The translations under genes were made by a program, and so were the position numbers. A DNA stretch of 64,000 nucleotides from a bacterium (GTDB taxonomy: Bacteria > UBA10199 > 2-02-FULL-50-16 > JAJFLM01). The notes beneath the pieces are model-generated. The model saw only the letters and a list, made by a program, of their open reading frames with translations, had not been told where the DNA came from and searched no databases. The stretch lies in assembly GCA_965216315.1 (NCBI GenBank), contig CBDCFN010000016.1:1736378-1800377 (forward strand), in the 5' to 3' direction. Below, one piece after another: positions 1 through 64,000 of the stretch (the stretch's first letter is position 1; the number at the start of each line of letters is the position of its first letter).

Positions 1-135
1 GTGAGATAGATCTTCCGAGGTGACCGGGGACCCCATAGAGACTCCCCCGTAGCCACAGCCGTGCTAATGACCGTCTCCTCCCCATCCGCTTCGGTTTCGG
101 CCTGCACGACAGGAGGCATACTAAGGCCATACATC
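1..135 (-). CDS. Possible 5' end (about 45 codons) of an unknown gene running off the window; begins MYGLSMPPVVQAETE...
   Basis: Minus-strand ATG at about 133-135, open to the window edge. Too short to classify. Not in the ORF track because under 60 aa. Confidence 0.2.
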
Positions 136-239
136 AATAAAGCAGTATAAAGCCCTAATTTAAATATAAATATTCTGCTCAAGGTGGACATGGAATCTAC
201 TAAGGAATTTGCGAAATACAAGCGTCTTTTTTGCCCTGG

Positions 240-1517
240 TTAGTAGCTTGTAACCTCAAGAGCTCGGATATTTGCAGGTCGGGTCGGCAACGTAAAGTAA
301 AAACGGCTCCCAATTCCGGGACTCGATTCGACCCACAGGCGCCCTCCATGGAGCTCTATGATCTTTTTCGCGAGCGCCAACCCCAATCCGGCCCCCCCGT
401 GACTTCGCGTCATCCCCCCATCGACCTGCCGAAAGGCCTCAAAAATATCCGCAAGATGCGCCGGGTCGATGCCCGTTCCCGTATCCGCAACCGTGATCTT
501 GACCTTATCCCCAGCCAGCTCGGCCTGAATCCGCACCTCCCCCTGCGCGGTAAACTGAATCGCGTTTTCCAAGAGCTTCTCGAGAACCAAGCGGACCTTC
601 TCTTCATCGCCATACACTGAGGGAAGTCCTGGTCCCCACGCCTGGATAAGCTGAATGTCACGCGCCTGAATCTGCGCCTGCATCGACTGAATCTGTTCTT
701 CGAGGACTTTGTCGATAGGAAATTTTTTGATCGTCAACTGCTCCGGGCAGGACTCTAATTGTGACAGGTCGAGTATCGCGCGATGGATATTAAGGAGCTG
801 CTCACCGGCGGATTTGATCATCGCCAAGTGATTACGCTGTTCTTCATTGACTACCCCATCCACTCCATCCGCGAGGGCCTGCGCCAAACCGATAATATTA
901 TGCAACGGCGTTGCCAATTCATGGGTCATATTCCCCACAAAATTGCCTTTAAGTACCGACAACTCCTTGAGCTTGGCATTCTGGCGGAGCACTTCATCGT
1001 ACAAGAGTGAATTTTGAATCGAAATGCTTAATTCGTAACCAAATAGGCTCAAGAGTTCGCGTTCTTCCTTATTAAAGCTGCGTCTTCCTTCCGGGGCGGC
1101 AATAGCCACAAAGCCCAAAAGCTTGCCTTCGATGCGCAACGGCACGAGCGCCGAGGCCTTAAGCTCGACAAAGACTTTGAGAAAACGATCGCGATGCTTG
1201 GGAAATCGGACTGTCGTGATGGCCTCAATGGTCAGCGGCTCGTCATGGCTCTTAAGCCAGTTCACGAGTGGAGACCTCCCCGCAAGCTTAAAATGGAGTG
1301 GGGCCGCTCCTAGCCGTGATTTGACCAAATAAGCCCCTTCATCGCTTGTGCGGAGCAGAATACTCGCACTGCGCACCGCAAAGATCTCGGCTAGCGAGCT
1401 CAAAGCGACACTCAACAGCTTATCGCGCGATTGAAGCGAACGAAGCCCTGCAATATGTTGGGAAAAGATTTCTTTATAATCGTACGACTCCCGTTGAAAG
1501 AGTCGGAGCTGGAACAT
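240..1517 (-). CDS. Soluble sensor histidine kinase with an N-terminal GAF-like domain (HisKA + HATPase_c)
   Basis: H-box HELATPLHNIIGLAQAL; G1/G2 boxes DTGTGI ... GGAGLGLALAKKIIELHGGRLWVESSPGIGSRFYFTLP. No TM segments. Last gene of the big minus-strand operon. Confidence 0.85.
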   Translation of the reverse strand: MFQLRLFQRESYDYKEIFSQHIAGLRSLQSRDKLLSVALSSLAEIFAVRSASILLRTSDEGAYLVKSRLGAAPLHFKLAGRSPLVNWLKSHDEPLTIEAITTVRFPKHRDRFLKVFVELKASALVPLRIEGKLLGFVAIAAPEGRRSFNKEERELLSLFGYELSISIQNSLLYDEVLRQNAKLKELSVLKGNFVGNMTHELATPLHNIIGLAQALADGVDGVVNEEQRNHLAMIKSAGEQLLNIHRAILDLSQLESCPEQLTIKKFPIDKVLEEQIQSMQAQIQARDIQLIQAWGPGLPSVYGDEEKVRLVLEKLLENAIQFTAQGEVRIQAELAGDKVKITVADTGTGIDPAHLADIFEAFRQVDGGMTRSHGGAGLGLALAKKIIELHGGRLWVESSPGIGSRFYFTLPTRPANIRALEVTSY

Positions 1518-1538
1518 TGGAAGGGAGTGTACTAAATT

Positions 1539-2669
1539 TTACGTGCCGTCACAAACGGTATCGTCGTCACCAGCACAAAGAATGGTGGCCTCGATCCGGA
1601 CGGCGATATCGAGTCCGACGGCGGCCGACAAAGGACCACTTCCCTCGGTGACGAGTGTCGTGCCGACCAGATGCACCGTCCCATCATCCTGGACTGGCAA
1701 GCCCAAAATATTGTTCCCACTGATGATAAAATCACCCGCTAAAAGCCGATCATTGGGAACATCAAGCGAGTCGACACTCCCCGACGTAAAAGGCATATCG
1801 AGTACCAGGGTTGAGTTGTTGTCGACCAAATCAACGACGAGATTAGGCAAAGTCAACTCACCGGTGTCTGCATTGTAACTTCCCGTCACCGCGGACCGGG
1901 TCGTAATATGCGTCTGGCCGGAAATAATACTCAGAACCGGACCCAACGCGGGGACACTGGGATCGGGAGGCGGTAAGAAGAAATTGTCGCCTGAGGTGAT
2001 TTGCGGAAATGAAAAGTCACCATTCGTCGCAATGTTACCCACCAAGGTAACGGGGGCAAAGGCATCGACACCCATCTCGGTATCCATCGGCACACCGAGA
2101 CCTCCGGTGGACACCACCATATAAGTAATTGTCAGATCGACATCGCCACTTAAATCAACGGAACTCCCCCCGCTAGAGACTTCAGGGCAATCCTCTTCCC
2201 CTTCCGACTTTCCATAGAGCTCAATTTGGATGATGCCTGAATTCTCGCCATTAAACGACATATCGACAATAGCCGTATGAATCGAGTCCCCACTCTCTTC
2301 TAAGGGACTATAACGGACGCGCAGCGCATAACTGGCCCCGGCAGGAATCTCCAACGGACTGATTCCACCGGCGGCATCCGACGGGATCTCTGCATCCGAG
2401 CCGATTTGAAAACCACGTATCGTGAAGTGTCCGGCCCCATTTGTGCCGGGTGCCAAGACAGCGCCCAGCATACTGAGGGTTTTACCCGTGGTATTTTGAA
2501 AATTGAAAACACGTTCGTTAATGCCGCACTTGGGCGTCACACTGAAGGCCCCTTGGACGAGATCGCTGAATTGCCCTTGCTGGGTACAGGCACTCATCCA
2601 GAGCACCATGAAGGCGCCAATCAGCAGCTTAAAACGGGAACGTGAATTTTTCATAAGGTGCAGCATCAT
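1539..2669 (-). CDS. Hypothetical lipoprotein (376 aa), no recognisable family
   Basis: Signal peptide plus lipobox-like LWMSAC; Gly/Ser/Thr/Asp-rich. A 21-nt gap separates it from the downstream HK gene. Confidence 0.7.
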   Translation of the reverse strand: MMLHLMKNSRSRFKLLIGAFMVLWMSACTQQGQFSDLVQGAFSVTPKCGINERVFNFQNTTGKTLSMLGAVLAPGTNGAGHFTIRGFQIGSDAEIPSDAAGGISPLEIPAGASYALRVRYSPLEESGDSIHTAIVDMSFNGENSGIIQIELYGKSEGEEDCPEVSSGGSSVDLSGDVDLTITYMVVSTGGLGVPMDTEMGVDAFAPVTLVGNIATNGDFSFPQITSGDNFFLPPPDPSVPALGPVLSIISGQTHITTRSAVTGSYNADTGELTLPNLVVDLVDNNSTLVLDMPFTSGSVDSLDVPNDRLLAGDFIISGNNILGLPVQDDGTVHLVGTTLVTEGSGPLSAAVGLDIAVRIEATILCAGDDDTVCDGT

Positions 2670-2718
2670 TCCAATTATCGGTAAAAATCAAGAAAAGTTG
2701 CTACTTCCGAGGAAGCCC

Positions 2719-4212
2719 TTAAAAAGAGCCGCCTACCCGGACTCCAGCCCCTGTCGGGGTTCTTGAAGCAGGATTGGTCGGGTCCATGGTCAGGAAGAAA
2801 CCACCACCCAGGCTTCCCACCCCGGCGGACATGATTTGGATGCCGGAGGTGCGCTGTGCTTCGCCTGAAACGTCGAGGTGCGGGTTCGCATCGGGACCGG
2901 CGCCGATCGGCCGATGCGTCAAGACGTCATCGGGCCCACTGTTCAGATTAGGAGCCGTCAACATCAACGCCAATCCGACCCCTAACTGCAGGGCACCACA
3001 GCCAATCATGGCACCGCGACTGTGCCAAATATCGTTAGAACCAGCCGCGCGCGGAATACCCGGCGCACCACCACAGAACAAAGCGGCACCAGCTCCGGAC
3101 ATCTCGGGGACATTACCGAAAATACCGCCGAGTTGAATACCCGCTCCTCCGAGCATGGTCACAACCGTCGCAATAGTCGTATTCGTCCGTGATTCAGCAC
3201 CGTCCGGATCCGCATTGATCACGATCTGACCGGTGTTATAAGAAATGTTACCGTAGTTAATCAGGTTAAGTCCGCCAACCAACAAACCGAAATTATCATC
3301 GCGCAACCCATCGATATGGGAGACGTCGCTGCCGAGACCGGCAACACGAATCGAATGCGTCCCCGCGACACCAATGGCAAATAAACGATAACGGAGTCGC
3401 GCCCCCGGCGTTAAGTCTTCGCTGGTCGGTGTCTCCTCAAAATTGAAGCGTAGATGAAAACCCGTCGTTAAATTGTAAGGAACTCGATTGGGCCCACTTC
3501 CACCCAGCTCGGAGCGCTGCTGCAAACCAATCCCGAGATTGACGTGCCGGCCTAAATCAAGGCTCAAACCGGTAAAATCTTCAACGCCAAAGCTCACCGC
3601 ACCATCGGCGCGGTCATGATCGATCACGCTTAAGTAAAGCCCTGGGTTTTGATCGAGTAAGGTCCGAAAATTCGAATCACCAAAACGGAACAACTCACCG
3701 GAATGAGCGAGACCAAGCCCGATACGATGGCGCAGGGCATAGTCCGAGGGAAAACGATCGTCATAAGGGGTATGAAAGAGACCGTAACTCGCAAACAGAC
3801 GATCCCCAGGTGGCAGGTTGAGTTCAAGCTGTAAAGACCCACCATTCTCCGGCTGCAAATTAGCAGCATTTTGCCGGATTGCAGGGAACATCCCGAGTTG
3901 TCCCCCCAACACAATACTCCCGAAACGCAGGGCTGGCGTGCGGATGCGCTCATTCGCCTCCGTAGGATTTTCTGTTGCTGTTGGATTGGGATCGGTCGTC
4001 GGTTCCGGACAGGGAATTAGGGTACCATTTTCGATACGGGGTCGACATGCACCGGAACCGTCCGTTGTCGTTGAGGGAGACGCCGTATTCGGTTCGGGAC
4101 AGGTATAAAGGTGTCCATCATGAATCTCCGGCCGACAGGTCGTCGCCGCGTCGCAGACCATGCGTCTGACATCCGTTCCCCCTTCATTGACTGTACGTGG
4201 TTCACATCCCAT
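2719..4212 (-). CDS. Hypothetical Gly-rich protein (497 aa) with an N-terminal Pro/Thr/Cys linker, no signal peptide, C-terminal Phe (beta-barrel-like?)
   Basis: ATG at 4210-4212 with GAGGAAGAA RBS 7 nt upstream. Repeated TCPEP/PCPEP motifs. Ends ...GVRVGGSF. Confidence 0.6.
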   Translation of the reverse strand: MGCEPRTVNEGGTDVRRMVCDAATTCRPEIHDGHLYTCPEPNTASPSTTTDGSGACRPRIENGTLIPCPEPTTDPNPTATENPTEANERIRTPALRFGSIVLGGQLGMFPAIRQNAANLQPENGGSLQLELNLPPGDRLFASYGLFHTPYDDRFPSDYALRHRIGLGLAHSGELFRFGDSNFRTLLDQNPGLYLSVIDHDRADGAVSFGVEDFTGLSLDLGRHVNLGIGLQQRSELGGSGPNRVPYNLTTGFHLRFNFEETPTSEDLTPGARLRYRLFAIGVAGTHSIRVAGLGSDVSHIDGLRDDNFGLLVGGLNLINYGNISYNTGQIVINADPDGAESRTNTTIATVVTMLGGAGIQLGGIFGNVPEMSGAGAALFCGGAPGIPRAAGSNDIWHSRGAMIGCGALQLGVGLALMLTAPNLNSGPDDVLTHRPIGAGPDANPHLDVSGEAQRTSGIQIMSAGVGSLGGGFFLTMDPTNPASRTPTGAGVRVGGSF

Positions 4213-4230
4213 AATAAATTCTTCCTCTCT

Positions 4231-5340
4231 TTAGGAACCTCCATCTCCATTAGAAGTACTGTCCGGCGGACTGACTAATTCGACGGAAAACGTTGAAGCC
4301 GTATTTCCGTCGAGATCGGTACAGCCGCTACAAAATTGATAAGAACTTGCATCAAAGCCCTGGCCGACATCAAAAATCATATAGCTCTCCCCGCCGGTCA
4401 ACAGCATAAGCTGCTCATTTTTAATGAATCCAGGGGTAGGAACAAACTCACCGGGCTCCGGGTTTTCCGGAACATCTTCCGGCTGCCAAAACTCAGGAAG
4501 TCCACTATTGGAGTACAAACTAAACACCGACACATCCTGAGGATTGTCAAGGTCCGCCGGCTGGGCACCACCAATCGTATTCCGGCAATGCAGAATCAAC
4601 TCGCCCAGGGCTAAGTCGTAGGCCCCAACACAGGAGTAAACCAGACCAATCGGAATCAAGGGGTTTTCAGCCGTATCAATGCCGCAAAAATTAAGCCCGG
4701 GGACGGGATAACCATACTCATTAAAGCCACTGTAGTTGGTTTCATAACCGAGATTACAGATGCTATCCCCATGTTCGCGTAACTGCATCACGGAATTAGC
4801 AATATTCGTCCAGGATAGATCCGGTGACGTTTGAAAATCGGCCGGACGATTGGTCCACTGCCCGATCCCTCTAAAATAGGCAACAGAGGCAGGATCCGCT
4901 GTCTGCACCATCGCCACAAGGTCTGGATCCAGGGCGCTGACGTCATCCGCAGAAATATTTTCACCCGTCCGTGTGACGGTTAAATAACTACTCGTATTCA
5001 ACGAAGGGTTACCGTTAAAGACGTGCTCATTCGCAGTCAAACGGAGATGAATATGCGGTGGCAATTGAGGAACGCCATCTCCTTCTTCGGCGAGACAATC
5101 GGCCAGGTCTTCTCCTTCGAGCCCTTCGCAGGGGTCCTCATCGCTCGGATCAGGAACGATCGGATCTTGCGGCGGTCGTCCGCCACCATCCGGCCCGCCT
5201 AGCTCATCACCATCGCCACCGCAACCACTCAACAGGGCTACTGTCGTGAGCGCAATCGGCGCAATCGTCAATCTTGCCATCGTTCCCATCGCATTCATGA
5301 CCGGGGCAAGCGTCGTCGCTAGTGGTGCTAAGAATGACAT
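4231..5340 (-). CDS. Hypothetical acidic lipoprotein (369 aa)
   Basis: Signal peptide ...ALTTVALLSGC with lipobox LSGC. Its start overlaps the stop of the upstream 1428-aa gene (TAATG), indicating translational coupling. Confidence 0.7.
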   Translation of the reverse strand: MSFLAPLATTLAPVMNAMGTMARLTIAPIALTTVALLSGCGGDGDELGGPDGGGRPPQDPIVPDPSDEDPCEGLEGEDLADCLAEEGDGVPQLPPHIHLRLTANEHVFNGNPSLNTSSYLTVTRTGENISADDVSALDPDLVAMVQTADPASVAYFRGIGQWTNRPADFQTSPDLSWTNIANSVMQLREHGDSICNLGYETNYSGFNEYGYPVPGLNFCGIDTAENPLIPIGLVYSCVGAYDLALGELILHCRNTIGGAQPADLDNPQDVSVFSLYSNSGLPEFWQPEDVPENPEPGEFVPTPGFIKNEQLMLLTGGESYMIFDVGQGFDASSYQFCSGCTDLDGNTASTFSVELVSPPDSTSNGDGGS

Positions 5341-8300
5341 TAGTTAAACCTCCAGCTTCTATAAATATTGGGAATCTCGCGTGCTTCATTCATCGTCGCG
5401 TCATCGAGTGATTCTTCCATCTCCATGGGATCGATGGCTTCTGGATCCATTTCGGGAGCTTCATCAGCACCATCAGAACCATCTGCACCATCGGAACCGT
5501 CCGTGTCAGGATCCGGATCTTCTGGATCATCCGAGGGGTCTATATCTTCTGGATCAACAGTTGTATCATTCATATCCATCGACATGCTTTCTGTCCCCTC
5601 GGAATCACAAGAATTAAGAACGGGATCAAAACCAATGCCTAAGTAACGTGGTTCTCCCGACGTGATGCGAATCACGGGATCATCCAAACCAAGCGAACGG
5701 AAACCAAAGCCTTGCAATAAATCTTCCAGGCTATCTTCTTCGGCCGTTCCATCACACACAGCGTCTTTAGGCAGTACGGTATCAATTTCCAAGGCAAATT
5801 CATTGCCACCACCGAAATTGAAGAGATTGAGCGTCGTCCCGTTCAGGTTGGCGTTCATATTAATGGCCAGATCCGCATCCGAATAAGGGGTATTGTTTTC
5901 TTTGACCGAGATTTTAAAGAATGAGGCTTCCGGATCCGGAACAAGGGACACTTGGCCGTTCGGCTTATGCAGTTCTTTAGGCTTCAGTCCGGCCGTGATT
6001 TTAAGTTTTCCATCGGACGTATCCGTCTCATACTGGGCCCAAGCAGTAACCGACGCATCCAGACGGAAACTCAGGATAGGAACATCTTTATCCTCGGTAC
6101 AATTTGGATGAGCCTGCGGTTGTCTATCACACCAACTAATCAGATTAACGGTCTCTCCCCCTTCAACTTGGCGACGCAGGTTTGTTTCCGGGTCAACGCG
6201 TTTGCCATCCTCATCGGTCAGAACCTCATCTTCGAACACCTGCAGTTCGGCGTCGGAAAGAGCCACTTTAAGAGCCAGAGAAATAGCTTGAGGTCGGCCA
6301 TTAACATCTTCTATCGCCGAACTGCTCAAAAATTGGACCATCGGCGGCAAATTAGGATTCAACTTGAGGCGGAAACGCAACGGTGTACTCAGTTCTTCCT
6401 GAGTCACACTGCCATCGCCGTTCAAGTCAAATTCACCGATAATTTGATCTACCTGAAGGCGCAGCGGAAAACATTCCTTCGGCTGCTTTTCTACCGGCAC
6501 GGCCACCAATAAGCCGTCATCATCTTTCTTAAAACACTGTTGCGGGGCAACCGTCGCACCGATACCAAAGCGATCCACGACACCAAAGTCATTGGTATCG
6601 ATAAAGTCTGGTTCCCTATCCAAGAGCTCGTTCAACATGGTTGCAATACCATGCAGGGCCATGTTCGCCATCTCTTCTTTGAGGGTCAGATTGACGTTCT
6701 TACGAAGGCGGCGCGCCGCACTGATCGGATCGACTTTGCCGGATTCTGCATCGGCTAAATAACCATTATCGGAATTTTTAATCGATGCCGGCAAATTGTT
6801 CATGAAGTCAACCGAATCACGCTCACTATCGGGAGTCGGATCGCCTTCCTCAAACGCACCCGAAGGCAGCACTAAACTACCACCTTTGAAAGAAATGCCA
6901 CGCGGACTAAGGATGAGATCCGCCTTCAAGAGATCTGAGAATATCTCCGTCGTAAACTCTTTACCAAAGAGAGGTACCGTAAGAGGCATGAGTGGATCGT
7001 TCGCGAACTTGCCGAGCTCTTTCGTTAAAATCTTTGGCGTCAAACAAGAAACCTGGCTTTTGATCGTCTCTACGAGCTGCGTCGAAACGTTGGCGCTTGT
7101 CGGCGTCGGCTCCAAACTGGAACCATTGATCTGCTGATTGAGAGATTCCATCGCCTTACAGGCCGGTTGATCGATCCAAACTTCAGCCGTTTCACTGCTC
7201 TCATCGTAACAGCCGTCACCATCCAGAGTTGTACTCCATGGCCGATCACAACGAAATTTGACTAACCGTCCGCCCGGTCCCCAAGCATCAATCAAGTCGT
7301 GACCCGGAATCGGATTAACCGCTGTTACAGTAAGCCCGCTCTCGTCCTTGGAAAGTTGGATCTCCAGATTAACGGTCAACCAATTGACTTGCAATTCAAC
7401 CGGAAGAACACCCAAACCAAGGTCCTGATCTTTGTCAAAGCAGGCACCCTGGAGCTTGTTGTCAACAAGATCTAAGCCGGCACAGTCCGTCTCATTACAT
7501 TTGATCGTAAAAATTTCCGTGAAACCGCTAAGCCCCGCGATTTCTAAACGCACCCAGGCGCGATTCTTATTCAAGAAATGAAGGGAACTGATATCAAGAG
7601 CCCCAATCGTCGGATCAATAATATTGAAGGTCCGAAAAAGGTTGGGTTGCGGTCCGACCCAATCGCATTGATCAACCGCTTCTTGAGTCGGCGCTTGCGG
7701 CTTAAAAAGAGCTAAGAAAATATCTTTTTTAAACTTGTCCGTGTTCATCGCCGTTTCGATGTCGTCTATCAAGGCGCCCTGACCGCTTTCCGTCACCTCA
7801 AGATAAGAGGCCGGAATGTGTCCAGCCAATGCCGCATCAACTTCCGTCCTAATTAAATTTCCTTCATCATCGAAGCGGCTTCGCATCTCACCATAACCAA
7901 AGCTCACGGACTTTTGCGTATCACGGCCTTCATCCGCCGCTTTCACCGTCACGGCTTTGAGTGGGAAACTAAGTCCGCCCTCCTTCAACTTGAATACATA
8001 TTTTTTATCTTCGGCTGCCGTCGGACACATTTCATAGAATTCATCGAGCTGCTTATCCGGGTTGCCGCGCTCAAAGATCGGCAAGGTCTCATTATCTTCC
8101 TGGATACAGGCTCGATCCATCGTTACCGGAACGACTTCAAGCGCTGTCGTGCAAATAATTGATGTGGGACTTGGGCACGGAGAAATATTTATCTGGTTGA
8201 GAAATGTCTCGCAATCCTCGACACCAAGGTTGTCGCAGATTTCTTGGCAGGTAAAATCCTGACCCTCTTCTCCCTCGGCCGCGGCAATGTCACATATACC

Positions 8301-9626
8301 GTCGTTGTCGTTATCCGGATCGTCAATATCGAGGAGTCCATCCTTGTCAAAATCATTGCAAAGGCGTCGGGCATCAAGGTCACAACCCGCTTCCACTGAA
8401 GGAATAAAGGTCGGTGCTTCTTCCGGACAGGCCCCTACACCAGCCACGACCACCATATCGGTTATTTCATCGGCGCGGACAGGCCAACCATCAAGTTTCT
8501 CGATATAGTGACCCTCCTGATCAAAGAATTGGAGACATAACTCTGGGGCGGCTACTTGGTTGTCCAGCGGAGCGACTTCAATGACCTGACCATCACCGGG
8601 ATTATACCCTGTCACCGTATTTTGAACGCGGATGGAAATGTCATTGCTGCCGTTACCTAGAGGAATACCTGTAATCAAAAAGCCATTCGTATTCCCCGCC
8701 GCGCAGAGCGCGTTACGTCCGCAAAAAATTTCAACCGTGGGACAGGCTAATTCGGCAATTTTGGCGTCCGTACAATCTTCTTCAGCCACCTCAGCCGCAG
8801 TACAACAAACAGAGTCTGATTCAGCCTGCGCGTTATCCACATCCTCAACGGTCGGACAGGGTCGACTCAAGGTCCAGTGCTTGCCCGTTTCCTCTTCCGT
8901 TGCTTCATCGATTTCATTAGTTACGGTCACAACAACCTTGGCACCCGATGCATCTCCCTCTGGATTAGCCAGACAGATGTCGAGCGTTTTAGAAGCAATC
9001 GGGTCAGAACTCAGAGTGTATTCACCGGTTCCAGCATCTTGCGTAATGCCTGGCGTCAGATCTTCGTCGGCCTGATTGAGTTCGGCCATGGTAATTTTCA
9101 GATCAGGGGCAGAAACTTTAACAAACTGGCGATTGATAACAACGATGTTCGGAAGACCCATGTTGGCAATGAAGAGAGCATTTGTACTCGCAACATAGAG
9201 GCCCGGATCGGAAGACGGGAGAGTGACGTTCGCTTCAAAATCACCGCCGGTCAGCGAATTAGGATCGATAACGACTCGCGGCGGCACATCGACAGGATTA
9301 TCGACAGAATTAACTTCTACGAAAAAATTGGCTAGGTTTGGAACCTGGGTCGCCAACCCACTAACACAAATACTCGTCCCGAGGACCTCCGGCGGGGTGC
9401 CCGCATTAGGCGGCGCTGGCTCGGCCACACAAAGCATTCCCGAATCTCCGCCTTCGAAATTCTCAGGGTGAGCGATCTCATCACAAAAATCACTGACCGG
9501 ATTGGTAGGCGGAGTGCAGACGGCATAGGCCGCTCCGCACACCGCTAATGACACCCCATTAAGGAGTAAGCCTAGAACCAAAAAACGTCGTAATTTCAAC
9601 AACATTAGCGTAAGAATCTCCCTCAT
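5340..9626 (-). CDS. Giant secreted protein (1428 aa) with thrombospondin-type-3-like Ca-binding repeats and a poly-acidic C-terminal tail
   Basis: N-terminal signal peptide. DFDKDGLLDIDDPDNDNDGICD (about nt 8289-8354) fits DxDxDGxxDxxD. C-terminal DPSDDPEDPDPDTDGSDGADGSDGAD... tail. Confidence 0.75.
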   Translation of the reverse strand: MREILTLMLLKLRRFLVLGLLLNGVSLAVCGAAYAVCTPPTNPVSDFCDEIAHPENFEGGDSGMLCVAEPAPPNAGTPPEVLGTSICVSGLATQVPNLANFFVEVNSVDNPVDVPPRVVIDPNSLTGGDFEANVTLPSSDPGLYVASTNALFIANMGLPNIVVINRQFVKVSAPDLKITMAELNQADEDLTPGITQDAGTGEYTLSSDPIASKTLDICLANPEGDASGAKVVVTVTNEIDEATEEETGKHWTLSRPCPTVEDVDNAQAESDSVCCTAAEVAEEDCTDAKIAELACPTVEIFCGRNALCAAGNTNGFLITGIPLGNGSNDISIRVQNTVTGYNPGDGQVIEVAPLDNQVAAPELCLQFFDQEGHYIEKLDGWPVRADEITDMVVVAGVGACPEEAPTFIPSVEAGCDLDARRLCNDFDKDGLLDIDDPDNDNDGICDIAAAEGEEGQDFTCQEICDNLGVEDCETFLNQINISPCPSPTSIICTTALEVVPVTMDRACIQEDNETLPIFERGNPDKQLDEFYEMCPTAAEDKKYVFKLKEGGLSFPLKAVTVKAADEGRDTQKSVSFGYGEMRSRFDDEGNLIRTEVDAALAGHIPASYLEVTESGQGALIDDIETAMNTDKFKKDIFLALFKPQAPTQEAVDQCDWVGPQPNLFRTFNIIDPTIGALDISSLHFLNKNRAWVRLEIAGLSGFTEIFTIKCNETDCAGLDLVDNKLQGACFDKDQDLGLGVLPVELQVNWLTVNLEIQLSKDESGLTVTAVNPIPGHDLIDAWGPGGRLVKFRCDRPWSTTLDGDGCYDESSETAEVWIDQPACKAMESLNQQINGSSLEPTPTSANVSTQLVETIKSQVSCLTPKILTKELGKFANDPLMPLTVPLFGKEFTTEIFSDLLKADLILSPRGISFKGGSLVLPSGAFEEGDPTPDSERDSVDFMNNLPASIKNSDNGYLADAESGKVDPISAARRLRKNVNLTLKEEMANMALHGIATMLNELLDREPDFIDTNDFGVVDRFGIGATVAPQQCFKKDDDGLLVAVPVEKQPKECFPLRLQVDQIIGEFDLNGDGSVTQEELSTPLRFRLKLNPNLPPMVQFLSSSAIEDVNGRPQAISLALKVALSDAELQVFEDEVLTDEDGKRVDPETNLRRQVEGGETVNLISWCDRQPQAHPNCTEDKDVPILSFRLDASVTAWAQYETDTSDGKLKITAGLKPKELHKPNGQVSLVPDPEASFFKISVKENNTPYSDADLAINMNANLNGTTLNLFNFGGGNEFALEIDTVLPKDAVCDGTAEEDSLEDLLQGFGFRSLGLDDPVIRITSGEPRYLGIGFDPVLNSCDSEGTESMSMDMNDTTVDPEDIDPSDDPEDPDPDTDGSDGADGSDGADEAPEMDPEAIDPMEMEESLDDATMNEAREIPNIYRSWRFN

Positions 9627-9711
9627 GGCGAGTATCGGTTTCTACGGTCAAAAGTTGTCAGGTTTTCAGGGGTAAAAATGGTGAATTTTCGCAAGAAGCT
9701 CGGCTAAGCCG

Positions 9712-12700
9712 CTAATTGATATTACAAGAACCGGCGCCACCTTGCGGAACACAGGCCTTGATGATCACGTACATATCGCGAGGCGCCGCCAACTGCGGAG
9801 AATTATGCTTCAGGCGGAAAGCCCCCGCCAGGTCAAAGGTCAGACCCGATGGGACCGAGTTACTGTCCAAATGGGTCGTTGTATTCGTATCTGGTACGGA
9901 ATCAACTGCCGGTATTCCCATGCGGCGACCGCGCATCACATTCGCCCCAGCAGCGCAATCCGGCATGGTATCCATATGTTGCTTCAACGGATTGTCCCCA
10001 AAAATCGTATTCTTGTTGCTTCCACCGGCATCCAACTCCGTGGCGCCGAAGACCTGAGTGGTTAAGAGAGCCGCCGGTATCGCCGCGCTGAGACCCGGTT
10101 CAGCAACCAGTACATTACCCTCTGCATCCGCTAGACATTCCGTACTCAACGTTCCTACCATCGCCGAATCAACTCGATCGGTCAGATCTGTCTTAGGATG
10201 CATGAAAAGTCGAATCGCCACGTTATTGGTAAACTGAATCTTACCGCCGGCCGGATCGTAAACACCCAAGGCTTCCTCAAAATCCGCGTCAGAGGAAAAG
10301 TCGACCGATTCCGGATTCTTCGCAATAATACTGAGCGCATCCGAAGATGAATAGTTCGTATAAATGGAGGGTGCCGGCGCAGAAGACTCAAAGCTGGTTT
10401 GGTCTTTTGCAATGTAAAGATAGAATTCCGAACAACCAGCCCCTGGACTACTCTGACAATCATCCCGGAACAACCACTGACCGCCACTGCCTGGACCGGA
10501 CGCGGTCGGATTGAAGAGACGCATCTGCCCCGTGCCACCGGTAAATGCGGGCGGCAACGGTGTGAATACAGGGTCCAGCGTGATAATTCCATTCGCCGCG
10601 TCAAAGGTAACCGGCAGTTTAAAGGTATCAAACCCACTCAGGCTGGCGCGATCACGTTGGCCTGGTGTCACGGTCGAAGTCATTTTGGTCCCATCAGGAA
10701 GGGCCGTATTGATACCTCCAACCATCCTCAAGACGTGAAGGTTGGCTCCTCCATTCGGCGCCCCGCTCACCCCTTGCAGGCTGCCGTTGAGAACCAAGGG
10801 CTCATTCGCAGCACTCTCACAGGTTCCGCCTTGATTGATCGCGTCACCCGTTACATCCAAAGTCGCACTATGAAGTGTCCGTGAAGTCGCGCCGCCATCC
10901 GTAATATAAGCAATGTCACCAATTTTAAGTGCTTCGCCAGGATTCAAGATGAGACAACCACTATCAAAGAGCGTCGGTTCTGGAATCGTTGCATTCCACT
11001 GAGCCGCATCAACACCCCCAGCGAAAGTTATATTGCCGTTGGTTACGCGTAAAGCATCCGCCAGGAGCGCGGCATTTCCATTGACAAGATAAACACCGCG
11101 GGTGGACGTATCACTTCTGAAGGCCGTATAGCCTTCGACGGGATCGACTCTGACCGCAGCCTTCGTATTTCCTTCGACACAAATAACATTGGAAGGAAGA
11201 ATCCCGCTGCAATCAATCAAATGCGGATTATCCGTAATTCCAGCGTCTAATAGGACCGGATCTTCGATATAAACTTCCAGTCGCGCTGCGAGATCCAAGG
11301 TCATCGCGCCGCTCAAACTCAATAAGCGATTACCGGCATCGGTCTGAATCAATACACTCGCAGCATCCTGGCGGCAGGGTTTGCCCTCACAGTCATCGGG
11401 CTCCGTGGGCAGATTACCGCTGGGCCAGTAGACTTCATAGAAATAAAGCTTATCGCTGCCATCCGTCGATACCGTTGCCGGCATGGGGCTGAAACTAAAC
11501 AGCGCATCTTCGAGAGATTCACCCTGAAGGGTGGCCCCTTTCATGAAATTAAAGGTCAGATCATTTGATTGAACGGAGGTCACCGTCAGGTCACGAACAC
11601 CACTATTACTGATCTCGTAGGCCTTGATCACCGGTGTCCCGACCGGGGTCGTTCCATAAGCGACTTCACCATCGCCGGGAATCAGTTCCGGCATCACAGG
11701 AAGATTATACGTCTCGCCCTGGATCGCACCAACCTCCGTAACCTTAACATCCGCTGCGGGTGGCCGTGCCGTCCCGGTTACGGTAATTGTTAAGGAGCCG
11801 CCCTCAAATATATCAATCTCGGCGGTACAATCCCATTTGGTCGGATCAATGTCATTGTCGACGCATCCACTTGGCTTCGGATCCGTCGGTGCAAAGCGCA
11901 CCTGAATGTTTTTTGATTCACCGGAGTTTAATGAGGTCCCATTCAAAAGACCCGCCGCCGCAATTTCAAAGGCCGTATTGTCAGAACTTATATCAAAGAC
12001 CGGCGCCGCATCAGAAGGCGTCCCGTCATTTGTAATCGTCAAAGAAATAATCGTCTCGAAACGGGCCAGAACATTGATATCCGTAATCCCGGCATCGACT
12101 TCTTCTTTATAAAAAGGCTCATCGGCCAGATCCACCTCGGCCGTAAAGACATTGGCATCACCCTCAGTGAGCGGAAGGTCCTCCCCATCGAGATCCACAC
12201 TAATATTAAGATCACCCGAACCACCGCCATTATTGCCACCGCTGCTGCCTGTCTTCGCACAGGCCGTTGCTAGGTCGACAAAGGGGGTTCCATCGGCATT
12301 CTCAACCGGTCCCTCAATTTCAGCACCCAAGGCCGCTCCCTGTAATCCGGCCAGGCAGGTCTCGGTTGGAATTGATAAGCCCGTCACCAGGCGCAACCAA
12401 GGTTGATTCGGGTTACTCCCGGGATTGGTTCCGCACGCCGGAGAGTCCACATCACCATCCGGATCCATTGTGCAATCACACTCACTCGCAGGCGCTATCG
12501 GGCAACCGGTAAAAGTAATCGTTCCTGATGAATCCGCAATGCTGGCATGCGGTTGGGCATCCGAATTCGTTCCCGTCGTAAATGTCAGCGGTAACCCCTC
12601 AAGCGGAGGCAACACGGATACGCCCTGCAAACCGGTCGTCGAACAGGTCACGCCGGACATCTTAATCAATGGGTCTTCAAGGTTAAATCCGGGATCGGTA

Positions 12701-13794
12701 AAATCACTGACATAGGCATCGAAGATCGCCGGCGGAGGTGCCGTATGATCCGTAAAAGGAAACTTGATCAGATTGATCGCGCGAAAATGTAACGGCAAAG
12801 CAGTTACGGAAACACGGCCCGATTCATCGACAGAGTAATCCCCCTGTCCCACAATTTCAGGTATTTGAATCCCCGGCGCAATGAGCTCACCGTGACCGGC
12901 GTCAACCGCGAGATTGGCCTGCAGGTCTTCACTCGTATTATAAATCAGATAGTCCGGAAACTCAGAAGCCTTGATAAAAATCTTTCCGCCAGCATTGGGA
13001 TCAGACGCATTATCGGGAACAAAATAGAGATTGATGGGATCCTGGTCACGCGTCGCAAAGGGAATCAGCGGCACATTGGTTCGGGCCAGACAATCCGTTT
13101 TAGAATCTCCGGAAAACTTGTTGCATTCAGTAATAAGCGCCGGGTCGTCCTCCGGACCACTGTTCTTCACGCACCCAAACTCAGTGACCTCGTTATCAGT
13201 ACTACAGGCGTTAGGCAAATCTTGCGCGGGAAACTGGGCATCGATATAAAGTTTGAGCCCGACATTGTCAGGTGACTTCAGTCCCGCCTGCCACACGACC
13301 TTACAGGTATCCGTCGGAATATTGACGCACTCACACTTGACTAGGTCTATGGTCTGACTTGCGGTACATGTTGGAGGGGTCGGGCACGAATTAACGACAC
13401 AGGAATTACTCGAGGTATTACAGGTTTCACCGTCCGCACAATCCTCGTTAACACGACATCCGACCTGACAAACATCACTCTCACAAATCTGATTGTCGCC
13501 GTTACTATCATCGGGGCAATCAGAATCGCTACTACAGTCGGGAGCAGGTGTACTGACATTACAACTCCCGTCCGACTTATTACACTCCTGCCCCGTCGGA
13601 CAGGTCACGTTGGCACATAGATCCGTACCGCTACCGCTCCCGCCATCACCTGAATCATCGTCGACGCCGGGGAAGGTAAACGGTGCATCGGAGTTGGGCT
13701 CGCTAAACAAGCCGCAGCCGGCCGTCGTAAAAACGAGCGCAAGTGTGACTAGGAGTGGCAGGAATCGAATCTTATGTGACCTGATTAATCGCAA
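9712..13794 (-). CDS. Giant Cys-rich secreted protein or lipoprotein (about 1360 aa mature ORF; track ORF extends to 14034)
   Basis: Long ORF with signal peptide RFLPLLVTLALVFTTAGC. No ATG lies between the track start and the signal peptide. Likely TTG start at 13792-13794 with GAGG 7 nt upstream. Cys-rich module at about 13314-13644 (CPTGQEC, CSSDSDCPDD, CQVGC, CADGETC). Confidence 0.65.
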   Translation of the reverse strand: MRLIRSHKIRFLPLLVTLALVFTTAGCGLFSEPNSDAPFTFPGVDDDSGDGGSGSGTDLCANVTCPTGQECNKSDGSCNVSTPAPDCSSDSDCPDDSNGDNQICESDVCQVGCRVNEDCADGETCNTSSNSCVVNSCPTPPTCTASQTIDLVKCECVNIPTDTCKVVWQAGLKSPDNVGLKLYIDAQFPAQDLPNACSTDNEVTEFGCVKNSGPEDDPALITECNKFSGDSKTDCLARTNVPLIPFATRDQDPINLYFVPDNASDPNAGGKIFIKASEFPDYLIYNTSEDLQANLAVDAGHGELIAPGIQIPEIVGQGDYSVDESGRVSVTALPLHFRAINLIKFPFTDHTAPPPAIFDAYVSDFTDPGFNLEDPLIKMSGVTCSTTGLQGVSVLPPLEGLPLTFTTGTNSDAQPHASIADSSGTITFTGCPIAPASECDCTMDPDGDVDSPACGTNPGSNPNQPWLRLVTGLSIPTETCLAGLQGAALGAEIEGPVENADGTPFVDLATACAKTGSSGGNNGGGSGDLNISVDLDGEDLPLTEGDANVFTAEVDLADEPFYKEEVDAGITDINVLARFETIISLTITNDGTPSDAAPVFDISSDNTAFEIAAAGLLNGTSLNSGESKNIQVRFAPTDPKPSGCVDNDIDPTKWDCTAEIDIFEGGSLTITVTGTARPPAADVKVTEVGAIQGETYNLPVMPELIPGDGEVAYGTTPVGTPVIKAYEISNSGVRDLTVTSVQSNDLTFNFMKGATLQGESLEDALFSFSPMPATVSTDGSDKLYFYEVYWPSGNLPTEPDDCEGKPCRQDAASVLIQTDAGNRLLSLSGAMTLDLAARLEVYIEDPVLLDAGITDNPHLIDCSGILPSNVICVEGNTKAAVRVDPVEGYTAFRSDTSTRGVYLVNGNAALLADALRVTNGNITFAGGVDAAQWNATIPEPTLFDSGCLILNPGEALKIGDIAYITDGGATSRTLHSATLDVTGDAINQGGTCESAANEPLVLNGSLQGVSGAPNGGANLHVLRMVGGINTALPDGTKMTSTVTPGQRDRASLSGFDTFKLPVTFDAANGIITLDPVFTPLPPAFTGGTGQMRLFNPTASGPGSGGQWLFRDDCQSSPGAGCSEFYLYIAKDQTSFESSAPAPSIYTNYSSSDALSIIAKNPESVDFSSDADFEEALGVYDPAGGKIQFTNNVAIRLFMHPKTDLTDRVDSAMVGTLSTECLADAEGNVLVAEPGLSAAIPAALLTTQVFGATELDAGGSNKNTIFGDNPLKQHMDTMPDCAAGANVMRGRRMGIPAVDSVPDTNTTTHLDSNSVPSGLTFDLAGAFRLKHNSPQLAAPRDMYVIIKACVPQGGAGSCNIN

Positions 13795-13951
13795 CAGCAA
13801 CCTCGCTTTGAGGGCTCTAAGCCCTGCCGCATCTATCGTCAATTGATTTCGATTGTTGCTAACGCGAGGCGTCAATTCAAACAAAATAAAATGAACATTT
13901 TCAAAAACTTGCGAAAACTCTGCTTGCCTCCTGGCCGGTGTATTTGACATC

Positions 13952-14419
13952 TTGAGAAGCATGACAGTCGAGCATTCCGGACCCCACAAAAAGCCCAAGA
14001 TCAGCCTCGTCGAGGTGATGGTTGCCGTCGCCATTATCGGAACGGCAGCCTCGCTCGCCGTTCCCCGCTACATGAAAGATATGAAAGCCGAACGGCAAGC
14101 GGAATGCCCCCGCGAACTCAATAAAATAGTCGCGGCTCAACAGGCTTTTTTTCAAGCCCATCAGCGCTATAGCGCTAATTTAGCTGACCTTGACTGGAAG
14201 CCCCCGGCTAAAGCCGTTTATCTCTATGGCTTTCACAATGGATCGGTGTCCAAGACAGATAATCCGGAGCTCAGCGCCGACAAACTGCCGAAAACAACGC
14301 TTTCGCCACAACATTTCATCATCGGCTGTATCGGCAATCTCGATACCGATCCGGAACTAGATATTTTTACCATCGATGAGCAAGCAAAGCTCGTCCACCT
14401 CCACAACGACCGGCAATAA
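13952..14419 (+). CDS. Type IV pilin-like or pseudopilin-like protein with a non-canonical prepilin leader
   Basis: KISLVEVMVAVAIIG-TAASLAVPRY aligns with GFTLIELMIVVAIIG-ILAAIAIPxY of type IV pilins (Glu at +5 present), but position -1 is Lys rather than Gly. Divergent from the large operon. Confidence 0.6.
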   Translation: MRSMTVEHSGPHKKPKISLVEVMVAVAIIGTAASLAVPRYMKDMKAERQAECPRELNKIVAAQQAFFQAHQRYSANLADLDWKPPAKAVYLYGFHNGSVSKTDNPELSADKLPKTTLSPQHFIIGCIGNLDTDPELDIFTIDEQAKLVHLHNDRQ

Positions 14420-14625
14420 CTCATTGCTTCTAAGCACTTTTTTGGCTGCCAATATGATGACGTTTTGCGGCAAAATGGGTGATTTTTGACCCCAAATCAG
14501 CCATCTCAGGGCCTTGCTGCCGCAGCACCCAGAGCTCTGTAAATGATATCAGAGACTTACAACCAGCATTCCTAGGCCATTTTGGCATGAGATTTGCTTT
14601 TTATAAGCAGGGAAGGAACGTTGGC

Positions 14626-15114
14626 ATGGATAATCTCGCTGAGCGCCTCTCGCATGGAGGCCGAAAACGCATCTTGGTTGTTGATGACAATGAGATGCTG
14701 CTCAAGTTCTGGGACCGCTTGTTGGGTGCCAAGCACCTCAACTATTCTCATTATCAAATCACCAAGAGTGCTGAAGAAGCCCTCCAACTGATGGGTACAA
14801 CTAAATTCGATATTGCCATTATTGATATCGTGATGCCCAATATCGATGGTTTTGATTTTGTCCGCGAGGCGTGGACTCAAAACCCTGATATGCAACTTGT
14901 GTTCACAACCGCATATGAATGCGACTTCCGTCATGTCTCTCTGAGTGCAACTGAAGATAACCGTCGTGACGTGCATGTCTTGTTAAAACCTTACCAAGAC
15001 ATCAGTAAGATTGAAGAATTTATCGCGCGTTTGAGCGATGAAGATGCCTCACTCAATAATACGCCGCCCATTAAAAATGAAACCAATCTTCGTTTCCACT
15101 TGTGGCGACTTTAA
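14626..15114 (+). CDS. Single-domain CheY-like response regulator (receiver only)
   Basis: RILVVDDNEMLLKF ... IAIIDIVMPNIDGFDFV receiver motifs. ATG 14626 is preceded by GGAAGGAA, which is a better start than the track ORF start at 14479. Confidence 0.8.
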   Translation: MDNLAERLSHGGRKRILVVDDNEMLLKFWDRLLGAKHLNYSHYQITKSAEEALQLMGTTKFDIAIIDIVMPNIDGFDFVREAWTQNPDMQLVFTTAYECDFRHVSLSATEDNRRDVHVLLKPYQDISKIEEFIARLSDEDASLNNTPPIKNETNLRFHLWRL

Positions 15115-15125
15115 TTCAGTAAATT

Positions 15126-17324
15126 TCAGTTTGTTAGTAACGTCAGGTGAGCGTAACGAACAAGGAGCTTCTTCACGCGTCCACTTTGGAAAGATACGGT
15201 AACTTTCTGGTCTTCGCCCTTGCCTTCACAACGACGCACCATACCCACTCCAAACTGAGGGTGTTGAACATGGGCCCCCTCGCGAAAGGGCGAAGCCTCA
15301 CTATCATCAACCGGTCGCTGATCAAAGTCGCTAAACTCTGGATCGACAGGAAAATCATCATCAAACGAGTCGTGAGCAGATGCAACAAGCGGTGCCTCTA
15401 TATTACCAGTGCGTTCAATTAATTCAGCCGGCATCTCCTCCAAAAAACGTGAAGGCAGGTTCATTTGATCTCCCCCATACAGCCGCCGACGTACTGCCGA
15501 GGTCATATAGAGTTTTTGGCGTGCTCGCGTGACGCCCACATAACAAAGCCTCCGCTCCTCTTCCAATTCCTCGGTATCATCAATTGAACGTGAATGAGGA
15601 AAGAGATTTTCCTCCATCCCGGCCATGAAAACCACATCGTACTCCAGGCCCTTGGCAAGATGAAGCGTCATCAAGGGAACAACACCCAATTCAGGATCAT
15701 AGGTATCGTTATTGCCCACCAGCATCGCACGTTCTAAAAAAGTCGTCAGCGACGGCTCCTCTTCACTCCGTTCGAATTCAGCAACGACGTTCAGGAATTC
15801 ATCGAGATTCTCAAGTCTTTCCTCCGCCTCCGTCGTCTGTTCTTTTTCGAGTGATTCACGATAGCCTGATTCATCTAATATGGCCTCGACAAGATTTCCC
15901 AAAGTCACTTCCTGCGCGAGCGTTTGAAACCGGCTCAACAACGAACCCAATACTTTCATCTTGGCCTGCATGGCACTCGGAATCTCTACAAAGCCGCCAC
16001 ATTCCTGGGCTATCTGCACAGCGGTCTTTTCATATTTCTCTGCCGCAATCATGATGTATTCATAGGCCTTAGCCCCCAGCCCGCGCGCCGGTGTATTAAA
16101 AATCCGCTTAAAGGCAACATCATCGGCCGGGTTGACCAACAGCCGCATATAAGCCAATACGTCTTTGATCTCCTTGCGAGCATAAAAACTGACCCCGCCA
16201 TAAATCACATACGGTATCTGACGTTTACGCAATTCATCCTCAAAAAGGCGTGACTGTGCATTCGTCCGATAAAAAATGGACATTTCAGCATAGGATCGCC
16301 CTGATTGGCATTCTTGGCCGATCGTTTCGGCCACATAGGCGGCTTCCGCACGATCATCCGCCGCTAGATACCATGTGGCATCATCACCTGCAGCACTTTC
16401 AGTCCATAAGCGTTTTTCTTTCCGACCAGAATTGTTGGCAATCACGTTAGACGCTATCTCAAGAATCTTAGCAGTCGATCGATAATTTTGTTCTAACTTG
16501 ATAACTTTGGCTCCCGGATAGTCATCTTCAAAACGCAAAATATTTTCAATATCGGCACCACGCCAGCGATAAATGGACTGATCATCATCACCGACCACAC
16601 ATAGATTGCCATGCTTCTCCGCTAAGAGACGTACCCAATGATATTGGGCCGCATTCGTATCTTGATACTCATCAATTAAAATATATTGAAAAAATTGCTG
16701 ATAATATTGAAGAACAGTCGGATTGTTCCGGAGCATAAAAACACACTCCATCAAGAGATCTCCAAAATCGAGGGCCTGATTCTCACGCAGTTTGCGCTGA
16801 TAAAGCTTGTAGAGCTCCGCAACCTGCGTTTCATAAAATGTCTCCGCCTGTTCTGCATAATCATCCGGAGTCTTTAGATAATTCTTAGCTCCTTGAATAC
16901 GCGACAATACAGCCGTTGGATTAAATGTCTTTGTATCCAGCTTCAACTCGGCAAGACATTGCTTCAGGAGAGTCTTCTGATCATCAGCATCGTAGATCGC
17001 GAAATCGCGGATGAGTCCCAAACGATCATAATTGGCTCTCAACATCCGTACACACGAAGAATGAAAAGTGGAAACCCACATTCGCCTGACAGAATCCGGA
17101 ACCAATGTCTGAATCCGCAGCTTCATCTCTTCAGCGGCCTTATTTGTGAACGTAACGGCCAGAATATTGTCGGAAGGAATGCCAACCTCTGTAATCAAAC
17201 GCGCAATACGATGGACAATAACGCGGGTTTTTCCCGACCCGGCCCCTGCGAGCACTAACAAGGGACCCTCGGTAGTCTCAACGGCTTCTTGCTGTTGGGG
17301 ATTAAGGTTCACCTGTTTATTCAA
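15126..17324 (-). CDS. uvrD: ATP-dependent DNA helicase, UvrD/PcrA/Rep family
   Basis: Walker A GPLLVLAGAGSGKTRVIVHRIARL and helicase motifs throughout. Its start overlaps the glmS stop by 8 nt. Confidence 0.9.
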   Translation of the reverse strand: MNKQVNLNPQQQEAVETTEGPLLVLAGAGSGKTRVIVHRIARLITEVGIPSDNILAVTFTNKAAEEMKLRIQTLVPDSVRRMWVSTFHSSCVRMLRANYDRLGLIRDFAIYDADDQKTLLKQCLAELKLDTKTFNPTAVLSRIQGAKNYLKTPDDYAEQAETFYETQVAELYKLYQRKLRENQALDFGDLLMECVFMLRNNPTVLQYYQQFFQYILIDEYQDTNAAQYHWVRLLAEKHGNLCVVGDDDQSIYRWRGADIENILRFEDDYPGAKVIKLEQNYRSTAKILEIASNVIANNSGRKEKRLWTESAAGDDATWYLAADDRAEAAYVAETIGQECQSGRSYAEMSIFYRTNAQSRLFEDELRKRQIPYVIYGGVSFYARKEIKDVLAYMRLLVNPADDVAFKRIFNTPARGLGAKAYEYIMIAAEKYEKTAVQIAQECGGFVEIPSAMQAKMKVLGSLLSRFQTLAQEVTLGNLVEAILDESGYRESLEKEQTTEAEERLENLDEFLNVVAEFERSEEEPSLTTFLERAMLVGNNDTYDPELGVVPLMTLHLAKGLEYDVVFMAGMEENLFPHSRSIDDTEELEEERRLCYVGVTRARQKLYMTSAVRRRLYGGDQMNLPSRFLEEMPAELIERTGNIEAPLVASAHDSFDDDFPVDPEFSDFDQRPVDDSEASPFREGAHVQHPQFGVGMVRRCEGKGEDQKVTVSFQSGRVKKLLVRYAHLTLLTN

Positions 17325-19155
17325 CAGTTACACTTTTAGCGAGATTACGTGGTTGATCAACGTCCGTTCCCTTGTGATCAGCTATATGATAGGCCAGCAG
17401 TTGGAGTGGAACGACTTCGACGACAGGCTGAAGAAACCAAGGAACTCTAGGGACAAACAAAGTATAATCCGATCGTTCAGGAACTACTTTGTCACCACGA
17501 TTAGCAACAGTAATTACTTCGGCTCCGCGCGCCCTCACCTCTTCGATATTTCCCAGCACTTTTTCATAAGTCACATCATCACGTGGCGCCAAAACAAGTA
17601 CGGGCATCCCTCGGTCGATCAAGGCGATCGGACCGTGCTTCATTTCGCCGGCAGAATAACCTTCGGCATGAATATAAGAGATTTCCTTTAGTTTCAATGC
17701 CCCTTCCAAAGCAATCGGATAATGGACGCCACGCGCGAAATAGAGAAAACTGGCCGCACCCGTGTAACGGCGCGATAAGGCATCTATTTGATCATCAAGG
17801 GCAAGTACCTGACGAATTTTATCCGGCAATCGGGTCAGGCCTTGAACGGCCTGAGCGAGCTCTTCTTTATTCATATGACCGCGACGACCGGCCCACTCCA
17901 GCGAGAGCAGAATGAGCAGCACCAATTGCGTTACAAAAGCTTTCGTTGAGGCAACACCGATTTCAGGACCTGCCTGTGTATAAAGCGTCACATCAGAAGC
18001 ACGTGGTATACTGGAATCAATAACATTACAAATCGACAGTATCTTTGCTCCCTGCTCGCGAGCATTCTGCATGGCCGCTAAAGTATCCGCCGTCTCCCCT
18101 GATTGAGAAACCGCAATAATAAGGGTCTTTTTATCTATAATAGGGTTTCGATACCGAAATTCAGAGGCCTGATTAACAGATACAGGCAATCGCGCCAGAC
18201 TCTCCATCAGATACTTGCCAACCATACCCGCATGATACGACGTGCCACAGCCAATAATATAAACTTTGTCGAAAGGAAATTTGTTGTCGGGCATTAAGGT
18301 TTCCATATCCTCTAAAATCACCTCTCGATGATCTTCCCCGAGTCGCCCGGCGAGAGTCTGCGCAATGGCTTCAGGCTGCTCATAAATTTCCTTCAACATG
18401 AAGTGGCGAAAACCACCCTTCTCCGCCATAGCCTGGTCCCAGCTAATATGACGTGAATTCCGACTTACCGACTCATTCTCAGCATCATAGAGTTCAAGCG
18501 CGTCACGTGTGAGCATCCCATAGTCACCATCTTCCAGGAAAATGACTTCTCGCGTGTAAGGAAGCAGCGCAGGGACATCGGACGCTAAATAATGAGAACC
18601 CGATCCGACCCCAACAACTAAAGGGGACCCACGACGTGCAATATAGAGATGATCAGGGTCCTGTTCGTTAAGCACCGCCAAGGCATAAGAGCCTTCGAGG
18701 TCACCAAGGGCTTTTTTAAAGGCATCAAAAATCGTCGGACTCTTTTCGATGTAATGGTCAATCAAATGTGCAATAACTTCCGTATCGGTATCCGAATCAA
18801 AGCTATGTTTGCCTCCCTTGGAAAGCCGTTTGCGCAATTTATCATAGTTCTCAATGATTCCGTTATGGATCACCATCACTGATCCGACACAATGCGGATG
18901 TGCATTCCGCTCAGAGGGACCCCCATGCGTCGCCCAACGAGTATGTCCGATGCCAATGTTTCCTTTAGGAGCCGCACGAAAAACTTCTCTCTCTAAATTA
19001 ATGAGTTTTCCTTCAGCGCGATGAATTTGGGGACCAGCCCCATTGAGCACGGCAAGTCCCGCGGAATCATAGCCCCGATATTCCAAACGCCTGAGACCAT
19101 CCAATAAAATCTCAGTGGCATTTTCGTTACCTATGTATCCAACTATCCCACACAT
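17317..19155 (-). CDS. glmS: Glutamine--fructose-6-phosphate aminotransferase
   Basis: N-terminal MCGIVGYIG (Ntn Cys), two SIS domains, canonical C-terminus ...SVTVE. Confidence 0.95.
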   Translation of the reverse strand: MCGIVGYIGNENATEILLDGLRRLEYRGYDSAGLAVLNGAGPQIHRAEGKLINLEREVFRAAPKGNIGIGHTRWATHGGPSERNAHPHCVGSVMVIHNGIIENYDKLRKRLSKGGKHSFDSDTDTEVIAHLIDHYIEKSPTIFDAFKKALGDLEGSYALAVLNEQDPDHLYIARRGSPLVVGVGSGSHYLASDVPALLPYTREVIFLEDGDYGMLTRDALELYDAENESVSRNSRHISWDQAMAEKGGFRHFMLKEIYEQPEAIAQTLAGRLGEDHREVILEDMETLMPDNKFPFDKVYIIGCGTSYHAGMVGKYLMESLARLPVSVNQASEFRYRNPIIDKKTLIIAVSQSGETADTLAAMQNAREQGAKILSICNVIDSSIPRASDVTLYTQAGPEIGVASTKAFVTQLVLLILLSLEWAGRRGHMNKEELAQAVQGLTRLPDKIRQVLALDDQIDALSRRYTGAASFLYFARGVHYPIALEGALKLKEISYIHAEGYSAGEMKHGPIALIDRGMPVLVLAPRDDVTYEKVLGNIEEVRARGAEVITVANRGDKVVPERSDYTLFVPRVPWFLQPVVEVVPLQLLAYHIADHKGTDVDQPRNLAKSVTVE

Positions 19156-19156
19156 A

Positions 19157-20572
19157 TTATTTTTTTCTCTTGTTCTTACGACTCTTTCTTTTCGCCCAAC
19201 CTTTAATATTCTTTTGTTCCACGCGCGTCAATGCCAGTGAACCCGCAGGGACGTCTTTTGTAATGGTCGAGCCGGCACCAATCCATGAATCCGCTCCTAA
19301 AGTAACCGGAGCCACTAATTGCGTGTCACTGCCAATAAACGAGCGAGCACCAATCTTCGTCTCAAATTTATTCACCCCGTCATAATTGCATGTAATCGTC
19401 CCTGCTCCGATGTTGCTTAACTCGCCAATTTTTGAATTGCCCAGATAAGAAAGGTGATTCGCTTTGGCACCTTGGCCTAATTGTGTTTTTTTGAGCTCAA
19501 CAAAATTCCCAACTCGCGCACCCTTCTCTAAATACGAATCCGGACGTAGATGCGCAAAGGGGCCAACCTGCGCGCCCGCATCAAGCTTACTCTTTTCGAG
19601 CACACTATAGGGTTTAATATGTACGTCCTGACCAATACGAGAATCAGTGATTACACAGCCCGCATCAATACGAGTGCCCTGTTTCACCTGAGTGTGCCCT
19701 TTTAATGAACAGCCGGGGCCAATAACAACATCAGGGGCAAGACGAACAGAGCGGTCAATATAAGTCGTCTCGGGATCCTGCAAACTGACTCCTTTTTCCA
19801 TCCAGGCCCGATTGATGCGGTCGCGGATGACGCGGTTGGCGGCCGCTAACTCAGCGCGGTTATTAATCCCCATCACTTCTTTGGAATCTGCAACGCAATA
19901 GCTCCCTACACTCCCACCTGACTTCACGGCACGATCAACTAAATCAGTCAAATAATATTCACCCTTGCGTTGATTTTTCTTAATTTTGGGCAATTCTCTA
20001 AAGAGAAGTGGTTTGTTAACCAAGTACAAGCCTGTATTGATTTCTTTGATCTTGCGCTGTTCAGCATTCGCATCTATTTGTTCGACGACGGATTGGATAA
20101 GCCCTTGACCATTTCTAACAATGCGCCCGTAGCCTTTCGGCTCTTGAAATTCTGCCGTCATAACCGTCAGGCTATTGCCTTGACTACGATGCTGTTTTAA
20201 AAAAGCCTTGAGCGTCTGGGCCGTAATTAAGGGAACATCCCCATAGAGAATTAACACATCACCAGAAAAACTTTTGAGTGCCCCCAAGGCCGCTTTGACC
20301 GCATCAGCCGTCCCACGCTGTTGCGTTTGTTTAACACAACGTAACTGACGATGCCCATTGCCACGTCCATACGCAGCCGTTAAAACTCCCTGAACGGTCT
20401 CCATATCGTGACCCAAGACCACCACTAAACGCTCGGCACCCAGACTCTTCGCAACACTCAGCGGATAAAGAAGCATGGGGTCGCCTTGAACCGGATGGAG
20501 CACTTTCGGCAACGCCGAGCGCATACGTGTCCCCTTACCGGCGGCCAAAATTATTGTCGCTAATCCTGCCAT
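19157..20572 (-). CDS. glmU: Bifunctional UDP-GlcNAc pyrophosphorylase / GlcN-1-P acetyltransferase
   Basis: N-terminal IILAAGKGTRMRS nucleotidyltransferase motif plus C-terminal left-handed beta-helix hexapeptide repeats. 1-nt gap to glmS. Confidence 0.93.
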   Translation of the reverse strand: MAGLATIILAAGKGTRMRSALPKVLHPVQGDPMLLYPLSVAKSLGAERLVVVLGHDMETVQGVLTAAYGRGNGHRQLRCVKQTQQRGTADAVKAALGALKSFSGDVLILYGDVPLITAQTLKAFLKQHRSQGNSLTVMTAEFQEPKGYGRIVRNGQGLIQSVVEQIDANAEQRKIKEINTGLYLVNKPLLFRELPKIKKNQRKGEYYLTDLVDRAVKSGGSVGSYCVADSKEVMGINNRAELAAANRVIRDRINRAWMEKGVSLQDPETTYIDRSVRLAPDVVIGPGCSLKGHTQVKQGTRIDAGCVITDSRIGQDVHIKPYSVLEKSKLDAGAQVGPFAHLRPDSYLEKGARVGNFVELKKTQLGQGAKANHLSYLGNSKIGELSNIGAGTITCNYDGVNKFETKIGARSFIGSDTQLVAPVTLGADSWIGAGSTITKDVPAGSLALTRVEQKNIKGWAKRKSRKNKRKK

Positions 20573-20777
20573 TGAAACCTCGTTACCCCCCTTCCAGGAA
20601 AAAGCTATTCTTTCCCATGACTTTAGTGAAAGTCGGGTTCACCCCGTGCGAGCGAACGGTGCGCCTATATATAATGATGAACCGATATGTGGCAACCTTA
20701 TATAAAGGGGGCCATTTCGTTGAATAAATGACTAATATGGATGAAGCTTGTCTTTCACGGGAGCGGTTTGTTAAGGG

Positions 20778-21491
20778 ATGACTATGTGGATCCGAGCCAT
20801 CTTATTGTTTTTCTTAGTAATTTCGACCTGCCTGCATGGCTGTTCACGCTTGGCCAAGCAGTTTCCTAGCTTTACGGTGCGGGAGGATGTCGTCGAAGAC
20901 CAACTGAAGGCCGCCATGGAGGCCTATACGCTCGCGGACGCGGCCGGGACACGCGGAGAAAAAATGGGCTTTGCCAAAAAAGGCGTCACCTATGCGAAAC
21001 AATGTGCCCAACTCGATCCAAAACGGGCCGCCTGTTACTTCTATCAGGCCTTGAATACCGGACTGTATTACCAGGCGAAGATCTTTGGTTATCCTAAGGC
21101 GATGATCCGCATTGCAAAAGCGGCGCACAAGGTCAACGAACTCGACCCCCTCTACGAACAGGCCGGCGGCTACCGCATCCTTGGTAAACTCTACCTCGAA
21201 GCCCCAGCCTTCAATCTGGGCAGCAACGTGGTCCGAAAAGATCTGGATAAATCGCGCGCTTATTTGGAACAGGCGGTCAAGTCAGCCCCTGACTATCCGG
21301 AGAATCATCTATTTCTAGCCGAAACACTAGTCGCCCAAGACGAATGGGATAAAGCCCGCAACCACCTGAACACTGCGGAAAAACAAATCGCATCCTCTGA
21401 ATACACGGAAAAAGAACTTAATGATTGGAACAAAATCATTCGTAAACTTAAGAAAACTTTTAAACGAAAAAGACACAAATTGGGGCCCTGA
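20778..21491 (+). CDS. Hypothetical helical lipoprotein (237 aa)
   Basis: Signal peptide plus lipobox LHGCS. Ala/Lys-rich, probably TPR-like helical. Divergent from glmU. Confidence 0.6.
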   Translation: MTMWIRAILLFFLVISTCLHGCSRLAKQFPSFTVREDVVEDQLKAAMEAYTLADAAGTRGEKMGFAKKGVTYAKQCAQLDPKRAACYFYQALNTGLYYQAKIFGYPKAMIRIAKAAHKVNELDPLYEQAGGYRILGKLYLEAPAFNLGSNVVRKDLDKSRAYLEQAVKSAPDYPENHLFLAETLVAQDEWDKARNHLNTAEKQIASSEYTEKELNDWNKIIRKLKKTFKRKRHKLGP

Positions 21492-21493
21492 CT

Positions 21494-22870
21494 ATGTTTA
21501 AAAAACTTAATTCTATCTTGGTTATTATAGGCTTCGTACTCACTGCCAATCATGCGGCGTGGGCCGAAGACATACGCGTCGTGAACATCCTCAAAGAACT
21601 GATTGAGGCCGATACAACCAACCCGCCAGGAAGTGAATTGCGTGGTGTCCTCGTCCTTGAAAAATGGCTCAAACAAATCCCCAATATTGAGCTTGAGCGG
21701 CTGGAGTCGGAACCCGGCCGTACAAGTCTCATCGCCCGCATACATGGTAAGGGCGACCAGCCTGCCTTGATTCTTCTCGGCCACATTGATGTCGTCGCGG
21801 CTGATCCCAAGGAATGGAAACATCCACCGTTTAAGGCCACCATTGCCGACAACTATGTTTGGGGGCGCGGGGCTATCGATATGAAGGGAATGCTGGCAAT
21901 GCAAGTTGATGCCATGCTCAACCTGTCTGAACAAAAAAAATCTTTCAACGGTGACCTCATTCTCGTGGCAACTGCGGATGAAGAAACCGGCGGTGCAAAA
22001 GGAGCCGAATGGCTGCTTACAAAAAGGCCGGACCTGTTAAAAGCCGGCTGGGTGTTAAATGAAGGATCCATCGGGGTCCGCCGCGAAAATTTTGATATTT
22101 TTCCGATTCAGGTCGCTGAAAAAGGCGTCTGTTGGCTTCGGCTCACCAGTCAGGGGCGATCAGGTCATGGTTCGATGCCCGACAAAGATAATGCCGCACT
22201 CAAATTAATCACTGCTATGGATGTGATTGGGAACTATCGATTCCCACTACAAGCGACGCCTGTAACAAAAGAATTTCTGAGATCCATTAGCAGTCAATTT
22301 TCATTTCCGCAGTCGTTCGTTCTCAAAAATCTATTTCAACCGCTTATCGGACTTATTCTGCGGCCGCTGGCTCGTCCGCAAATTGCCAAAGATCGCGCCA
22401 TTCACGCTATTTTAACCCATACCGCCGCACCGACACGACTCACCGCCGGCAATAAAGTCAATGTCATCCCCCACACGGCCGAAGGTTACGTTGACGCACG
22501 CATACTCCCCGGAACCACTCCCGTTGAATTCCGTAATTTCCTCCAAGGCTTGGTGGGCAATGAGGTCAAATTAGAAATTGTCACTTCGAGCCTGCCCAAC
22601 GAAACTCAGTGGGATACGCCTTTTTACCGAGCTCTCGCACGCTCCCTAAAAAAACATTTTCCTGAGGCCGTCATCACACCCATCATGTCCGCAGGGGCGA
22701 CCGACTCGCGTTTTTTTCGCGATGCAGGGGTGCCCGCTTACGGTTTAATCCCGGCTTTGATCACTGAAGAAGATCTCGAAGGGCTCCACGGCAAAAATGA
22801 ACGCATTCCCATTAAGGGACTGAAAACGGGTGTCAAAATTATAACTGAAGTTATTGATGAGGTCCTCTAA
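21494..22870 (+). CDS. Secreted M20 family metallopeptidase (ArgE/DapE/CPG2-like)
   Basis: Signal peptide. M20 motifs LGHIDVV, GAIDMKG, ATADEETGG. Confidence 0.85.
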   Translation: MFKKLNSILVIIGFVLTANHAAWAEDIRVVNILKELIEADTTNPPGSELRGVLVLEKWLKQIPNIELERLESEPGRTSLIARIHGKGDQPALILLGHIDVVAADPKEWKHPPFKATIADNYVWGRGAIDMKGMLAMQVDAMLNLSEQKKSFNGDLILVATADEETGGAKGAEWLLTKRPDLLKAGWVLNEGSIGVRRENFDIFPIQVAEKGVCWLRLTSQGRSGHGSMPDKDNAALKLITAMDVIGNYRFPLQATPVTKEFLRSISSQFSFPQSFVLKNLFQPLIGLILRPLARPQIAKDRAIHAILTHTAAPTRLTAGNKVNVIPHTAEGYVDARILPGTTPVEFRNFLQGLVGNEVKLEIVTSSLPNETQWDTPFYRALARSLKKHFPEAVITPIMSAGATDSRFFRDAGVPAYGLIPALITEEDLEGLHGKNERIPIKGLKTGVKIITEVIDEVL

Positions 22871-23247
22871 TGGCTCGTTGCATTTATTGTCAGTGCCGAT
22901 CAGGATTTATATCGCAAGTATGCCGTGATTGCCGCACTTTAACCCGCGCTTTCAAAACTCTTAATGAGAATTTTGGGTACCGTGAGTTGCTTGATAAACT
23001 TTTGGATACCGGTGTCGATCCAGACAAAATAGAAAAGTTTCTCGACACGGATACCGAAGGAACCGGCAGTATCAGTCAACGGATCACCGCTCGGATGACC
23101 AATCAACTGATGGCAGATCTGGGCCAACCGACAAAAATGAGCGGTCAGGATGTAAAAGAGGTTGAAAAGAGCATCGCAAACGGCGAAAGTTACCTGGATA
23201 TGCCGGATGTGGTCGCGCATCCCAAAAGCGAACCAGAGGAAGAATAG
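22870..23247 (+). CDS. Small zinc-ribbon protein (125 aa), hypothetical
   Basis: N-terminal CIYCQCRSG...CRDC Cys4 motif. TAATG overlap with the M20 gene stop and a 2-nt gap to mgtE. Confidence 0.55.
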   Translation: MARCIYCQCRSGFISQVCRDCRTLTRAFKTLNENFGYRELLDKLLDTGVDPDKIEKFLDTDTEGTGSISQRITARMTNQLMADLGQPTKMSGQDVKEVEKSIANGESYLDMPDVVAHPKSEPEEE

Positions 23248-23249
23248 TA

Positions 23250-24602
23250 ATGCCATTGGCCCCGATCAAAGCGAAGCTGTTTCGCCGCCTTCTTGAGGTT
23301 GGATCGGACGATAATATCCGCAAGAGCCTTGAAAAGCTCCACCCTGCTGACATTGCCCCCTTCTTTTCAGAACTAGCCCCTGGCGACCGGTCCCGACTGC
23401 TCAAAATACTCTTCTCGATGAAAAAGGCCGCCAAGGTGCTTCGCGAGATGCCTGAATTTTTTCTTTCGGAGATACTCTCAGAGATCGACGACAAGCAGGT
23501 GGCCACGACCTTAATCAATCTCGAACCCGATGATGCCCTCTATTTCCTGGAGAGTCTTAGCTCCGAACGGCAGGAAACCGTCCTGACCCTCGTTCCCACA
23601 TCAACCCGTAATTTGCTCGAGCAGATGATTTTGTATCCGGAAGATTCAGCCGGCAGCATCATGAATGTGAGTATCGTAACCCTCAAAGAAGACATGACAG
23701 CCCAGGATGCGATTGATCATATTCGAGCCAACAAGGAACACATGGGGGTTTATTACCTCTATGTCGTCGACAGCGATGGAATGCTCAGCGGCATCCTCAG
23801 CCTACGTGACTTGTTGTTAGCCAAAGCGGATACAAACATTAATGAACTTATGAATCGGCAAATTGTCACGGTAGAGCCGACGGTTGATCGAGAAGAAGTC
23901 GCACAACTGTTTTCACAATATAACCTGTTAGGCATGCCGGTCGTAGACGAGAATCGCAAACTCTTAGGTGTTATTACCGTCGATGATGTTATTGATATCA
24001 TCGAAGAAGAGGCGACCGAAGATATTTATTACATGGCGGGACTCTCTGAAGCGGATCGAGCCTTTTCACCGCTCAAAGAATCGGTGCGCCGGCGACTTCC
24101 CTGGATTACACTTAACATTGGGACGGCCTGCCTTTCCGCCTTAGTCGTCGGCTTTTTCCAAAAGTCCATTGTTCAAGCCGTTGCTTTAGCCGTTTTTATG
24201 CCGGTCGTCGTTCAAGTCGCCGGAAGCGTCGGCATTCAAACACTTACCGTTATTACGCGGTCCATCGCCCTCGGTGAATTAGAGTTTGCCACCGCTGGAC
24301 GAGCAATCGGCAAAGAGATGGGGTCGGGACTGATTATCGGCCTGATTGCTGGCATCCTGGTCGGTGGCGTCGGCTATCTGTGGATGGGAAACATGTATCT
24401 GGGGCTGGTGCTCGCATCTGCAATGGTACTGACGATGGTGTTGGCTGGGACCATCGGAGCGCTCATCCCTCTGACCTTACGGGCCATGGACTTTGACCCG
24501 GCACTCGGCTCCGGTGTGGCCGTCATCGCCATTACAGACGTCTGCGGCTTTGTCATTTTTCTGGGCTTAGGAACGATGTTTTTAAGCTATTTAGGGGTTT
24601 AA
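23250..24602 (+). CDS. mgtE: Magnesium transporter MgtE
   Basis: MgtE N-domain, two CBS domains (GILSLRDLL ... GVITVDDVIDI), then five TM helices. Confidence 0.92.
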   Translation: MPLAPIKAKLFRRLLEVGSDDNIRKSLEKLHPADIAPFFSELAPGDRSRLLKILFSMKKAAKVLREMPEFFLSEILSEIDDKQVATTLINLEPDDALYFLESLSSERQETVLTLVPTSTRNLLEQMILYPEDSAGSIMNVSIVTLKEDMTAQDAIDHIRANKEHMGVYYLYVVDSDGMLSGILSLRDLLLAKADTNINELMNRQIVTVEPTVDREEVAQLFSQYNLLGMPVVDENRKLLGVITVDDVIDIIEEEATEDIYYMAGLSEADRAFSPLKESVRRRLPWITLNIGTACLSALVVGFFQKSIVQAVALAVFMPVVVQVAGSVGIQTLTVITRSIALGELEFATAGRAIGKEMGSGLIIGLIAGILVGGVGYLWMGNMYLGLVLASAMVLTMVLAGTIGALIPLTLRAMDFDPALGSGVAVIAITDVCGFVIFLGLGTMFLSYLGV

Positions 24603-24619
24603 TATTTAAGGGGGGAGTC

Positions 24620-25768
24620 ATGCAGGGATTCGGATCACGCCTACTGGGATCAATAAAAGGGATATTCATCGGTTTAGTCATCTTTGTCGCGGCCTTTCCC
24701 GTTTTATGGTGGGGAGAAGGTCGTCAAAACCTTGCCGAGTTCGTAGAGGAAGCGACAGCAATCGAATCAAAAGGTACACCTTCCGTTGAAGCGAACTCCC
24801 TGATTAAAACAACTGGAATCATTACTTCGCCCCAAAAAATCCAAGATGCTAAATTCTTGCCGGGCTTTGCAGGCGACAATGTCCTCCAATTAAACCGCAA
24901 CGTCGAGATGTACGCCTGGAAAGAGACGGTTACAACAACTAAAAACGGCGACAAAGAAACTAAAACCTATACTTACGACACCGTATGGACTTCCTCCCCG
25001 AGTGATTCATCTCGATTTCATGAGCAGGCAGGCCACACCAATCCTAAACCCAAGGTGAAAAATGAACAATTTCGCGTAAGCCAGGCATCTGTCGGCGACC
25101 TTGCTATTGATGCAGCTCAATCCCGTTTCTATAAGACAGTCCCGCTCGTCCTGAAAAAACCTGATGTCATCACAATGCATGGCAAAGAGAAAACTTCTCT
25201 TTCTGGAGATGGCACCCATCTCTATCTACCAATTCAAAAACTCTCAGCAGGCTTTTCTTTCAGCAAGCCAAGAAATGTCGCGGCCGCACCAAAAGTGGGC
25301 GACCTCCGCTTATCCTACGATCACTACCCCGCTAACCAAGAAGGCAGTGTCGTCGGGCGATGGAGCGGAAGCAAAATTGTCCCCCACATTTACGACAAAA
25401 CTGATACCTTCCTAGGCATCTACCCGGGAAGTCCTGATCTGTTCGCAGCGTATCTCCACCAACAGCATAAAATCATGACCTGGTTTATCCGGATCGCAAG
25501 TTTTATCATGTTGTGGATCGGTCTGAACATGGTGCTCGGACCGGTCTTTTTTCTCATTGGCGCCATTCCGATTGTGGGTGAGCTCGGCAAAGGCATGATT
25601 TCCATAATGACCGGCGCGATCGCCTTTGGCCTCTGGTTACTGACCTTGTTACTCGCTAATTTCTGGCTCATCCTGATCATATTACTTGCCTTAGGAATTG
25701 GTTTATTGATCTACGCCAAAAAGAAAGATGCCGACTCACCACCGCAGGTTCCTGCTGAGGCCGGCTAG
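24620..25768 (+). CDS. TMEM43/DUF1625-like membrane protein
   Basis: N-terminal TM, large loop with EMYAWKE ... YTYDTVW motifs, C-terminal cluster of TM helices. Confidence 0.6.
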   Translation: MQGFGSRLLGSIKGIFIGLVIFVAAFPVLWWGEGRQNLAEFVEEATAIESKGTPSVEANSLIKTTGIITSPQKIQDAKFLPGFAGDNVLQLNRNVEMYAWKETVTTTKNGDKETKTYTYDTVWTSSPSDSSRFHEQAGHTNPKPKVKNEQFRVSQASVGDLAIDAAQSRFYKTVPLVLKKPDVITMHGKEKTSLSGDGTHLYLPIQKLSAGFSFSKPRNVAAAPKVGDLRLSYDHYPANQEGSVVGRWSGSKIVPHIYDKTDTFLGIYPGSPDLFAAYLHQQHKIMTWFIRIASFIMLWIGLNMVLGPVFFLIGAIPIVGELGKGMISIMTGAIAFGLWLLTLLLANFWLILIILLALGIGLLIYAKKKDADSPPQVPAEAG

Positions 25769-25779
25769 TAAAGACTATC

Positions 25780-26796
25780 ATGCGCTGGCAGCAGAAACTG
25801 CTTACATGGTACCGCCAACATCAACGCGACCTGCCCTGGCGTCGACGACCGACGCCCTATCGCGTTCTCGTGAGCGAAATCATGTTGCAACAAACGACGG
25901 TTAAAACGGTCATCCCCTACTACCGCAACTTTCTAAAAAAGTTCCCTTCGATGCGTTCCCTCGCCAATTCACAGGAGGAAGAAGTCCTGGCCGCATGGTC
26001 AGGACTTGGTTACTATTCACGGGCTCGCAATTTGCATAAAACAGCGAAGATCTGTCTAAAAGAGTACAAAGGAAAATTACCGAATAGTGCAGACACTCTC
26101 ATCAGACTTCCCGGTATAGGTGCCTATACGGCGGGAGCCATTGCGTCGATTGCTTATGATCAACCAGCCGCCATCGTCGACGGGAATGTCGCGCGCGTTC
26201 TGTCACGTCTTTTTCGGATGAAGGCCGATCCCAAAAACGCCACCGGACTCAAGGAATATTGGCGCCAGGCAAGAGAACAAATGCTACAACATGATTGTGG
26301 AGACTACAATCAAGCATTGATGGAATTAGGCGCAACTATCTGCACACCGACGCGCCCGCTCTGCGAATTTTGTCCCGTTCAAAAAAATTGCTCTGCCTTT
26401 CAAGAAGACGATCCAGGTCAATATCCGCGGATACAAAAGCGCATGCAATACCGTAACGTTCACCTCACTGCCGCATTGATCGCCCATGGAGAATCTTTCT
26501 TAATGGTCAAACGTCCCAACCGAGGAGCCTTGCGCAACATGTGGGAATTCCCTATGATCGAGGGTGAGATCCAAGATCTAGCTTCGGCCTATTCGCTTAC
26601 ACTACCAACCGGAACAGCCTTACGCCCGGTACGTCATAGCATTATGGACCAACGAATTCGGGTTAGCCCGTGGCTATTTGAAAAAACACGGTCAATTAGC
26701 AAACCCAAGCAGGGTCGCTGGTTTCAATTGGCGGACATACAACAGCTACCCAGTTCTTCTCTTGTTACGAAACTCCTCGCCCAATTGCCCGATTAA
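25780..26796 (+). CDS. mutY: A/G-specific adenine DNA glycosylase
   Basis: HhH-GPD motif LPGIGAYTAGAIASIAY, FeS cluster CTPTRPLCEFCPVQKNC, C-terminal NUDIX-like domain. Confidence 0.92.
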   Translation: MRWQQKLLTWYRQHQRDLPWRRRPTPYRVLVSEIMLQQTTVKTVIPYYRNFLKKFPSMRSLANSQEEEVLAAWSGLGYYSRARNLHKTAKICLKEYKGKLPNSADTLIRLPGIGAYTAGAIASIAYDQPAAIVDGNVARVLSRLFRMKADPKNATGLKEYWRQAREQMLQHDCGDYNQALMELGATICTPTRPLCEFCPVQKNCSAFQEDDPGQYPRIQKRMQYRNVHLTAALIAHGESFLMVKRPNRGALRNMWEFPMIEGEIQDLASAYSLTLPTGTALRPVRHSIMDQRIRVSPWLFEKTRSISKPKQGRWFQLADIQQLPSSSLVTKLLAQLPD

Positions 26797-26857
26797 CCCT
26801 CATTGTTTTTCACCGCCCATCCGCTATAATTAGCATGACGGAGTGGATGGGTGTCGC

Positions 26858-27685
26858 ATGAGTGAAATAGAAAATCTTCAATCATTATCACTGGTTAACC
26901 TTGAAACCATCGCCATTGAAGAGATTGCATTACTGGTCGCCAAGGACCACTATCCGGAACTGGATACCTCCGCTTATCTCAATCAACTCGATGAGTTTGC
27001 GCGTCGGGCCCGCTATCGCATTGAGGGCGTTGCGGGTGACGCCGCGATCGCGCGCGCACTCAGCCACTATCTCTTCGACGAAGAAGGTTTTCGTGGGAAC
27101 ACAGCAGACTACTACAATCCATCCAATAACCTCTTTAATGATGTCATGGATCAGCGAACGGGCATGCCAATTTCCCTGTGCGTTCTTTATATTGCAATTG
27201 GTCGCCGCCTCGGACTTGATGTTGCTGGCGTCAATTTTCCGGGACACTTCTTAGTTCATTTTAAAAGCGCACCTACGAGTTTTTACGTTGATGCCTTTGC
27301 GAAGGGGAAACTTCTATCGAAAGATGAGTGTAATAAGCGATTGGTCGATCGCTATGGAGATGCGATTCCACCGCAAGATCAATTTTTTCAACCTGCCAGT
27401 CATCGAGAAATCCTGATCCGTATGTTGACCAATATAAAAATGTCGTTTGTACGCCGTAGAGACTTTGAAAATGCCTTGAGAGCACTCAACAGTATTCTCC
27501 TCTTTGCACCCAATGGCGCTGAAGAATTAAAAGAACGCGGGCTCATCTATTTTCATCTGGAGTGCTTTCGGTCCGCCCTCACCGATCTCGAATCTTACCT
27601 TGATCTTGAGCCACAGGCACCGGATCGCGAAGAAATTGAGGCGTGTGTGGCGGACTTGAGGGATCGCGTGTCACAAATATCGTAG
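26858..27685 (+). CDS. Transglutaminase-like/TPR protein (UPF0162, SirB1/YchA-like)
   Basis: LCVLYIAIGRRLGLDVAGVNFPGHFLVHF core followed by TPR-like helices. ATG 26858 preferred over the track GTG at 26843. Confidence 0.7.
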   Translation: MSEIENLQSLSLVNLETIAIEEIALLVAKDHYPELDTSAYLNQLDEFARRARYRIEGVAGDAAIARALSHYLFDEEGFRGNTADYYNPSNNLFNDVMDQRTGMPISLCVLYIAIGRRLGLDVAGVNFPGHFLVHFKSAPTSFYVDAFAKGKLLSKDECNKRLVDRYGDAIPPQDQFFQPASHREILIRMLTNIKMSFVRRRDFENALRALNSILLFAPNGAEELKERGLIYFHLECFRSALTDLESYLDLEPQAPDREEIEACVADLRDRVSQIS

Positions 27686-27764
27686 GCGCGCTGCTTGCTG
27701 CGCCCGCAAGTACCATCATGCAAATCCTTTACATTGCCCTGAAATTCCGCTTTGTTACGCGGCA

Positions 27765-29495
27765 ATGACCGCAGTAATAGCCACCTTGATCTGCCTGCTC
27801 GCATACGCCCTCGGCTATCGTTTCTATTCGCGTTATCTCGCTAACAAAATCTTCGGGCTCCGACCAGAAGCCGTCACACCGGCCCACGCGCTCCGTGATG
27901 ACGTGGACTATGTCCCCTCTCCACGACTCATCCTCTTTGGCCACCATTATGCCTCGATCACCGGTCTGGCCCCGATGCTGGGGCCAGCCGTCGCCGTCAT
28001 CTGGGGCTGGATCCCCGCAATGCTGTGGGTGGTACTAGGCGCCTTGCTCGTCGGCTGTGTCCACGACTTTGGTGCCTTGGTCATTTCGATACGCGCCAGA
28101 GGTATGAGCATCGGCAAGGTAACGGAAGGAATTATCGGTCATCGCGCCAAAACGCTCTTTTTATTGCTGATCTTTTTCGGGATTTCACTGGCGATGGGAG
28201 TCTTTGTCTTTGTCATCTCCACCCTGTTCACGACTAAGTTCTATCCTCAAGCCGTTTCTCCGTCCGCCATTATTATGATTCTTGCAGTGATAATGGGTTA
28301 TCTTATCTTTAAAAAAGGCTGGCAACTGCCCATGCTAACCGGCCTCGCCTTCGCGTTGAGCCTACTCGGCATTTGGGTGGGACTGGCCGCTCCGACCATG
28401 GGCGTGGCAAATGAAACGTGGCCTGACGTTCATACATGGTCATGGATCTTGTTGGCCTACGCCTTCATTGCCAGCGTACTGCCCGTCTGGGCCTTACTGC
28501 AAAGCCGCGATTTCATTAACTCCCTTTTACTCTATTTAGGGCTCGGCACCATGTATATTGGCTTTTTCGTGCTCAAGCCGGAGTTTGCCTCACCGGCTTT
28601 TAACGCCCATCCGGAGGGAGCGCCCTCAATCTTCCCCTTCGTGTTCATCGTCATCGCCTGCGGCGCGGCCAGTGGATTTCATTCGCTGGTAAGCTCCGGA
28701 ACGACAGCAAAACAAATTAACCGCGAACCGGACGCCCGCTTCATCGGCTATGGTGGGATGATTGGCGAGTCACTGTTGGGATTGATGGCCGTTCTCGCCT
28801 GCACCGCCGGATTCATCTCAAAAGAACATTGGCATTCCCATTATGTTGACTGGACCAGCGTGCAGGGTCTGGGCAATACCATCAGTGCTTTCATCGAAGG
28901 ATCGGCCCGCTTTATCAGTGGTCTCGGAATTCCCGGCAAGGTAGCGTCCTCATTTGTCGCCGTCGTGGTGGTGAGCTTTGCACTGACGACTTTGGATTCG
29001 GCAACCCGCCTCCTCCGCTATAATATCGAAGAACTTGCCGAGGCCGCCGGCATCAAAGTGCGTCTCAACCGCTATCTGAGTTCCCTCCTCGCTGTGGCCG
29101 CCATTGCCTTCTTTGCCTTCTATGAAATTAACGGCAAACCTGCCGGGCTGACACTCTGGCAACTCTTTGGCACAACCAACCAATTATTGGCCAGCCTAGC
29201 CCTCCTGGTCGTGACGCTTTATCTCAAGCAACGAGGCCGCAACTATTGGTTTACGCTTATTCCAATGGTATTCATGCTTGGCACGACATTAGCCGCCATG
29301 GTGAGCCAACTCAGTAAATTCTGGCACACGGATAATATCCTCCTCTTCATTGTTGGGTCGATATTGATGCTCCTGGCCTTATGGTTGCTCTTTGATGCCG
29401 TGATTACCCTTAGGAAACCGACGCGGCATTTGGAAGGCACGCTGGATATCAAGTTTAAAGACGGCTCAGAAGATCATCCCGTTCCAAGCGTTTAA
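27765..29495 (+). CDS. cstA: Carbon starvation protein A family transporter
   Basis: CstA N-terminal signature MTAVIATLICLLAYALGYRFYSRYLANKIFGL, polytopic membrane protein. Confidence 0.9.
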   Translation: MTAVIATLICLLAYALGYRFYSRYLANKIFGLRPEAVTPAHALRDDVDYVPSPRLILFGHHYASITGLAPMLGPAVAVIWGWIPAMLWVVLGALLVGCVHDFGALVISIRARGMSIGKVTEGIIGHRAKTLFLLLIFFGISLAMGVFVFVISTLFTTKFYPQAVSPSAIIMILAVIMGYLIFKKGWQLPMLTGLAFALSLLGIWVGLAAPTMGVANETWPDVHTWSWILLAYAFIASVLPVWALLQSRDFINSLLLYLGLGTMYIGFFVLKPEFASPAFNAHPEGAPSIFPFVFIVIACGAASGFHSLVSSGTTAKQINREPDARFIGYGGMIGESLLGLMAVLACTAGFISKEHWHSHYVDWTSVQGLGNTISAFIEGSARFISGLGIPGKVASSFVAVVVVSFALTTLDSATRLLRYNIEELAEAAGIKVRLNRYLSSLLAVAAIAFFAFYEINGKPAGLTLWQLFGTTNQLLASLALLVVTLYLKQRGRNYWFTLIPMVFMLGTTLAAMVSQLSKFWHTDNILLFIVGSILMLLALWLLFDAVITLRKPTRHLEGTLDIKFKDGSEDHPVPSV

Positions 29496-30027
29496 ATAAT
29501 TAAATTTTGCAGAACTTTTTGGTGGGCTTGCAAGTCACTCTCACTGAATAACACAAAACGAACGAGTCGCAGGGCGCTTATTTGGGGCGCATAGTGCATG
29601 ACTGTCTCGAAGGCAATGGTCGCTGCCTCTTTCAAAGGATAGCCAAAAATACCGGTGGAAATAGCGCAACTCGCCAGCGATGAGATCTTTTTGTCGTCGC
29701 ACAACTGAAGCGCATTCCGATAGCAATTAGCCAGCAAGTCAGCCTCTGGCCTATCGACGCCGTAAATGGGGCCTAAACAATGGATCACGTAATCATTGGG
29801 CAATTGATGTGCCGACGTAATTACGGCATCTCCCGGCTTAATGGGCGCTAGCGGGCGGCATTCGACCTCTAGGCCTGGACCCGCGGCACGGTGAATCGCC
29901 CCCGCAACCCCACCTCCTGATATCAATTCTGCATTGGCGGCGTTGATAACCGCTTGGCAGTCGGGCTGCTCCACGATATCGCCTTGAACGCATTCCAAGG
30001 TAAAATTTCCAAACTGATGCTTCATCG
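29492..30027 (-). CDS. Macro domain protein (O-acetyl-ADP-ribose deacetylase, YmdB-like)
   Basis: DIVEQPDCQAVINAANAELISGGGVAGAIHRAAGP. Start moved to MKHQF (30025-30027), giving 178 aa. The track ORF is longer. The 3' end overlaps cstA by 4 nt, convergent. Confidence 0.8.
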
Positions 30028-30204
30028 GAGGCCCGATTCTACCCGAATCAAAGCCCAAGTGAAAGTTTCCCGCGGCACAAAGAGAAGTCGCTGCCGGATA
30101 AGTCAACATCCTCGCTGGCACAACCATAACCACCTCCTCAGCGAGAGTGACTATCGTCCACCACAACGATAAGTTGTGCTCATTGCGGATGCATTTTAAT
30201 TTAC

Positions 30205-31689
30205 TTACGGCAGGTTCGTAGAACCCATGAGGTAACGATCCACTTCACGCGCCGCTTCACGCCCTTCGTTAATCGCCCATACCACCAAGCTCTGGCCGCG
30301 GCGCATGTCACCCGCGGCAAAGACTTTATCGACGCTGGTTTTATACTGGCCATAGGCGGCCTTGGCATTAGAGCGCTCGTCGCGTTCGACTTTTAACTGT
30401 TCGAGCACGGTATCTTCGGGGCCGAGAAAGCCTAAGGCAAGAAAGACTAATTGCACGGGCCAGATTTTTTCAGTCCCGGGAATTTCCTTCGGGAACATGC
30501 GGCCATTTTCGTCTTTGGCCCATTCAATCTCTACCGTATGGAGTTCCTTGAGCTGCCCCTCTTCATCACCAACGAATTGTTTCGTCATGATGAGATAGGT
30601 CCGTGGATCTTTACCGAACTTAGCCTTGGCCTCTTCTTGCCCATAATCCAATTTGTAAATTTTTGGCCACTGCGGCCAAGGATTATCCGGTGCACGCTCC
30701 AAGGGAGGCTGCGGCATGATCTCAAACTGAACGACGCTTTTGCATTTATGCCGCATCGACGTGGCCACGCAGTCTGTTCCGGTATCCCCACCGCCGATGA
30801 CAATGACATCTTTTCCTTCAGCGGAGATGAACTGACCGTCTTTATGGTTGCTGTCGAGCAGACTCTTGGTGTTCTTCGTCAAAAATTCCATTGCAAAATG
30901 AACACCTTTTAAGTCCCGGCCTTCAATAGGCAGGTCACGGGGCTTCGTCGCGCCGCCACAGAGTACGACGGCGTCAAAATCGTCGACTAACTTTTGGGCC
31001 GGAATATCCTTACCTATCTCGGTACTCGTCACAAATTTCACACCCTCTTCCACTAACAGGCTAACCCGGCGCTCAACCTTCTTCTTGTCAAGATGGGGAT
31101 TGGGAATGCCATACATCAACAGGCCGCCCACTCGATCCGCTCGCTCATAGACAGTTACTTGATGACCGGCCTTGTTGAGTTGGGCCGCACAGGCAAGACC
31201 CGAGGGCCCTGACCCGACTATGGCTACCGTCTTACCCGTCCGTTGTTCCGGAGGATCCGCGACAACCCAACCTTCGGCAAAACCACGCTCAATAATGTTG
31301 TTTTCGATGTTTTTAATCGTCACCGGGGGCTCATTGATGCCTAAGACGCAAGAACCCTCACACGGGGCCGGACAGACCATCCCGGTAAATTCAGGAAAGT
31401 TATTGGTTTTGTGGAGACGCTCCAAGGCTTGTTTCCAGAGCCCTCGATAAACCAGGTCATTCCACTCGGGAATCAGGTTATTAATCGGGCACCCGGAGGC
31501 CATGTTGTTGATCAACATTCCGGTATGACAAAAAGGCACCCCGCAATTCATGCACCGCGAACCTTGTTCACGCAGATTCTTTTCTTCCGCGTGCTGATGA
31601 AGCTCGCCCCAGTCGTTAACCCGTTCTTCAGGAGAACGATCGAGCGGCAACTCCCGCGTAAATTCCATGAATCCCGTCGGCTTACCCAT
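30205..31689 (-). CDS. gltD: Glutamate synthase (NADPH) small subunit
   Basis: FeS Cys cluster, FAD/NAD Rossmann [20 protein letters not shown]. Immediately downstream of gltB. Confidence 0.93.
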
Positions 31690-31691
31690 CT

Positions 31692-34600
31692 CTAGTTTCC
31701 TGCCACCCTCGCTTTTGCCTGAACATTCGCTTCAAAGGCCGCCATGACCGCTTCGTCACCGCTCATCCCCGTCGCCTCAACCTGCTTCAAGGCCTCAAGC
31801 ACACGTTTATAGTCCATCGGCATCACCTTGATAATTTTTTCATTCAGCGCGTCCCAATCTTTTAGGACGCGTCGCCCCACCTCACTATCGGTATATTCAA
31901 TATGCTTTTGAATCATCCCCTTGATCGTCGCCTCATCTTCCGCGTCGAGCCGTTCCAGACATACCATCTGAGGATTGCAATCACGCGCAAAAGTACCGGC
32001 CTCGTCGAGAACGTAGGCAACCCCACCGGACATACCCGCCGCAAAGTTTCGTCCGGCCGGACCCAAAATAACCACACAACCGCCCGTCATGTACTCACAG
32101 CCATGATCGCCAACCCCTTCAACCACAGCACGAACCCCACTATTACGGACACAAAAGCGCTCTCCGGCCACACCACGGATATAAGCTTCACCCCCGGTCG
32201 CGCCGTAAAAGGCCACATTGCCGACGATAATATTGTCTTCCGGGACAAAACTCGCTGCGGCTGAGGGAAAGACCATAATCTTGCCCCCATTTAGCCCCTT
32301 GCCGATATAATCGTTGGCATCCCCTTCGAGCCGTAGGGTCATTCCATTGGGCACGAAGGCCCCAAAACTTTGGCCGGCAGAACCCTGAAACGTCAATCGG
32401 ATCGTATCATCCGGTAAACCCTCCGCCCCGTAGCGTTTAGAGATCTCGCTACCGACAATCGTCCCCACGACCCGATTGATATTCCTGATGGGCAGCGTCG
32501 CTTCCACCGGTCGCTTCTCTTCAAGCGCCTTCTTACAGATATCCAGCAAATGCGTGTTATCTAATGCTTTATCCAGTCCGTGATCTTGCTCGATTGTCTG
32601 GCGGATCTCCACGCTCTCCGGAACATCAGGCCGATAGAGAATCTTGTCAAAATTGATGGTCTTGGCCTTCCAGTGATCAACTTTGCGAGGCTGTAAAATA
32701 TCAGTCCGGCCGATCATCTCATCGAGACTCCTAAACCCCAGCTCGGCCATAAGCTCGCGGGCCTGCCGTGCGACCATCTGCATGAAGTTAACGACATGGG
32801 CCGGATCACCGGTAAATTTCCGGCGTAACACCGGATTCTGCGTTGCCACGCCTACAGGACACGTATTCAAGTGACAGACCCGCATCATGATGCACCCCAG
32901 TGTCACCAAAGGCGCGGTGGAAAACCCGTACTCTTCGGCGCCTAGTAACGCGGCTATCACCACATCACGACCGGTCTTAAGCTGCCCATCCGTCTCCAAC
33001 ACGACACGACTCCTCAGATCGTTCAGCACCAGGGTCTGGTGCGTCTCCGCCAACCCAAGTTCCCATGAGATACCGGCGTTCTTGATACTCGTTTGAGGTG
33101 AGGCCCCCGTACCGCCGTCATACCCCGCAATTAAAATGACATCGGCATGGGCCTTTGCCACCCCGGCAGCAATGGTTCCCACACCAACTTCCGAGACGAG
33201 TTTGACGTTAATGCGGGCATTCGGGTTTGAATTTTTTAAATCATGAATCAATTCAGCCAGATCTTCGATAGAATAAATATCATGATGCGGCGGTGGCGAA
33301 ATCAGACCCACGCCCGGGGTTGAAAACCGCACCTTCGCCACCCAAGGATACACTTTATGGCCGGGCAGCTGTCCCCCTTCGCCGGGCTTGGCCCCTTGAG
33401 CAATTTTGATTTGAATTTCTTGGGCATTGACCAAATAGTGGCTGGTGACACCAAAACGTCCTGACGCGACCTGCTTGATGGCACTGCACCGAGAATCACC
33501 GTTTTCATCCGGAATAAAGCGCGCGGGATCTTCACCCCCTTCACCCGTATTGCTTTTACCACCAATACGGTTCATCGCAATGGCGAGGCTTTCGTGCGCC
33601 TCACTGCTGATTGACCCATAAGACATGGCTCCCGTCTTGAAGCGACGGCAGATCGCATCCACTGATTCGACTTCGTCAAGAGGCACCGGCTTGGCACCGG
33701 CTTTAAAGTCAAGGAGTCCGCGCAAGGTGCACCAACGCTTTTCTTGATTGTCGACGGCAGCCGCGTAACTCTTAAACAACTCATAATCATTCGTTTTGAC
33801 TGCCGCCTGCAGCTTGTGAACCGTTGTCGGATTAAAGAGATGCTCTTCACCACCCTTCCGCCACTGGTAATCCCCACCGGCCTGCAAGGCCGCTCCGTCT
33901 GTTTCACGCTCGGTATATCCCAACTGATGACGAAGTCGGGTTTCTTCGGCGACTTCCGCTAAACCGATTCCGCCAATCCGCGTCGCGGTCCAGGTAAAAT
34001 ACTTATTAATAAACTCTTCATTCAGACCAACCGCCTCAAAGATCTGTGCGCCACGATAACTTTGTATGGTCGAGATCCCAACTTTAGAGAGGACTTTGAC
34101 CACCCCTTTCATCGCCCCCTTGAGATAATTTTTTACAGCCTCTTCGTGACTGATATCGGTCAAGAGACCCTGACGAATCATGTCATCCAAAGACTCAAAG
34201 GCAAGATAAGGATTGATCGCGCCGGCACCATAACCCAACAACATACAAAAATGATGAACTTCCCGTGGCTCCCCTGATTCGAGCACGATATTACAGCGTG
34301 TCCGCGTCCCTTGCCGTATCAAGTGATGATGAAGCCCGGCGACAGCAAGCAACGCCGGAATGGGGGCCTTTTCATGACTAATCTCACGATCAGTAAGGAT
34401 GATAATATTATGCCCGGTTTCGATCGCTTGATCCGCCTGTTTAAATAGGGATTCAAGTGCCGATTCAAGAGCTTTGGCTCCCCCCTCTACGTCATAAAGG
34501 ATAGGAAAGGTCGCTGATTTAAAACCAGGTTGATCCAGATGAGTTAATCGAGCCATTTCTTCGTTGTCGAGAATCGGGGACTTCATCTTGATCAAACGGC

Positions 34601-36284
34601 ATGAATCGGGTTGAGGGTCGATCAAATTCCCCTCAGATCCGATTGTCGTCTGCGTCGCCGTCACAATTTCTTCTCGAATCGCATCGATGGCCGGGTTGGT
34701 CACTTGAGCAAACATCTGCTTAAAATAGTTGTAGAGCAGTTGCGGTTGATTCGAGAGTATCGCCAAAGGAGCATCGTTACCCATGGACCCAATCGCCTCA
34801 ACGCCACTGACAGCCATTGGCTCGATTAAAAGTCGTAGCTGCTCAAACGTGTACCCAAAGGCTCGCTGTCGTTGCAGTACGGTTTCATGGTCCGGCACCG
34901 GAACTTGCGGTGGTTTCGGCAAATCCTCTAAGGCAATAAGGTTTTGATCAAGCCATTCTTTATACGGTTCGGCTTCCGCAAGTTCCTGCTTTAACTCTTC
35001 ATCACCGATGATGCGCTGCTGTTGAGTATCAATCAGGAACATGCGCCCGGGCTGCAAACGTCCCTTAAACGCGACATTCGCCGGATCGACATCCAGAACC
35101 CCCACTTCGGAGGCCATAATAACCTTGTCATCCTTAGTCACATAATAGCGGGACGGACGCAGTCCATTGCGATCCAGCACCGCCCCCACACAAAGACCGT
35201 CCGTAAACGTTATCGAGGCGGGACCATCCCAGGGCTCCATAAGGCAGCTGTGATATTCGTAAAAAGCTTTCTTTTGCGGATCCATTGAAACATGACGAGA
35301 CCACGGTTCGGGTATCATCATCATAACGGCATGTGGCAATGAACGCCCGGACAGGGTAAGAAATTCCAAGCAATTATCAAACATCGCCGAGTCACTGCCT
35401 TCTTGATCAATAACCGGAAATATCTTCTTGATATCGTCACCAAAATGATTCGAAGCAAGCATAGCCTCACGGGCATGCATCCAGTTGACATTTCCTCTGA
35501 GCGTGTTGATTTCTCCGTTATGCGCCATGTAGCGATTGGGATGGGCACGGTCCCAATTCGGAAAGGTATTAGTGCTAAACCGGGAGTGAACCAAAATAAT
35601 CGCGGACTCCATGTCCGGATCCGCAATTTCAGGAAAATATAAAGGCACCTGATCACACATCAGCATCCCTTTATACACCATCGTCTTGTACGATAAGCTG
35701 GCAATATAGAAGTTATCGCATTCGTGTATGCCCGCCGCCCGAGTCTCATTGACAACACGTTTATTGATCACAAAAAGTTTGCGCTCAAAAGCTATCTCGC
35801 TGGTGATATCTTTACTGCGCCGGATGAAAACCTGACGAACAAAGGGCTGGCAATCCCGGGCCGTTTTACCCAGCGAGCTATCGTCAGTGGGGACATCCCG
35901 CCACCCAATCAACTCCTGACCCTCTTCTTCAATAACCTTTTTAAAGATCTCTTCGCATTGTTGTCGCAGTTTTGGCTGCTGCGGCAAAAAGATCATCCCG
36001 ACCCCATATTGCCCGGGTTCGGGTAGCTCAAGGCCGGCATCCTGTTTGGCGACTTTCTTGAGCAACTTATGCGGGACCTGAATAAGAATTCCCGCCCCAT
36101 CTCCCGTATTATGCTCACTCCCACACGCGCCTCGATGGGCCAGCCGAAGCAAGACTTCGAGGCCATCTTCAACAATCTCGTGCGAGCGCACTCCCTTGAT
36201 ATTGACGACAAAGCCTGCCCCGCAGGAGTCGTGCTCATAATACGGGTCATAGAGTCCCTGTTTTTGAGGGCGCTTCAGAGTCAT
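31692..36284 (-). CDS. gltB: Glutamate synthase large subunit
   Basis: 1530 aa. N-terminal Ntn amidotransferase ...DSCGAGFV..., central FMN domain, C-terminal GXGXG domain. Confidence 0.95.
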
Positions 36285-36408
36285 TCACCTTCCTTATAAA
36301 TAAGGGGTTGTTACGAAAATAGCCCTGGATGGAGAGCCAGTGCCAAAATCATCTCAGCCGGAGAGATTTACCGAGAATTGATCCTAATTTCAAGCCCTAA
36401 GCCCAAAT

Positions 36409-37284
36409 TTAGTCTTCTCCCAGGGCTACGGCCTTGCGGTCCTTAAGGTTGAGTCGCGCAATATGGATGCCGGCGGCCACGATCAGAACCATCCCAATAA
36501 ACTTATATATATCAGGGGTTTCTCGCCAAAACATCAGGCCATAGATAAAGGACATGGCAACCCCCACATAGGAGAACGGTGCCAGCCGCGCTGCCTCTTC
36601 GTAGCGATAGGAAACGGTCATGAATATCTGCCCCCCCGTACCAAAGACACCGGCCCCCAATAAGGCGAGCCACTGAAACGGCGTCGGCGGTACAAAATTG
36701 AGGGTCATCAGGGGCAGCGCAAGCAACGATGAAATCGAGGCAAAATGAAAGGCTATTACCCAGGAGCTCTCGGTCTGGTGCAGGTGCCGGACGGTCACAT
36801 AAGCCAGTCCCGCAGCCGCCCCACCCAACACGGCGATCACACCATAGACATTAAATACCGACCAGCCCGGCTTCAAAATAAGGATCACTCCCGTTAAGGC
36901 GATCACCATATACAGAACCAATCGCCCTCCCACTTTTTCTTTCAGAAATAGCATGGCAAAAAGCGCCACAAAAAAAGGTGAGGTTTGGTGCAACACGGCG
37001 GCGTCGGCGAAGGGAATATGCGCCAACGCATAAAAACCACAACTCATTGCCGCAAACCCAGCAAGACTTCGAAACAGCAGTGCCCTGCGATTTTGGCCGA
37101 GTATGGGCAATCCACGCCGTACGATGACAAGACCGATGAGTAAGGAACTTACAATCGTACGAAAAAAAACCGCTTGATAGACGGGGATCTCCGCCAGTGC
37201 ATATTTCAGACAGGCCCCCATGGAGGCAAAAAAGACCGCCGAAATGACCATAAAGAGGATTCCGCGAACGGCTGAATGACTCAT
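36409..37284 (-). CDS. EamA/DMT family transporter
   Basis: Ten predicted TM helices in two EamA repeats. Confidence 0.8.
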   Translation of the reverse strand: MSHSAVRGILFMVISAVFFASMGACLKYALAEIPVYQAVFFRTIVSSLLIGLVIVRRGLPILGQNRRALLFRSLAGFAAMSCGFYALAHIPFADAAVLHQTSPFFVALFAMLFLKEKVGGRLVLYMVIALTGVILILKPGWSVFNVYGVIAVLGGAAAGLAYVTVRHLHQTESSWVIAFHFASISSLLALPLMTLNFVPPTPFQWLALLGAGVFGTGGQIFMTVSYRYEEAARLAPFSYVGVAMSFIYGLMFWRETPDIYKFIGMVLIVAAGIHIARLNLKDRKAVALGED

Positions 37285-38216
37285 TTTATTTCAATACGAT
37301 TCGATAGCATCGAGTCGGGCATTTCTTCATGGGATTTATTACAGAAGTCGACGCGGATATATAAGGGCGCAGCAAGCGGCGCCCCTACACGTTTAGGAAT
37401 CTTCCAATGAATGCGTCGCGCCTCTTTTCTATCTCTGATCACGCGGCAAGCCTGGCTACCCGCATGGTTCAAGAAAGTCGGCTTAAATTTTTTGATAATT
37501 TTTTCATCTCCCTCTTCACTCAGAGAGACTAACTTCATTTGATCTCGAATCCCAAAGGGGTACTCAGTGATACGGATGACATTCAGCTTAAGCATCTCTT
37601 CACTGTGATAAATATCACGATCTGTGCGGACCAGGATCTTTTTGTTATGGTCACTAATCTTAGTTTTGACCTTTGAAGTCGCTCCCGTCCACCAGCGAGC
37701 AGGCCCGGTATCGACGTGAACCGACTGTTTTCCGTACCAACCAACCCCACAACAATTCTTGTCCCTCATTTTTTCCCAAAGGTACTTCCCTTGGACGCCC
37801 TTGATCTCAATATCCGCGGCCATTCCTTCCATATGCGTACTCGCCTTGGCGACGGTTCTCCCTTTATCCCGTAATCCCTGATTGTATTTAGGTGATCGGT
37901 AGGCAGAGTTTAATTGTATTGTTTTTTCACCATCACCAAACTCATCTTGAATGAAATCCAGTAAGGCGATAAAGCGCAGGGACATGTGCTCAATAGGATC
38001 ACTCTTCTTGAGACCAAAGAGCTGGTCGATCTGTTCTCGAGCTTCCAGCGGATAAGAACCGTCCGCTAAACGATACTGAATGGTTTCACGTCGGCCATTC
38101 TTGGGGTTGAACAGGCGCACCGCCCCATCCCCTTCCATGAAAAACCGGCCTATCGGGCCGGCTGCAAAACTACTCAGCGGCAACAGCACTGCTAAAAAGA
38201 ATAATATGTATCTCAC
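37281..38216 (-). CDS. Secreted DUF882 / peptidase M15A-like protein (YcbK-like) with a C-terminal extension
   Basis: Signal peptide. SAYRSPKYNQ ... HMEGMAADIEI ... SVHVDTG motifs. 4-nt overlap with the EamA gene. Confidence 0.7.
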   Translation of the reverse strand: MRYILFFLAVLLPLSSFAAGPIGRFFMEGDGAVRLFNPKNGRRETIQYRLADGSYPLEAREQIDQLFGLKKSDPIEHMSLRFIALLDFIQDEFGDGEKTIQLNSAYRSPKYNQGLRDKGRTVAKASTHMEGMAADIEIKGVQGKYLWEKMRDKNCCGVGWYGKQSVHVDTGPARWWTGATSKVKTKISDHNKKILVRTDRDIYHSEEMLKLNVIRITEYPFGIRDQMKLVSLSEEGDEKIIKKFKPTFLNHAGSQACRVIRDRKEARRIHWKIPKRVGAPLAAPLYIRVDFCNKSHEEMPDSMLSNRIEIK

Positions 38217-38332
38217 GCCCGCTACAGTGCTAACAGAGACAAAGCATTGTCAAGATTACCCCAAACTGATTGAAAATTAATGATTTTGAGCCCTTGACTT
38301 GAAAGCAAAATCTTCGTTAGCCTTCGGACTCA

Positions 38333-39475
38333 ATGCGCCACGTCTACCTCGACCACAATGCAACGACTCCATTAGCTTCCGAAGTATTTGCAGCCATGAA
38401 GCCTTACCTCAGTGGTTGGGTCGGCAATGCATCTAGCCTCCACTGGGCCGGAGCCTCGGCAAAGCAAGCGATCGAGAAGGCACGCGGACAGGTTGCAACA
38501 CTTATTAATGCCCTCCCCAAAGAAATAGTTTTTACCAGCGGCAGCACTGAGTCGATCAATCAAGTCCTCAAAGGAATCTTTGCTCCGAGGAACCGGAAAA
38601 AAAATCACCTCATCATCAGCACAGTAGAGCACCATGCCACCCTTGATTGCGCAGAAACCTTGGCATCATGGGGCGTCGATGTTGATACGATTCCGGTGAA
38701 CTCTTCAGGGTGCATTGATCCCACTGAGATTATCGCCAGGGTTCGAGAGGATACGGGGCTCATCTCTTTACTCTGGGCTAATAATGAAACCGGTACTATT
38801 TATCCTGTTGAGGCCATCGTTAACATCGCACATGAAGCTGGCATTCCTGTCCACCTCGATGCCGCCCAAGCCCTGGGCAAGATTGCTATCGATGTGAGGC
38901 GCGTCCCCGTCGATTATCTCTCGTGTTCAGCGCACAAAATTTATGGCCCACAAGGAGTAGGCGCGTTGTTTATTCGACACGACCGCAAACTGAGACGCCT
39001 ACATGATGGTGGCGATCAAGAACGCAAACGCCGCGGTGGAACGGAAAATGTCGCCGGCATTGTTGGCTTTGGACAGGCCGCTGAAATCAGCCAACGTCGC
39101 TTTGACGATGACAAGAACCAACAGTCGCAGCTTAGAGACCGTCTGGAACAAGGCCTCAAAAACTTATTCACCGATATTATTATTAACGGCGAGTCGTCTC
39201 CTCGCCTCTATAATACCGTTAATGTCCGCTTCCCTGGCATTGCAAATGAAACCCTGTTAATCGCCCTTGACCTGGAAGGAATCGCGGTCAGTTCAGGTTC
39301 CGCGTGTAGTAGCGGCGCTATTGAGCCGTCTCACGTCCTCATGGCGATGGGTTGCACGGCAGAGGAAGCGAGAAGTGCTATTCGTTTTAGTCTTGGGCGC
39401 GGTAATACTCTCGCCGATATCAATTATGTTCTCGACGTCCTTCCCCGGCTCGTTCGGCAACTGCAAGCGGCTTAA
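38333..39475 (+). CDS. Cysteine desulfurase (class V aminotransferase, NifS/IscS-like)
   Basis: PLP-lysine motif SCSAHKIYGPQGVGALFIR and active-site loop SSGSACSSG. Confidence 0.9.
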   Translation: MRHVYLDHNATTPLASEVFAAMKPYLSGWVGNASSLHWAGASAKQAIEKARGQVATLINALPKEIVFTSGSTESINQVLKGIFAPRNRKKNHLIISTVEHHATLDCAETLASWGVDVDTIPVNSSGCIDPTEIIARVREDTGLISLLWANNETGTIYPVEAIVNIAHEAGIPVHLDAAQALGKIAIDVRRVPVDYLSCSAHKIYGPQGVGALFIRHDRKLRRLHDGGDQERKRRGGTENVAGIVGFGQAAEISQRRFDDDKNQQSQLRDRLEQGLKNLFTDIIINGESSPRLYNTVNVRFPGIANETLLIALDLEGIAVSSGSACSSGAIEPSHVLMAMGCTAEEARSAIRFSLGRGNTLADINYVLDVLPRLVRQLQAA

Positions 39476-39516
39476 TATCCTTTACAAGCCAACTCTCTAA
39501 GTATAATGAAGTAAAC

Positions 39517-39828
39517 ATGCATCTCGGCGTCGTACTCTGGAAAGAGCAGCACACACCGAAGGCAACGGAATTACGTGACCGCATGAAAGATGATGGTTTC
39601 GATGTCATCGATTGGTCCGACCCTGCAGGAGCCGTTTACCAACCACACGCCCATAATCACGATGAAGTGATTGTCCCTTACGATGGCCGAATTGAGTTTA
39701 TTATTGAGGGACAAAACTATCTCCTTGATCCCGGCGATGCGCTTTTCTTGCCGAAGGGAACGATCCATTCTGCGCGCGTGGGCGGTGACGGGGCTTCATA
39801 CCTGATAGGACAGCCCAGCACGCGTTGA
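39517..39828 (+). CDS. Cupin domain protein
   Basis: HAHNHDEVIVPYDGRIEF ... GDALFLPKGTIHSARV cupin motifs. Confidence 0.75.
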   Translation: MHLGVVLWKEQHTPKATELRDRMKDDGFDVIDWSDPAGAVYQPHAHNHDEVIVPYDGRIEFIIEGQNYLLDPGDALFLPKGTIHSARVGGDGASYLIGQPSTR

Positions 39829-39883
39829 ATCGGGTTCGTCAGGTGGGTTGACAGACTCCACCAAGATTCCTTATTAAGCCGCC

Positions 39884-41038
39884 ATGTCTCACACCTTAAG
39901 CCATGACTTGACGAACCATTTTCCTGAATTTGCCCGCTTTAATTCAACCCCGGATCTGGAATCGTCCTCCCTGTTCCAGCAACTCAAACCGCAGATCATG
40001 AAGGTTCTTGAAGGTTTTGAGCATGAAAGTTTTGCGCCCACGGCCGCCCCCAAACAGAATTACAAGGCGGTCGCCTGGAATATTGAACGAGGCCGGCATT
40101 ATAAAGGTGTTCGTAGCATCTTAGGCGAACATCCTGAAATCGCGGATGCAGACATTTTTCTGCTAACGGAATGTGACCTCGGGATGGCGCGTTCGGAAAA
40201 CCGGCACGTCGCGCGCCAACTAGCCGAAGAACTAAACCTTAATTATTTTTTCGCACCCTCCTATATCAACCTGAGCAAGGGTTGCGGTCACGAAGTCGAA
40301 TATGACGGTGAGAATACACTTGGGATTCATGGAAATGCGATTTTTTCGCGTTATCCGCTCAGTAATTTCAGGACGGCCGACCTTCCTAACGGTAAGGATA
40401 AAATGAAAGGCAACGAAAAGCGCATCGGTCAGCAAAAAGCGCTCGTTGCTGACGTCGAACTAGGCAATCAGACTGTCACCGTAGCCTGCGCTCATTTGGA
40501 TGCCCATTCTTCACAAAACCGTCGCGCTGAACAATTGAGCTGCGTGATTGACCTCATTGAAAAAAGCGGTGAGCCTCATCCAATTATTTTGGGCGGAGAC
40601 TGGAATACAAGTACTTACAATTCAAGTCGCGCTATTCATGCGATCATCGGTTTTTGGGTCCGTGTCTGCAGCGGCATTGATAACATGATCGTTAACCATT
40701 ATCCTCATCCGGATCGCTTCTGGGAAAAAAAGCTCTTTGAAATGCTCGAGGAGCGCGGCTTTGATTACAAAAACGCTAATAAATATGGAGCGGGCACGCT
40801 CATTTACGACATCAAAGACCCGGAGCAAGAGAAAAACCTCAAAGAATGGGTGCCCCCATGGTGTTTCCGCTTTATTGAGTGGGCTCTACGCAATCATAAC
40901 GGCCGCCTTGAGTTCAAACTCGACTGGTTAGCGGGACGAAAGCTCGAGACATTCAATCCAAAAGTCATCGAAAATGTTGTTGTCGACGGCAAAAGGTCCA
41001 GCGACCATGCTGCGATTACAACAGAGTTCCGCTTCTAG
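39884..41038 (+). CDS. Endonuclease/exonuclease/phosphatase (EEP) family protein
   Basis: VAWNIERG ... FLLTECD ... VACAHLD ... GGDWN ... SDHAAITTEFRF. Complete set of EEP catalytic motifs. Confidence 0.8.
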   Translation: MSHTLSHDLTNHFPEFARFNSTPDLESSSLFQQLKPQIMKVLEGFEHESFAPTAAPKQNYKAVAWNIERGRHYKGVRSILGEHPEIADADIFLLTECDLGMARSENRHVARQLAEELNLNYFFAPSYINLSKGCGHEVEYDGENTLGIHGNAIFSRYPLSNFRTADLPNGKDKMKGNEKRIGQQKALVADVELGNQTVTVACAHLDAHSSQNRRAEQLSCVIDLIEKSGEPHPIILGGDWNTSTYNSSRAIHAIIGFWVRVCSGIDNMIVNHYPHPDRFWEKKLFEMLEERGFDYKNANKYGAGTLIYDIKDPEQEKNLKEWVPPWCFRFIEWALRNHNGRLEFKLDWLAGRKLETFNPKVIENVVVDGKRSSDHAAITTEFRF

Positions 41039-41096
41039 CCGGCTATTAGGATAAGTACTCTCCCCGATAAGGGCCCAATCCCTATTGGAATAAACT

Positions 41097-42134
41097 TTGA
41101 TGACAACGTACATTAATTTTGTTAAATTACGTATCACTATGCGATGGGGAATTGCGTTATTCTGCCTGCTGTTTGCCGTGACGCCGTTGAGCGGAAAACC
41201 GGCGGACGCAGAAGAAAAAGACCCACTGGCCAATAAATCGGCGATGGAAATCGTCATCATTGCCTCAGAGGGAATGGCGGAGTCGCTCGATAAGAGCACC
41301 AAGCTGGATGCGGTTCGTCAGGCCCTGAGTAAATCCCTCAAATTTGTGGCGAAAGACACGCATGTCGCCTTGCGTGTCAGCGGACATCGCGTTGCCAAAA
41401 GCGACGCCGAACAGAGCTGCGCCGACAGCGAGCTTATGATTCGCCCCGACGCAGGAACCATCGATGCGGTAGCGGCGAAACTCGGCGACATCCGCCCGCA
41501 AGGCAAACACTCGGTAGTGAAGAGCCTTTCCTTAGCGCTCGCCGACCTTGCCAAGTACGGCGGAACCAAAACCCTGATGCTCTTCACCGATGGCAAGGAC
41601 GACTGTCTCGACCAGGATCCCATCGCCTTTCTAGCCCCCGCATCGCTGAAAAACCAAAACTACGTGATCCACATTCGGGGTGTCGGACTCAGCGAAGACG
41701 CGGCTGCCTCCCTTAAAGCCATTGCCGATGGCACGGGCGGAACCTTCACGACGGCCAATGACAGTTCGACTCTGGCCCAACAAATGGGAATCAGCCCGGC
41801 AAAGGAAGCTCCTCCGCCTAAACCAGCTCAGCCAGGACAACCAGAAACGCCCATAGCTCCCAAACCGGGACAACCTGAGGCCCCCATAGCAAAGGCACCA
41901 CCACCGCCGCCTCCTCCGCCACCGACGTTAGACACGAAGAAGCTCGTGCGCGAGATAGTCAAAGAGGTCAACGCGGCGATCGCGAAAATGCCAAAACCTA
42001 AGGAACCAAAACCACTGCCACTACCTCCACCCAAAACTTTTTCAAAGGTCTCTCTGTTAATTATCGGCATTGAAACCCTCTTACTCATTCTTTCTTTTGC
42101 GGTCATTATTCTCCTAGCCATTAAGAAACGCTGA
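41097..42134 (+). CDS. Secreted von Willebrand factor A domain protein with a Pro-rich linker and a C-terminal TM anchor
   Basis: Signal peptide, VWA fold (LMLFTDGKDDC), PPKPAQPGQPETPIAPKPGQPEAPIAKAPPPPPPPPPT, terminal hydrophobic helix. Confidence 0.75.
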   Translation: MMTTYINFVKLRITMRWGIALFCLLFAVTPLSGKPADAEEKDPLANKSAMEIVIIASEGMAESLDKSTKLDAVRQALSKSLKFVAKDTHVALRVSGHRVAKSDAEQSCADSELMIRPDAGTIDAVAAKLGDIRPQGKHSVVKSLSLALADLAKYGGTKTLMLFTDGKDDCLDQDPIAFLAPASLKNQNYVIHIRGVGLSEDAAASLKAIADGTGGTFTTANDSSTLAQQMGISPAKEAPPPKPAQPGQPETPIAPKPGQPEAPIAKAPPPPPPPPPTLDTKKLVREIVKEVNAAIAKMPKPKEPKPLPLPPPKTFSKVSLLIIGIETLLLILSFAVIILLAIKKR

Positions 42135-42146
42135 GATTAGGATTCC

Positions 42147-42965
42147 GTGCGCAATCAAGACATAATCGACGTTCTGGAAGATTTTGCTCCTTTAGGTCTT
42201 GCTGAGGAATGGGATGCCGTCGGCCTCCAAGTAGGAGATCCACAGCAAGAATGCAATACGGTCGCCCTCGCCCTTGATCTCACCGCCGAGAACTTAGCTG
42301 AAGCGCAGGCGGTCGGAGCCAATATGATTGTCGTGCATCATCCTATTCTTATGCGCGCTACCAAGACGATTCGTTATGATCAGCCACTCGGACATCTTAT
42401 CCAACAATTATGTACCCACAAACTATCGCTCTACGTCATGCACACCAATCTTGATTCAACTCGCGGAGGGCTCAATGATCATCTGGCGAATGCAATCGGG
42501 CTAATCAACGTACGCAGTCTCTTACCTGCCCCTGCAACAACTCCCGAGCGTTTTCAGGGACAAGTTGTCGGGCTCGGCCGCATTGGTGAACTACAGGAAG
42601 GCATCCCCCTCGCTACTCTTGCAACACGGCTCCAAGAGGAGCTCCGCCCGGAAGCCCTGCGCATCATCGGGCCTGATCAGCGCCAGATTCAAAGTGTCGC
42701 TTTGTGCTCGGGAAGTGGTGGCTCCTTAGTCCATCAAGCCATTAACAGTGGAGCGGACTGTTATGTCACCGGTGACGTCAAATATCACCAGGCGCTTGAT
42801 GCGGAAGCGGCTGGGCTCTGCATTCTTGATGCCGGTCACTATGCCACCGAGATTTCAAGCATTGCCATTATGCAATCCGTCCTCACGACAAAATTTGGAA
42901 ATGATTTGAATATCGTACGCCTCGAAAAGGCACGTGATCCATTAAGAGCTTTTCATTCTGTCTAA
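42147..42965 (+). CDS. Nif3-family dinuclear metal centre protein (GTP cyclohydrolase 1 type 2 homolog)
   Basis: Nif3 N- and C-terminal halves with His-rich metal ligands (VVHHP ... MHTNLD ... GHYATE). Confidence 0.85.
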   Translation: MRNQDIIDVLEDFAPLGLAEEWDAVGLQVGDPQQECNTVALALDLTAENLAEAQAVGANMIVVHHPILMRATKTIRYDQPLGHLIQQLCTHKLSLYVMHTNLDSTRGGLNDHLANAIGLINVRSLLPAPATTPERFQGQVVGLGRIGELQEGIPLATLATRLQEELRPEALRIIGPDQRQIQSVALCSGSGGSLVHQAINSGADCYVTGDVKYHQALDAEAAGLCILDAGHYATEISSIAIMQSVLTTKFGNDLNIVRLEKARDPLRAFHSV

Positions 42966-43775
42966 TACACCTGCATAATATTCTGTTGCGCTAGCGTTAT
43001 CCCTTTTCGCAAAACCTTTAATCAGAATATCACAGCGTCTCCTAATATCACTCTTAACAATTTTTTTTTGTTCTTCATTGATAGCCGCATCATCCAAAAT
43101 CTTTAGTAGGGCCTGAATTCGATAACGATCCAAACCCCATTGACGCGATAGCTGGTCTTCATGGCCGCCACGCTTAATGGTCAAGGCATCACGCAGCGTT
43201 TCAACCTTAAAATGTAGCGCGATACGCAACCACAGGTCGTAGTCTTCGCACGCAGGCAATTCTTCATCAAAGTGGCCGCATCGATCAAAAACCTCGCGAT
43301 GGATCATGACTGCTGAGGGAGAAACCAGACATAAAGGAATCATTTCTTCAAAAACCCAACCGGACGGCTTACGGTGAATTTCCCGGGGATTGACGCGACG
43401 GCCATTACGAATCCAGATTTCTTCCGTCTGCAGGACCCGCAATGAGGAATCAGCCTGAATGGCGTCCCACTGTCGTCTAAGTTTATCCGGCACCCAGAGA
43501 TCATCGGAGTCGAGTAAGGCGATCCAATCGTAACGGGCTGCTGCGATTCCGCGATTGCGGGCGGCACTCACTCCTCGTTGATCCTGGTAAATGTATTCCA
43601 GTTCCATTGGAAATTCGCGACAGAGCGCTGCTGTCTGGTCCGTAGAGCCATCATCGACGACAATGAGCTCCAGCGGCTGCAGCGTCTGGTTTCGGACTGA
43701 TTCAAGGCATTCTCGAAGCCAGTCCGCCCGGTTATAGGTCGGAATGACCACGCTAATAGCAGGCTTTTTCATCAT
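42942..43775 (-). CDS. Family 2 glycosyltransferase
   Basis: ISVVIPTYNRADWL ... LIVVDDGSTDQT ... LDSDD motifs. Confidence 0.85.
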   Translation of the reverse strand: MMKKPAISVVIPTYNRADWLRECLESVRNQTLQPLELIVVDDGSTDQTAALCREFPMELEYIYQDQRGVSAARNRGIAAARYDWIALLDSDDLWVPDKLRRQWDAIQADSSLRVLQTEEIWIRNGRRVNPREIHRKPSGWVFEEMIPLCLVSPSAVMIHREVFDRCGHFDEELPACEDYDLWLRIALHFKVETLRDALTIKRGGHEDQLSRQWGLDRYRIQALLKILDDAAINEEQKKIVKSDIRRRCDILIKGFAKRDNASATEYYAGVLDRMKSS

Positions 43776-43845
43776 AACTAGCTAAAATCATTAATTTAAT
43801 TCTAACTGACGCATTGCGTCTTTTTCACGCAACTTCTAACGCACC

Positions 43846-45030
43846 GTGTCGATACTGGGCGGCACTATGTCGATCAATCCCGGTTTACTCATGCCGCGTG
43901 TGGCCCTCGTCCTCCCTGGAGATGCGATGTGGGGCGCCTTCCAAACAGCCTTTTCTATCGAACTTGCTGGGCAATTGGAAGGGCTCGGTTATGGGGCACA
44001 ACCCTTCGACTTAACCGTGGGGAGCTCGTCCGGTAGCCTCGTCGCAACCGTTGCGGCCGCGGGAACCAACATCGATCACGACCTTGCCCACGATAGCTGG
44101 GTCTCGTTTGCACAGCGCACAAACCGCAAGCGCGTTGTCATCCAACGAGCCTTGCGAGGAAAGTTTGCCCCTCCTCACCGCGAGGCCATGGCCGAAATTT
44201 TTTCAAGTGGACTCATTGACACCGCGGCAGCTTTTGCCAGCCGCAGCACCGTCGTCGTCTCGGCCAGCTACTTTGATAAGCACCGGACCCTTGAATCAAC
44301 AGGCCTGAGCGCTGCGGCTCTGCTGGATAGCCTGCGTCACCTGTTAAATAGACATCATTCACGCGGAACAGCGGAATTAAGCGATCGATTCGTTCGACTC
44401 ATCGAGACAAGCGCGGAAATATTTTCGCCACGCTACTTTACTAGTAAAAGTTGGAGGGATCACACTGAGGAACAATTACCGGCGCAATGGAACATACTGC
44501 GCGATAAAGATGAATTCCTTCAAGCCGTCATGGCGTCATCCTTAGTTCCTTATCTCTATGGCAAGCCCGAAGACGTTCTGGGAGAAACACTTATTGATGG
44601 CGTATTTTCGGACAACGCTCCCGTGGAATTAGCGTTCCTTTTTGGAGCCACGCACGTCTTTGTCGTCAATAGCAGCCGTAAAGGCAATGTGTTTCCACGA
44701 CCCGTGCAAAGTCTCATCCGCCGCGGACTCTTCAAGGCTATTCAAACATCACCGCGTCTTGCTGAAAGGCTGCCCTTGGAACCTGCCGCTCCACTGGACA
44801 TTAAAGCGCTGGAGCAACGCTATCCGGGCCAGCACATCCATGTTATTTCCCCAAAGAAAGCCCCTTCGGTAAACCGTTTTTTTGCCCGACCGGAGACAGT
44901 CTCTCATATCTACGCATTGGGGCGTCAAGCGGCCCATGATATCAGGCACTTACTGCCGCCCCCCCTCCACAACTTCAGGTCGAGCCACGCTAGCAACAAA
45001 TCTCATCGCAATACGATAGACGCTGCATGA
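43846..45030 (+). CDS. Patatin-like phospholipase paralogue 1 (394 aa) with a degenerate oxyanion motif
   Basis: GxSxG nucleophile elbow VGSSSGS; catalytic DG motif DGVFSDNAPV. PGDAMWG replaces GGGxR/K. C-terminal extension of about 130 aa. Confidence 0.7.
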   Translation: MSILGGTMSINPGLLMPRVALVLPGDAMWGAFQTAFSIELAGQLEGLGYGAQPFDLTVGSSSGSLVATVAAAGTNIDHDLAHDSWVSFAQRTNRKRVVIQRALRGKFAPPHREAMAEIFSSGLIDTAAAFASRSTVVVSASYFDKHRTLESTGLSAAALLDSLRHLLNRHHSRGTAELSDRFVRLIETSAEIFSPRYFTSKSWRDHTEEQLPAQWNILRDKDEFLQAVMASSLVPYLYGKPEDVLGETLIDGVFSDNAPVELAFLFGATHVFVVNSSRKGNVFPRPVQSLIRRGLFKAIQTSPRLAERLPLEPAAPLDIKALEQRYPGQHIHVISPKKAPSVNRFFARPETVSHIYALGRQAAHDIRHLLPPPLHNFRSSHASNKSHRNTIDAA

Positions 45031-46178
45031 GCATAGCCGTAGTGATCCAGGGTGAGGCCATCTGGGGGGCATTCTCCCATGGGGCCCTGAATCAATTGAC
45101 CCAACACCTTCAAGCCGCCGGCCATGACGAAACGCCGTATCAATTAGCCGTCGGCAGTTCGACCGGCAGCCTTCTGGCCGCCATTGCATCACTTCCTCCT
45201 CACGCTCACGAAGAAACCCGCGCAGCTTGGATGGCGCTGGGTCGAGCCGGTACCGGCGTGCGCTCGCTAGGACGACGTCTACTACAGCGCAATTTTAGCA
45301 ATCCGCATGAAGCGGCACTACAATATATCATCGAGCATCAACTTCCCAGTGGTCGACAGCTCGTCAACATCAATGATGTTCTGACTAGTGACACTCTTTC
45401 GGTCATTGTCACCAGTGATTTTGAACTCACACAATTTCTAGACGCCACCGAAGCCGCCTTCAATCTAGTTGAACACGGTCTGCACCGTTTTCTTAAGAGT
45501 GACGAAACTCTCTCACCTGAAAGAATGAGCCACCTACTTCACACAAGTGCGAATCTGTTTGCGCCGCGTTACTTCGCCACGGGACCCTGGCCCGTAACCC
45601 ATGCAGACGACGAACCGGAACAATGGCAAATCATGCGAGATGAAGCCGAAGTACGAACGGCAATTGCGGGATCGACCCGTATCCCCCTCTTCTTCGGAGG
45701 CCCTGTCGGCCTTGGCAATAGTCGCCTCTTTGATGGGGCCTTTGCGGACAACGTCCCCGTCGAGCTAGCACTGCGTTATGGAGCCGAAGATGTCTTTATC
45801 ATTACAAGCAGCCACCGAGGCAATATCTATGAGCGCCCGGCACAGAGTATGCTGCAGCGACAAATACGGAATGCCTTAGGCGTCTCCGGTGCCCTCGCGG
45901 ACTTCCTGACTTCGTCGGAGCGAACCCGTGGCCTTGGCGAACGCTTGGGTCATCTGGGCGAACTGTGGAATGAGATCCCTAAGCCGCGTCCTTTGGACCT
46001 TGATGCCCTCCGCAGCGCCTACCCGAATCAGCGCATTCATGTCATCCACCCGCCGCGCAACACTCCGGGAGTCATGCGCTTTGGCGAGTGGCGCCCTGAA
46101 ATCATTGGCGAGCTTTATGACCTAGGTACTCAAGCGACTGATCTACATGAAGACGCCATTATCTCGACTTCTTATTGA
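45027..46178 (+). CDS. Patatin-like phospholipase paralogue 2 (383 aa)
   Basis: VGSSTGS and DGAFADNVPV, same architecture as paralogue 1. ATGA overlap with the paralogue 1 stop. Confidence 0.7.
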   Translation: MSIAVVIQGEAIWGAFSHGALNQLTQHLQAAGHDETPYQLAVGSSTGSLLAAIASLPPHAHEETRAAWMALGRAGTGVRSLGRRLLQRNFSNPHEAALQYIIEHQLPSGRQLVNINDVLTSDTLSVIVTSDFELTQFLDATEAAFNLVEHGLHRFLKSDETLSPERMSHLLHTSANLFAPRYFATGPWPVTHADDEPEQWQIMRDEAEVRTAIAGSTRIPLFFGGPVGLGNSRLFDGAFADNVPVELALRYGAEDVFIITSSHRGNIYERPAQSMLQRQIRNALGVSGALADFLTSSERTRGLGERLGHLGELWNEIPKPRPLDLDALRSAYPNQRIHVIHPPRNTPGVMRFGEWRPEIIGELYDLGTQATDLHEDAIISTSY

Positions 46179-46954
46179 CCGATTTCCGACAAGAACTTAT
46201 CGAGACTCTCAATATATTTCTCGGCATCGGCATGGATGCCCCCGTGTTCCGTGCCTTCAAAAGTCACCATGCGCTTGGGATGCGGGGCGGCTTCATAGAG
46301 AATCTTGCCCATGTGATATGGCACGACATTATCTTCCTTGCCATGCATGATTAACAGCGGCTCATGCAACTCTTTGATCAGATCAATCGATCGGTAGACA
46401 TCGGGTGCCAAGCCGGAGATGATCGAATAGGCGGACTTCGCCATATCTTTAATCGAAGTGAAGGTGCTATCCAAGATGAGAGCTGCGTATTTTTTCTTAG
46501 CAGCAACCTGCACCGCCATTGCTCCGCCAAGCGATTCCCCGTACAAAATGATATGATTTGGATCTATGTCGGATCGTGAGAGCACATATTCGTAAGCCGC
46601 TATCGAATCACCAACAACGCCATTAAGACTTGGCGACCCTTCGCTGCCACCATAGCCACGATAATCGAAAATAAAGACATTCATGCCTAAACCATGAAGC
46701 AATTTTATTTTAGGCAGACGATCGCCTATATTGCCGGCATTCCCGTGATAAAAAATGAGGGTTCGGTTAGGCGGTCCTCCGGGAAAGAACCAACCATGCA
46801 ATTTGAGTCCATCCGTGGATTCAACAAAGACTTCCTCAAATTTCAGATCCCATTCTTGAGGATAAAGGGAGACAAGTTTATCAGGGAAAAAAATGAATTT
46901 GATGGCGAGCCAAGTGAGCATATTGGTCACAATGTTGCCACTATACCGAATCAC
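46172..46954 (-). CDS. Alpha/beta hydrolase (serine hydrolase)
   Basis: HGNAGN oxyanion region and GESLGG nucleophile elbow. Confidence 0.8.
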   Translation of the reverse strand: MIRYSGNIVTNMLTWLAIKFIFFPDKLVSLYPQEWDLKFEEVFVESTDGLKLHGWFFPGGPPNRTLIFYHGNAGNIGDRLPKIKLLHGLGMNVFIFDYRGYGGSEGSPSLNGVVGDSIAAYEYVLSRSDIDPNHIILYGESLGGAMAVQVAAKKKYAALILDSTFTSIKDMAKSAYSIISGLAPDVYRSIDLIKELHEPLLIMHGKEDNVVPYHMGKILYEAAPHPKRMVTFEGTEHGGIHADAEKYIESLDKFLSEIGQ

Positions 46955-46990
46955 AAGGGTTTTTGTATAGTTTTTGGAGGGCGTGATTCA

Positions 46991-47728
46991 TCATGCTTTT
47001 ACCAGATTCTTCAAATTTGCGACCTCCGTCGCGGTCAGCACCCGATATTTGCCCGGCTCAATCCCATCGACAGCAAGCGACCCGATAGCGACGCGGACTA
47101 GACGCAGCACCGTATGCCCGACGGCCTCGCAGAGACGGCGCACAATGCGATTACGTCCCTCGGTCACGGCAATTTCGAGCCAACAGTTGTGGGGATTCTG
47201 CTTGATGATTTGAGCGGATACGGCGCGTGCCGGGCCGTCCTCCAACGAAACGCCTTCCAGCAACTCAGTAAGCTTCTTTTTATCAATGAGGCCCTTTATT
47301 TTGACGTGATAAATTTTAGAAACTTCCGATGAGGGATGTGTGAGCTGGTGTTGCAGTTCGCCGTCATTAGTTAGCAATAAGAGACCTTCCGAATCAAAAT
47401 CGAGTCGACCGACTGGATGCAGTAATGTTGGTAGCTCTTTTAAATAGTCGTAGATCAAAGGGCGGTCCCCGGGGTCATTCCGTGCTACGAGCACATTGCG
47501 AGGTTTATGAAAGGCATAATAAAATAGTGACGCCTTGCTGGGCAGAGGTTCACCGTCAACCGTAATTTTATCAGTAACCGAATCCGCCTTGGTCCCCGCC
47601 TCGGTTACAACCGAACCGTTGACGCTCACCCGCCCAGCTGCAATCCATTGCTCCGCTTCCCGCCTTGAAGCCACCCCACTCTTCGCAATGATTTTCTGCA
47701 ATCGTTCCCTAATGCTCACACCCCTCAA
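46991..47728 (-). CDS. RluB/RsuA-family pseudouridine synthase with an N-terminal S4 domain
   Basis: S4 (SGVASRREAEQWIAAGRVSVNG) plus catalytic HPVGRLDFDSEGLLLLTNDG. Confidence 0.88.
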   Translation of the reverse strand: MRGVSIRERLQKIIAKSGVASRREAEQWIAAGRVSVNGSVVTEAGTKADSVTDKITVDGEPLPSKASLFYYAFHKPRNVLVARNDPGDRPLIYDYLKELPTLLHPVGRLDFDSEGLLLLTNDGELQHQLTHPSSEVSKIYHVKIKGLIDKKKLTELLEGVSLEDGPARAVSAQIIKQNPHNCWLEIAVTEGRNRIVRRLCEAVGHTVLRLVRVAIGSLAVDGIEPGKYRVLTATEVANLKNLVKA

Positions 47729-48656
47729 TATATTCTTTGTCCGCTAAAAATTCTCGCAAGCGTTTATGAAATAACTTGGGTTGTTCTAGCATTGGGTAGT
47801 GCCCGCATTCAGGAATGATAGCCAGACGCGCTAACGGAACTTCTTTGTGTATTTTCAACGCAAGATCCGCCGGAAGCAACGTATCGTCTTCACCCCAAAC
47901 TACCAGCATAGGGGTTCGAATTACGGCCAGTTCCCCATGCACGGTAAAATGCATGAGATTCGCGGCCGCATTCTGCAAAGTGTGGCGTATCAGTTTCCAT
48001 TCCGGATCATCCGGTAGGCCTTGCGCATGAAAGATCATATCGAGCACCGCGTCCGTTCGTTGAACAGCGCATCGCTCCAGGCTCTTGGCCAACATGCTGC
48101 GAGCAAAAGGCGAACGTAACATGAACCCAGCTATCGTCCGCAACACACGATGTTGGGGGATACGTATCCCTGCAGGAGCAACAACCCCTACACGCACGAC
48201 AGGACCTGGATCTTCAATTAAGTAACGTAGAACCGTGGCCCCTCCCAACGAATGACCGATCAAAGTCAATGCTTTCAAATCAAGTTTTTCAATGAGCTCT
48301 CGCAATATACGTGCATAGAAACGAATACTGTAACTCTCATGGCCCTTATCACTTTTACCGAAACCTGGTAGATCAACAGCCATCACGCGATAGTCAGCTG
48401 AAAGGTCCTCAATCGTTTGCGACCACCGACCTATATGCGCCCCCAACCCATGAACTAAAAGCAACAGGGGCCCTGATCCTTTTTCGGTAATGCACACGCG
48501 TCCGCAGGATAACTCGACAAACCGCTCTTCTCCGACGTAAACACGGTCAGCAAGATTCGTATAGCAACGCCCTTCCATTTCATGTTCATCTAAGGGGCGT
48601 CCCGAAAAAAAGGCTTTGATCGCGTATGAAATGTGTTTTTGCTTGGGCGGCGCCAT
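47709..48656 (-). CDS. Alpha/beta hydrolase fold protein
   Basis: LLLVHGLGAH ... LIGHSLGG motifs. Confidence 0.8.
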   Translation of the reverse strand: MAPPKQKHISYAIKAFFSGRPLDEHEMEGRCYTNLADRVYVGEERFVELSCGRVCITEKGSGPLLLLVHGLGAHIGRWSQTIEDLSADYRVMAVDLPGFGKSDKGHESYSIRFYARILRELIEKLDLKALTLIGHSLGGATVLRYLIEDPGPVVRVGVVAPAGIRIPQHRVLRTIAGFMLRSPFARSMLAKSLERCAVQRTDAVLDMIFHAQGLPDDPEWKLIRHTLQNAAANLMHFTVHGELAVIRTPMLVVWGEDDTLLPADLALKIHKEVPLARLAIIPECGHYPMLEQPKLFHKRLREFLADKEYIEGCEH

Positions 48657-48770
48657 GCTTCTAAAATACCCGATTGCCTACCCATGTGGCAAGGGAAGGC
48701 TTATCATTTCAAGGACTTATAAAAGCACCCATCACTTGTTCTTGATCACATATCCCGGTATCGTCTGAGT

Positions 48771-49133
48771 ATGGGTCAGGAATGTATCTTATTAATTGCA
48801 CATGGCAGTCGTGCCAACCTCGCGAATGAGGAAGTCGCCGCGCTCGCCAACCAACTTGCGGAGGAAACCGGCACTCATGTTGAGGTCGCGTTTCTCGACA
48901 AAATCGCCCAACCGAACATTCCGGAAATGATCGATAAAATTGCCGCATCAGGAACTCAGAAAATCATCGTGCTTCCCTATTTTCTTAATACAGGGATGCA
49001 TGTTCAGAGGGATATCCCGGAAATAGTCAGCGCAAGCCAAAAAAAATATCCGCAATTAGCAATCTCAATAAAAGAGCACTTCGGTTCAAGTGGCCACGTC
49101 TTGGAATTACTCAAGAAAATTCTAGAAGAATAA
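48771..49133 (+). CDS. CbiX/SirB-type (sirohydrochlorin) chelatase, small form
   Basis: 120 aa; LLIAHGSR ... catalytic His and VLPYFL motif. Confidence 0.75.
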   Translation: MGQECILLIAHGSRANLANEEVAALANQLAEETGTHVEVAFLDKIAQPNIPEMIDKIAASGTQKIIVLPYFLNTGMHVQRDIPEIVSASQKKYPQLAISIKEHFGSSGHVLELLKKILEE

Positions 49134-49170
49134 AAAAGCCCCGGCGGGTTTTATCCCACCGGGGCCTTTC
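49132..49170. terminator. Bidirectional intrinsic terminator between cbiX (+) and the porin gene (-)
   Basis: GCCCCGGCGGG-UUUUAU-CCCACCGGGGC, an 11-bp stem with one mismatch. A-run on one side and a CTTTC run on the other gives a U-tract for the minus-strand porin transcript. Confidence 0.6.
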
Positions 49171-49191
49171 ATGAGCATTTACGCTTCGAAC

Positions 49192-50340
49192 TTAGAAGTC
49201 GTAGTAGAACGCTCCAGCCACGCCATAGACATGGTACTTACCACCGGCAGACGCTTTACCAAGGTCATAACGACCTTCGATGGAGAAGCGTGCGCCATCC
49301 GTGATTTCGTAACCTGTCGCAAGCGTCAGGTCATGTTGTTGACCTGCGAATGCACCGGTACCGACACCAGCAACCATCGGGTTAGCAGGCACAATGCCTA
49401 CGCCGCCCGCTTGGCCGTTGTCCAGATCCCAGAGGAAACCATAACGAAGGGTTCCATCCCAGATGTCGGAGAATGCATAACGGAACTGAAGAGTACCAGC
49501 CATATACTGGAAGTTCTCTGTTCCGGGACCACCGGCACTATTGTCCTGACGGTAGAGACCTTCAAGATCAATATAGAAGCCTTCGGTCACGTTAATGGCC
49601 GCAGCAAGGTCACCAGCAAAGCTGTAACCTTTCTTAGTGGCACGCTCAGGTCCGATCATACCTGTAAAACGGACCCAAGATCCTTCGCCAGCTTCGGCAT
49701 TGGACCATTCCACGTTGAAACCACCAGACGGCATATCCGTGGTGACACCAACGCCGGCATCCTGAAGATCATTGACGATAAAGACGTCAAGTGACCAATT
49801 TTCATTGAAGCCGTAGTAGAAGTTTAAACCGGTAATGTTGTGCGGTAACAGTGCACGGTGAATCGTGCTGAACGAAATCGTGCTCAGCTCGTTTCGATCG
49901 ATAGGATCGAGACCGATACCACTGTTAAAGCGACCGAATAACAGCTCACCGCCGTTACCGATCGGCACGTTCACAGTCACATAAGCTTGCTCAACACCTA
50001 CTTGACCCGCAGCAGGACCAACGCGGTTACCTGCCGGAGTAAAGTCGATATCAGCACGCAGACGGATATTTTCTCCGAACTGCTTAGCTAAGTCCAATTC
50101 CACTTCATCAACGAAGAAATGGAACTGATCCGTGGTGGCCGCACCTGGAGCAACCAGACCGTCATTCAACAGTCCAGCGGCTTGACCTGGTGCAATGGCA
50201 GAACTCCCGTGGGTGCGCTGCCAACCGTCAACGATATTCACGTGTCCAGAGATCTCAAGATCTCCTTCAGCACGCGCATCGCTCACGCCCATGAGGCCAG
50301 CCACGGCAACAACAAGTGCCATAGCTATGAATTTCTTCAT
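49192..50340 (-). CDS. Outer-membrane porin-like beta-barrel protein
   Basis: Signal peptide ending DARA, alternating amphipathic strands, terminal ...GAFYYDF. Confidence 0.75.
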   Translation of the reverse strand: MKKFIAMALVVAVAGLMGVSDARAEGDLEISGHVNIVDGWQRTHGSSAIAPGQAAGLLNDGLVAPGAATTDQFHFFVDEVELDLAKQFGENIRLRADIDFTPAGNRVGPAAGQVGVEQAYVTVNVPIGNGGELLFGRFNSGIGLDPIDRNELSTISFSTIHRALLPHNITGLNFYYGFNENWSLDVFIVNDLQDAGVGVTTDMPSGGFNVEWSNAEAGEGSWVRFTGMIGPERATKKGYSFAGDLAAAINVTEGFYIDLEGLYRQDNSAGGPGTENFQYMAGTLQFRYAFSDIWDGTLRYGFLWDLDNGQAGGVGIVPANPMVAGVGTGAFAGQQHDLTLATGYEITDGARFSIEGRYDLGKASAGGKYHVYGVAGAFYYDF

Positions 50341-50768
50341 GGAGTACTCTCCTTAAGTTTGATTATTAACACGCCTTAACTTTTGTAACACTGGGCCCGG
50401 TTAGGGTGGAACACCCGCCCCAAAGCCCAAACTCTTAAAAATTTTTTATTAGGTGCAGCGTAAAAAACCCCTCAAAACGGCCCGAATGGTTGCGACCGCC
50501 TCCTGAGAAGGTTCCAACTGAAAATGATGCTTGCTACTGCCAACCCTAATTTGCCGGCTTAGATACAGAATATTCCCCCCCCTGTCAAGCTTAACTAGTG
50601 TTATCTCTTTTTAGCTTTCGGGTTAATCTTATACTAAAATAGCAATTAAATTAAGTAAAATTATACGACAATTACTGCATTGCGTCATAGCTTTTATTTT
50701 GCGCTCATTTCGTTCGGTAAAGTGAGAAATTGCGATTCGCAGGAAAAAGCTCTCGCTGATGAACGCCT

Positions 50769-51230
50769 TTAAAGACCCTTAACTTCGCATATCATATCAA
50801 TCTCGACAGGCGCGCCCATGGGGAGCTCGACGACACCAACGGCGGCGCGGGCGTGCTTGCCAGCAGGGCCAAAGACCTCGACGAGCAGTTCACTCGCGGC
50901 ATCGAGAACTTTATGCTGTTCGCGAAAACCGACGCCACTGGTAACATAACCGGTGATTTTGACAACGCGCGTCACTTTATCGAGCTTGCCAATCTCACTC
51001 TTTAAGGCAGCGAGGCAGTTGATAATGCAGAGGCGCGCGGCCCGTCGGCCCGCCTCAAGAGTCAATTCGCGGCCTACCCGTCCCACATAGGCAATGCGCC
51101 CTTCTGATTTGGGTAACTGACCGCTGATATGAACAAAGCGGCCTGACTTGACCGCCGGTTTGTAATTCCCGAGGGCCTCGACTTCGGGTAAATCAATCTG
51201 AAGTTCTTGGATCCGCTTATCAAAACTCAT
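50769..51230 (-). CDS. ridA: RidA/YjgF family protein
   Basis: YjgF/chorismate-mutase-like fold motifs. Start moved to MSFDK (ATGA overlap with the upstream gene stop). Confidence 0.75.
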   Translation of the reverse strand: MSFDKRIQELQIDLPEVEALGNYKPAVKSGRFVHISGQLPKSEGRIAYVGRVGRELTLEAGRRAARLCIINCLAALKSEIGKLDKVTRVVKITGYVTSGVGFREQHKVLDAASELLVEVFGPAGKHARAAVGVVELPMGAPVEIDMICEVKGL

Positions 51231-52015
51231 TTGGTCTTCTTTGCAAAGATGATGATCGCCAACGGTTCGCGGCGGTGTTTTTGGTACCAATTCTTATCTT
51301 CATCTGTTTCCATTAACTTGCGCATCCCGCCATCGACAAAGATCTCGCGTATTTCAGTCGCCATAAGCCCTACTTTACTGAAAGCCCTAAAATACTTTTC
51401 CAATCCAATCCCTTCGGCCTCGTCAACGGCAGGACGCTGACGTACGGCCTCGAGAACCGCCTTACTATAGGGATGCCAGTCAATAATCGCCGCCCCCCCA
51501 CCGGGCTCGATGATACGGCCCAATTCCTGAATCAAACGGGATGTCGGAGCCGAGGGGATCGTCGGAGCGGACATAAGCGCCCAGCGACAACACCATTCTT
51601 TTAAGGGCAAACGATCCGCCATGGTTTTAAACCGCAGCTCGGTTTCATTAGGACTTCGTTGGGTACGAACTCGCCCCATATAACCAACTAAGACCTTGCC
51701 CGCACCCTTTTCTCTAAAGCTGGCGGTCAGCGGCGACCCGGTAAAAAGCAAGTGGGCGACAAACTTACCTGCAAAATCATCAGGTAAACGCGGTACAACC
51801 TCGCGCAATTGAATAACTTCAAAAAGCTCTCGCGATTTTGGTACTGAAAGACCGCCGGCAACCGAACGCGTTTCGGTAATTTCAGGCGCCTCGGGAATAG
51901 GTTTTGCCCTGGTAGCCGCCTTGGTTTCCTTTTTTCCAAATGGCCAGAGTCCCATTGTGCCGCCGACCTTACCGGAAAGCCTTTGACGGCACAACTCATT
52001 AACGCCCTGCAACAC
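51227..52015 (-). CDS. Possible class I SAM-dependent methyltransferase (low confidence) or hypothetical
   Basis: LIQELGRIIEPGGGAAIIDWHPY resembles a methyltransferase C-terminal region. The N-terminus is unclear. The track start would leave only 15 nt to pepA, so the true start is probably internal. Confidence 0.4.
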   Translation of the reverse strand: MLQGVNELCRQRLSGKVGGTMGLWPFGKKETKAATRAKPIPEAPEITETRSVAGGLSVPKSRELFEVIQLREVVPRLPDDFAGKFVAHLLFTGSPLTASFREKGAGKVLVGYMGRVRTQRSPNETELRFKTMADRLPLKEWCCRWALMSAPTIPSAPTSRLIQELGRIIEPGGGAAIIDWHPYSKAVLEAVRQRPAVDEAEGIGLEKYFRAFSKVGLMATEIREIFVDGGMRKLMETDEDKNWYQKHRREPLAIIIFAKKTK

Positions 52016-52062
52016 AGCCTCTACTTGACGTGCCGAAAGCAGACAGATATTGTCTCTGTTTC

Positions 52063-53550
52063 ATGAACTTTAAACTCTCCACTACCAAGATCGAACAAAG
52101 CTCCGCTGCGTTGCTTGTTGTTGGCTCCGATGCCGCCGCTCCAAAGACCGGCTCTTCACTCGACCGTATCGACAAAAAATTGGGGGGTTCGCTCCGCAAA
52201 ATTTTAAAAAACGAGGGGTTTAAGGGGAAAAATAGCGAATCTAAATTTGTTCATAGTCACGGCCCTTTAAAAGCTAATGCGGTTCTCGTCATTGGGTTGA
52301 CCTACAAAGATGATGGCGACCTGCCGATGCATCCGCTCGAACAGCTCCGTCAGGCTGCCGCTGCTGCCGCACGACTCGCCAATCAAAAGAAATGTAAATC
52401 GGTCGCTTTTGACCTGAGTGCCTGGTCGGATCGCACTATTGATGAGGCGGATCAGGTTCAGGCCGTCGTGGAAGGCATGGAACTCGCGGTTTACCGATTT
52501 GAAAAGTATCTGAAATCTCAAAAGGTCGCCGTTCAATCAGTTGACATCTTTGGAGCTCACTCCAATACGGCCAATCGTCAAGCTATTACGCGGGGGCAAG
52601 CAATCGCAGAGGGGACAAAACTTGCACGCGATCTGGTCAATACCCCGGCCTGCGACATGACGCCTAAACGCATTGCCCAGGAGTCGCGGCGTATCAGAGG
52701 CATTAATTGCCGCGTATACAATCGATCTGAAATTGCGCGGCTTAAAATGAATTCTTTTCTTTCTGTTTCCTTGGGAAGTGAACAACCACCGGCACTCATT
52801 CATATGACCTATCGTCCGCGCAGCCGGACGAAGAAATCGATTGCTATCGTAGGCAAAGGCGTCACGTTTGACAGCGGGGGTCTTTCCATTAAACCAGCCG
52901 TTTCAATGGAGACGATGAAAGATGACATGGCTGGTGCGGCCGCCGTCGTGGGTCTCATGGCGACGTTGTCCAAATTGAAACCGGACTGCACAGTCCATGG
53001 GATTATCGCCGCCACCGAAAATATGCCCTCGGGGAATGCCGTCAAACCCGGCGACGTTGTTAGGGCGATGAATGGCAAAACGATTGAAGTTCTTAACACG
53101 GACGCCGAGGGACGCCTCACGCTGGCGGACGCTATTCATTTTGTGCTCCAGAAAAAACCGGACCTTGTCATTGATATGGCCACCCTTACGGGAGCGTGTC
53201 TTGTCGCTTTAGGTGAGCGCGTCTCCGGTATCATGGGTAATGATGATGAGTTAATCGACAGTCTCATTGAAACAGGTGATGCCGCGGGAGAGCTCATGTG
53301 GCAATTACCCCTCATCAACGAATATGCCGACCAGATTAAAAGTTCGATTGCGGATGTAAAAAATATTGGCGGACGTTGGGGCGGCACCATCACCGCAGGT
53401 CTTTTTCTCAAACAATTTGTCGATGATACCCCCTGGGCCCATATCGACATCGCCGGGCCTTCTTGGACCGACAAACCGCTGCCCTATGCCCCGCGGGGTG
53501 GGACCGGTTGTCTCGTCAACACCCTCACCCGCTTCATCCTAGATTACTGA
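52063..53550 (+). CDS. pepA: Leucyl aminopeptidase (M17)
   Basis: M17 signature NTDAEGRLTLADA. N-terminus MNFKLSTTKIEQSSAALLVVG matches PepA. Start moved from the track GTG at 52030. Confidence 0.92.
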   Translation: MNFKLSTTKIEQSSAALLVVGSDAAAPKTGSSLDRIDKKLGGSLRKILKNEGFKGKNSESKFVHSHGPLKANAVLVIGLTYKDDGDLPMHPLEQLRQAAAAAARLANQKKCKSVAFDLSAWSDRTIDEADQVQAVVEGMELAVYRFEKYLKSQKVAVQSVDIFGAHSNTANRQAITRGQAIAEGTKLARDLVNTPACDMTPKRIAQESRRIRGINCRVYNRSEIARLKMNSFLSVSLGSEQPPALIHMTYRPRSRTKKSIAIVGKGVTFDSGGLSIKPAVSMETMKDDMAGAAAVVGLMATLSKLKPDCTVHGIIAATENMPSGNAVKPGDVVRAMNGKTIEVLNTDAEGRLTLADAIHFVLQKKPDLVIDMATLTGACLVALGERVSGIMGNDDELIDSLIETGDAAGELMWQLPLINEYADQIKSSIADVKNIGGRWGGTITAGLFLKQFVDDTPWAHIDIAGPSWTDKPLPYAPRGGTGCLVNTLTRFILDY

Positions 53551-53799
53551 CCGCACTTCGAGAATGACACATCTGCGGTGTTGAGTTCACTGCAAATTAT
53601 TACCGGCTCTCAAATCAAGTGAAATAGCACCTCTGCCGATTGTGCAGCCAAAAAACCCTTGAGCCACAAGGCTTTCGCAAGATGGGCCTGAACGGTTTTT
53701 TTTGACACAGCGCATCCCTACCCAACTCCCTGATTTCATAAAAGCATTGCCATTCTTGCCCGAGATCCTTCGACACGCCACGTCATTTACCAACACGGC

Positions 53800-53828
53800 T
53801 TGACACACTACATATTGTGGCTCTAAAT
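53800..53828 (+). promoter_or_regulatory. Candidate sigma-70 promoter of nrdJ (TTGACA - 17 nt - CTAAAT)
   Basis: Perfect -35 hexamer at 53800-53805 and a -10-like hexamer at 53823-53828. A second TATAAT lies at 53884-53889. Confidence 0.45.
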
Positions 53829-53852
53829 GGCGCATACCACAATATGATGTAT
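53805..53852 (+). promoter_or_regulatory. Tandem NrdR boxes (NrdR operator) upstream of nrdJ
   Basis: ACACTACATATTGTGG (53805-53820) and CCACAATATGATGTAT (53837-53852) match the 16-bp NrdR consensus acaCwAtATaTwGtgt (14/16 and about 11/16). They sit 32 bp apart and overlap the -35/-10 region. Confidence 0.65.
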
Positions 53853-53915
53853 CAACAGCTTATCGACAGGCTGTAAACAAGTTATAATATAAACATTAAT
53901 CTGAGGGGGTTTTTC

Positions 53916-56852
53916 ATGGGCAATACGGCGATCGCACGGACAAAAGTCACTAAAGCAGGGAGCACAGCGCGCAAAAAGACCCAACCCAAACTTAAACGCG
54001 CGGGCCTGGCGATCTCACGCCATTTCACCGTCGAGGGACAGGATCCCCTCGATCAAGTGACGTGGACCCAACGGGATGCGGTCATTACGGAACCCGATGG
54101 GACGGTTGTCTTCGAACTCAAAGACGCCGAAATCCCTGAGAGCTGGTCCCAGCTGGCGACGGATATCGCGACAGCCAAGTACTTCCGCAAAGCCGGAGTT
54201 CCTGACGCCAGTCGCGGAGCTCCTGGCACCTCGGGCGTCGGAGACGCTGAACCGACGGGACGTGAGACCAGCGTTCGCCAGCTAGTCTATCGCGTAGCCC
54301 ATACCCTGCGCGTCTCCGGCGAAGACCAAGGTTACTTTGATGGAGCCGAATCCGCTCAGGCCTTCGAAGATGAATTGACCCATCTCCTCGTGAATCAAAT
54401 GGGCGCCTTTAATTCACCGGTCTGGTTTAACTGCGGGCTCTATCACCAATATGGAATCGTCGGCTCGGCAGGCAATTGGTATTGGGATACCAAGAAAGGG
54501 GCGCTCACGCCGCTCGACAACTCCTATGCGCAACCGCAATGCTCGGCCTGTTTTATTCAGAATGTCGATGACGATCTGATGAGTCTGTTTGATCTCGCCA
54601 AGAACGAGGCGCGGCTCTTCAAATATGGTTCCGGAACCGGAACCAATTTTTCGTCGATTCGTGGACGTCAGGAAAAACTCTCCGGTGGTGGCACCTCATC
54701 GGGACTGATGAGTTTCCTCGAAGTCCTCGATAAAGGGGCCGGAGCCACGAAGTCGGGTGGAACCACGCGCCGCGCAGCCAAGATGGTCTGCCTCGATATG
54801 GACCACCCCGAAATTGCTGACTTCATTACTTGGAAAGAAAAAGAAGAAGACAAGGCCAAGCATCTCATCGCCGCCGGTTATGATGCGGACTTCAACGGCG
54901 AGGCCTATCACACCGTATCCGGACAAAACTCGAATAATTCGGTCCGTATTACCGACGAGTTTATGGAGGCCTATCTCAATGACGGCGAATGGCAAACAAC
55001 CATGCGCACCACTGGTGAAGTCTGCGACACTTACAAGGCCCGCGACTTGATGAAGATGATCGCCCGCGCCGCCTGGTCTTGTGCCGACCCCGGAGTACAA
55101 TACGACACGACGATTAATGATTGGCATACCTGTGCGGCGACCGACCGTATTCATGCCTCCAATCCCTGTTCCGAATATATGTTCTTGGATGATTCGGCCT
55201 GCAACCTCGCCTCGCTCAACTTGATGAAGTTCCGGCGTGCAGACGGTAGTTTCGATGTCGAGGCGTACAGGCACGCCAATCGCGTCTTTATTACGGCTCA
55301 AGAGATCATCGTCGACTTTGCCTCCTATCCGACTAGGACGATTGCACAAAACAGTCACGACTATCGCCCTTTAGGAATCGGTTATGCCAACCTGGGCACG
55401 CTGCTCATGACCAATGGCATCCCTTATGATTCCGACAAGGGACGCGCCTGGGCCGGCGCCATTACCGCCATTATGACAGGCGAATCGTATGCGACCTCCG
55501 CCGAAATCGCCGGGGTCACCGGACCTTTTCCGGGATTCAAACCCAACCGCGAATCGATGCTCAGGGTCATGAACAAGCACCGTGATGCGGTCCAAGATAT
55601 TGATGCCCGTTATTGCCCCCAAGAAATGTTGAGCGCCGCCCAAGATTGTTGGGATCGTGCCGTTGAAACGGGTGAAGAACACGGTTATCGCAATTCACAA
55701 ACTTCGGTGCTGGCTCCGACCGGCACGATCGGTCTGTTAATGGATTGTGACACAACCGGTGTCGAGCCTGAATTCTCGCTCGTTAAATATAAGAAGCTCG
55801 CCGGGGGCGGCTACTTCAAAATCATTAACCAATCGGTGCCACTGGCCTTGCAGCACCTGGGTTACAATGAAGATGAAATCAAAACGATCAATGACTATGT
55901 CCTCGAGACCGGCAAGATCGAAGGCGCGCCCGGGCTCAAAGAAGAGGATCTGCCTGTCTTTGATACCGCCAACCGTAATGGCGATGGTCAACGCTTCATC
56001 GACCCGATGGGGCATATCAAAATGATGGCGGCCACCCAGCCTTTCTTGTCGGGCGCGATTTCCAAAACCATCAACATCCCCAACGAAGCCGGCATTGAGG
56101 ATATCGAAAAACTCTACGTCGAATCATGGAAGCTTGGTTTAAAGGCGGTCGCCCTCTATCGCGATGGCTGCAAATCATCGCAGCCGCTCAATACGAGCTC
56201 GGATGAAGCCGTTGAAGAGGAAGAAGCTAAAGAAGCCCGCGGTGATCGTGAGTCCCTCCCCTTGCGGCGCAAAGGTTTCACGGTCGAGTCCAGTGTCCGC
56301 GGCCATAAAATCTTTCTGCGTACGGGTGAATATAACGACGGCCGTCTCGGTGAGATTTTCATCGATATGTACAAAGAAGGTGCCGCCTATCGCAGCTTGG
56401 TCAACTGCTTTGCAATCGCCGTCTCGATCGGCCTGCAATACGGCGTGCCTCTCGAAAAATTCGTGAACAGCTTTACCTTTACGCGTTTCGAACCTCAGGG
56501 CATGACGGATCACCCGAATATTAAGATCTCGACGTCGATCATCGACTTTGTCTTCCGCGTCTTGGGCATGGAGTACCTCGGCCGCACCGATTTTCTCCAT
56601 TTAAAACCCAAGACGGTTGATGAAATAGATACCCAGGAAAAAGCCGAACGGGCGATGCTTGAAACCAGTTCGACTGCCGCTTCGGCCGCCCAACCGGTCA
56701 TTGAAGATGACATCACGCCAGGTGGGATGGGGGATCATCTCGCGGACATGATGGGCGATGCCCCGGCCTGTGACAGTTGCGGGCACATCACGGTGCGCAA
56801 CGGCGCCTGTTATAAATGCCTCAACTGCGGCAACTCAATGGGTTGCAGTTAA
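53916..56852 (+). CDS. nrdJ: Class II (adenosylcobalamin-dependent) ribonucleotide reductase with a C-terminal Cys4 zinc ribbon
   Basis: RNR catalytic core (ten-stranded barrel motifs, PCSEY, ...NLASLNL...) in a single 978-aa chain. C-terminal CDSCG...CYKCLNCG. Confidence 0.9.
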
Positions 56853-56898
56853 AGATTTAGGGACAATGGGGAACGTGAATGGGAGAAAAAACTTCCCC

Positions 56899-56948
56899 GC
56901 CTCCCTCGACTGGCTGGAGGGTTCTAGTCGGGGGAGGTTAAATTTTTT
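56899..56948. terminator. Bidirectional intrinsic terminator between nrdJ and higA
   Basis: 11-bp stem (GCCTCCCTCGAC / GTCGGGGGAGG) with a 16-nt loop, flanked by TTAAATTTTTT on the plus strand and a U-run on the minus strand. Confidence 0.55.
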
Positions 56949-57255
56949 ACGCCACCCGCTTCCCCTCCCGGTCCACAAACGCGACGCAGATATCGACCTT
57001 CAGCGCGTCACACGCGCGGAGAATCCACTTCATCGAGGTATTCTTACCGGAAAATTTTTCATAGACCGCTTGGCGCGAGATATTCATGCGCCGGGCCAGC
57101 TCATTCATGCTGACTCCTTTTTCAGTCATAACCGCACCTAATCCGACAAGTATATCCTTGAAACGAATAAAATTCTGATCTTCAGGATCATTCGCGTCGA
57201 GACCTAGCAAGTCGACTACGGATATTTTTCGTGGCTCTTTAGATATTTTTTCCAC
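56947..57255 (-). CDS. higA: XRE-family HTH antitoxin (HigA-like)
   Basis: HTH SMNELARRMNISRQAVYEKFSG. GTG start. Lies downstream of and overlapping the toxin gene. Confidence 0.75.
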   Translation of the reverse strand: MEKISKEPRKISVVDLLGLDANDPEDQNFIRFKDILVGLGAVMTEKGVSMNELARRMNISRQAVYEKFSGKNTSMKWILRACDALKVDICVAFVDREGKRVA

Positions 57256-57623
57256 CTCTTTATTCCTCGATTAATGGCATGGCTGAGTTTGCCGCGACTC
57301 TTGTGCACGGCAGCAACGATAACCGTATTGTTATCGTCGATAATAAAAATAATGCGCCCGCCTTTACAAAGATCTCGTGCCTCCCAAACATCTCCATTTT
57401 TTGTCGTCACTTGGCGGTCGAGTTTCTTTATATATCCACACTTAATATACGGCGCTAACGACTTGGCTTGCTGTCGACACGACGCGACCATCGAGATCAC
57501 CCAAAAAAGATGTTTGCGCTCGGCCTTACTCAGTCCAAAGGCAACGGAATCTTTGAAGAGGACATTCTGACCCTCCTCTTCCAGGACCCAGAGGCCCTCT
57601 GCTATTTTGAGTATAGCGACCAT
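57216..57623 (-). CDS. higB: Gp49-like / HigB-family type II toxin (RelE/ParE superfamily)
   Basis: NGDVWEARDLCKGGRIIFIIDDNNTVIVAAVHKSRGKLSHAINRGIKRWKKYL matches the G.VWElR ... RI.F ... I.L..F.KK motifs of phage Gp49-like toxins. Toxin-first order is typical of higBA. Confidence 0.75.
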   Translation of the reverse strand: MVAILKIAEGLWVLEEEGQNVLFKDSVAFGLSKAERKHLFWVISMVASCRQQAKSLAPYIKCGYIKKLDRQVTTKNGDVWEARDLCKGGRIIFIIDDNNTVIVAAVHKSRGKLSHAINRGIKRWKKYLKSHEKYP

Positions 57624-57630
57624 AGGCTCC

Positions 57631-57673
57631 CAATGTAAAGATATATCTTACGGTAAGTTATTTCCTTACATTG
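57631..57673. promoter_or_regulatory. Nested palindrome directly upstream of higB (putative HigA operator)
   Basis: CAATGTAAAG ... CCTTACATTG outer arms (57631-57640 and 57664-57673) enclosing CTTAC-G-GTAAG (57647-57657) and an ATATAT stretch. Lies 8 nt from the higB start codon. Confidence 0.55.
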
Positions 57674-57870
57674 ACCGTGTTGCTGATCGGCGCGACGCAT
57701 CCTCCAGTTAAGAGCAAATGAGGTGCCAATAATATTTACTTAAATTGCAAAGGTTTACGATTACAGACTTCAGACGACCGTCTCATTCTGGGACACCATG
57801 AGACTCACATCGCTATACTCTCCCCATGCGCTTCGCCATTGAACGAATTAGGTCGCGTCTCCAAAAACAC

Positions 57871-57972
57871 TTAATCCCTCATGATCATAGAGGAGGTGCG
57901 GTGATCTCGATTGGCATCCCCATAGCGTACCTCGGTCACGGTCACGCCGGCTGACTGCTTTCCTTCCCCAAC
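57871..57972 (-). pseudogene. Truncated third copy of the FG-GAP-like paralogue motif, in frame after the stop of paralogue P1
   Basis: Minus-strand translation after P1 TAG: VGEGKQSAGVTVTEVRYGDANRDHRTSSMIMRD*. nt 57903-57951 are about 90% identical to 58064-58112 inside P1. Confidence 0.6.
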
Positions 57973-58467
57973 CTACATCGCGGGGGCCATGGCACGTCCC
58001 CCGCCACGCTGCTGATAGAGTAGCGCGGCCCCATTGGAAAGCCGGACCAGGATATCCGTACGGCGATCTCTATTGACATCCCCGTAGCGTACCTCGCTCA
58101 CGGTCACACCGGCCGGCAGACTCCTCAGGAGTCCATCGCGTGTCGCCGCGGAAGCAAGGTCTTCATCCACCTCACTCTGAGCCGCTTCACAACTATTCCG
58201 GCCACAGCGTTCCCAACCGACAAATATGACCGGCCAAGAACTCCGTCCTGCCAGCGTCATGCTGCGATACCCCGTTTCCAAGCGAAAAAAAGAACTGACG
58301 CGCGAACGGCCCGTCCCTAAAGGAATTTGCGCCTCGACCTGCGTGACGGGACCCTGCGGCGAATCTCCAGTCGTTAGTTGAACTTGATGACTCAATCGAC
58401 CTTGATCGATCAAGTATTGTGCTCGCTCCGCAGAAATCTCTGTAGCATGAAACCGAACCCTACTCAT
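57973..58467 (-). CDS. Hypothetical protein P1 (164 aa), paralogue of P2; single FG-GAP-like Ca-loop motif
   Basis: About 50% identical to P2 over about 155 aa. CGRNSC Cys pair. GVTVSEVRYGDVNRDRRTDILVRLSNGAALL. No signal peptide seen. Confidence 0.65.
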   Translation of the reverse strand: MSRVRFHATEISAERAQYLIDQGRLSHQVQLTTGDSPQGPVTQVEAQIPLGTGRSRVSSFFRLETGYRSMTLAGRSSWPVIFVGWERCGRNSCEAAQSEVDEDLASAATRDGLLRSLPAGVTVSEVRYGDVNRDRRTDILVRLSNGAALLYQQRGGGRAMAPAM

Positions 58468-58511
58468 GACGTATCTCCTTCTCGCACCAAATGATGAATC
58501 GATTTATTTTT

Positions 58512-59420
58512 TTATGGCCGCCGACCCCGCACCCGAATCGTCTCAATGGTGCGGAAGTTTTGCCCATCGGTCGAAACCTCAATAGGAATGGTATGAATCC
58601 GACCGTCCGCAGTCTCGACGAGATCGCGACCTTGTTGAGCCAATGTAATATGATTGGACCCGGCAGTCACCTCGAAGCGCCTCACTCGGGGTGGCACCCC
58701 GGCACGGACATAGAGGGTTCCCGCGCGCTCGGCCTGAACTGAAAGTCTCACGCTATCCCGATAGTAATAATTGACTGGAATACCGGCAACGCGCACTTGA
58801 ACATTTCCGGCAGAATTATTGGCTGGAGGACGCGCGCCGGGTCCCGTCTGTTTCTCTGCACGTGACTCATTGAATGGGTTATCGAGATCATCTTGGGGCA
58901 CATCCACCCCCAACCTATTTCCTGGACTTAGTCGCCATCTTTGAGGGCGAAGCAAATCCCTTGGGTTCTGTCTCAACAGATGAGCCGCGCCATTAGAAAA
59001 TCTGACGAGGATATCCGTTAAACCATCATCATTCGCATCTCCATAGCGAACATCGGTGACGGTCACACCTTGAGGAAGACTGCTTATATGTTCATCATTA
59101 ATCGAGGTCTCGATCCTCGCCTCATCGACGATGCGACGTGCGGATTCACAGCTTCCCGTCCCGCAGGGTAACCAACCCGTAAACAGAATCGGCCAAGACA
59201 CCTGGCCACTAAAAGTCTGAGCTCGATAACCTAGTTCAAGTCGAAAGTAAGAAAGTTGCCCTTGGTTTCGCAGAGGTATCTGGCCTCCCACATAGAACGT
59301 CCGCCCTTGGGGCGTGTCTTGCGTATTGAGAATGAGTTGCTGATTAAAATGACCCTGATCGATCAGACGTTGGGCGCGGTCTGACGATATTTCAACAGTA
59401 CGGTACGGTATCGTGCTCAT
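58512..59420 (-). CDS. Hypothetical protein P2 (302 aa), paralogue of P1 with an extra C-terminal domain
   Basis: CGTGSC; GVTVTDVRYGDANDDGLTDILVRFSNGAAHLL (FG-GAP-like). The C-terminal 150 aa has no recognisable family. Confidence 0.65.
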   Translation of the reverse strand: MSTIPYRTVEISSDRAQRLIDQGHFNQQLILNTQDTPQGRTFYVGGQIPLRNQGQLSYFRLELGYRAQTFSGQVSWPILFTGWLPCGTGSCESARRIVDEARIETSINDEHISSLPQGVTVTDVRYGDANDDGLTDILVRFSNGAAHLLRQNPRDLLRPQRWRLSPGNRLGVDVPQDDLDNPFNESRAEKQTGPGARPPANNSAGNVQVRVAGIPVNYYYRDSVRLSVQAERAGTLYVRAGVPPRVRRFEVTAGSNHITLAQQGRDLVETADGRIHTIPIEVSTDGQNFRTIETIRVRGRRP

Positions 59421-59565
59421 AACGAGCCTCCTAGCCGCACCAGTTGTTCATATCAGATGCTTTTTACATCGACGCGCAGCCCCATATGTTGCGTGAAAAG
59501 CATTCTCCCCTTTCTTAAAATGACATAATTTGTTACCTATTTTCGGCAAAGAACAGAGCATCGCT

Positions 59566-60027
59566 ATGACCAACCCCTACGACCAGATTATCAAGGACAT
59601 CGACCGCAAGCCCTCCTTCAAACGACGTTGGACCGTACGCCTGATATTCGGCGGGTTCATCGCGCTGATGATCGCGGGTCCGGGAGTCGCGGCATTTCCG
59701 AGCCTCATCAAACTGACGCAACCTTTACTCTGCTCGAACGGTGAGATTATCACTCAAAAACATCATCTCGGCTCGGGAACAACTCGAGAATTTACCATCG
59801 CTGTTCATTGTCTAAAACCAAACGGAGAAAAATCTCCGGTCGGGACCTTTATCTCCATTGTTACCTTATTCGCGCTCTTACTCTTCCCCTGTATGATCGG
59901 CATCGCTTTCCTTGGGCAAGTCTGGAAATGGCATATGATCCGCAAATACGGCCCCAACTACAAAGAACAACTCCGCCGTTCGGCACAGGCCCGCCGGCAA
60001 CGTTACGCAGAGCGGCAACGCTCTTGA
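59566..60027 (+). CDS. Small two-TM membrane protein with a basic C-terminal tail, hypothetical
   Basis: Two hydrophobic helices (LIFGGFIALMIAG, IVTLFALLLFPCMIGIAFLG). C-terminal RRSAQARRQRYAERQRS. Start taken at ATG 59566. Confidence 0.5.
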   Translation: MTNPYDQIIKDIDRKPSFKRRWTVRLIFGGFIALMIAGPGVAAFPSLIKLTQPLLCSNGEIITQKHHLGSGTTREFTIAVHCLKPNGEKSPVGTFISIVTLFALLLFPCMIGIAFLGQVWKWHMIRKYGPNYKEQLRRSAQARRQRYAERQRS

Positions 60028-60033
60028 TAGCTT

Positions 60034-60963
60034 TTATTGTGATGGCGGCTCGGAATGAGGCGAAGGATTGTCGTAGAAATTCCCTTGATAAATGAGCATG
60101 CGGGGCAAGGGGTAGTCCTTGTGTGGAATTAATTTAGTGACCCGTTCATGTAACTCCATGACACCATACTCATTGAGGGCTTCAAAAATCCGCACAACAC
60201 TCTCAATCGCAAAATTCGTCCCGGGCAACACAAAGAGACGTCTCGAATGAAGGATCTCAAAACTTTCTTTCAAAGACCGAACCAGTTGCGGCACCGGGGT
60301 CTCAGCCGTCACATGGGCAACATAATGTTTTTTGAGTAAGTCATCGACTATGATAAGTGCAGACGCTGAACCTAAACTCTCAACCGCTAACGCTTCACCA
60401 AAACCGGCGAGTATCATCTCGCCGGCAGTAACGAATTGATGGGGCGTATTCGACCGTGGCGCGGTAATTTGAAGCGTCATCGGCCATGCCTCAGAAATCA
60501 AGTTAGTCGCGAGTTTACGTAAGTGCCGAGTGGTCATGCGCTGCGCCGTCGGCTCGCGCGCGGGCAACTCAGGAATGCGCTCTAAAGGTTCCATTACCTT
60601 GCCTATCCAGGAAGGGTGTCGCCGCCGCGGTGGCAACTTGTTCTCACCTTCTTCCGGAGACGGCACTTGGCCGGTGATCTGCTGAATCAACGTATCAAGC
60701 CGCCGCACGCCAACATTCAAACCCTGAGGCTTGGCAATCAATTTGCGAATATCCTGCGTCGTCGGCCATACGGGAATCTTGTCGGGTTCGAGGCTGTCAA
60801 TAACTTGCAAGGCCTCGTCCATCGTGCCCCGTAGCTCAGTTTCTCTATCCGTCGCTTGAGACTGCTCTTGGATTTGTGTCCAGAGAGCCGTTAAATGTAT
60901 GATGGACGCCGGCCCGGCCGCGCATAGCGACATGGACCCCAGCCCCAACCCATGAAATAGCAT
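60034..60963 (-). CDS. Hypothetical protein (309 aa), no recognisable family
   Basis: Long ORF convergent with the preceding gene (7 nt apart). Mixed alpha/beta composition, no TM segment or signal peptide. Confidence 0.5.
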   Translation of the reverse strand: MLFHGLGLGSMSLCAAGPASIIHLTALWTQIQEQSQATDRETELRGTMDEALQVIDSLEPDKIPVWPTTQDIRKLIAKPQGLNVGVRRLDTLIQQITGQVPSPEEGENKLPPRRRHPSWIGKVMEPLERIPELPAREPTAQRMTTRHLRKLATNLISEAWPMTLQITAPRSNTPHQFVTAGEMILAGFGEALAVESLGSASALIIVDDLLKKHYVAHVTAETPVPQLVRSLKESFEILHSRRLFVLPGTNFAIESVVRIFEALNEYGVMELHERVTKLIPHKDYPLPRMLIYQGNFYDNPSPHSEPPSQ

Positions 60964-61033
60964 AATTCCCCTATCGACGCAGGTTCCAATAAGTTGCGTT
61001 GTGAATTTCCGTTTATTTTGCTACTAGATACGC

Positions 61034-61504
61034 ATGGACGACGCTTCAGAACGGGCCCGGATACAGCTTCATGAGATCTTTCGGGATGCCGACGGCAACG
61101 GCATCCCGGACATACTCGAGGGCAAATTGCGCGGAGAAGACCTCCGCAATCTCGTCAGCTCCCAGTCTAATACCGTCAAGGTATTCGTCGGCGGCAAAGA
61201 GTATTCGAACCTCAATGAGCTGCCCAGCGATAAGAGACAGCAGATCGAACACAGCCTGGATCAATTGGCGCGCATATCGACCCAAGCCGGCAACGTTCTG
61301 AAGGGATTCGGCCTCTTCAAACTCATCAAGTGGTTTACCAAAAAGAAAGGGGCCGACTCGCAAAGGCTTTATACGACCGCATCTACCCCGCAAAACCCAC
61401 CATCTTACCAGGTCGACGAACGCTCTTTTTTTGCTAAAAGCCTTCCTTTTTTGCTCGGAGCAGTCATTGTTGGGGCCTTGGCCTACTATCTCTTCGGGAA
61501 ATAG
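61034..61504 (+). CDS. Tail-anchored membrane protein with an N-terminal EF-hand-like loop
   Basis: DADGNGIPDILE fits the EF-hand loop (D1, D3, N5, G6, E12). C-terminal TM LPFLLGAVIVGALAYYLF. Confidence 0.5.
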   Translation: MDDASERARIQLHEIFRDADGNGIPDILEGKLRGEDLRNLVSSQSNTVKVFVGGKEYSNLNELPSDKRQQIEHSLDQLARISTQAGNVLKGFGLFKLIKWFTKKKGADSQRLYTTASTPQNPPSYQVDERSFFAKSLPFLLGAVIVGALAYYLFGK

Positions 61505-61694
61505 GCTTAAACCGCTAATCGAGCCCCCTAAAAAAATTCTTTCAAAATTTGGCTCTCTTCGCTAGTCTCCGCCAGGATTGTCGCCCGGTCGGCGGGTCCT
61601 GTCGCCTTCGCAATCCTTTGGCTGCGTCTACAGTGACGTTCCAAAGGATCGCTCGCGCCACCCGCCGCACGTTGTTAATTTATGAGGAGGGATC

Positions 61695-62339
61695 ATGAAG
61701 TTTATATTAATTGCGCTGACATTGGCTCTTGCGGGACCTGGTCTGATGGCCTGCAGCAAGTATAAGATGGTCAATGTGGAAGAGGATGAAAAGGCCAAGG
61801 CCGAGGAAGCTGAGAAGATGGCCATGGAATTAAAAGAGAAGATGGCAAAAGAAGCCGCCGAAAAGGAAGCCGCTGAAAAAGAGAAAGAGCGTGAAGAGCA
61901 GCTCAAAGAGCAAGAAGAGAAGATTAAAGAACTCGAAGAAAAACTCACTGAGCTTGACGAAAAGAAAGATGACAAGACCAAGGTTGTTGTCGTCCGCGAC
62001 AAGTCACCGAGTTCGAGTGGATCTTCAGATAAGCCTGCCGGCAAGCCCAAGGGTTGGGTCCGGCTCTATGACGACAAGGGCTTTACCGACCGCCAGCTGA
62101 CTATCGGCTTTGGCCGCAACATCGGCAATTTCCACAACATTAGTTCCGATGATGGTAAGTCTGGCTTTAATGATAAGGCGTCGGCCGTAAAATTCAACGT
62201 GCCGCCGGGATGGAAGGCTGTCCTCTATGAAAACAGCAACTATTCCAAACGCGCCTATCCTTTAAAGGGTCGCGGTGCCATTGCGGACCTGGGATACTTT
62301 GGCGACAAGGCCTCATCGATTCGCTGGGAAAGAAATTAA
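61695..62339 (+). CDS. Lipoprotein with a KE-rich coiled coil and a C-terminal beta-gamma-crystallin domain
   Basis: Lipobox LMACS. (K/E)-rich heptad region. Two Greek-key motifs: LYDDKGFTDRQLTIG ... NDKASAVKF and LYENSNYSKRAYPL ... GDKASSIRWE (compare Y-x-x-x-x-[FY]-x-G ... ND-x-x-SS-[IV]-R). Confidence 0.7.
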   Translation: MKFILIALTLALAGPGLMACSKYKMVNVEEDEKAKAEEAEKMAMELKEKMAKEAAEKEAAEKEKEREEQLKEQEEKIKELEEKLTELDEKKDDKTKVVVVRDKSPSSSGSSDKPAGKPKGWVRLYDDKGFTDRQLTIGFGRNIGNFHNISSDDGKSGFNDKASAVKFNVPPGWKAVLYENSNYSKRAYPLKGRGAIADLGYFGDKASSIRWERN

Positions 62340-62367
62340 AAAAATTAGGATAATTAAAATTAAAAAA

Positions 62368-62396
62368 CCCGTCAGCGAAAGCTGGCGGGTTTTTTT
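62368..62396 (+). terminator. Intrinsic terminator after the crystallin-domain lipoprotein gene
   Basis: CCCGUCAGC-GAAA-GCUGGCGGG, a 9-bp stem with one G-U pair and a GNRA loop, followed by UUUUUUU. Confidence 0.8.
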
Positions 62397-62797
62397 GTGA
62401 AGCGGAGTTGTTATTCGGATAAAAAGCTTAGCTGTGCCGTCCTCCACGTAGGTCGCTCAAGAAACCCGTGGCTTCTTCCTGGGTAAAATTCGTTGCAATC
62501 CGCTCATCCGTCGTTGGCGGGCTGGGGGTATGAGGATCTTGACCCTTCACAACGTGCTGCCCGTTCCGGGGCCGCCCAACAGGAACACTCGGGACGTTCT
62601 CTTGAAGCTTCGGATTATTGCTATTAATTGAGAGTCTAAATACCATAATTTCGTCCGTGCAGTAGTTATCGTCTCGGGTGGGGTATCGAGTTGCCAGGGA
62701 GTCAAAAAAAGCGACAGATCACTAGTTGAAATCGCTACCCATTTACCCTACAAAACCCAAATTAACACACTTTGAGGGGCCAACCAAGCCGCGAACT

Positions 62798-63445
62798 ATG
62801 CGAAAATTATCCAAACCCTGTTTTATCACCCTTGAAGGCGTCGAGGGCGCCGGAAAAAGCAGTCAAGTTGCTAATATTATTAAATATTTTGAGGACTCTG
62901 GCGATTCGATTCTCGCCACGCGAGAACCGGGTGGAACCTTGATTGCCGACGAGATCCGCCGGCTGCTCGTCGAATCCCACGATGAGCCCTTGGCTCCTCT
63001 CGCCGAGCTGCTCCTTTATAATGCCTCGCGCGTCCAGCACCTCCAACAGTGTATTCGACCTGCGCTCGCCGCCGGGTCTTCTGTGCTCTGCGATCGCTAC
63101 ACGGACGCGACGGTCGCTTATCAGTCCTATGGACGCCATCTATCCCTGGGAACGGTGACTCAGCTCAACGAATTGGCAACGGACGGTTTAACACCCGACT
63201 TGACCCTGCTCTTTGATTGCCCCCCGGAACTGGGGCTCGCAAGGTCCAAGTCCCGGCTTGCCGCTGAGGCCAGCCGCGAAGACCGCTTTGAAACCGAGGC
63301 TCTCGCCTTTCATGAGCGCGTCCGCGCGGGTTATCTGGAGATAGCCGCGCGACAGAAAGATAGAATGTTCATCATAGATGCAAGCCAAGATGCAACTGAA
63401 GTATGGGAACAGATTCAAAAAGTATTCACGGATAGAATTGAATAA
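62798..63445 (+). CDS. tmk: Thymidylate kinase
   Basis: P-loop FITLEGVEGAGKSSQ, DRY motif (CDRYTDAT), lid region. ATG 62798 preferred over the track TTG at 62726. Confidence 0.9.
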   Translation: MRKLSKPCFITLEGVEGAGKSSQVANIIKYFEDSGDSILATREPGGTLIADEIRRLLVESHDEPLAPLAELLLYNASRVQHLQQCIRPALAAGSSVLCDRYTDATVAYQSYGRHLSLGTVTQLNELATDGLTPDLTLLFDCPPELGLARSKSRLAAEASREDRFETEALAFHERVRAGYLEIAARQKDRMFIIDASQDATEVWEQIQKVFTDRIE

Positions 63446-63457
63446 TTCAGATGAAAT

Positions 63458-64000
63458 ATGAACGCACTCGATCAAATTCTCGGCCAAGAATCGGTCATTA
63501 AGGAACTGAAACACCGCCTGAACCATCAAACCTTGCGCGGGAGTTTTCTTTTTACGGGCCCTGACGGCGTTGGCAAAAAAACCACTGCCCTTGCCGTCGT
63601 GGAGTCATTATTTGGTAAAGAGCATGTCGACACTCACCCGGACCTTTTAATCCTGGAGCCCGATGAAAAGGACACCATCAAAATCGATGCGGCACGTGCG
63701 CTAATCCGGCGCATGAGCTTAAAACCAACACAAGCACCCTTCAATATCGCCATTATCGATCGCTGTGACTGCATGACAACAGAAGCCAGCAATGCCCTCC
63801 TTAAAACGATTGAAGAACCAAATGGATCGATATTCATGATAACAAGTCGCCCCGGTTCCCTCCTGCCAACCATACGTTCACGCTGCCAAGATATTCGATT
63901 TCGACCCCTTCCAAGCGATCTTATTGTCGATTTATTACACCGGTTAGAAAAATGGCCCCAGGCTGAATGCGAAGCGGCCGCCGCATTAGCCGATGGGTCA
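63458..64000 (+). CDS. holB: DNA polymerase III delta-prime subunit (partial; runs off the window)
   Basis: MNALDQILGQESVIKELKHRLNHQTLRGSFLFTGPDGVGKKT... AAA+ Walker A; ...TSRPGSLLPTIRSRCQ sensor motif. Canonical tmk-holB synteny. Not in the ORF track because there is no stop. Confidence 0.85.
   Translation, partial: MNALDQILGQESVIKELKHRLNHQTLRGSFLFTGPDGVGKKTTALAVVESLFGKEHVDTHPDLLILEPDEKDTIKIDAARALIRRMSLKPTQAPFNIAIIDRCDCMTTEASNALLKTIEEPNGSIFMITSRPGSLLPTIRSRCQDIRFRPLPSDLIVDLLHRLEKWPQAECEAAAALADGS

Follow-up and report, generated by a model that had tools for sequence, protein, structure and literature searches.

A conserved cell-envelope gene cluster of uncultured "Deltaproteobacteria" built around a giant secreted protein with a predicted double-TULIP fold

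The window analysed here is a 64,000-nucleotide stretch of bacterial DNA (GCA_965216315.1 CBDCFN010000016.1:1736378-1800377), in which six ORFs are packed closely on the minus strand between positions 240 and 14034. A first reading of this DNA from the sequence only (the sequence-only reading) had described six tightly packed genes with one TAATG junction, and the ORF coordinates and the junction sequence bear this out, with gaps from g6 to g1 of 85, -1, 18, 49 and 21 nt. The features, numbered from the first letter of the window, are as follows:

1..191, minus strand: possible start of a seventh gene, 63 aa visible, running off the window edge
240..1517, minus strand: g1, soluble GAF-HisKA-HATPase_c histidine kinase, 425 aa
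1539..2669, minus strand: g2, 376-aa lipoprotein, lipobox WMSAC
2719..4212, minus strand: g3, 497-aa Gly-rich protein
4231..5340, minus strand: g4, 369-aa lipoprotein, lipobox LLSGC
5340..9626, minus strand: g5, 1428-aa secreted protein, the core of the cluster
9712..14034, minus strand, as the full ORF (1440 aa), or 9712..13794 with the likely revised start (1360 aa): g6, giant lipoprotein
13795..13960, no strand: divergent intergenic region between g6 and the pilin-like gene, 166 bp, from the revised starts
13961..14419, plus strand: pilin-like gene, 152 aa
14626..15114, plus strand: stand-alone receiver, 162 aa

The g5/g4 junction is a TAATG overlap reading ...TTTAACTAATGTCA..., with GGAGG upstream, and by this overlap g4 is judged to be translationally coupled to g5. 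Since scans for promoter and terminator consensus sequences returned sites no more numerous than in shuffled sequence, it is from the spacing alone that we infer co-transcription of the six genes; the 166-bp divergent intergenic region likewise holds no promoter consensus above chance. The operon would probably extend beyond six genes if the ORF that starts on the same strand at ~191, 48 nt past the kinase stop, is a gene. Its N-terminus is signal-peptide-like (…PPVVQA|ETE… in the reverse-strand translation), and its segment 'LWGPRSPRKIYL' weakly resembles 'LFGPRSGKIVYL', which lies just after the signal peptide of a TolC-like outer-membrane protein (OEP) at the related locus L082. With an E-value of only 0.25, this likeness at the left edge of the window is a suggestive but weak hint. 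The genes flanking the cluster are housekeeping genes, and the rest of the window contains two genes for patatin-like phospholipases.

The 1440-aa ORF of g6 overlaps the pilin-like gene and places ~80 residues in front of a lipoprotein signal peptide, with which the g6 homologue of L001, the closest relative, starts directly. The likely start of g6 is therefore the TTG at 13794, which is preceded by GAGG and gives a 1360-aa protein beginning MRLIRSHKIRFLPLLVTLALVFTTAGC… as well as the 166-bp intergenic region. Of the sizes proposed earlier, those of 376, 497, 369 and 1428 aa thus stand and that of 1440 aa probably does not. The lipoprotein assignments of g2 and g4 hold by virtue of their lipoboxes, g6 (lipobox TTAGC) is likewise a lipoprotein, and g3 has no signal peptide. 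A Cys-rich N-terminal region of g6 is followed by a conserved C-terminal part of ~780 aa ending MYVIIKA, and a g6-relative fragment in L001 is 52% identical to the window protein. Searches with g6 gave no Pfam or PDB match; there was a weak signal to NF012200 (choice-of-anchor D; 18 bits against a cut-off of 45) and, in one g6 relative, a weak match to a HYDIN-type Ig domain (0.022). The single-sequence AF2 model of g6 is unusable (pLDDT 30.9).

g5 carries a signal peptide with probable cleavage at AYA|VC. An exhaustive HMMER search of 1.84 billion representative proteins yielded 31 relatives (17 at E<1e-30). All come from "Deltaproteobacteria" MAGs, and each either lacks a name or is labelled 'hypothetical protein'. 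This is a small family of ~1300-aa secreted proteins, with invariant Cys residues in its alignment. Most relatives are missing the following segment, as judged from the g5 sequence and the C-termini of the relatives:

5343..5609, minus strand: acidic low-complexity C-terminal tail of g5, aa 1340-1428

The label 'TSP3' previously given to this protein finds no support, as Pfam TSP_3 matches neither g5 nor any of 19 family members; the acidic motifs of g5 amount to D-x-D-x-D-G-like sequences and one weak EF-hand-like loop (15.9 bits against a cut-off of 25.4).

The AF2 model of g5, in contrast to that of g6, is usable (pLDDT 78.8, pTM 0.74), and its predicted architecture comprises two regions:

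7800..9209, minus strand: three beta-sandwich (Ig/FN3-like) domains of g5, residues ~140-609
5610..7784, minus strand: double-TULIP region of g5 with large insertions, residues ~615-1339, boundaries approximate

In the model, low-confidence acidic, Cys-rich linkers part the beta-sandwich domains. Residues ~615-1339 form helix and long twisted beta-sheet modules in a BPI/LBP/CETP-like arrangement, that is, two back-to-back barrels (helix, long twisted beta-sheet, helix) round a central sheet, and a conserved D-x-[DN]-G-D-G loop lies inside this region at aa 1059-1081. The best-conserved ~700 C-terminal residues of g5 are thus predicted with high confidence to be a double-TULIP of the BPI/LBP/CETP type. 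BPI and LBP are among the closest structural matches of the model. Alignments to BPI-type structures span ~760 columns for targets of ~450 residues, so the TULIP region is heavily elaborated; the TM-score normalised to the target is 0.34-0.45, and identity in structural alignments to BPI/CETP-type structures is 10-13%. At the sequence level, g5 matched neither LBP_BPI_CETP (PF01273) nor LBP_BPI_CETP_C (PF02886) at E<=0.1, 19 family members matched neither at E<=0.01, and against PDB sequences neither g5 nor its profile hit a TULIP protein, the profile giving no match at all. The earlier statement that only the kinase belongs to a recognisable family is accordingly right for sequence models and wrong at the level of fold.

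The giant proteins could instead make up a structural envelope scaffold, S-layer-like or periplasmic, with the TULIP-like region a structural beta-sheet module that carries no lipid. We regard this as highly improbable: the structural matches on which such a scaffold would draw fall well short of those to CETP and BPI and are limited to the Ig-like domains, the g5 family is rare and low-copy, and MlaC and OEP genes that adjoin the cluster in relatives fit transport better.

Gene order around g5 is conserved well beyond the window. A g6 relative lies just upstream of the g5 relative at 11 of the 13 loci with visible upstream DNA, counting the window (the others are L081, L083, L085, L087, L088 and L091-L095); L089 and L090 have no adjacent g6 relative. 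Relatives of g2 occur at six loci including the window. At five distant loci (L082, L083, L085, L094 and L095) the cluster continues directly downstream into genes for a TolC-like OEP, MlaC and a phosphodiesterase, the MlaC of L082 being assigned by its 52-60% identity to those of L083 and L085. Beyond these genes lie ribosomal L19 and RNase HII in L094 and ETF genes in L083, L085 and L095. The cluster genes and the scanned window ORFs include no MlaC, and neither OEP nor phosphodiesterase was seen inside the window; that all three adjoin the cluster in the sister clade could be due to a gene order inherited from a common ancestor.

Might these be fast-evolving, lineage-specific envelope genes that merely sit side by side? 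Gene order does vary among loci, most loci share no recognisable homology in g3, g4 or the genes in their positions, and the promoter and terminator scans are uninformative. However, the g6-g5 adjacency is kept although the giant proteins are only 22-30% identical (23-30% for the g5 proteins of other loci against window g5), g2 and the kinase recur at 39-41% identity, above the giant proteins, and coupling is tight or overlapping at several loci. A lack of joint function is in our judgement very unlikely. The sequences indicate a cell-envelope gene cluster, conserved and so far without a name, that belongs to an uncultured "Deltaproteobacteria" lineage, and the idea that the locus encodes an undescribed system holds up in that g6, g5 and g2 have relatives in synteny at many loci, not scattered.

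The smaller proteins g2, g3 and g4 have no assignable fold or family in profile searches. g2 has a homologue in L093 (39% identity, E 7e-80) and others at the cluster loci L095, L094, L083 and L085. Sub-threshold matches of these homologues to Cep192_D4 (ASH; E 1e-3 to 2e-2), in searches whose ASH/HYDIN test families were PF22073 and PF22544, weakly suggest an N-terminal Ig-like (ASH/Cep192_D4-like) domain in g2. g3 contains 15% Gly, two moderately hydrophobic Gly-rich segments and a C-terminus ending …VRVGGSF; positional equivalents that likewise lack a signal peptide are present at most loci, with no detectable sequence homology to it, and eight of 14 end in F. For g4, a homologue (L90_362) at the same position in L090 shares a DPCEG…ADLA[DQ]C motif (HMM E 3e-5). 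Directly downstream of the g5 relative, nine other loci encode a small lipoprotein, while in L085 two genes separate it from the g5 relative. Between most loci, g3, g4 and their positional equivalents have diverged past recognition.

g1 scores against GAF (3e-9), HisKA (5e-14) and HATPase_c (1e-29) and has neither a TM segment nor an N-terminal hydrophobic segment. Its orthologue in L092 (425 aa, 41% identical over 422 aa) directly follows the g5 relative, and a partial GAF-like ORF stands at the corresponding place in L090, which supports a soluble GAF histidine kinase as a recurrent member of the cluster. The receiver (Response_reg 2.9e-14) has the canonical DD/D/T/K residues, no output domain and a ~40-aa tail ending NLRFHLWRL; its L001 orthologue is 59% identical with the same tail, and no homologue was found at any locus besides the window and L001. 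Hydrophobicity and Pfam thus agree with the original description of a kinase with no TM segment and a receiver with no output domain. The HisKA H-box and HATPase_c of g1 and the conserved Asp pocket of the receiver mark them as two-component proteins, and the receiver is a candidate partner of g1. The two lie ~13 kb apart on opposite strands, and L092, which has the kinase orthologue, shows no receiver on its cut contig.

The pilin-like protein (N-terminus …HKKPK|ISLVEVMVAVAIIG…) keeps E+5 and the hydrophobic helix, but position -1 is K, not G, and position +1 is I. It matches NF041775 at 3e-12 (47 bits against a cut-off of 400) and falls below the pilin cut-offs of TIGR02532 (14.9 vs 16.3 bits) and N_methyl, PF07963 (13.3 vs 21.2). 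A canonical type IV pilin or pseudopilin, defined by G|F-x-x-x-E, was considered and rejected on the K at -1 and these sub-threshold scores. Orthologues are found in L001 (40% identity, A at -1) and L087 (29% identity); since the latter has a canonical MNRG|FSLIE, the window gene is a degenerate pilin descendant. The L087 gene adjoins UvrD, 9 kb and seven unrelated genes away from the cluster, and only in the window and L001 do the pilin-like gene and receiver lie beside g6. The pilin-like gene is thus probably a neighbour and not a core part, and neither it nor the receiver looks core to the cluster. Conservation of gene order therefore extends to g6-g5, g2 and, in L092, the kinase, and not, beyond L001, to the divergent pilin/receiver pair.

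In the model of the sequence-only reading, giant adhesins and lipoproteins would build a structure that serves surface adhesion or goes with a pilus, with a functional link to the divergent pilin and with a dedicated phosphorelay of the GAF kinase and the orphan receiver in control. Giant size, Cys-rich and acidic composition, export and Ig-like domains are all typical adhesin traits, the receiver-pilin-g6 synteny is kept in L001, and in L085 a He_PIG/cadherin/Big_9 adhesin-like gene lies upstream of the cluster. Yet profile searches of the cluster proteins (for the g5 family, n=19) gave no match to RTX, cadherin, PilY1 or other adhesin families, to which the large proteins might have belonged; the scanned window ORFs include no genes for pilus assembly; and the conserved part of g5, the only protein that could be modelled, is predicted to be a lipid-binding fold. 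Given also the distribution of the pilin-like gene and the receiver, we consider an adhesion or pilus structure quite unlikely.

Because g5 has a predicted BPI/LBP/CETP-like lipid-binding fold, lipid handling is a likelier task for the cluster than the building of a pilus or an adhesin. We read the region as a conserved, kinase-associated cell-envelope module for lipid binding or lipid transfer around the giant exported proteins g5 and g6, and put the probability of this reading at about 50%. The best reading of the module is as one of a bacterial double-TULIP type recently exemplified by TipA/TipB (Bd2538/Bd2539) of Bdellovibrio bacteriovorus, a BPI-like double-TULIP that binds lipids and membranes and an adaptor that opens it, encoded by an overlapping gene downstream; the same study reports double-TULIPs fused to beta-rich domains from AFDB (bioRxiv 10.1101/2025.09.09.675085). 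g5 is likened to TipA (Q6MK73) by predicted fold and gene layout. It is ~2.5x longer (1428 vs ~572 aa) and differs in its ~600 N-terminal residues of Ig-like domains, the large insertions in its TULIP region and its partners (the 1360-aa lipoprotein g6, more lipoproteins, a Gly-rich protein and a GAF kinase); partners of this kind are not described for TipA. Like the TipB gene, g4 is immediately downstream of and overlaps its TULIP gene, but it encodes a 369-aa lipoprotein, whereas TipB is a ~170-aa soluble C2-like beta-sandwich.

In such a module, the TULIP tube of g5 would take up acyl chains, whether of phospholipid, of lipid A or of some other amphiphile, and carry or channel them across an aqueous gap, which may run from the inner to the outer membrane, from the latter to the cell surface, or to another cell. 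A spacer or docking arm could be provided by the Ig-like domains of g5 together with its Ca-binding-type loops; g6 could be the membrane-anchored partner or dock, g4 (coupled to g5) and g2 adaptors, by analogy with TipB, and g3 a membrane-associated component. The cytoplasmic GAF kinase may tune expression or activity via some response regulator, for which the nearby orphan receiver is no more than a candidate. A lipid-trafficking pathway would fit the TolC-like outer-membrane protein, MlaC-type periplasmic lipid carrier and alkaline-phosphatase-family phosphodiesterase that sister lineages encode directly downstream.

The predicted fold is common ground with a reading that differs in target (non-self membranes) and role: as a predation or antibacterial effector, secreted g5 would behave as BPI or TipA does, bind the LPS or phospholipid of foreign bacteria and permeabilise them or extract lipid, with g6 and the small lipoproteins serving delivery or self-protection. 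BPI and LBP, the closest structural matches of g5, are LPS binders, the predator Bdellovibrio secretes TipA, a protein that destabilises bilayers, into its prey (bioRxiv 10.1101/2025.09.09.675085), the family is confined to MAGs under a label, 'Deltaproteobacteria', that covers predatory groups, and the patatin-like genes of the window could be counted alongside. However, nothing marks the organism as predatory, the cluster is flanked by housekeeping genes, PADLOC and Pfam show neither a secretion system nor a toxin/immunity signature in the vicinity, and the MlaC and TolC-like genes co-encoded in relatives point to the cell's own envelope. We hold an effector to be unlikely.

Going further than the lipid module itself, and possible if doubtful, is a multi-protein lipid conduit of a new type, in which an Ig-stalked double-TULIP g5 docked to g6 would bridge membranes, or cells in contact or in predation, in concert with TolC-like and MlaC-like components and under GAF-kinase control, confined to a poorly sampled deltaproteobacteria-like lineage. 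If true, it would be the bacterial equivalent of lipid-transfer proteins that act outside eukaryotic cells, here as part of an envelope apparatus. Like BPI, LBP, CETP and PLTP, g5 is predicted to be a tandem TULIP, extracytoplasmic, disulfide-containing and secreted; unlike them it is bacterial, much larger, multi-domain and operon-encoded with partners, and has no detectable sequence similarity to them. The proposed role, shielding lipids across the periplasm, is shared with Mla, MCE/Let/Pqi and the AsmA-like TamB/YhdP, and the likeness to Mla-type systems lies in the MlaC and TolC-like genes contiguous with the cluster at five related loci; inside the window neither MlaC nor OEP was seen. 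Profile searches found no MCE, MlaD/E/F, AsmA or Chorein-N domain in any cluster protein, and the folds differ: a predicted TULIP tube in g5, as against an MCE hexamer or a beta-taco groove. Clostridium botulinum OrfX/P47 and E. coli YceB match g5 structurally far more weakly than BPI and CETP do, and differ from it in organism, size and gene neighbourhood.

The six minus-strand ORFs of the cluster (g1–g6) are confirmed at the coordinates of the sequence-only reading, and their spacings (85, −1, 18, 49 and 21 nt) agree with those coordinates. They are listed here with their neighbours:

240–1517, minus: g1, GAF kinase, 425 aa
1539–2669, minus: g2, lipoprotein, 376 aa
2719–4212, minus: g3, Gly-rich protein, 497 aa
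4231–5340, minus: g4, lipoprotein, 369 aa
5340–9626, minus: g5, secreted protein, 1428 aa
9712–14034, minus: g6 as first read, giant lipoprotein, 1440 aa
about 191 to the window edge (1–191), minus: possible seventh gene, an ORF with a signal-peptide-like start, 48 nt past the g1 stop
13961–14419, plus: pilin-like gene, K/ISLVE, with Gly at −1 and Phe at +1 lost
14626–15114, plus: stand-alone receiver

At the g5/g4 junction, TTTAACTAATGTCA, one base is common to the g5 stop and the g4 start, and GGAGG lies upstream. The g6 ORF is real, but its 1440-aa length and its start are probably wrong: the ORF overlaps the pilin-like gene, and ~80 residues precede the lipoprotein signal peptide. A revised start at TTG 13794, located after GAGG, yields a protein of 1360 aa that begins MRLIRSHKIRFLPLLVTLALVFTTAGC… with a perfect lipoprotein signal peptide; the g6 homologue in the closest relative of the window (L001, MAG OFTM19) has a signal peptide of lipoprotein type right at its start. 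Should the ORF at ~191 prove to be a gene, more than six genes probably make up the operon. Promoter and terminator scans returned no more sites than shuffled sequence, Rfam and tRNA scans of the 64-kb window gave no matches, and the cluster proteins are not paralogous to one another or to further ORFs of the window. The cluster is flanked by housekeeping genes (UvrD, GlmS, GlmU, MgtE, MutY-like, CstA, GltBD and class II ribonucleotide reductase); with PADLOC also returning no matches, we rejected an anti-phage defence system.

Pfam identified GAF, HisKA and HATPase_c domains in g1, and in the plus-strand gene at 14626–15114 a receiver domain; no family passed its threshold in g2–g6. NCBIfam added nothing further and PADLOC nothing relevant; g2–g6 are five families without any Pfam or NCBIfam model. 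Assignment of g1 to the PEP-CTERM PrsK-type kinases was rejected (TIGR02916, 111 bits against a cut-off of 300), as was that of the cluster to RTX, cadherin or PilY1 adhesins, which gave no matches. PDB sequence searches with g5, g6 and their profiles produced marginal matches to calmodulin EF loops only. A word-indexed protein search returned no match either for g5 alone or for a 19-sequence g5 alignment, and for g6 the sole match was its own database record, P0001; exact-sequence look-ups of g1 and P0001 found no record, and a scan of genome contigs with g5 found no relative.

The apparent orphan status of g5 was overturned by an exhaustive HMMER search in which g5 residues 140–1339 served as the query against 1.84 billion representative proteins; 31 relatives were recovered, 17 with E < 1e-30. 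Their length is mostly 1220–1444 aa; one is 48% identical to g5 and the others 26–36%, and those given a name by their source are listed as 'hypothetical protein' from 'Deltaproteobacteria bacterium' MAGs. Their Sec signal peptides end in A-x-A followed by x-C-P and are replaced in a few by lipoboxes, and several Cys residues are invariant in the family alignment. None of the 19 family members scanned matched a Pfam family, and neither g5 nor 19 relatives gave a Pfam match that would back the 'TSP3' label initially attached to g5. Acidic low-complexity words probably filled the 8000-candidate list of the word-indexed search; having missed a 31-member family, its 'no homologues' verdict is unreliable for acidic giant proteins. 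More generally, proteins that a word-indexed search makes look like orphans were resolved here by exhaustive HMMER together with structure prediction. The host's lineage is deep and has barely been sampled: of 185,579 species genomes, a single one encodes a UvrD whose identity to that of the window exceeds 48% (68%, MAG 'Deltaproteobacteria bacterium OFTM19').

An AlphaFold2 model of g5 residues 140–1339, built from a 26-sequence alignment, was confident (mean pLDDT 78.8, pTM 0.74), with the C-terminal two-thirds mostly at 85–94; a single-sequence model of g6 was unusable (pLDDT 30.9). The N-terminal part of the g5 model comprises three beta-sandwich domains with low-confidence acidic and Cys-rich linkers between them, and the remainder consists of long helices alternating with very long twisted strands. 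In an independent Foldseek search the top-ranked matches of the model were LBP, BPI and CETP (probability 1.00, E from 3e-12 to 1.5e-11), and the match after them had E 2.8e-4. The structural alignments span ~760 columns for targets of ~450 residues, which implies large insertions in the TULIP (tubular lipid-binding) region of g5; one of these holds a conserved loop, D-x-[DN]-G-D-G, the source of the weak EF-hand matches. On the strength of this one predicted model, g5 is BPI/LBP/CETP-like at the level of fold while lying outside that Pfam family by sequence. The earlier statement that only the kinase has a recognisable family remains correct for sequence models, but not at the level of predicted fold. 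A BPI-like antibacterial or predation effector is a rival interpretation of the cluster, and an S-layer-like scaffold is another.

The gene order was followed in L001 and in 14 further loci with g5 relatives from metagenome and assembly collections, two of which duplicate others; a metagenome scan with a second g5-family alignment yielded only 4 loci. L001 displays GlmS, UvrD, the receiver and the pilin-like gene followed by divergent g6, in the same order as the window, before its contig ends after part of g6; L001 and the window are 59% identical in the receiver, 40% in the pilin-like protein and 52% over the N-terminus of g6. Upstream of the g5 relative, L081, L083/L084, L085, L087, L088 and L091–L095 each have a g6 relative (E 1e-19 to 1e-62 against the window g6), an arrangement present, counting the window, in 11 of the 13 loci with visible upstream DNA; the exceptions are L089 and L090. 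The two genes abut or overlap in L081, L085 and L088, and elsewhere one or two genes separate them. Relatives of g2 are found in L083, L085, L093 (39%, full length), L094 and L095. In most loci a small lipoprotein directly follows the g5 relative, and L090 has a g4 homologue (L90_362) at the same position, the only link that BLAST, phmmer and HMM iteration established between g4 and its positional equivalents. Most loci likewise have a Gly-rich protein without a signal peptide at the g3 position (8/14 end in F), for which the same three methods found no homology to g3. The C-termini of eight of the 14 Gly-rich proteins (window 2719–4212, minus; L083, L085, L090 and L092–L095) resemble an outer-membrane beta-barrel signal (…VRVGGSF, …AQFQLRF, …GYVLTF, …LNLRLVF), and a Sec signal is absent.

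The kinase recurs as well. Directly after the g5 relative, L092 encodes a 425-aa GAF-HisKA-HATPase kinase that shares 41% identity with g1 across 422 residues, a higher conservation than that of the giant proteins, and a truncated ORF at the kinase position in L090 aligns with the kinase N-termini. Conservation of gene order, a test that the sequence-only reading had proposed, holds across diverged loci for g6–g5 and less regularly for g2, with the kinase recurring, but not for the pilin-like gene and the receiver outside L001. Mere co-location of these genes is a rival explanation of the arrangement.

The homologues of the two divergent genes are as follows:

L001 12910–13452, minus: pilin-like gene, A/ISLIE
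L001 12217–12756, minus: receiver
L087 23180–23548, plus: pilin-like gene, canonical MNRG/FSLIE

No receiver homologue was found in loci other than L001, and beyond L001 the pilin-like homologue occurs only in L087, where it adjoins UvrD at a distance of 9 kb from the cluster, with seven unrelated genes in between. All three pilin-like genes are beside or near UvrD; given the position in L087, the gene tracks UvrD and not the cluster. Judged by its sequence, the pilin-like gene of the window and L001 looks like a degenerating or repurposed pilin. The receiver has a C-terminal tail of ~40 aa ending in NLRFHLW[RN]L that is kept in L001 and matched no known output domain. Neither gene appears to belong to the core of the cluster; the receiver is a candidate partner of g1. 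The initial proposal of an adhesion or pilus-associated structure governed by a kinase–receiver phosphorelay fares worst among the explanations, because the two genes are not conserved with the cluster and the searches gave no match to an adhesin family.

In L082, L083, L085, L094 and L095 the cluster is directly followed by genes for an outer-membrane efflux protein of TolC-like type (OEP), a periplasmic lipid-binding protein of the MlaC family and a type I phosphodiesterase (alkaline-phosphatase family). In these five loci g5 shares only 23–28% identity with the g5 of the window. The trio is kept in L094 though ribosomal L19 and RNase HII lie beyond it; in L083, L085 and L095 it is followed by ETF genes, in some also by TetR. 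Of the possible seventh gene, 63 residues lie inside the window; among them, 'LWGPRSPRKIYL' weakly resembles the N-terminus of the L082 OEP (E 0.25 in a tiny database). The window operon may continue into OEP–MlaC–phosphodiesterase, which we treat as a lead and not as evidence.

The best-supported reading is that the cluster is a conserved envelope module for lipid binding or movement, comprising the g5 double-TULIP, g6, accessory lipoproteins and a cytoplasmic GAF kinase. The computed results behind this reading are the existence of the g5 family, its export signals, synteny across diverged loci, the predicted double-TULIP fold and a recurring kinase orthologue. We infer that lipid is the cargo of g5, and likewise a direction and site of transfer, roles of g6, g2, g3 and g4 in the module, and a putative response regulator that would serve the kinase.

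Double-TULIP proteins of the BPI/LBP/CETP type were long regarded as a eukaryotic means of sensing and transferring lipids outside the cell. The closest described system is TipA/TipB of Bdellovibrio bacteriovorus, the first bacterial double-TULIP with a mechanism (2025–26). TipA, a secreted double-TULIP resembling BPI, holds lipids, binds bilayers and is opened by a small adaptor from an overlapping downstream gene; the preprint that describes it also reports double-TULIPs fused to beta-rich domains from AFDB (bioRxiv 10.1101/2025.09.09.675085). The translational coupling of g4 to g5 recalls the overlapping gene of TipB, and by analogy g4 would be a candidate TipB-like adaptor. With bacterial double-TULIPs already known, the cluster is not categorically new. 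The suggestion of an undescribed system survives in that we found no account in the literature of this architecture: an Ig-stalked TULIP protein of ~1300–1400 aa, a giant lipoprotein, g2-type lipoproteins and a GAF kinase, to which sister lineages add OEP, MlaC and phosphodiesterase. The cluster would be a second and far more elaborate bacterial setting for the double-TULIP fold, one in which a giant TULIP protein has a fixed giant lipoprotein partner, accessory lipoproteins and a dedicated kinase, joined in sister lineages by TolC-like and MlaC genes. As such it is a concrete candidate, open to testing, for a route not known before by which lipids move in diderm envelopes or between cells.

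The extra genes flanking the cluster in relatives are variable: an 878-aa He_PIG/cadherin/Big_9/TSP3 adhesin-like protein beside it (L085, 831–3467), a NosD-type beta-helix protein between the g6 and g5 relatives (L095, 7331–8668) and a CsgG-like gene 3 kb upstream (L087, 1112–2134). Elsewhere in the window, adjoining ORFs at 57973–58467 and 58512–59420 (minus) are paralogues (51% identical over ~150 aa), the larger of which has no Pfam match. Two tandem overlapping patatin-like phospholipase genes at 43846–45030 and 45027–46178 (plus), 33% identical paralogues, precede two alpha/beta-hydrolase genes that lie on the other strand.

Follow-up and report, generated by a model that had tools for sequence, protein, structure and literature searches.

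The segment at about 56950-62395 of the window, that is, the whole 64,000-nt stretch of DNA that was analysed, is probably a lineage-specific accessory region, in which a permissive slot between nrdJ and tmk has gathered genes piecemeal, and not one system. We see it as a variable region of the ordinary kind, in which nothing points to recent transfer or to a defence system. As the first-pass annotation had described, the ORF map displays a run of eight ORFs on alternating strands between nrdJ and tmk-holB. These would make up five or more separate transcription units with alternating orientation, probably gathered piecemeal. The features of the locus are as follows.

53916-56852, nrdJ, with pepA upstream
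56899-56938, plus strand, hairpin of the left terminator, with a T-run to 56948, 3' of the nrdJ stop codon
56947-57255, minus strand, HTH protein of 102 aa (Pfam HTH_26), putative antitoxin and autorepressor
57216-57623, minus strand, basic protein of 135 aa, putative toxin, upstream gene of the pair
57631..57673, inverted repeat just 5' of the putative toxin start, likely operator, containing the palindrome GTAAGATATATCTTAC
57883-57951, minus strand, 56-nt / 23-aa fragment repeating the FG-GAP-like segment of P1 (third copy)
57973-58467, minus strand, P1, 164 aa, paralog of the P2 N-terminal domain
58512-59420, minus strand, P2, 302 aa, N-terminal orphan domain joined by a disordered linker to a beta-rich C-terminal domain
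59530-60027, plus strand, two-TM protein whose C-terminal tail is basic
60034-60963, minus strand, P309, 309 aa, with a CheD/NTAN1-type (CNF1/YfiH-like) C-terminal fold
61034-61504, plus strand, tail-anchored protein, 156 aa, with the near-canonical EF-hand/DxDxDG loop DADGNGIPDILE
61695-62339, plus strand, lipoprotein, signal peptide with an LMAC lipobox
62362-62395, both strands, right terminator, 15-nt arms, 93% complementary
62396..62797, plus strand, spacer 5' of tmk, with a short conserved block at 62665-62694 (alignment)
from 62798, tmk (PF02223, E 1e-45)
downstream of the block, with tmk, holB (PF13177, E 8e-36)

Strong intrinsic terminators had been claimed at both ends of the block, and each folds far better than shuffled sequence. 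The left one (56899..56948), which lies between the convergent nrdJ and putative antitoxin genes and constitutes the left cargo boundary, has a dG of -33.3 kcal/mol and a z of -3.42, equalled by none of 200 shuffles (RNA fold). The right one, the right cargo boundary, has fold z values of -5.75 on the plus strand and -4.87 on the minus strand relative to shuffled sequence, and is therefore bidirectional. With the two hairpins in place, the cargo would be insulated from the flanking housekeeping genes; the slot itself would be bordered by the nrdJ terminator on one side and the promoter region of the tmk-holB(-metG) unit on the other. Since tmk most likely starts at 62798, the roughly 400 bp at 62396-62797 represent the conserved nrdJ-tmk spacing and fall outside the cargo. 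This spacer is similar in size to the entire nrdJ-tmk spacer in the relatives L020 and L024, and the 72-aa minus-strand ORF within it (62428-62646) shows no conservation at the protein level.

A comparison of the nrdJ-tmk interval among related genomes had been proposed, and it was carried out with distant relatives (62-70% identity in NrdJ and 39-46% in Tmk); the closest among the matches listed has about 70% NrdJ identity, and closer ones may exist. In L020 and L024, the upstream pepA-nrdJ order is kept, and nrdJ is followed after 380-460 bp by tmk-holB-metG, so the block is absent. L025 has the same upstream synteny, with a ParE_toxin and HTH_3 pair and unrelated ORFs directly 3' of nrdJ, while in L015 a 469-aa protein and a pair of small ORFs occupy the nrdJ-tmk interval. 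No cargo is common to any two of these four loci, or to any of them and the window.

It is rather unlikely that the block is instead ancestral, fast-evolving chromosomal DNA of a deep lineage, which was lost or replaced in these four relatives. On this view, the ORFan character of the genes reflects the small number of sequenced relatives, and all window proteins, NrdJ and Tmk included, are indeed singletons at 90% identity. The composition is identical to that of the surrounding genome, and the local duplication from P2 to P1 to the fragment indicates long residence. However, none of the eight genes is present at the site in the four syntenic or semi-syntenic relatives, and homologs of the toxin-antitoxin cassette are found at other loci. 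Because the slot fillings of the relatives are mutually unrelated, independent gains are a simpler account than ancestry.

The first-pass annotation read the block as bearing the signature of horizontally acquired cargo. That it is one genomic or defence island, inserted as a unit and carrying genes for Ca-dependent envelope remodelling or anti-phage functions, we regard as improbable. The syntenic site without the block in L020 and L024, the sharp terminator boundaries, the enrichment of DxDxDG-type motifs in the block and the presence of a toxin-antitoxin-like pair all accord with such an island; toxin-antitoxin pairs are frequent in defence islands. However, the proposed test for compositional deviation revealed none: the GC content is 0.511 in the block vs. 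0.509 in the window, the tetranucleotide distance of the block has a z of -0.22, and the codon-usage z values of its genes are within about +/-2, all matching the surroundings. No integrase, transposase, tRNA or flanking direct repeat was found at the block. The block proteins have no match in plasmids and phages by tblastn, and neither the putative toxin profile nor the P2 profile has a match in IMG/VR. PADLOC returned only noise-level coiled-coil and HTH matches, and the suggested defence role is therefore unsupported. In addition, where P2, P309 and the toxin/HTH pair have homologs, the surrounding genes are unrelated, and none of those loci holds a block protein apart from the query. Single-gene homologs that never co-occur therefore argue that the block was not acquired as one unit.

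The pair next to the left terminator had been called higBA-like. Its two genes overlap by 40 nt, and they are preceded by the inverted repeat, which has 21-nt arms with 86% complementarity. The HTH protein matches HTH_26 with 28.6 bits vs. the Pfam cut-off of 22. For the 135-aa protein, a word-index search of 5.8 billion proteins yielded two homologs only (55% and 45% identity), both with an overlapping HTH_26 gene directly after; these HTH partners are 62-66% identical to the window's. The palindrome core is kept at the same position in L086 and L087. The cassette is thus seen three times, with gene order, ORF overlap and palindrome all kept, while its homologs at other loci have unrelated gene neighbourhoods. 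Consequently, the pair behaves as a portable two-gene cassette, and this part of the claim holds. The toxin family is less firm: Gp49 (PF05973) is the sole Pfam family matched by all three putative toxins, always below threshold (best E 0.014), and the window protein reaches 12.9 bits vs. a cut-off of 23.9. Comparison by hhalign with a ParE sequence gave no support, and no relative appeared in PDB sequence profiles, NCBIfam or PHROGs. The cassette is most likely a type II toxin-antitoxin module with the HigBA gene order, for which we infer toxicity, neutralisation and a RelE fold. The 135-aa protein would then belong to the mRNA interferases of Gp49/RelE fold, as a very diverged member, and the HTH protein would neutralise it and repress the operon through the palindrome.

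P1 and P2 are real paralogs as judged by sequence, with P1 51% identical to P2 residues 1-151 over 154 aa (E 1e-49). The earlier description of two FG-GAP-like paralogs and a truncated third copy is correct in its paralogy and in the third copy, tiny as it is, which lies directly 3' of the P1 stop codon, in frame, with 88% DNA identity to P1 58058-58113 and 70% identity over 23 aa (tblastn, E 5e-6). The FG-GAP-like label itself amounts to no more than a single sub-threshold repeat (15.7 and 14.4 bits vs. a cut-off of 26.9). The P2 N-terminal domain contains one FG-GAP-like DxDxDG loop, which is degenerate in P1 (DVNRDRR), and P2 is without an export signal. A word-index search gave one non-self homolog of P2, at 69% identity, although the same search missed the known paralog P1. 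With a dN/dS of 0.145, P2 is by this measure a real gene under purifying selection. P1 has a good ribosome-binding site and a dN/dS of about 0.2 against its Logan homolog, with dS near saturation. A local duplication with truncation would have given rise to the P2-P1 operon and to the 23-aa fragment as well.

Structure prediction, also proposed earlier, produced a poor AF2 model for P2 (pLDDT 43.7; C-terminal strands 52-73), with no significant fold or PDB match, and a confident C-terminal fold for P309 (pLDDT 72 overall, 88-96 in this domain). P309 had been described as belonging to no family, a view now superseded by the profile, AF2 and Foldseek results. Eight remote homologs were detected among 1.84 billion representatives, so the family is very rare; the sole PDB match of its profile is CheD (2f9z), while no family member matches CheD in Pfam. 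The best Foldseek hits are 2f9z_C (E 1.5e-5) and NTAN1 (6a0f, E 4.5e-5), with YfiH and CNF1 next. The motif alignment gives T-x5-C-x16-H for the family, and the CheD and NTAN1 triads have the same -6/0/+17 spacing (PMC7022378). In P309, these positions are Val194, Ala200 and His217, with Val194 for the Thr and Ala200 for the catalytic Cys; in P0011, the homolog nearest to it, the Thr and Cys positions are occupied by Leu and Glu. The C75A mutant of NTAN1 is inactive (PMC7022378). Since P309 is devoid of the Cys nucleophile and the triad Thr, we infer that it is non-catalytic, and it is probably an inactive pseudoenzyme, whose role would be binding or regulation instead of deamidation.

The remaining proteins are of envelope type. 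By hydropathy, the two-TM protein has its claimed TM segments around residues 38-60 and 110-128, and the tail-anchored protein has a single C-terminal one at residues 132-155, with no N-terminal signal. The true start of the two-TM protein is probably the ATG at 59566, and its TTG-start form is absent from the protein collection. It has no family match, and the tail-anchored protein no family or PDB match. The lipoprotein is made up of a signal peptide, hydrophobic at residues 3-21, a coiled-coil region rich in E and K, a linker rich in Ser and one divergent βγ-crystallin-like domain. A phmmer search with its last 102 aa retrieved Protein S of Myxococcus (1prr, E 6.8e-4) and, weakly, gamma-crystallins, so the claimed crystallin domain stands in a weak form, with Pfam Crystall giving no match. 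The lineage-specific status of these three proteins refers to family libraries and to tblastn against plasmids and phages. The motifs noted earlier, DANDDGLTDIL in P2 and DADGNGIPDILE in the tail-anchored protein, are both there; when the 64 kb are translated in six frames, the pattern D-x-[DN]-x-[DN]-G-x-x-[DE] appears only four times, two of them in these proteins. From such motifs, Ca binding by block proteins may be suggested, and the two-TM, tail-anchored and lipoprotein products could serve the envelope as Ca-responsive structural or accessory components.

It is very improbable that the two-TM, tail-anchored, P1 and 72-aa ORFs are spurious and the block mostly decaying non-coding DNA around the toxin-antitoxin module: homolog evidence is lacking for the two-TM, tail-anchored and lipoprotein ORFs in the above searches, the ribosome-binding site is weak or absent for the tail-anchored and two-TM (TTG start) ORFs, P1 is a truncated copy with a fragment after it and the 72-aa ORF is unconserved, but the ORFs tile the region with nearly no overlap, their codon usage is genome-typical, the lipobox with crystallin repeat and the clean TM segments are coherent features, dN is well below dS in P2 and P1, and a known domain is predicted with confidence for P309. 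Most block genes have a ribosome-binding site, which together with codon usage and the P2 dN/dS suggests that the block genes are real.

The components resemble known systems to different extents. The C-terminal 100 aa of the lipoprotein resemble Protein S of Myxococcus xanthus in having two Greek-key-like half-repeats, each ending in [ND]DKAS[AS][VI][KR][FW]. Unlike Protein S, the lipoprotein has only one such domain, to which a lipoprotein signal and a long coiled coil rich in E and K are joined. In contrast to microbial βγ-crystallins, both halves have another residue in place of the Gly of the Y/FxxxxF/YxG signature, and the Ca-site motifs, NDKASA and GDKASS, are both imperfect. P309 shares with CheD and NTAN1 the fold of residues ~170-300, and its family motif has the spacing of CheD Thr21/Cys27/His44 and NTAN1 Ser69/Cys75/His92 (PMC7022378). 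It differs from both in Val194 and Ala200 and in an extra N-terminal helical region of ~170 aa, and from CheD in the absence of adjoining chemotaxis genes.

As in HigBA-type modules (Gp49/RelE toxin, XRE/HTH antitoxin), the putative toxin gene precedes an overlapping HTH gene, both proteins are small, a palindrome lies at the operon 5' end, the two genes travel together from one genomic context to another, and Gp49 is the only Pfam family that the three putative toxins reach, below threshold. However, the 135-aa protein is longer than a typical Gp49/HigB, scores under the Pfam cut-off and has two homologs only in the word-index search, with no PDB, NCBIfam or PHROG relative. Finally, compared with integration hotspots (variable slots), the block is without integrase, tRNA, att-like repeats or compositional signal, and the comparison here spans very distant genomes, not strains; what it shares with them is conserved flanking core genes that enclose cargo differing between lineages, including different toxin-antitoxin pairs.

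The eight ORFs that the first-pass annotation had reported, on alternating strands, in the interval from nrdJ to tmk-holB were confirmed from the ORF list. They are given here with the boundary elements of the block and a gene fragment lying within it.

53916-56852: nrdJ, 978 aa
56899-56948: hairpin with a T-run, z = -3.4 against shuffled sequence
56947-57255, minus strand: HTH gene, putative antitoxin, Pfam HTH_26
57216-57623, minus strand: 135-aa gene, putative toxin, with a 40-nt overlap with the HTH gene
57883-57951, minus strand: 23-aa fragment
57973-58467, minus strand: P1
58512-59420, minus strand: P2
59530-60027, plus strand: two-TM protein
60034-60963, minus strand: 309-aa protein (P309)
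61034-61504, plus strand: tail-anchored protein
61695-62339, plus strand: lipoprotein
62362-62395: bidirectional terminator, z = -5.75 / -4.87 against shuffled sequence

Based on Pfam, tmk (PF02223, E 1e-45) and holB (PF13177, E 8e-36) were identified. The start of tmk is most likely at 62798, because the protein collection contains exactly that product, and a spacer of ~400 bp therefore lies ahead of tmk. Within it, a short DNA block at 62665-62694 (GTTATCG ... GAGTTGC), 5' of tmk, also occurs in the spacers between nrdJ and tmk in L020 and L024, two loci from distant relatives, and may serve the tmk-holB-metG unit as a promoter or regulatory element. A 72-aa minus-strand ORF at 62428-62646, aligned by eye to an ORF of L020, was dropped since BLASTP found no similarity. 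Rfam gave nothing above noise for 53000-64000, the sole matches being generic ones to the terminator. Elsewhere in the window, two tandem patatin-like phospholipase genes (PF01734) lie at 43846-46178 on the plus strand, with alpha/beta hydrolases and a pseudouridine synthase after them.

Then, could the block be an acquired island? The relatives at hand are distant. Among the matches listed for a scan with one genome from each GTDB species (185,579 species genomes), NrdJ identity was ~70% at best, and the Tmk scan of metagenomes gave only relatives of 43-50% identity, without nrdJ upstream in the DNA around them. At 90% identity, each of the ten window proteins tested, NrdJ and Tmk among them, is a singleton in a set of ~15 billion proteins. 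The source organism appears to belong to a very poorly sampled lineage. The comparison of the nrdJ-tmk interval proposed earlier therefore covers distant relatives. A porin-like gene, a RidA-like gene, a 262-aa unknown and pepA are the upstream genes common to L020, L024 and L025. In L020 and L024 (NrdJ identity 68-70%), the block is absent from the syntenic site, and nrdJ is followed by 380-460 bp and then by tmk, holB and metG. In L025, a ParE_toxin (24.3 bits, cut-off 23) and HTH_3 pair is convergent with nrdJ (12928-13537, minus strand), with unrelated ORFs beyond it up to the contig end. In L015 (NrdJ identity 62%), the gap is occupied by an unknown protein of 469 aa and two small ORFs that overlap (11618-13596, plus strand); these two are 72 and 70 aa long, have no Pfam match and look TA-like by eye. 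No mutual relationship was detected among the fillings of L015, L025 and the window, and the idea that the TA pair of the window is that of L025 was rejected, the two being unrelated by comparison. The slot is empty or differently filled in all four loci, and therefore an insertion relative to distant relatives is supported.

The absence from L020 and L024 is the part of the earlier reading, horizontally acquired cargo, that stood. However, composition, mobility marks and relatedness to plasmids or phages do not favor it. The GC content of the block is 0.511, compared with 0.509 for the window, the tetranucleotide distance from the window average has a z of -0.22 against all 6-kb windows, and the per-gene z of the synonymous-codon log-likelihood ranges from -2.1 (P1) to +2.1 (lipoprotein); that is, the deviation in GC and codon usage that had been looked for was not found. 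ARAGORN found no tRNA in the block, no integrase or transposase occurs among the ORFs listed, and the repeat search gave no meaningful flanking direct repeats. None of the eight proteins had a tblastn match with E <= 0.01 in 72,556 plasmids and 50,697 phage records, and the profiles of the toxin and P2 matched nothing in IMG/VR. The suggested defence role fared no better: PADLOC returned only weak HTH matches and coiled-coil LmuB/TmtA matches to the low-complexity part of the lipoprotein, and PADLOC, NCBIfam and PHROGs together recognized only an HTH domain and a low-complexity coiled coil in the block proteins. We regard the block as a recurrently filled slot and not as a recognisable mobile island.

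The most likely and best account is that a permissive, terminator-insulated slot 3' of nrdJ would gather unrelated, lineage-specific genes. In the window it would contain a TA-like cassette that is portable, an orphan gene duplicated locally, a pseudoenzyme with a CheD fold and, for the envelope, three small proteins. On this account, what seemed to be a candidate defence or HGT island is an accessory slot of an ordinary kind, in a bacterial lineage that is poorly sampled. The nrdJ-tmk spacer carries different cargo across several deep-branching lineages, with a TA-type pair in both the window and L025, and provides a simple example of a variable slot without recognisable integration machinery.

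The TA-like cassette is the portable part. The HTH protein matches HTH_26 with 28.6 bits (Pfam cut-off 22), and the 135-aa protein matches no family at default thresholds. By word-index search, the latter has two homologs, with 55% and 45% identity, each followed by an overlapping HTH_26 gene of ~100 aa, 62-66% identical to that of the window. These pairs, in the loci L086 and L087, overlap by 34 and 58 nt, respectively, and lie in unrelated neighbourhoods, one of them adjoining serC-serA-purA. An inverted repeat of 21 nt is located just ahead of the 135-aa gene, 5' of its start codon, and its core is kept in all three loci (GTAAGATATATCTTAC in the window, GTCAAGATATAACTTGAC in L086 and L087).

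57631-57673 in the window, about 2465-2485 in L086 and about 1045-1065 in L087: palindrome with the core AAGATATA[TA]CTT

This palindrome is likely the operator of the HTH partner, a role proposed from its position and conservation. The best σ70-like match, at 57639-57610 on the minus strand, was not taken as the promoter, because its -10 lies inside the conserved toxin codons 5-7. The -10 hexamer TATACT arises from these codons in the 135-aa ORF and likewise in both homolog loci; this is either coincidental, through coding conservation, or due to an internal promoter. With respect to the toxin family, Gp49 (PF05973) is the sole Pfam family matched by all three members, the best match having an E of 0.014 and 12.9 bits, below the cut-off of 23.9. 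Searches of PDB (by profile), NCBIfam and PHROGs gave nothing for the 135-aa protein, and neither did hhalign with the ParE of L025. The description of the pair as higBA-like therefore stands for gene order, overlap, HTH domain, joint conservation and palindrome, whereas the toxin family has only the sub-threshold Gp49 match. The architecture fits a TA module of HigBA order with a putative toxin family, and the cassette, taken together with the conserved palindrome, may represent a TA family not yet classified.

The locally duplicated gene is represented by P1 and P2, P1 corresponding to the N-terminal 150 residues of P2 with 51% identity. The truncated third copy noted earlier does exist, as a 56-nt segment with 88% identity to P1 that follows the P1 stop in frame and encodes AGVTVTEVRYGDANRDHRT. 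At least one non-self homolog of P2, with 69% identity, was found by word-index search on a 1.6-kb Logan contig; the count is a lower bound, since the same search missed the 51%-identical paralog P1. Its neighbours, a Mut7-C-like gene (by sequence-motif reading only) and a membrane protein, are unlike those in the window. The dN/dS between P2 and this homolog is 0.145, and P2 is therefore a real gene. The FG-GAP-like assignment of both proteins was not upheld: FG-GAP_3 matches one repeat per protein, with 15.7 and 14.4 bits where the cut-off is 26.9, and the AF2 model of P2 contains no propeller. That model, built from three sequences, has a pLDDT of 43.7 with only the C-terminal strands moderately confident; its Foldseek matches were not significant, and no significant PDB match was found.

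P309, previously described as being of no family, has a CheD/NTAN1-type fold according to AF2 and Foldseek. Exhaustive HMMER searching of 1.84 billion representatives gave eight remote homologs, the best with 30% identity (E 5.6e-19) and the others matching residues about 160-300. The motif L-A-T-x-G-x-x-T-C-S-A-L-(x)-D-...-H-Y-L-A-H-V is conserved in their alignment. In PDB, the family profile had one match, Thermotoga maritima CheD (2f9z, E 0.72), which is not significant alone; in it, the Thr, Cys and His are aligned column for column with the CheD sequence. In the AF2 model with the family alignment, the pLDDT is 72 overall, with values of 88-96 for residues 180-290. The top Foldseek match in PDB was CheD 2f9z_C (E 1.5e-5, probability 1.0, TM(target) 0.56), ahead of NTAN1 (4.5e-5 to 3e-4) and then YfiH and CNF1. 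Against the viral structure library BFVD, the model matched giant-virus proteins, one of them annotated as CheD, and bacteria as well as giant viruses or protists may have members of the family. Some Cys-bearing homologs come from very AT-rich contigs, namely P0013 (contig L084, GC 0.28) and P0015. The neighbourhoods of the homologs have nothing in common with the window. The catalytic triads are Cys75/His92/Ser69 in NTAN1 and Cys27/His44/Thr21 in CheD, and activity is abolished in NTAN1 C75A (PMC7022378). At the corresponding columns P309 has Val194 (-6), Ala200 (the Cys column) and His217 (+17). Because Val194 and Ala200 occupy the Thr and Cys columns and C75A kills NTAN1, we take P309 most probably to be catalytically inactive, within a rare family resembling CheD/NTAN1. 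Seven of the eight homologs keep Thr and Cys; the one nearest to P309 has Leu and Glu in these columns. Thus, a CheD/NTAN1-fold family with eight representatives in 1.84 billion has Cys-less members, which, if pseudoenzymes, could reveal what the fold does other than catalysis.

The remaining genes concern the envelope. In the lipoprotein, a hydrophobic segment at the N-terminus ends in LMAC, and an E/K-rich region comes next. Its earlier description as a crystallin-domain protein had weak sequence support: the C-terminal 100 aa match Myxococcus Protein S (E 6.8e-4, phmmer against PDB), but Pfam Crystall gave no match at E <= 0.1. A single TM lies at the C-terminus of the tail-anchored protein, which also has a loop, DADGNGIPDILE, that is close to the EF-hand canon. 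As the EF-hand criterion we took a helix-loop-helix whose 12-residue loop reads D-x-[DNS]-x-[DNS]-G-x-[ILV]-x-x-x-E; DADGNGIPDILE fits at positions 1, 3, 5, 6, 9 and 12 and has Pro at position 8. The protein has no Pfam EF-hand match and no other family or PDB match. No matches were found for the two-TM protein in the family libraries or by tblastn against plasmids and phages. A DxDxDG-type loop is also kept in P2 (DANDDG) and is degenerate in P1 (DVNRDR). When the window is translated in six frames, the pattern DxDxDG..[DE] appears at four places, two in the block and two in a 1428-aa ORF far upstream; its concentration in the block is suggestive, but with small numbers. This ORF (5340-9626, minus strand) has two adjacent DxDxDG-type loops, DFDKDGLLD and DNDNDGICD, and adjoins a giant ORF of 1440 aa (9712-14034).

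A further reading is that the non-TA genes form a single undescribed Ca2+-responsive envelope module, in which a tail-anchored EF-hand-like sensor would have the Cys-less P309 pseudo-deamidase as its cytoplasmic partner, together with the two-TM protein, the βγ-crystallin lipoprotein and the DxDxDG-bearing P1/P2, the TA cassette holding the module in place, and P309 with its eight homologs being a new branch of the CNF1/YfiH-like superfamily. We consider this very improbable; nothing links the genes of the block into one system, and a slot gathering unrelated genes is the account that we prefer.

Compared with known systems, the occupants of this slot show partial likenesses. Like HigBA-like modules, the cassette consists of small, adjacent, overlapping and co-oriented genes with a DNA-binding domain in the putative antitoxin, and is conserved as a unit across unrelated contexts. 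Each Greek-key pair of βγ-crystallins carries the Ca motif N/D-N/D-x-x-S/T-S; the half-repeats of the lipoprotein end in NDKASAVKF and GDKASSIRW, and NDKASA and GDKASS each deviate from it at one position. P309 shares the alpha-beta-beta sandwich fold with CheD and NTAN1 (CNF1/YfiH-like), and differs from them in having Ala200 in place of the Cys nucleophile; of the two other triad positions, +17 is His217 and -6 is Val194 in place of the Ser/Thr.
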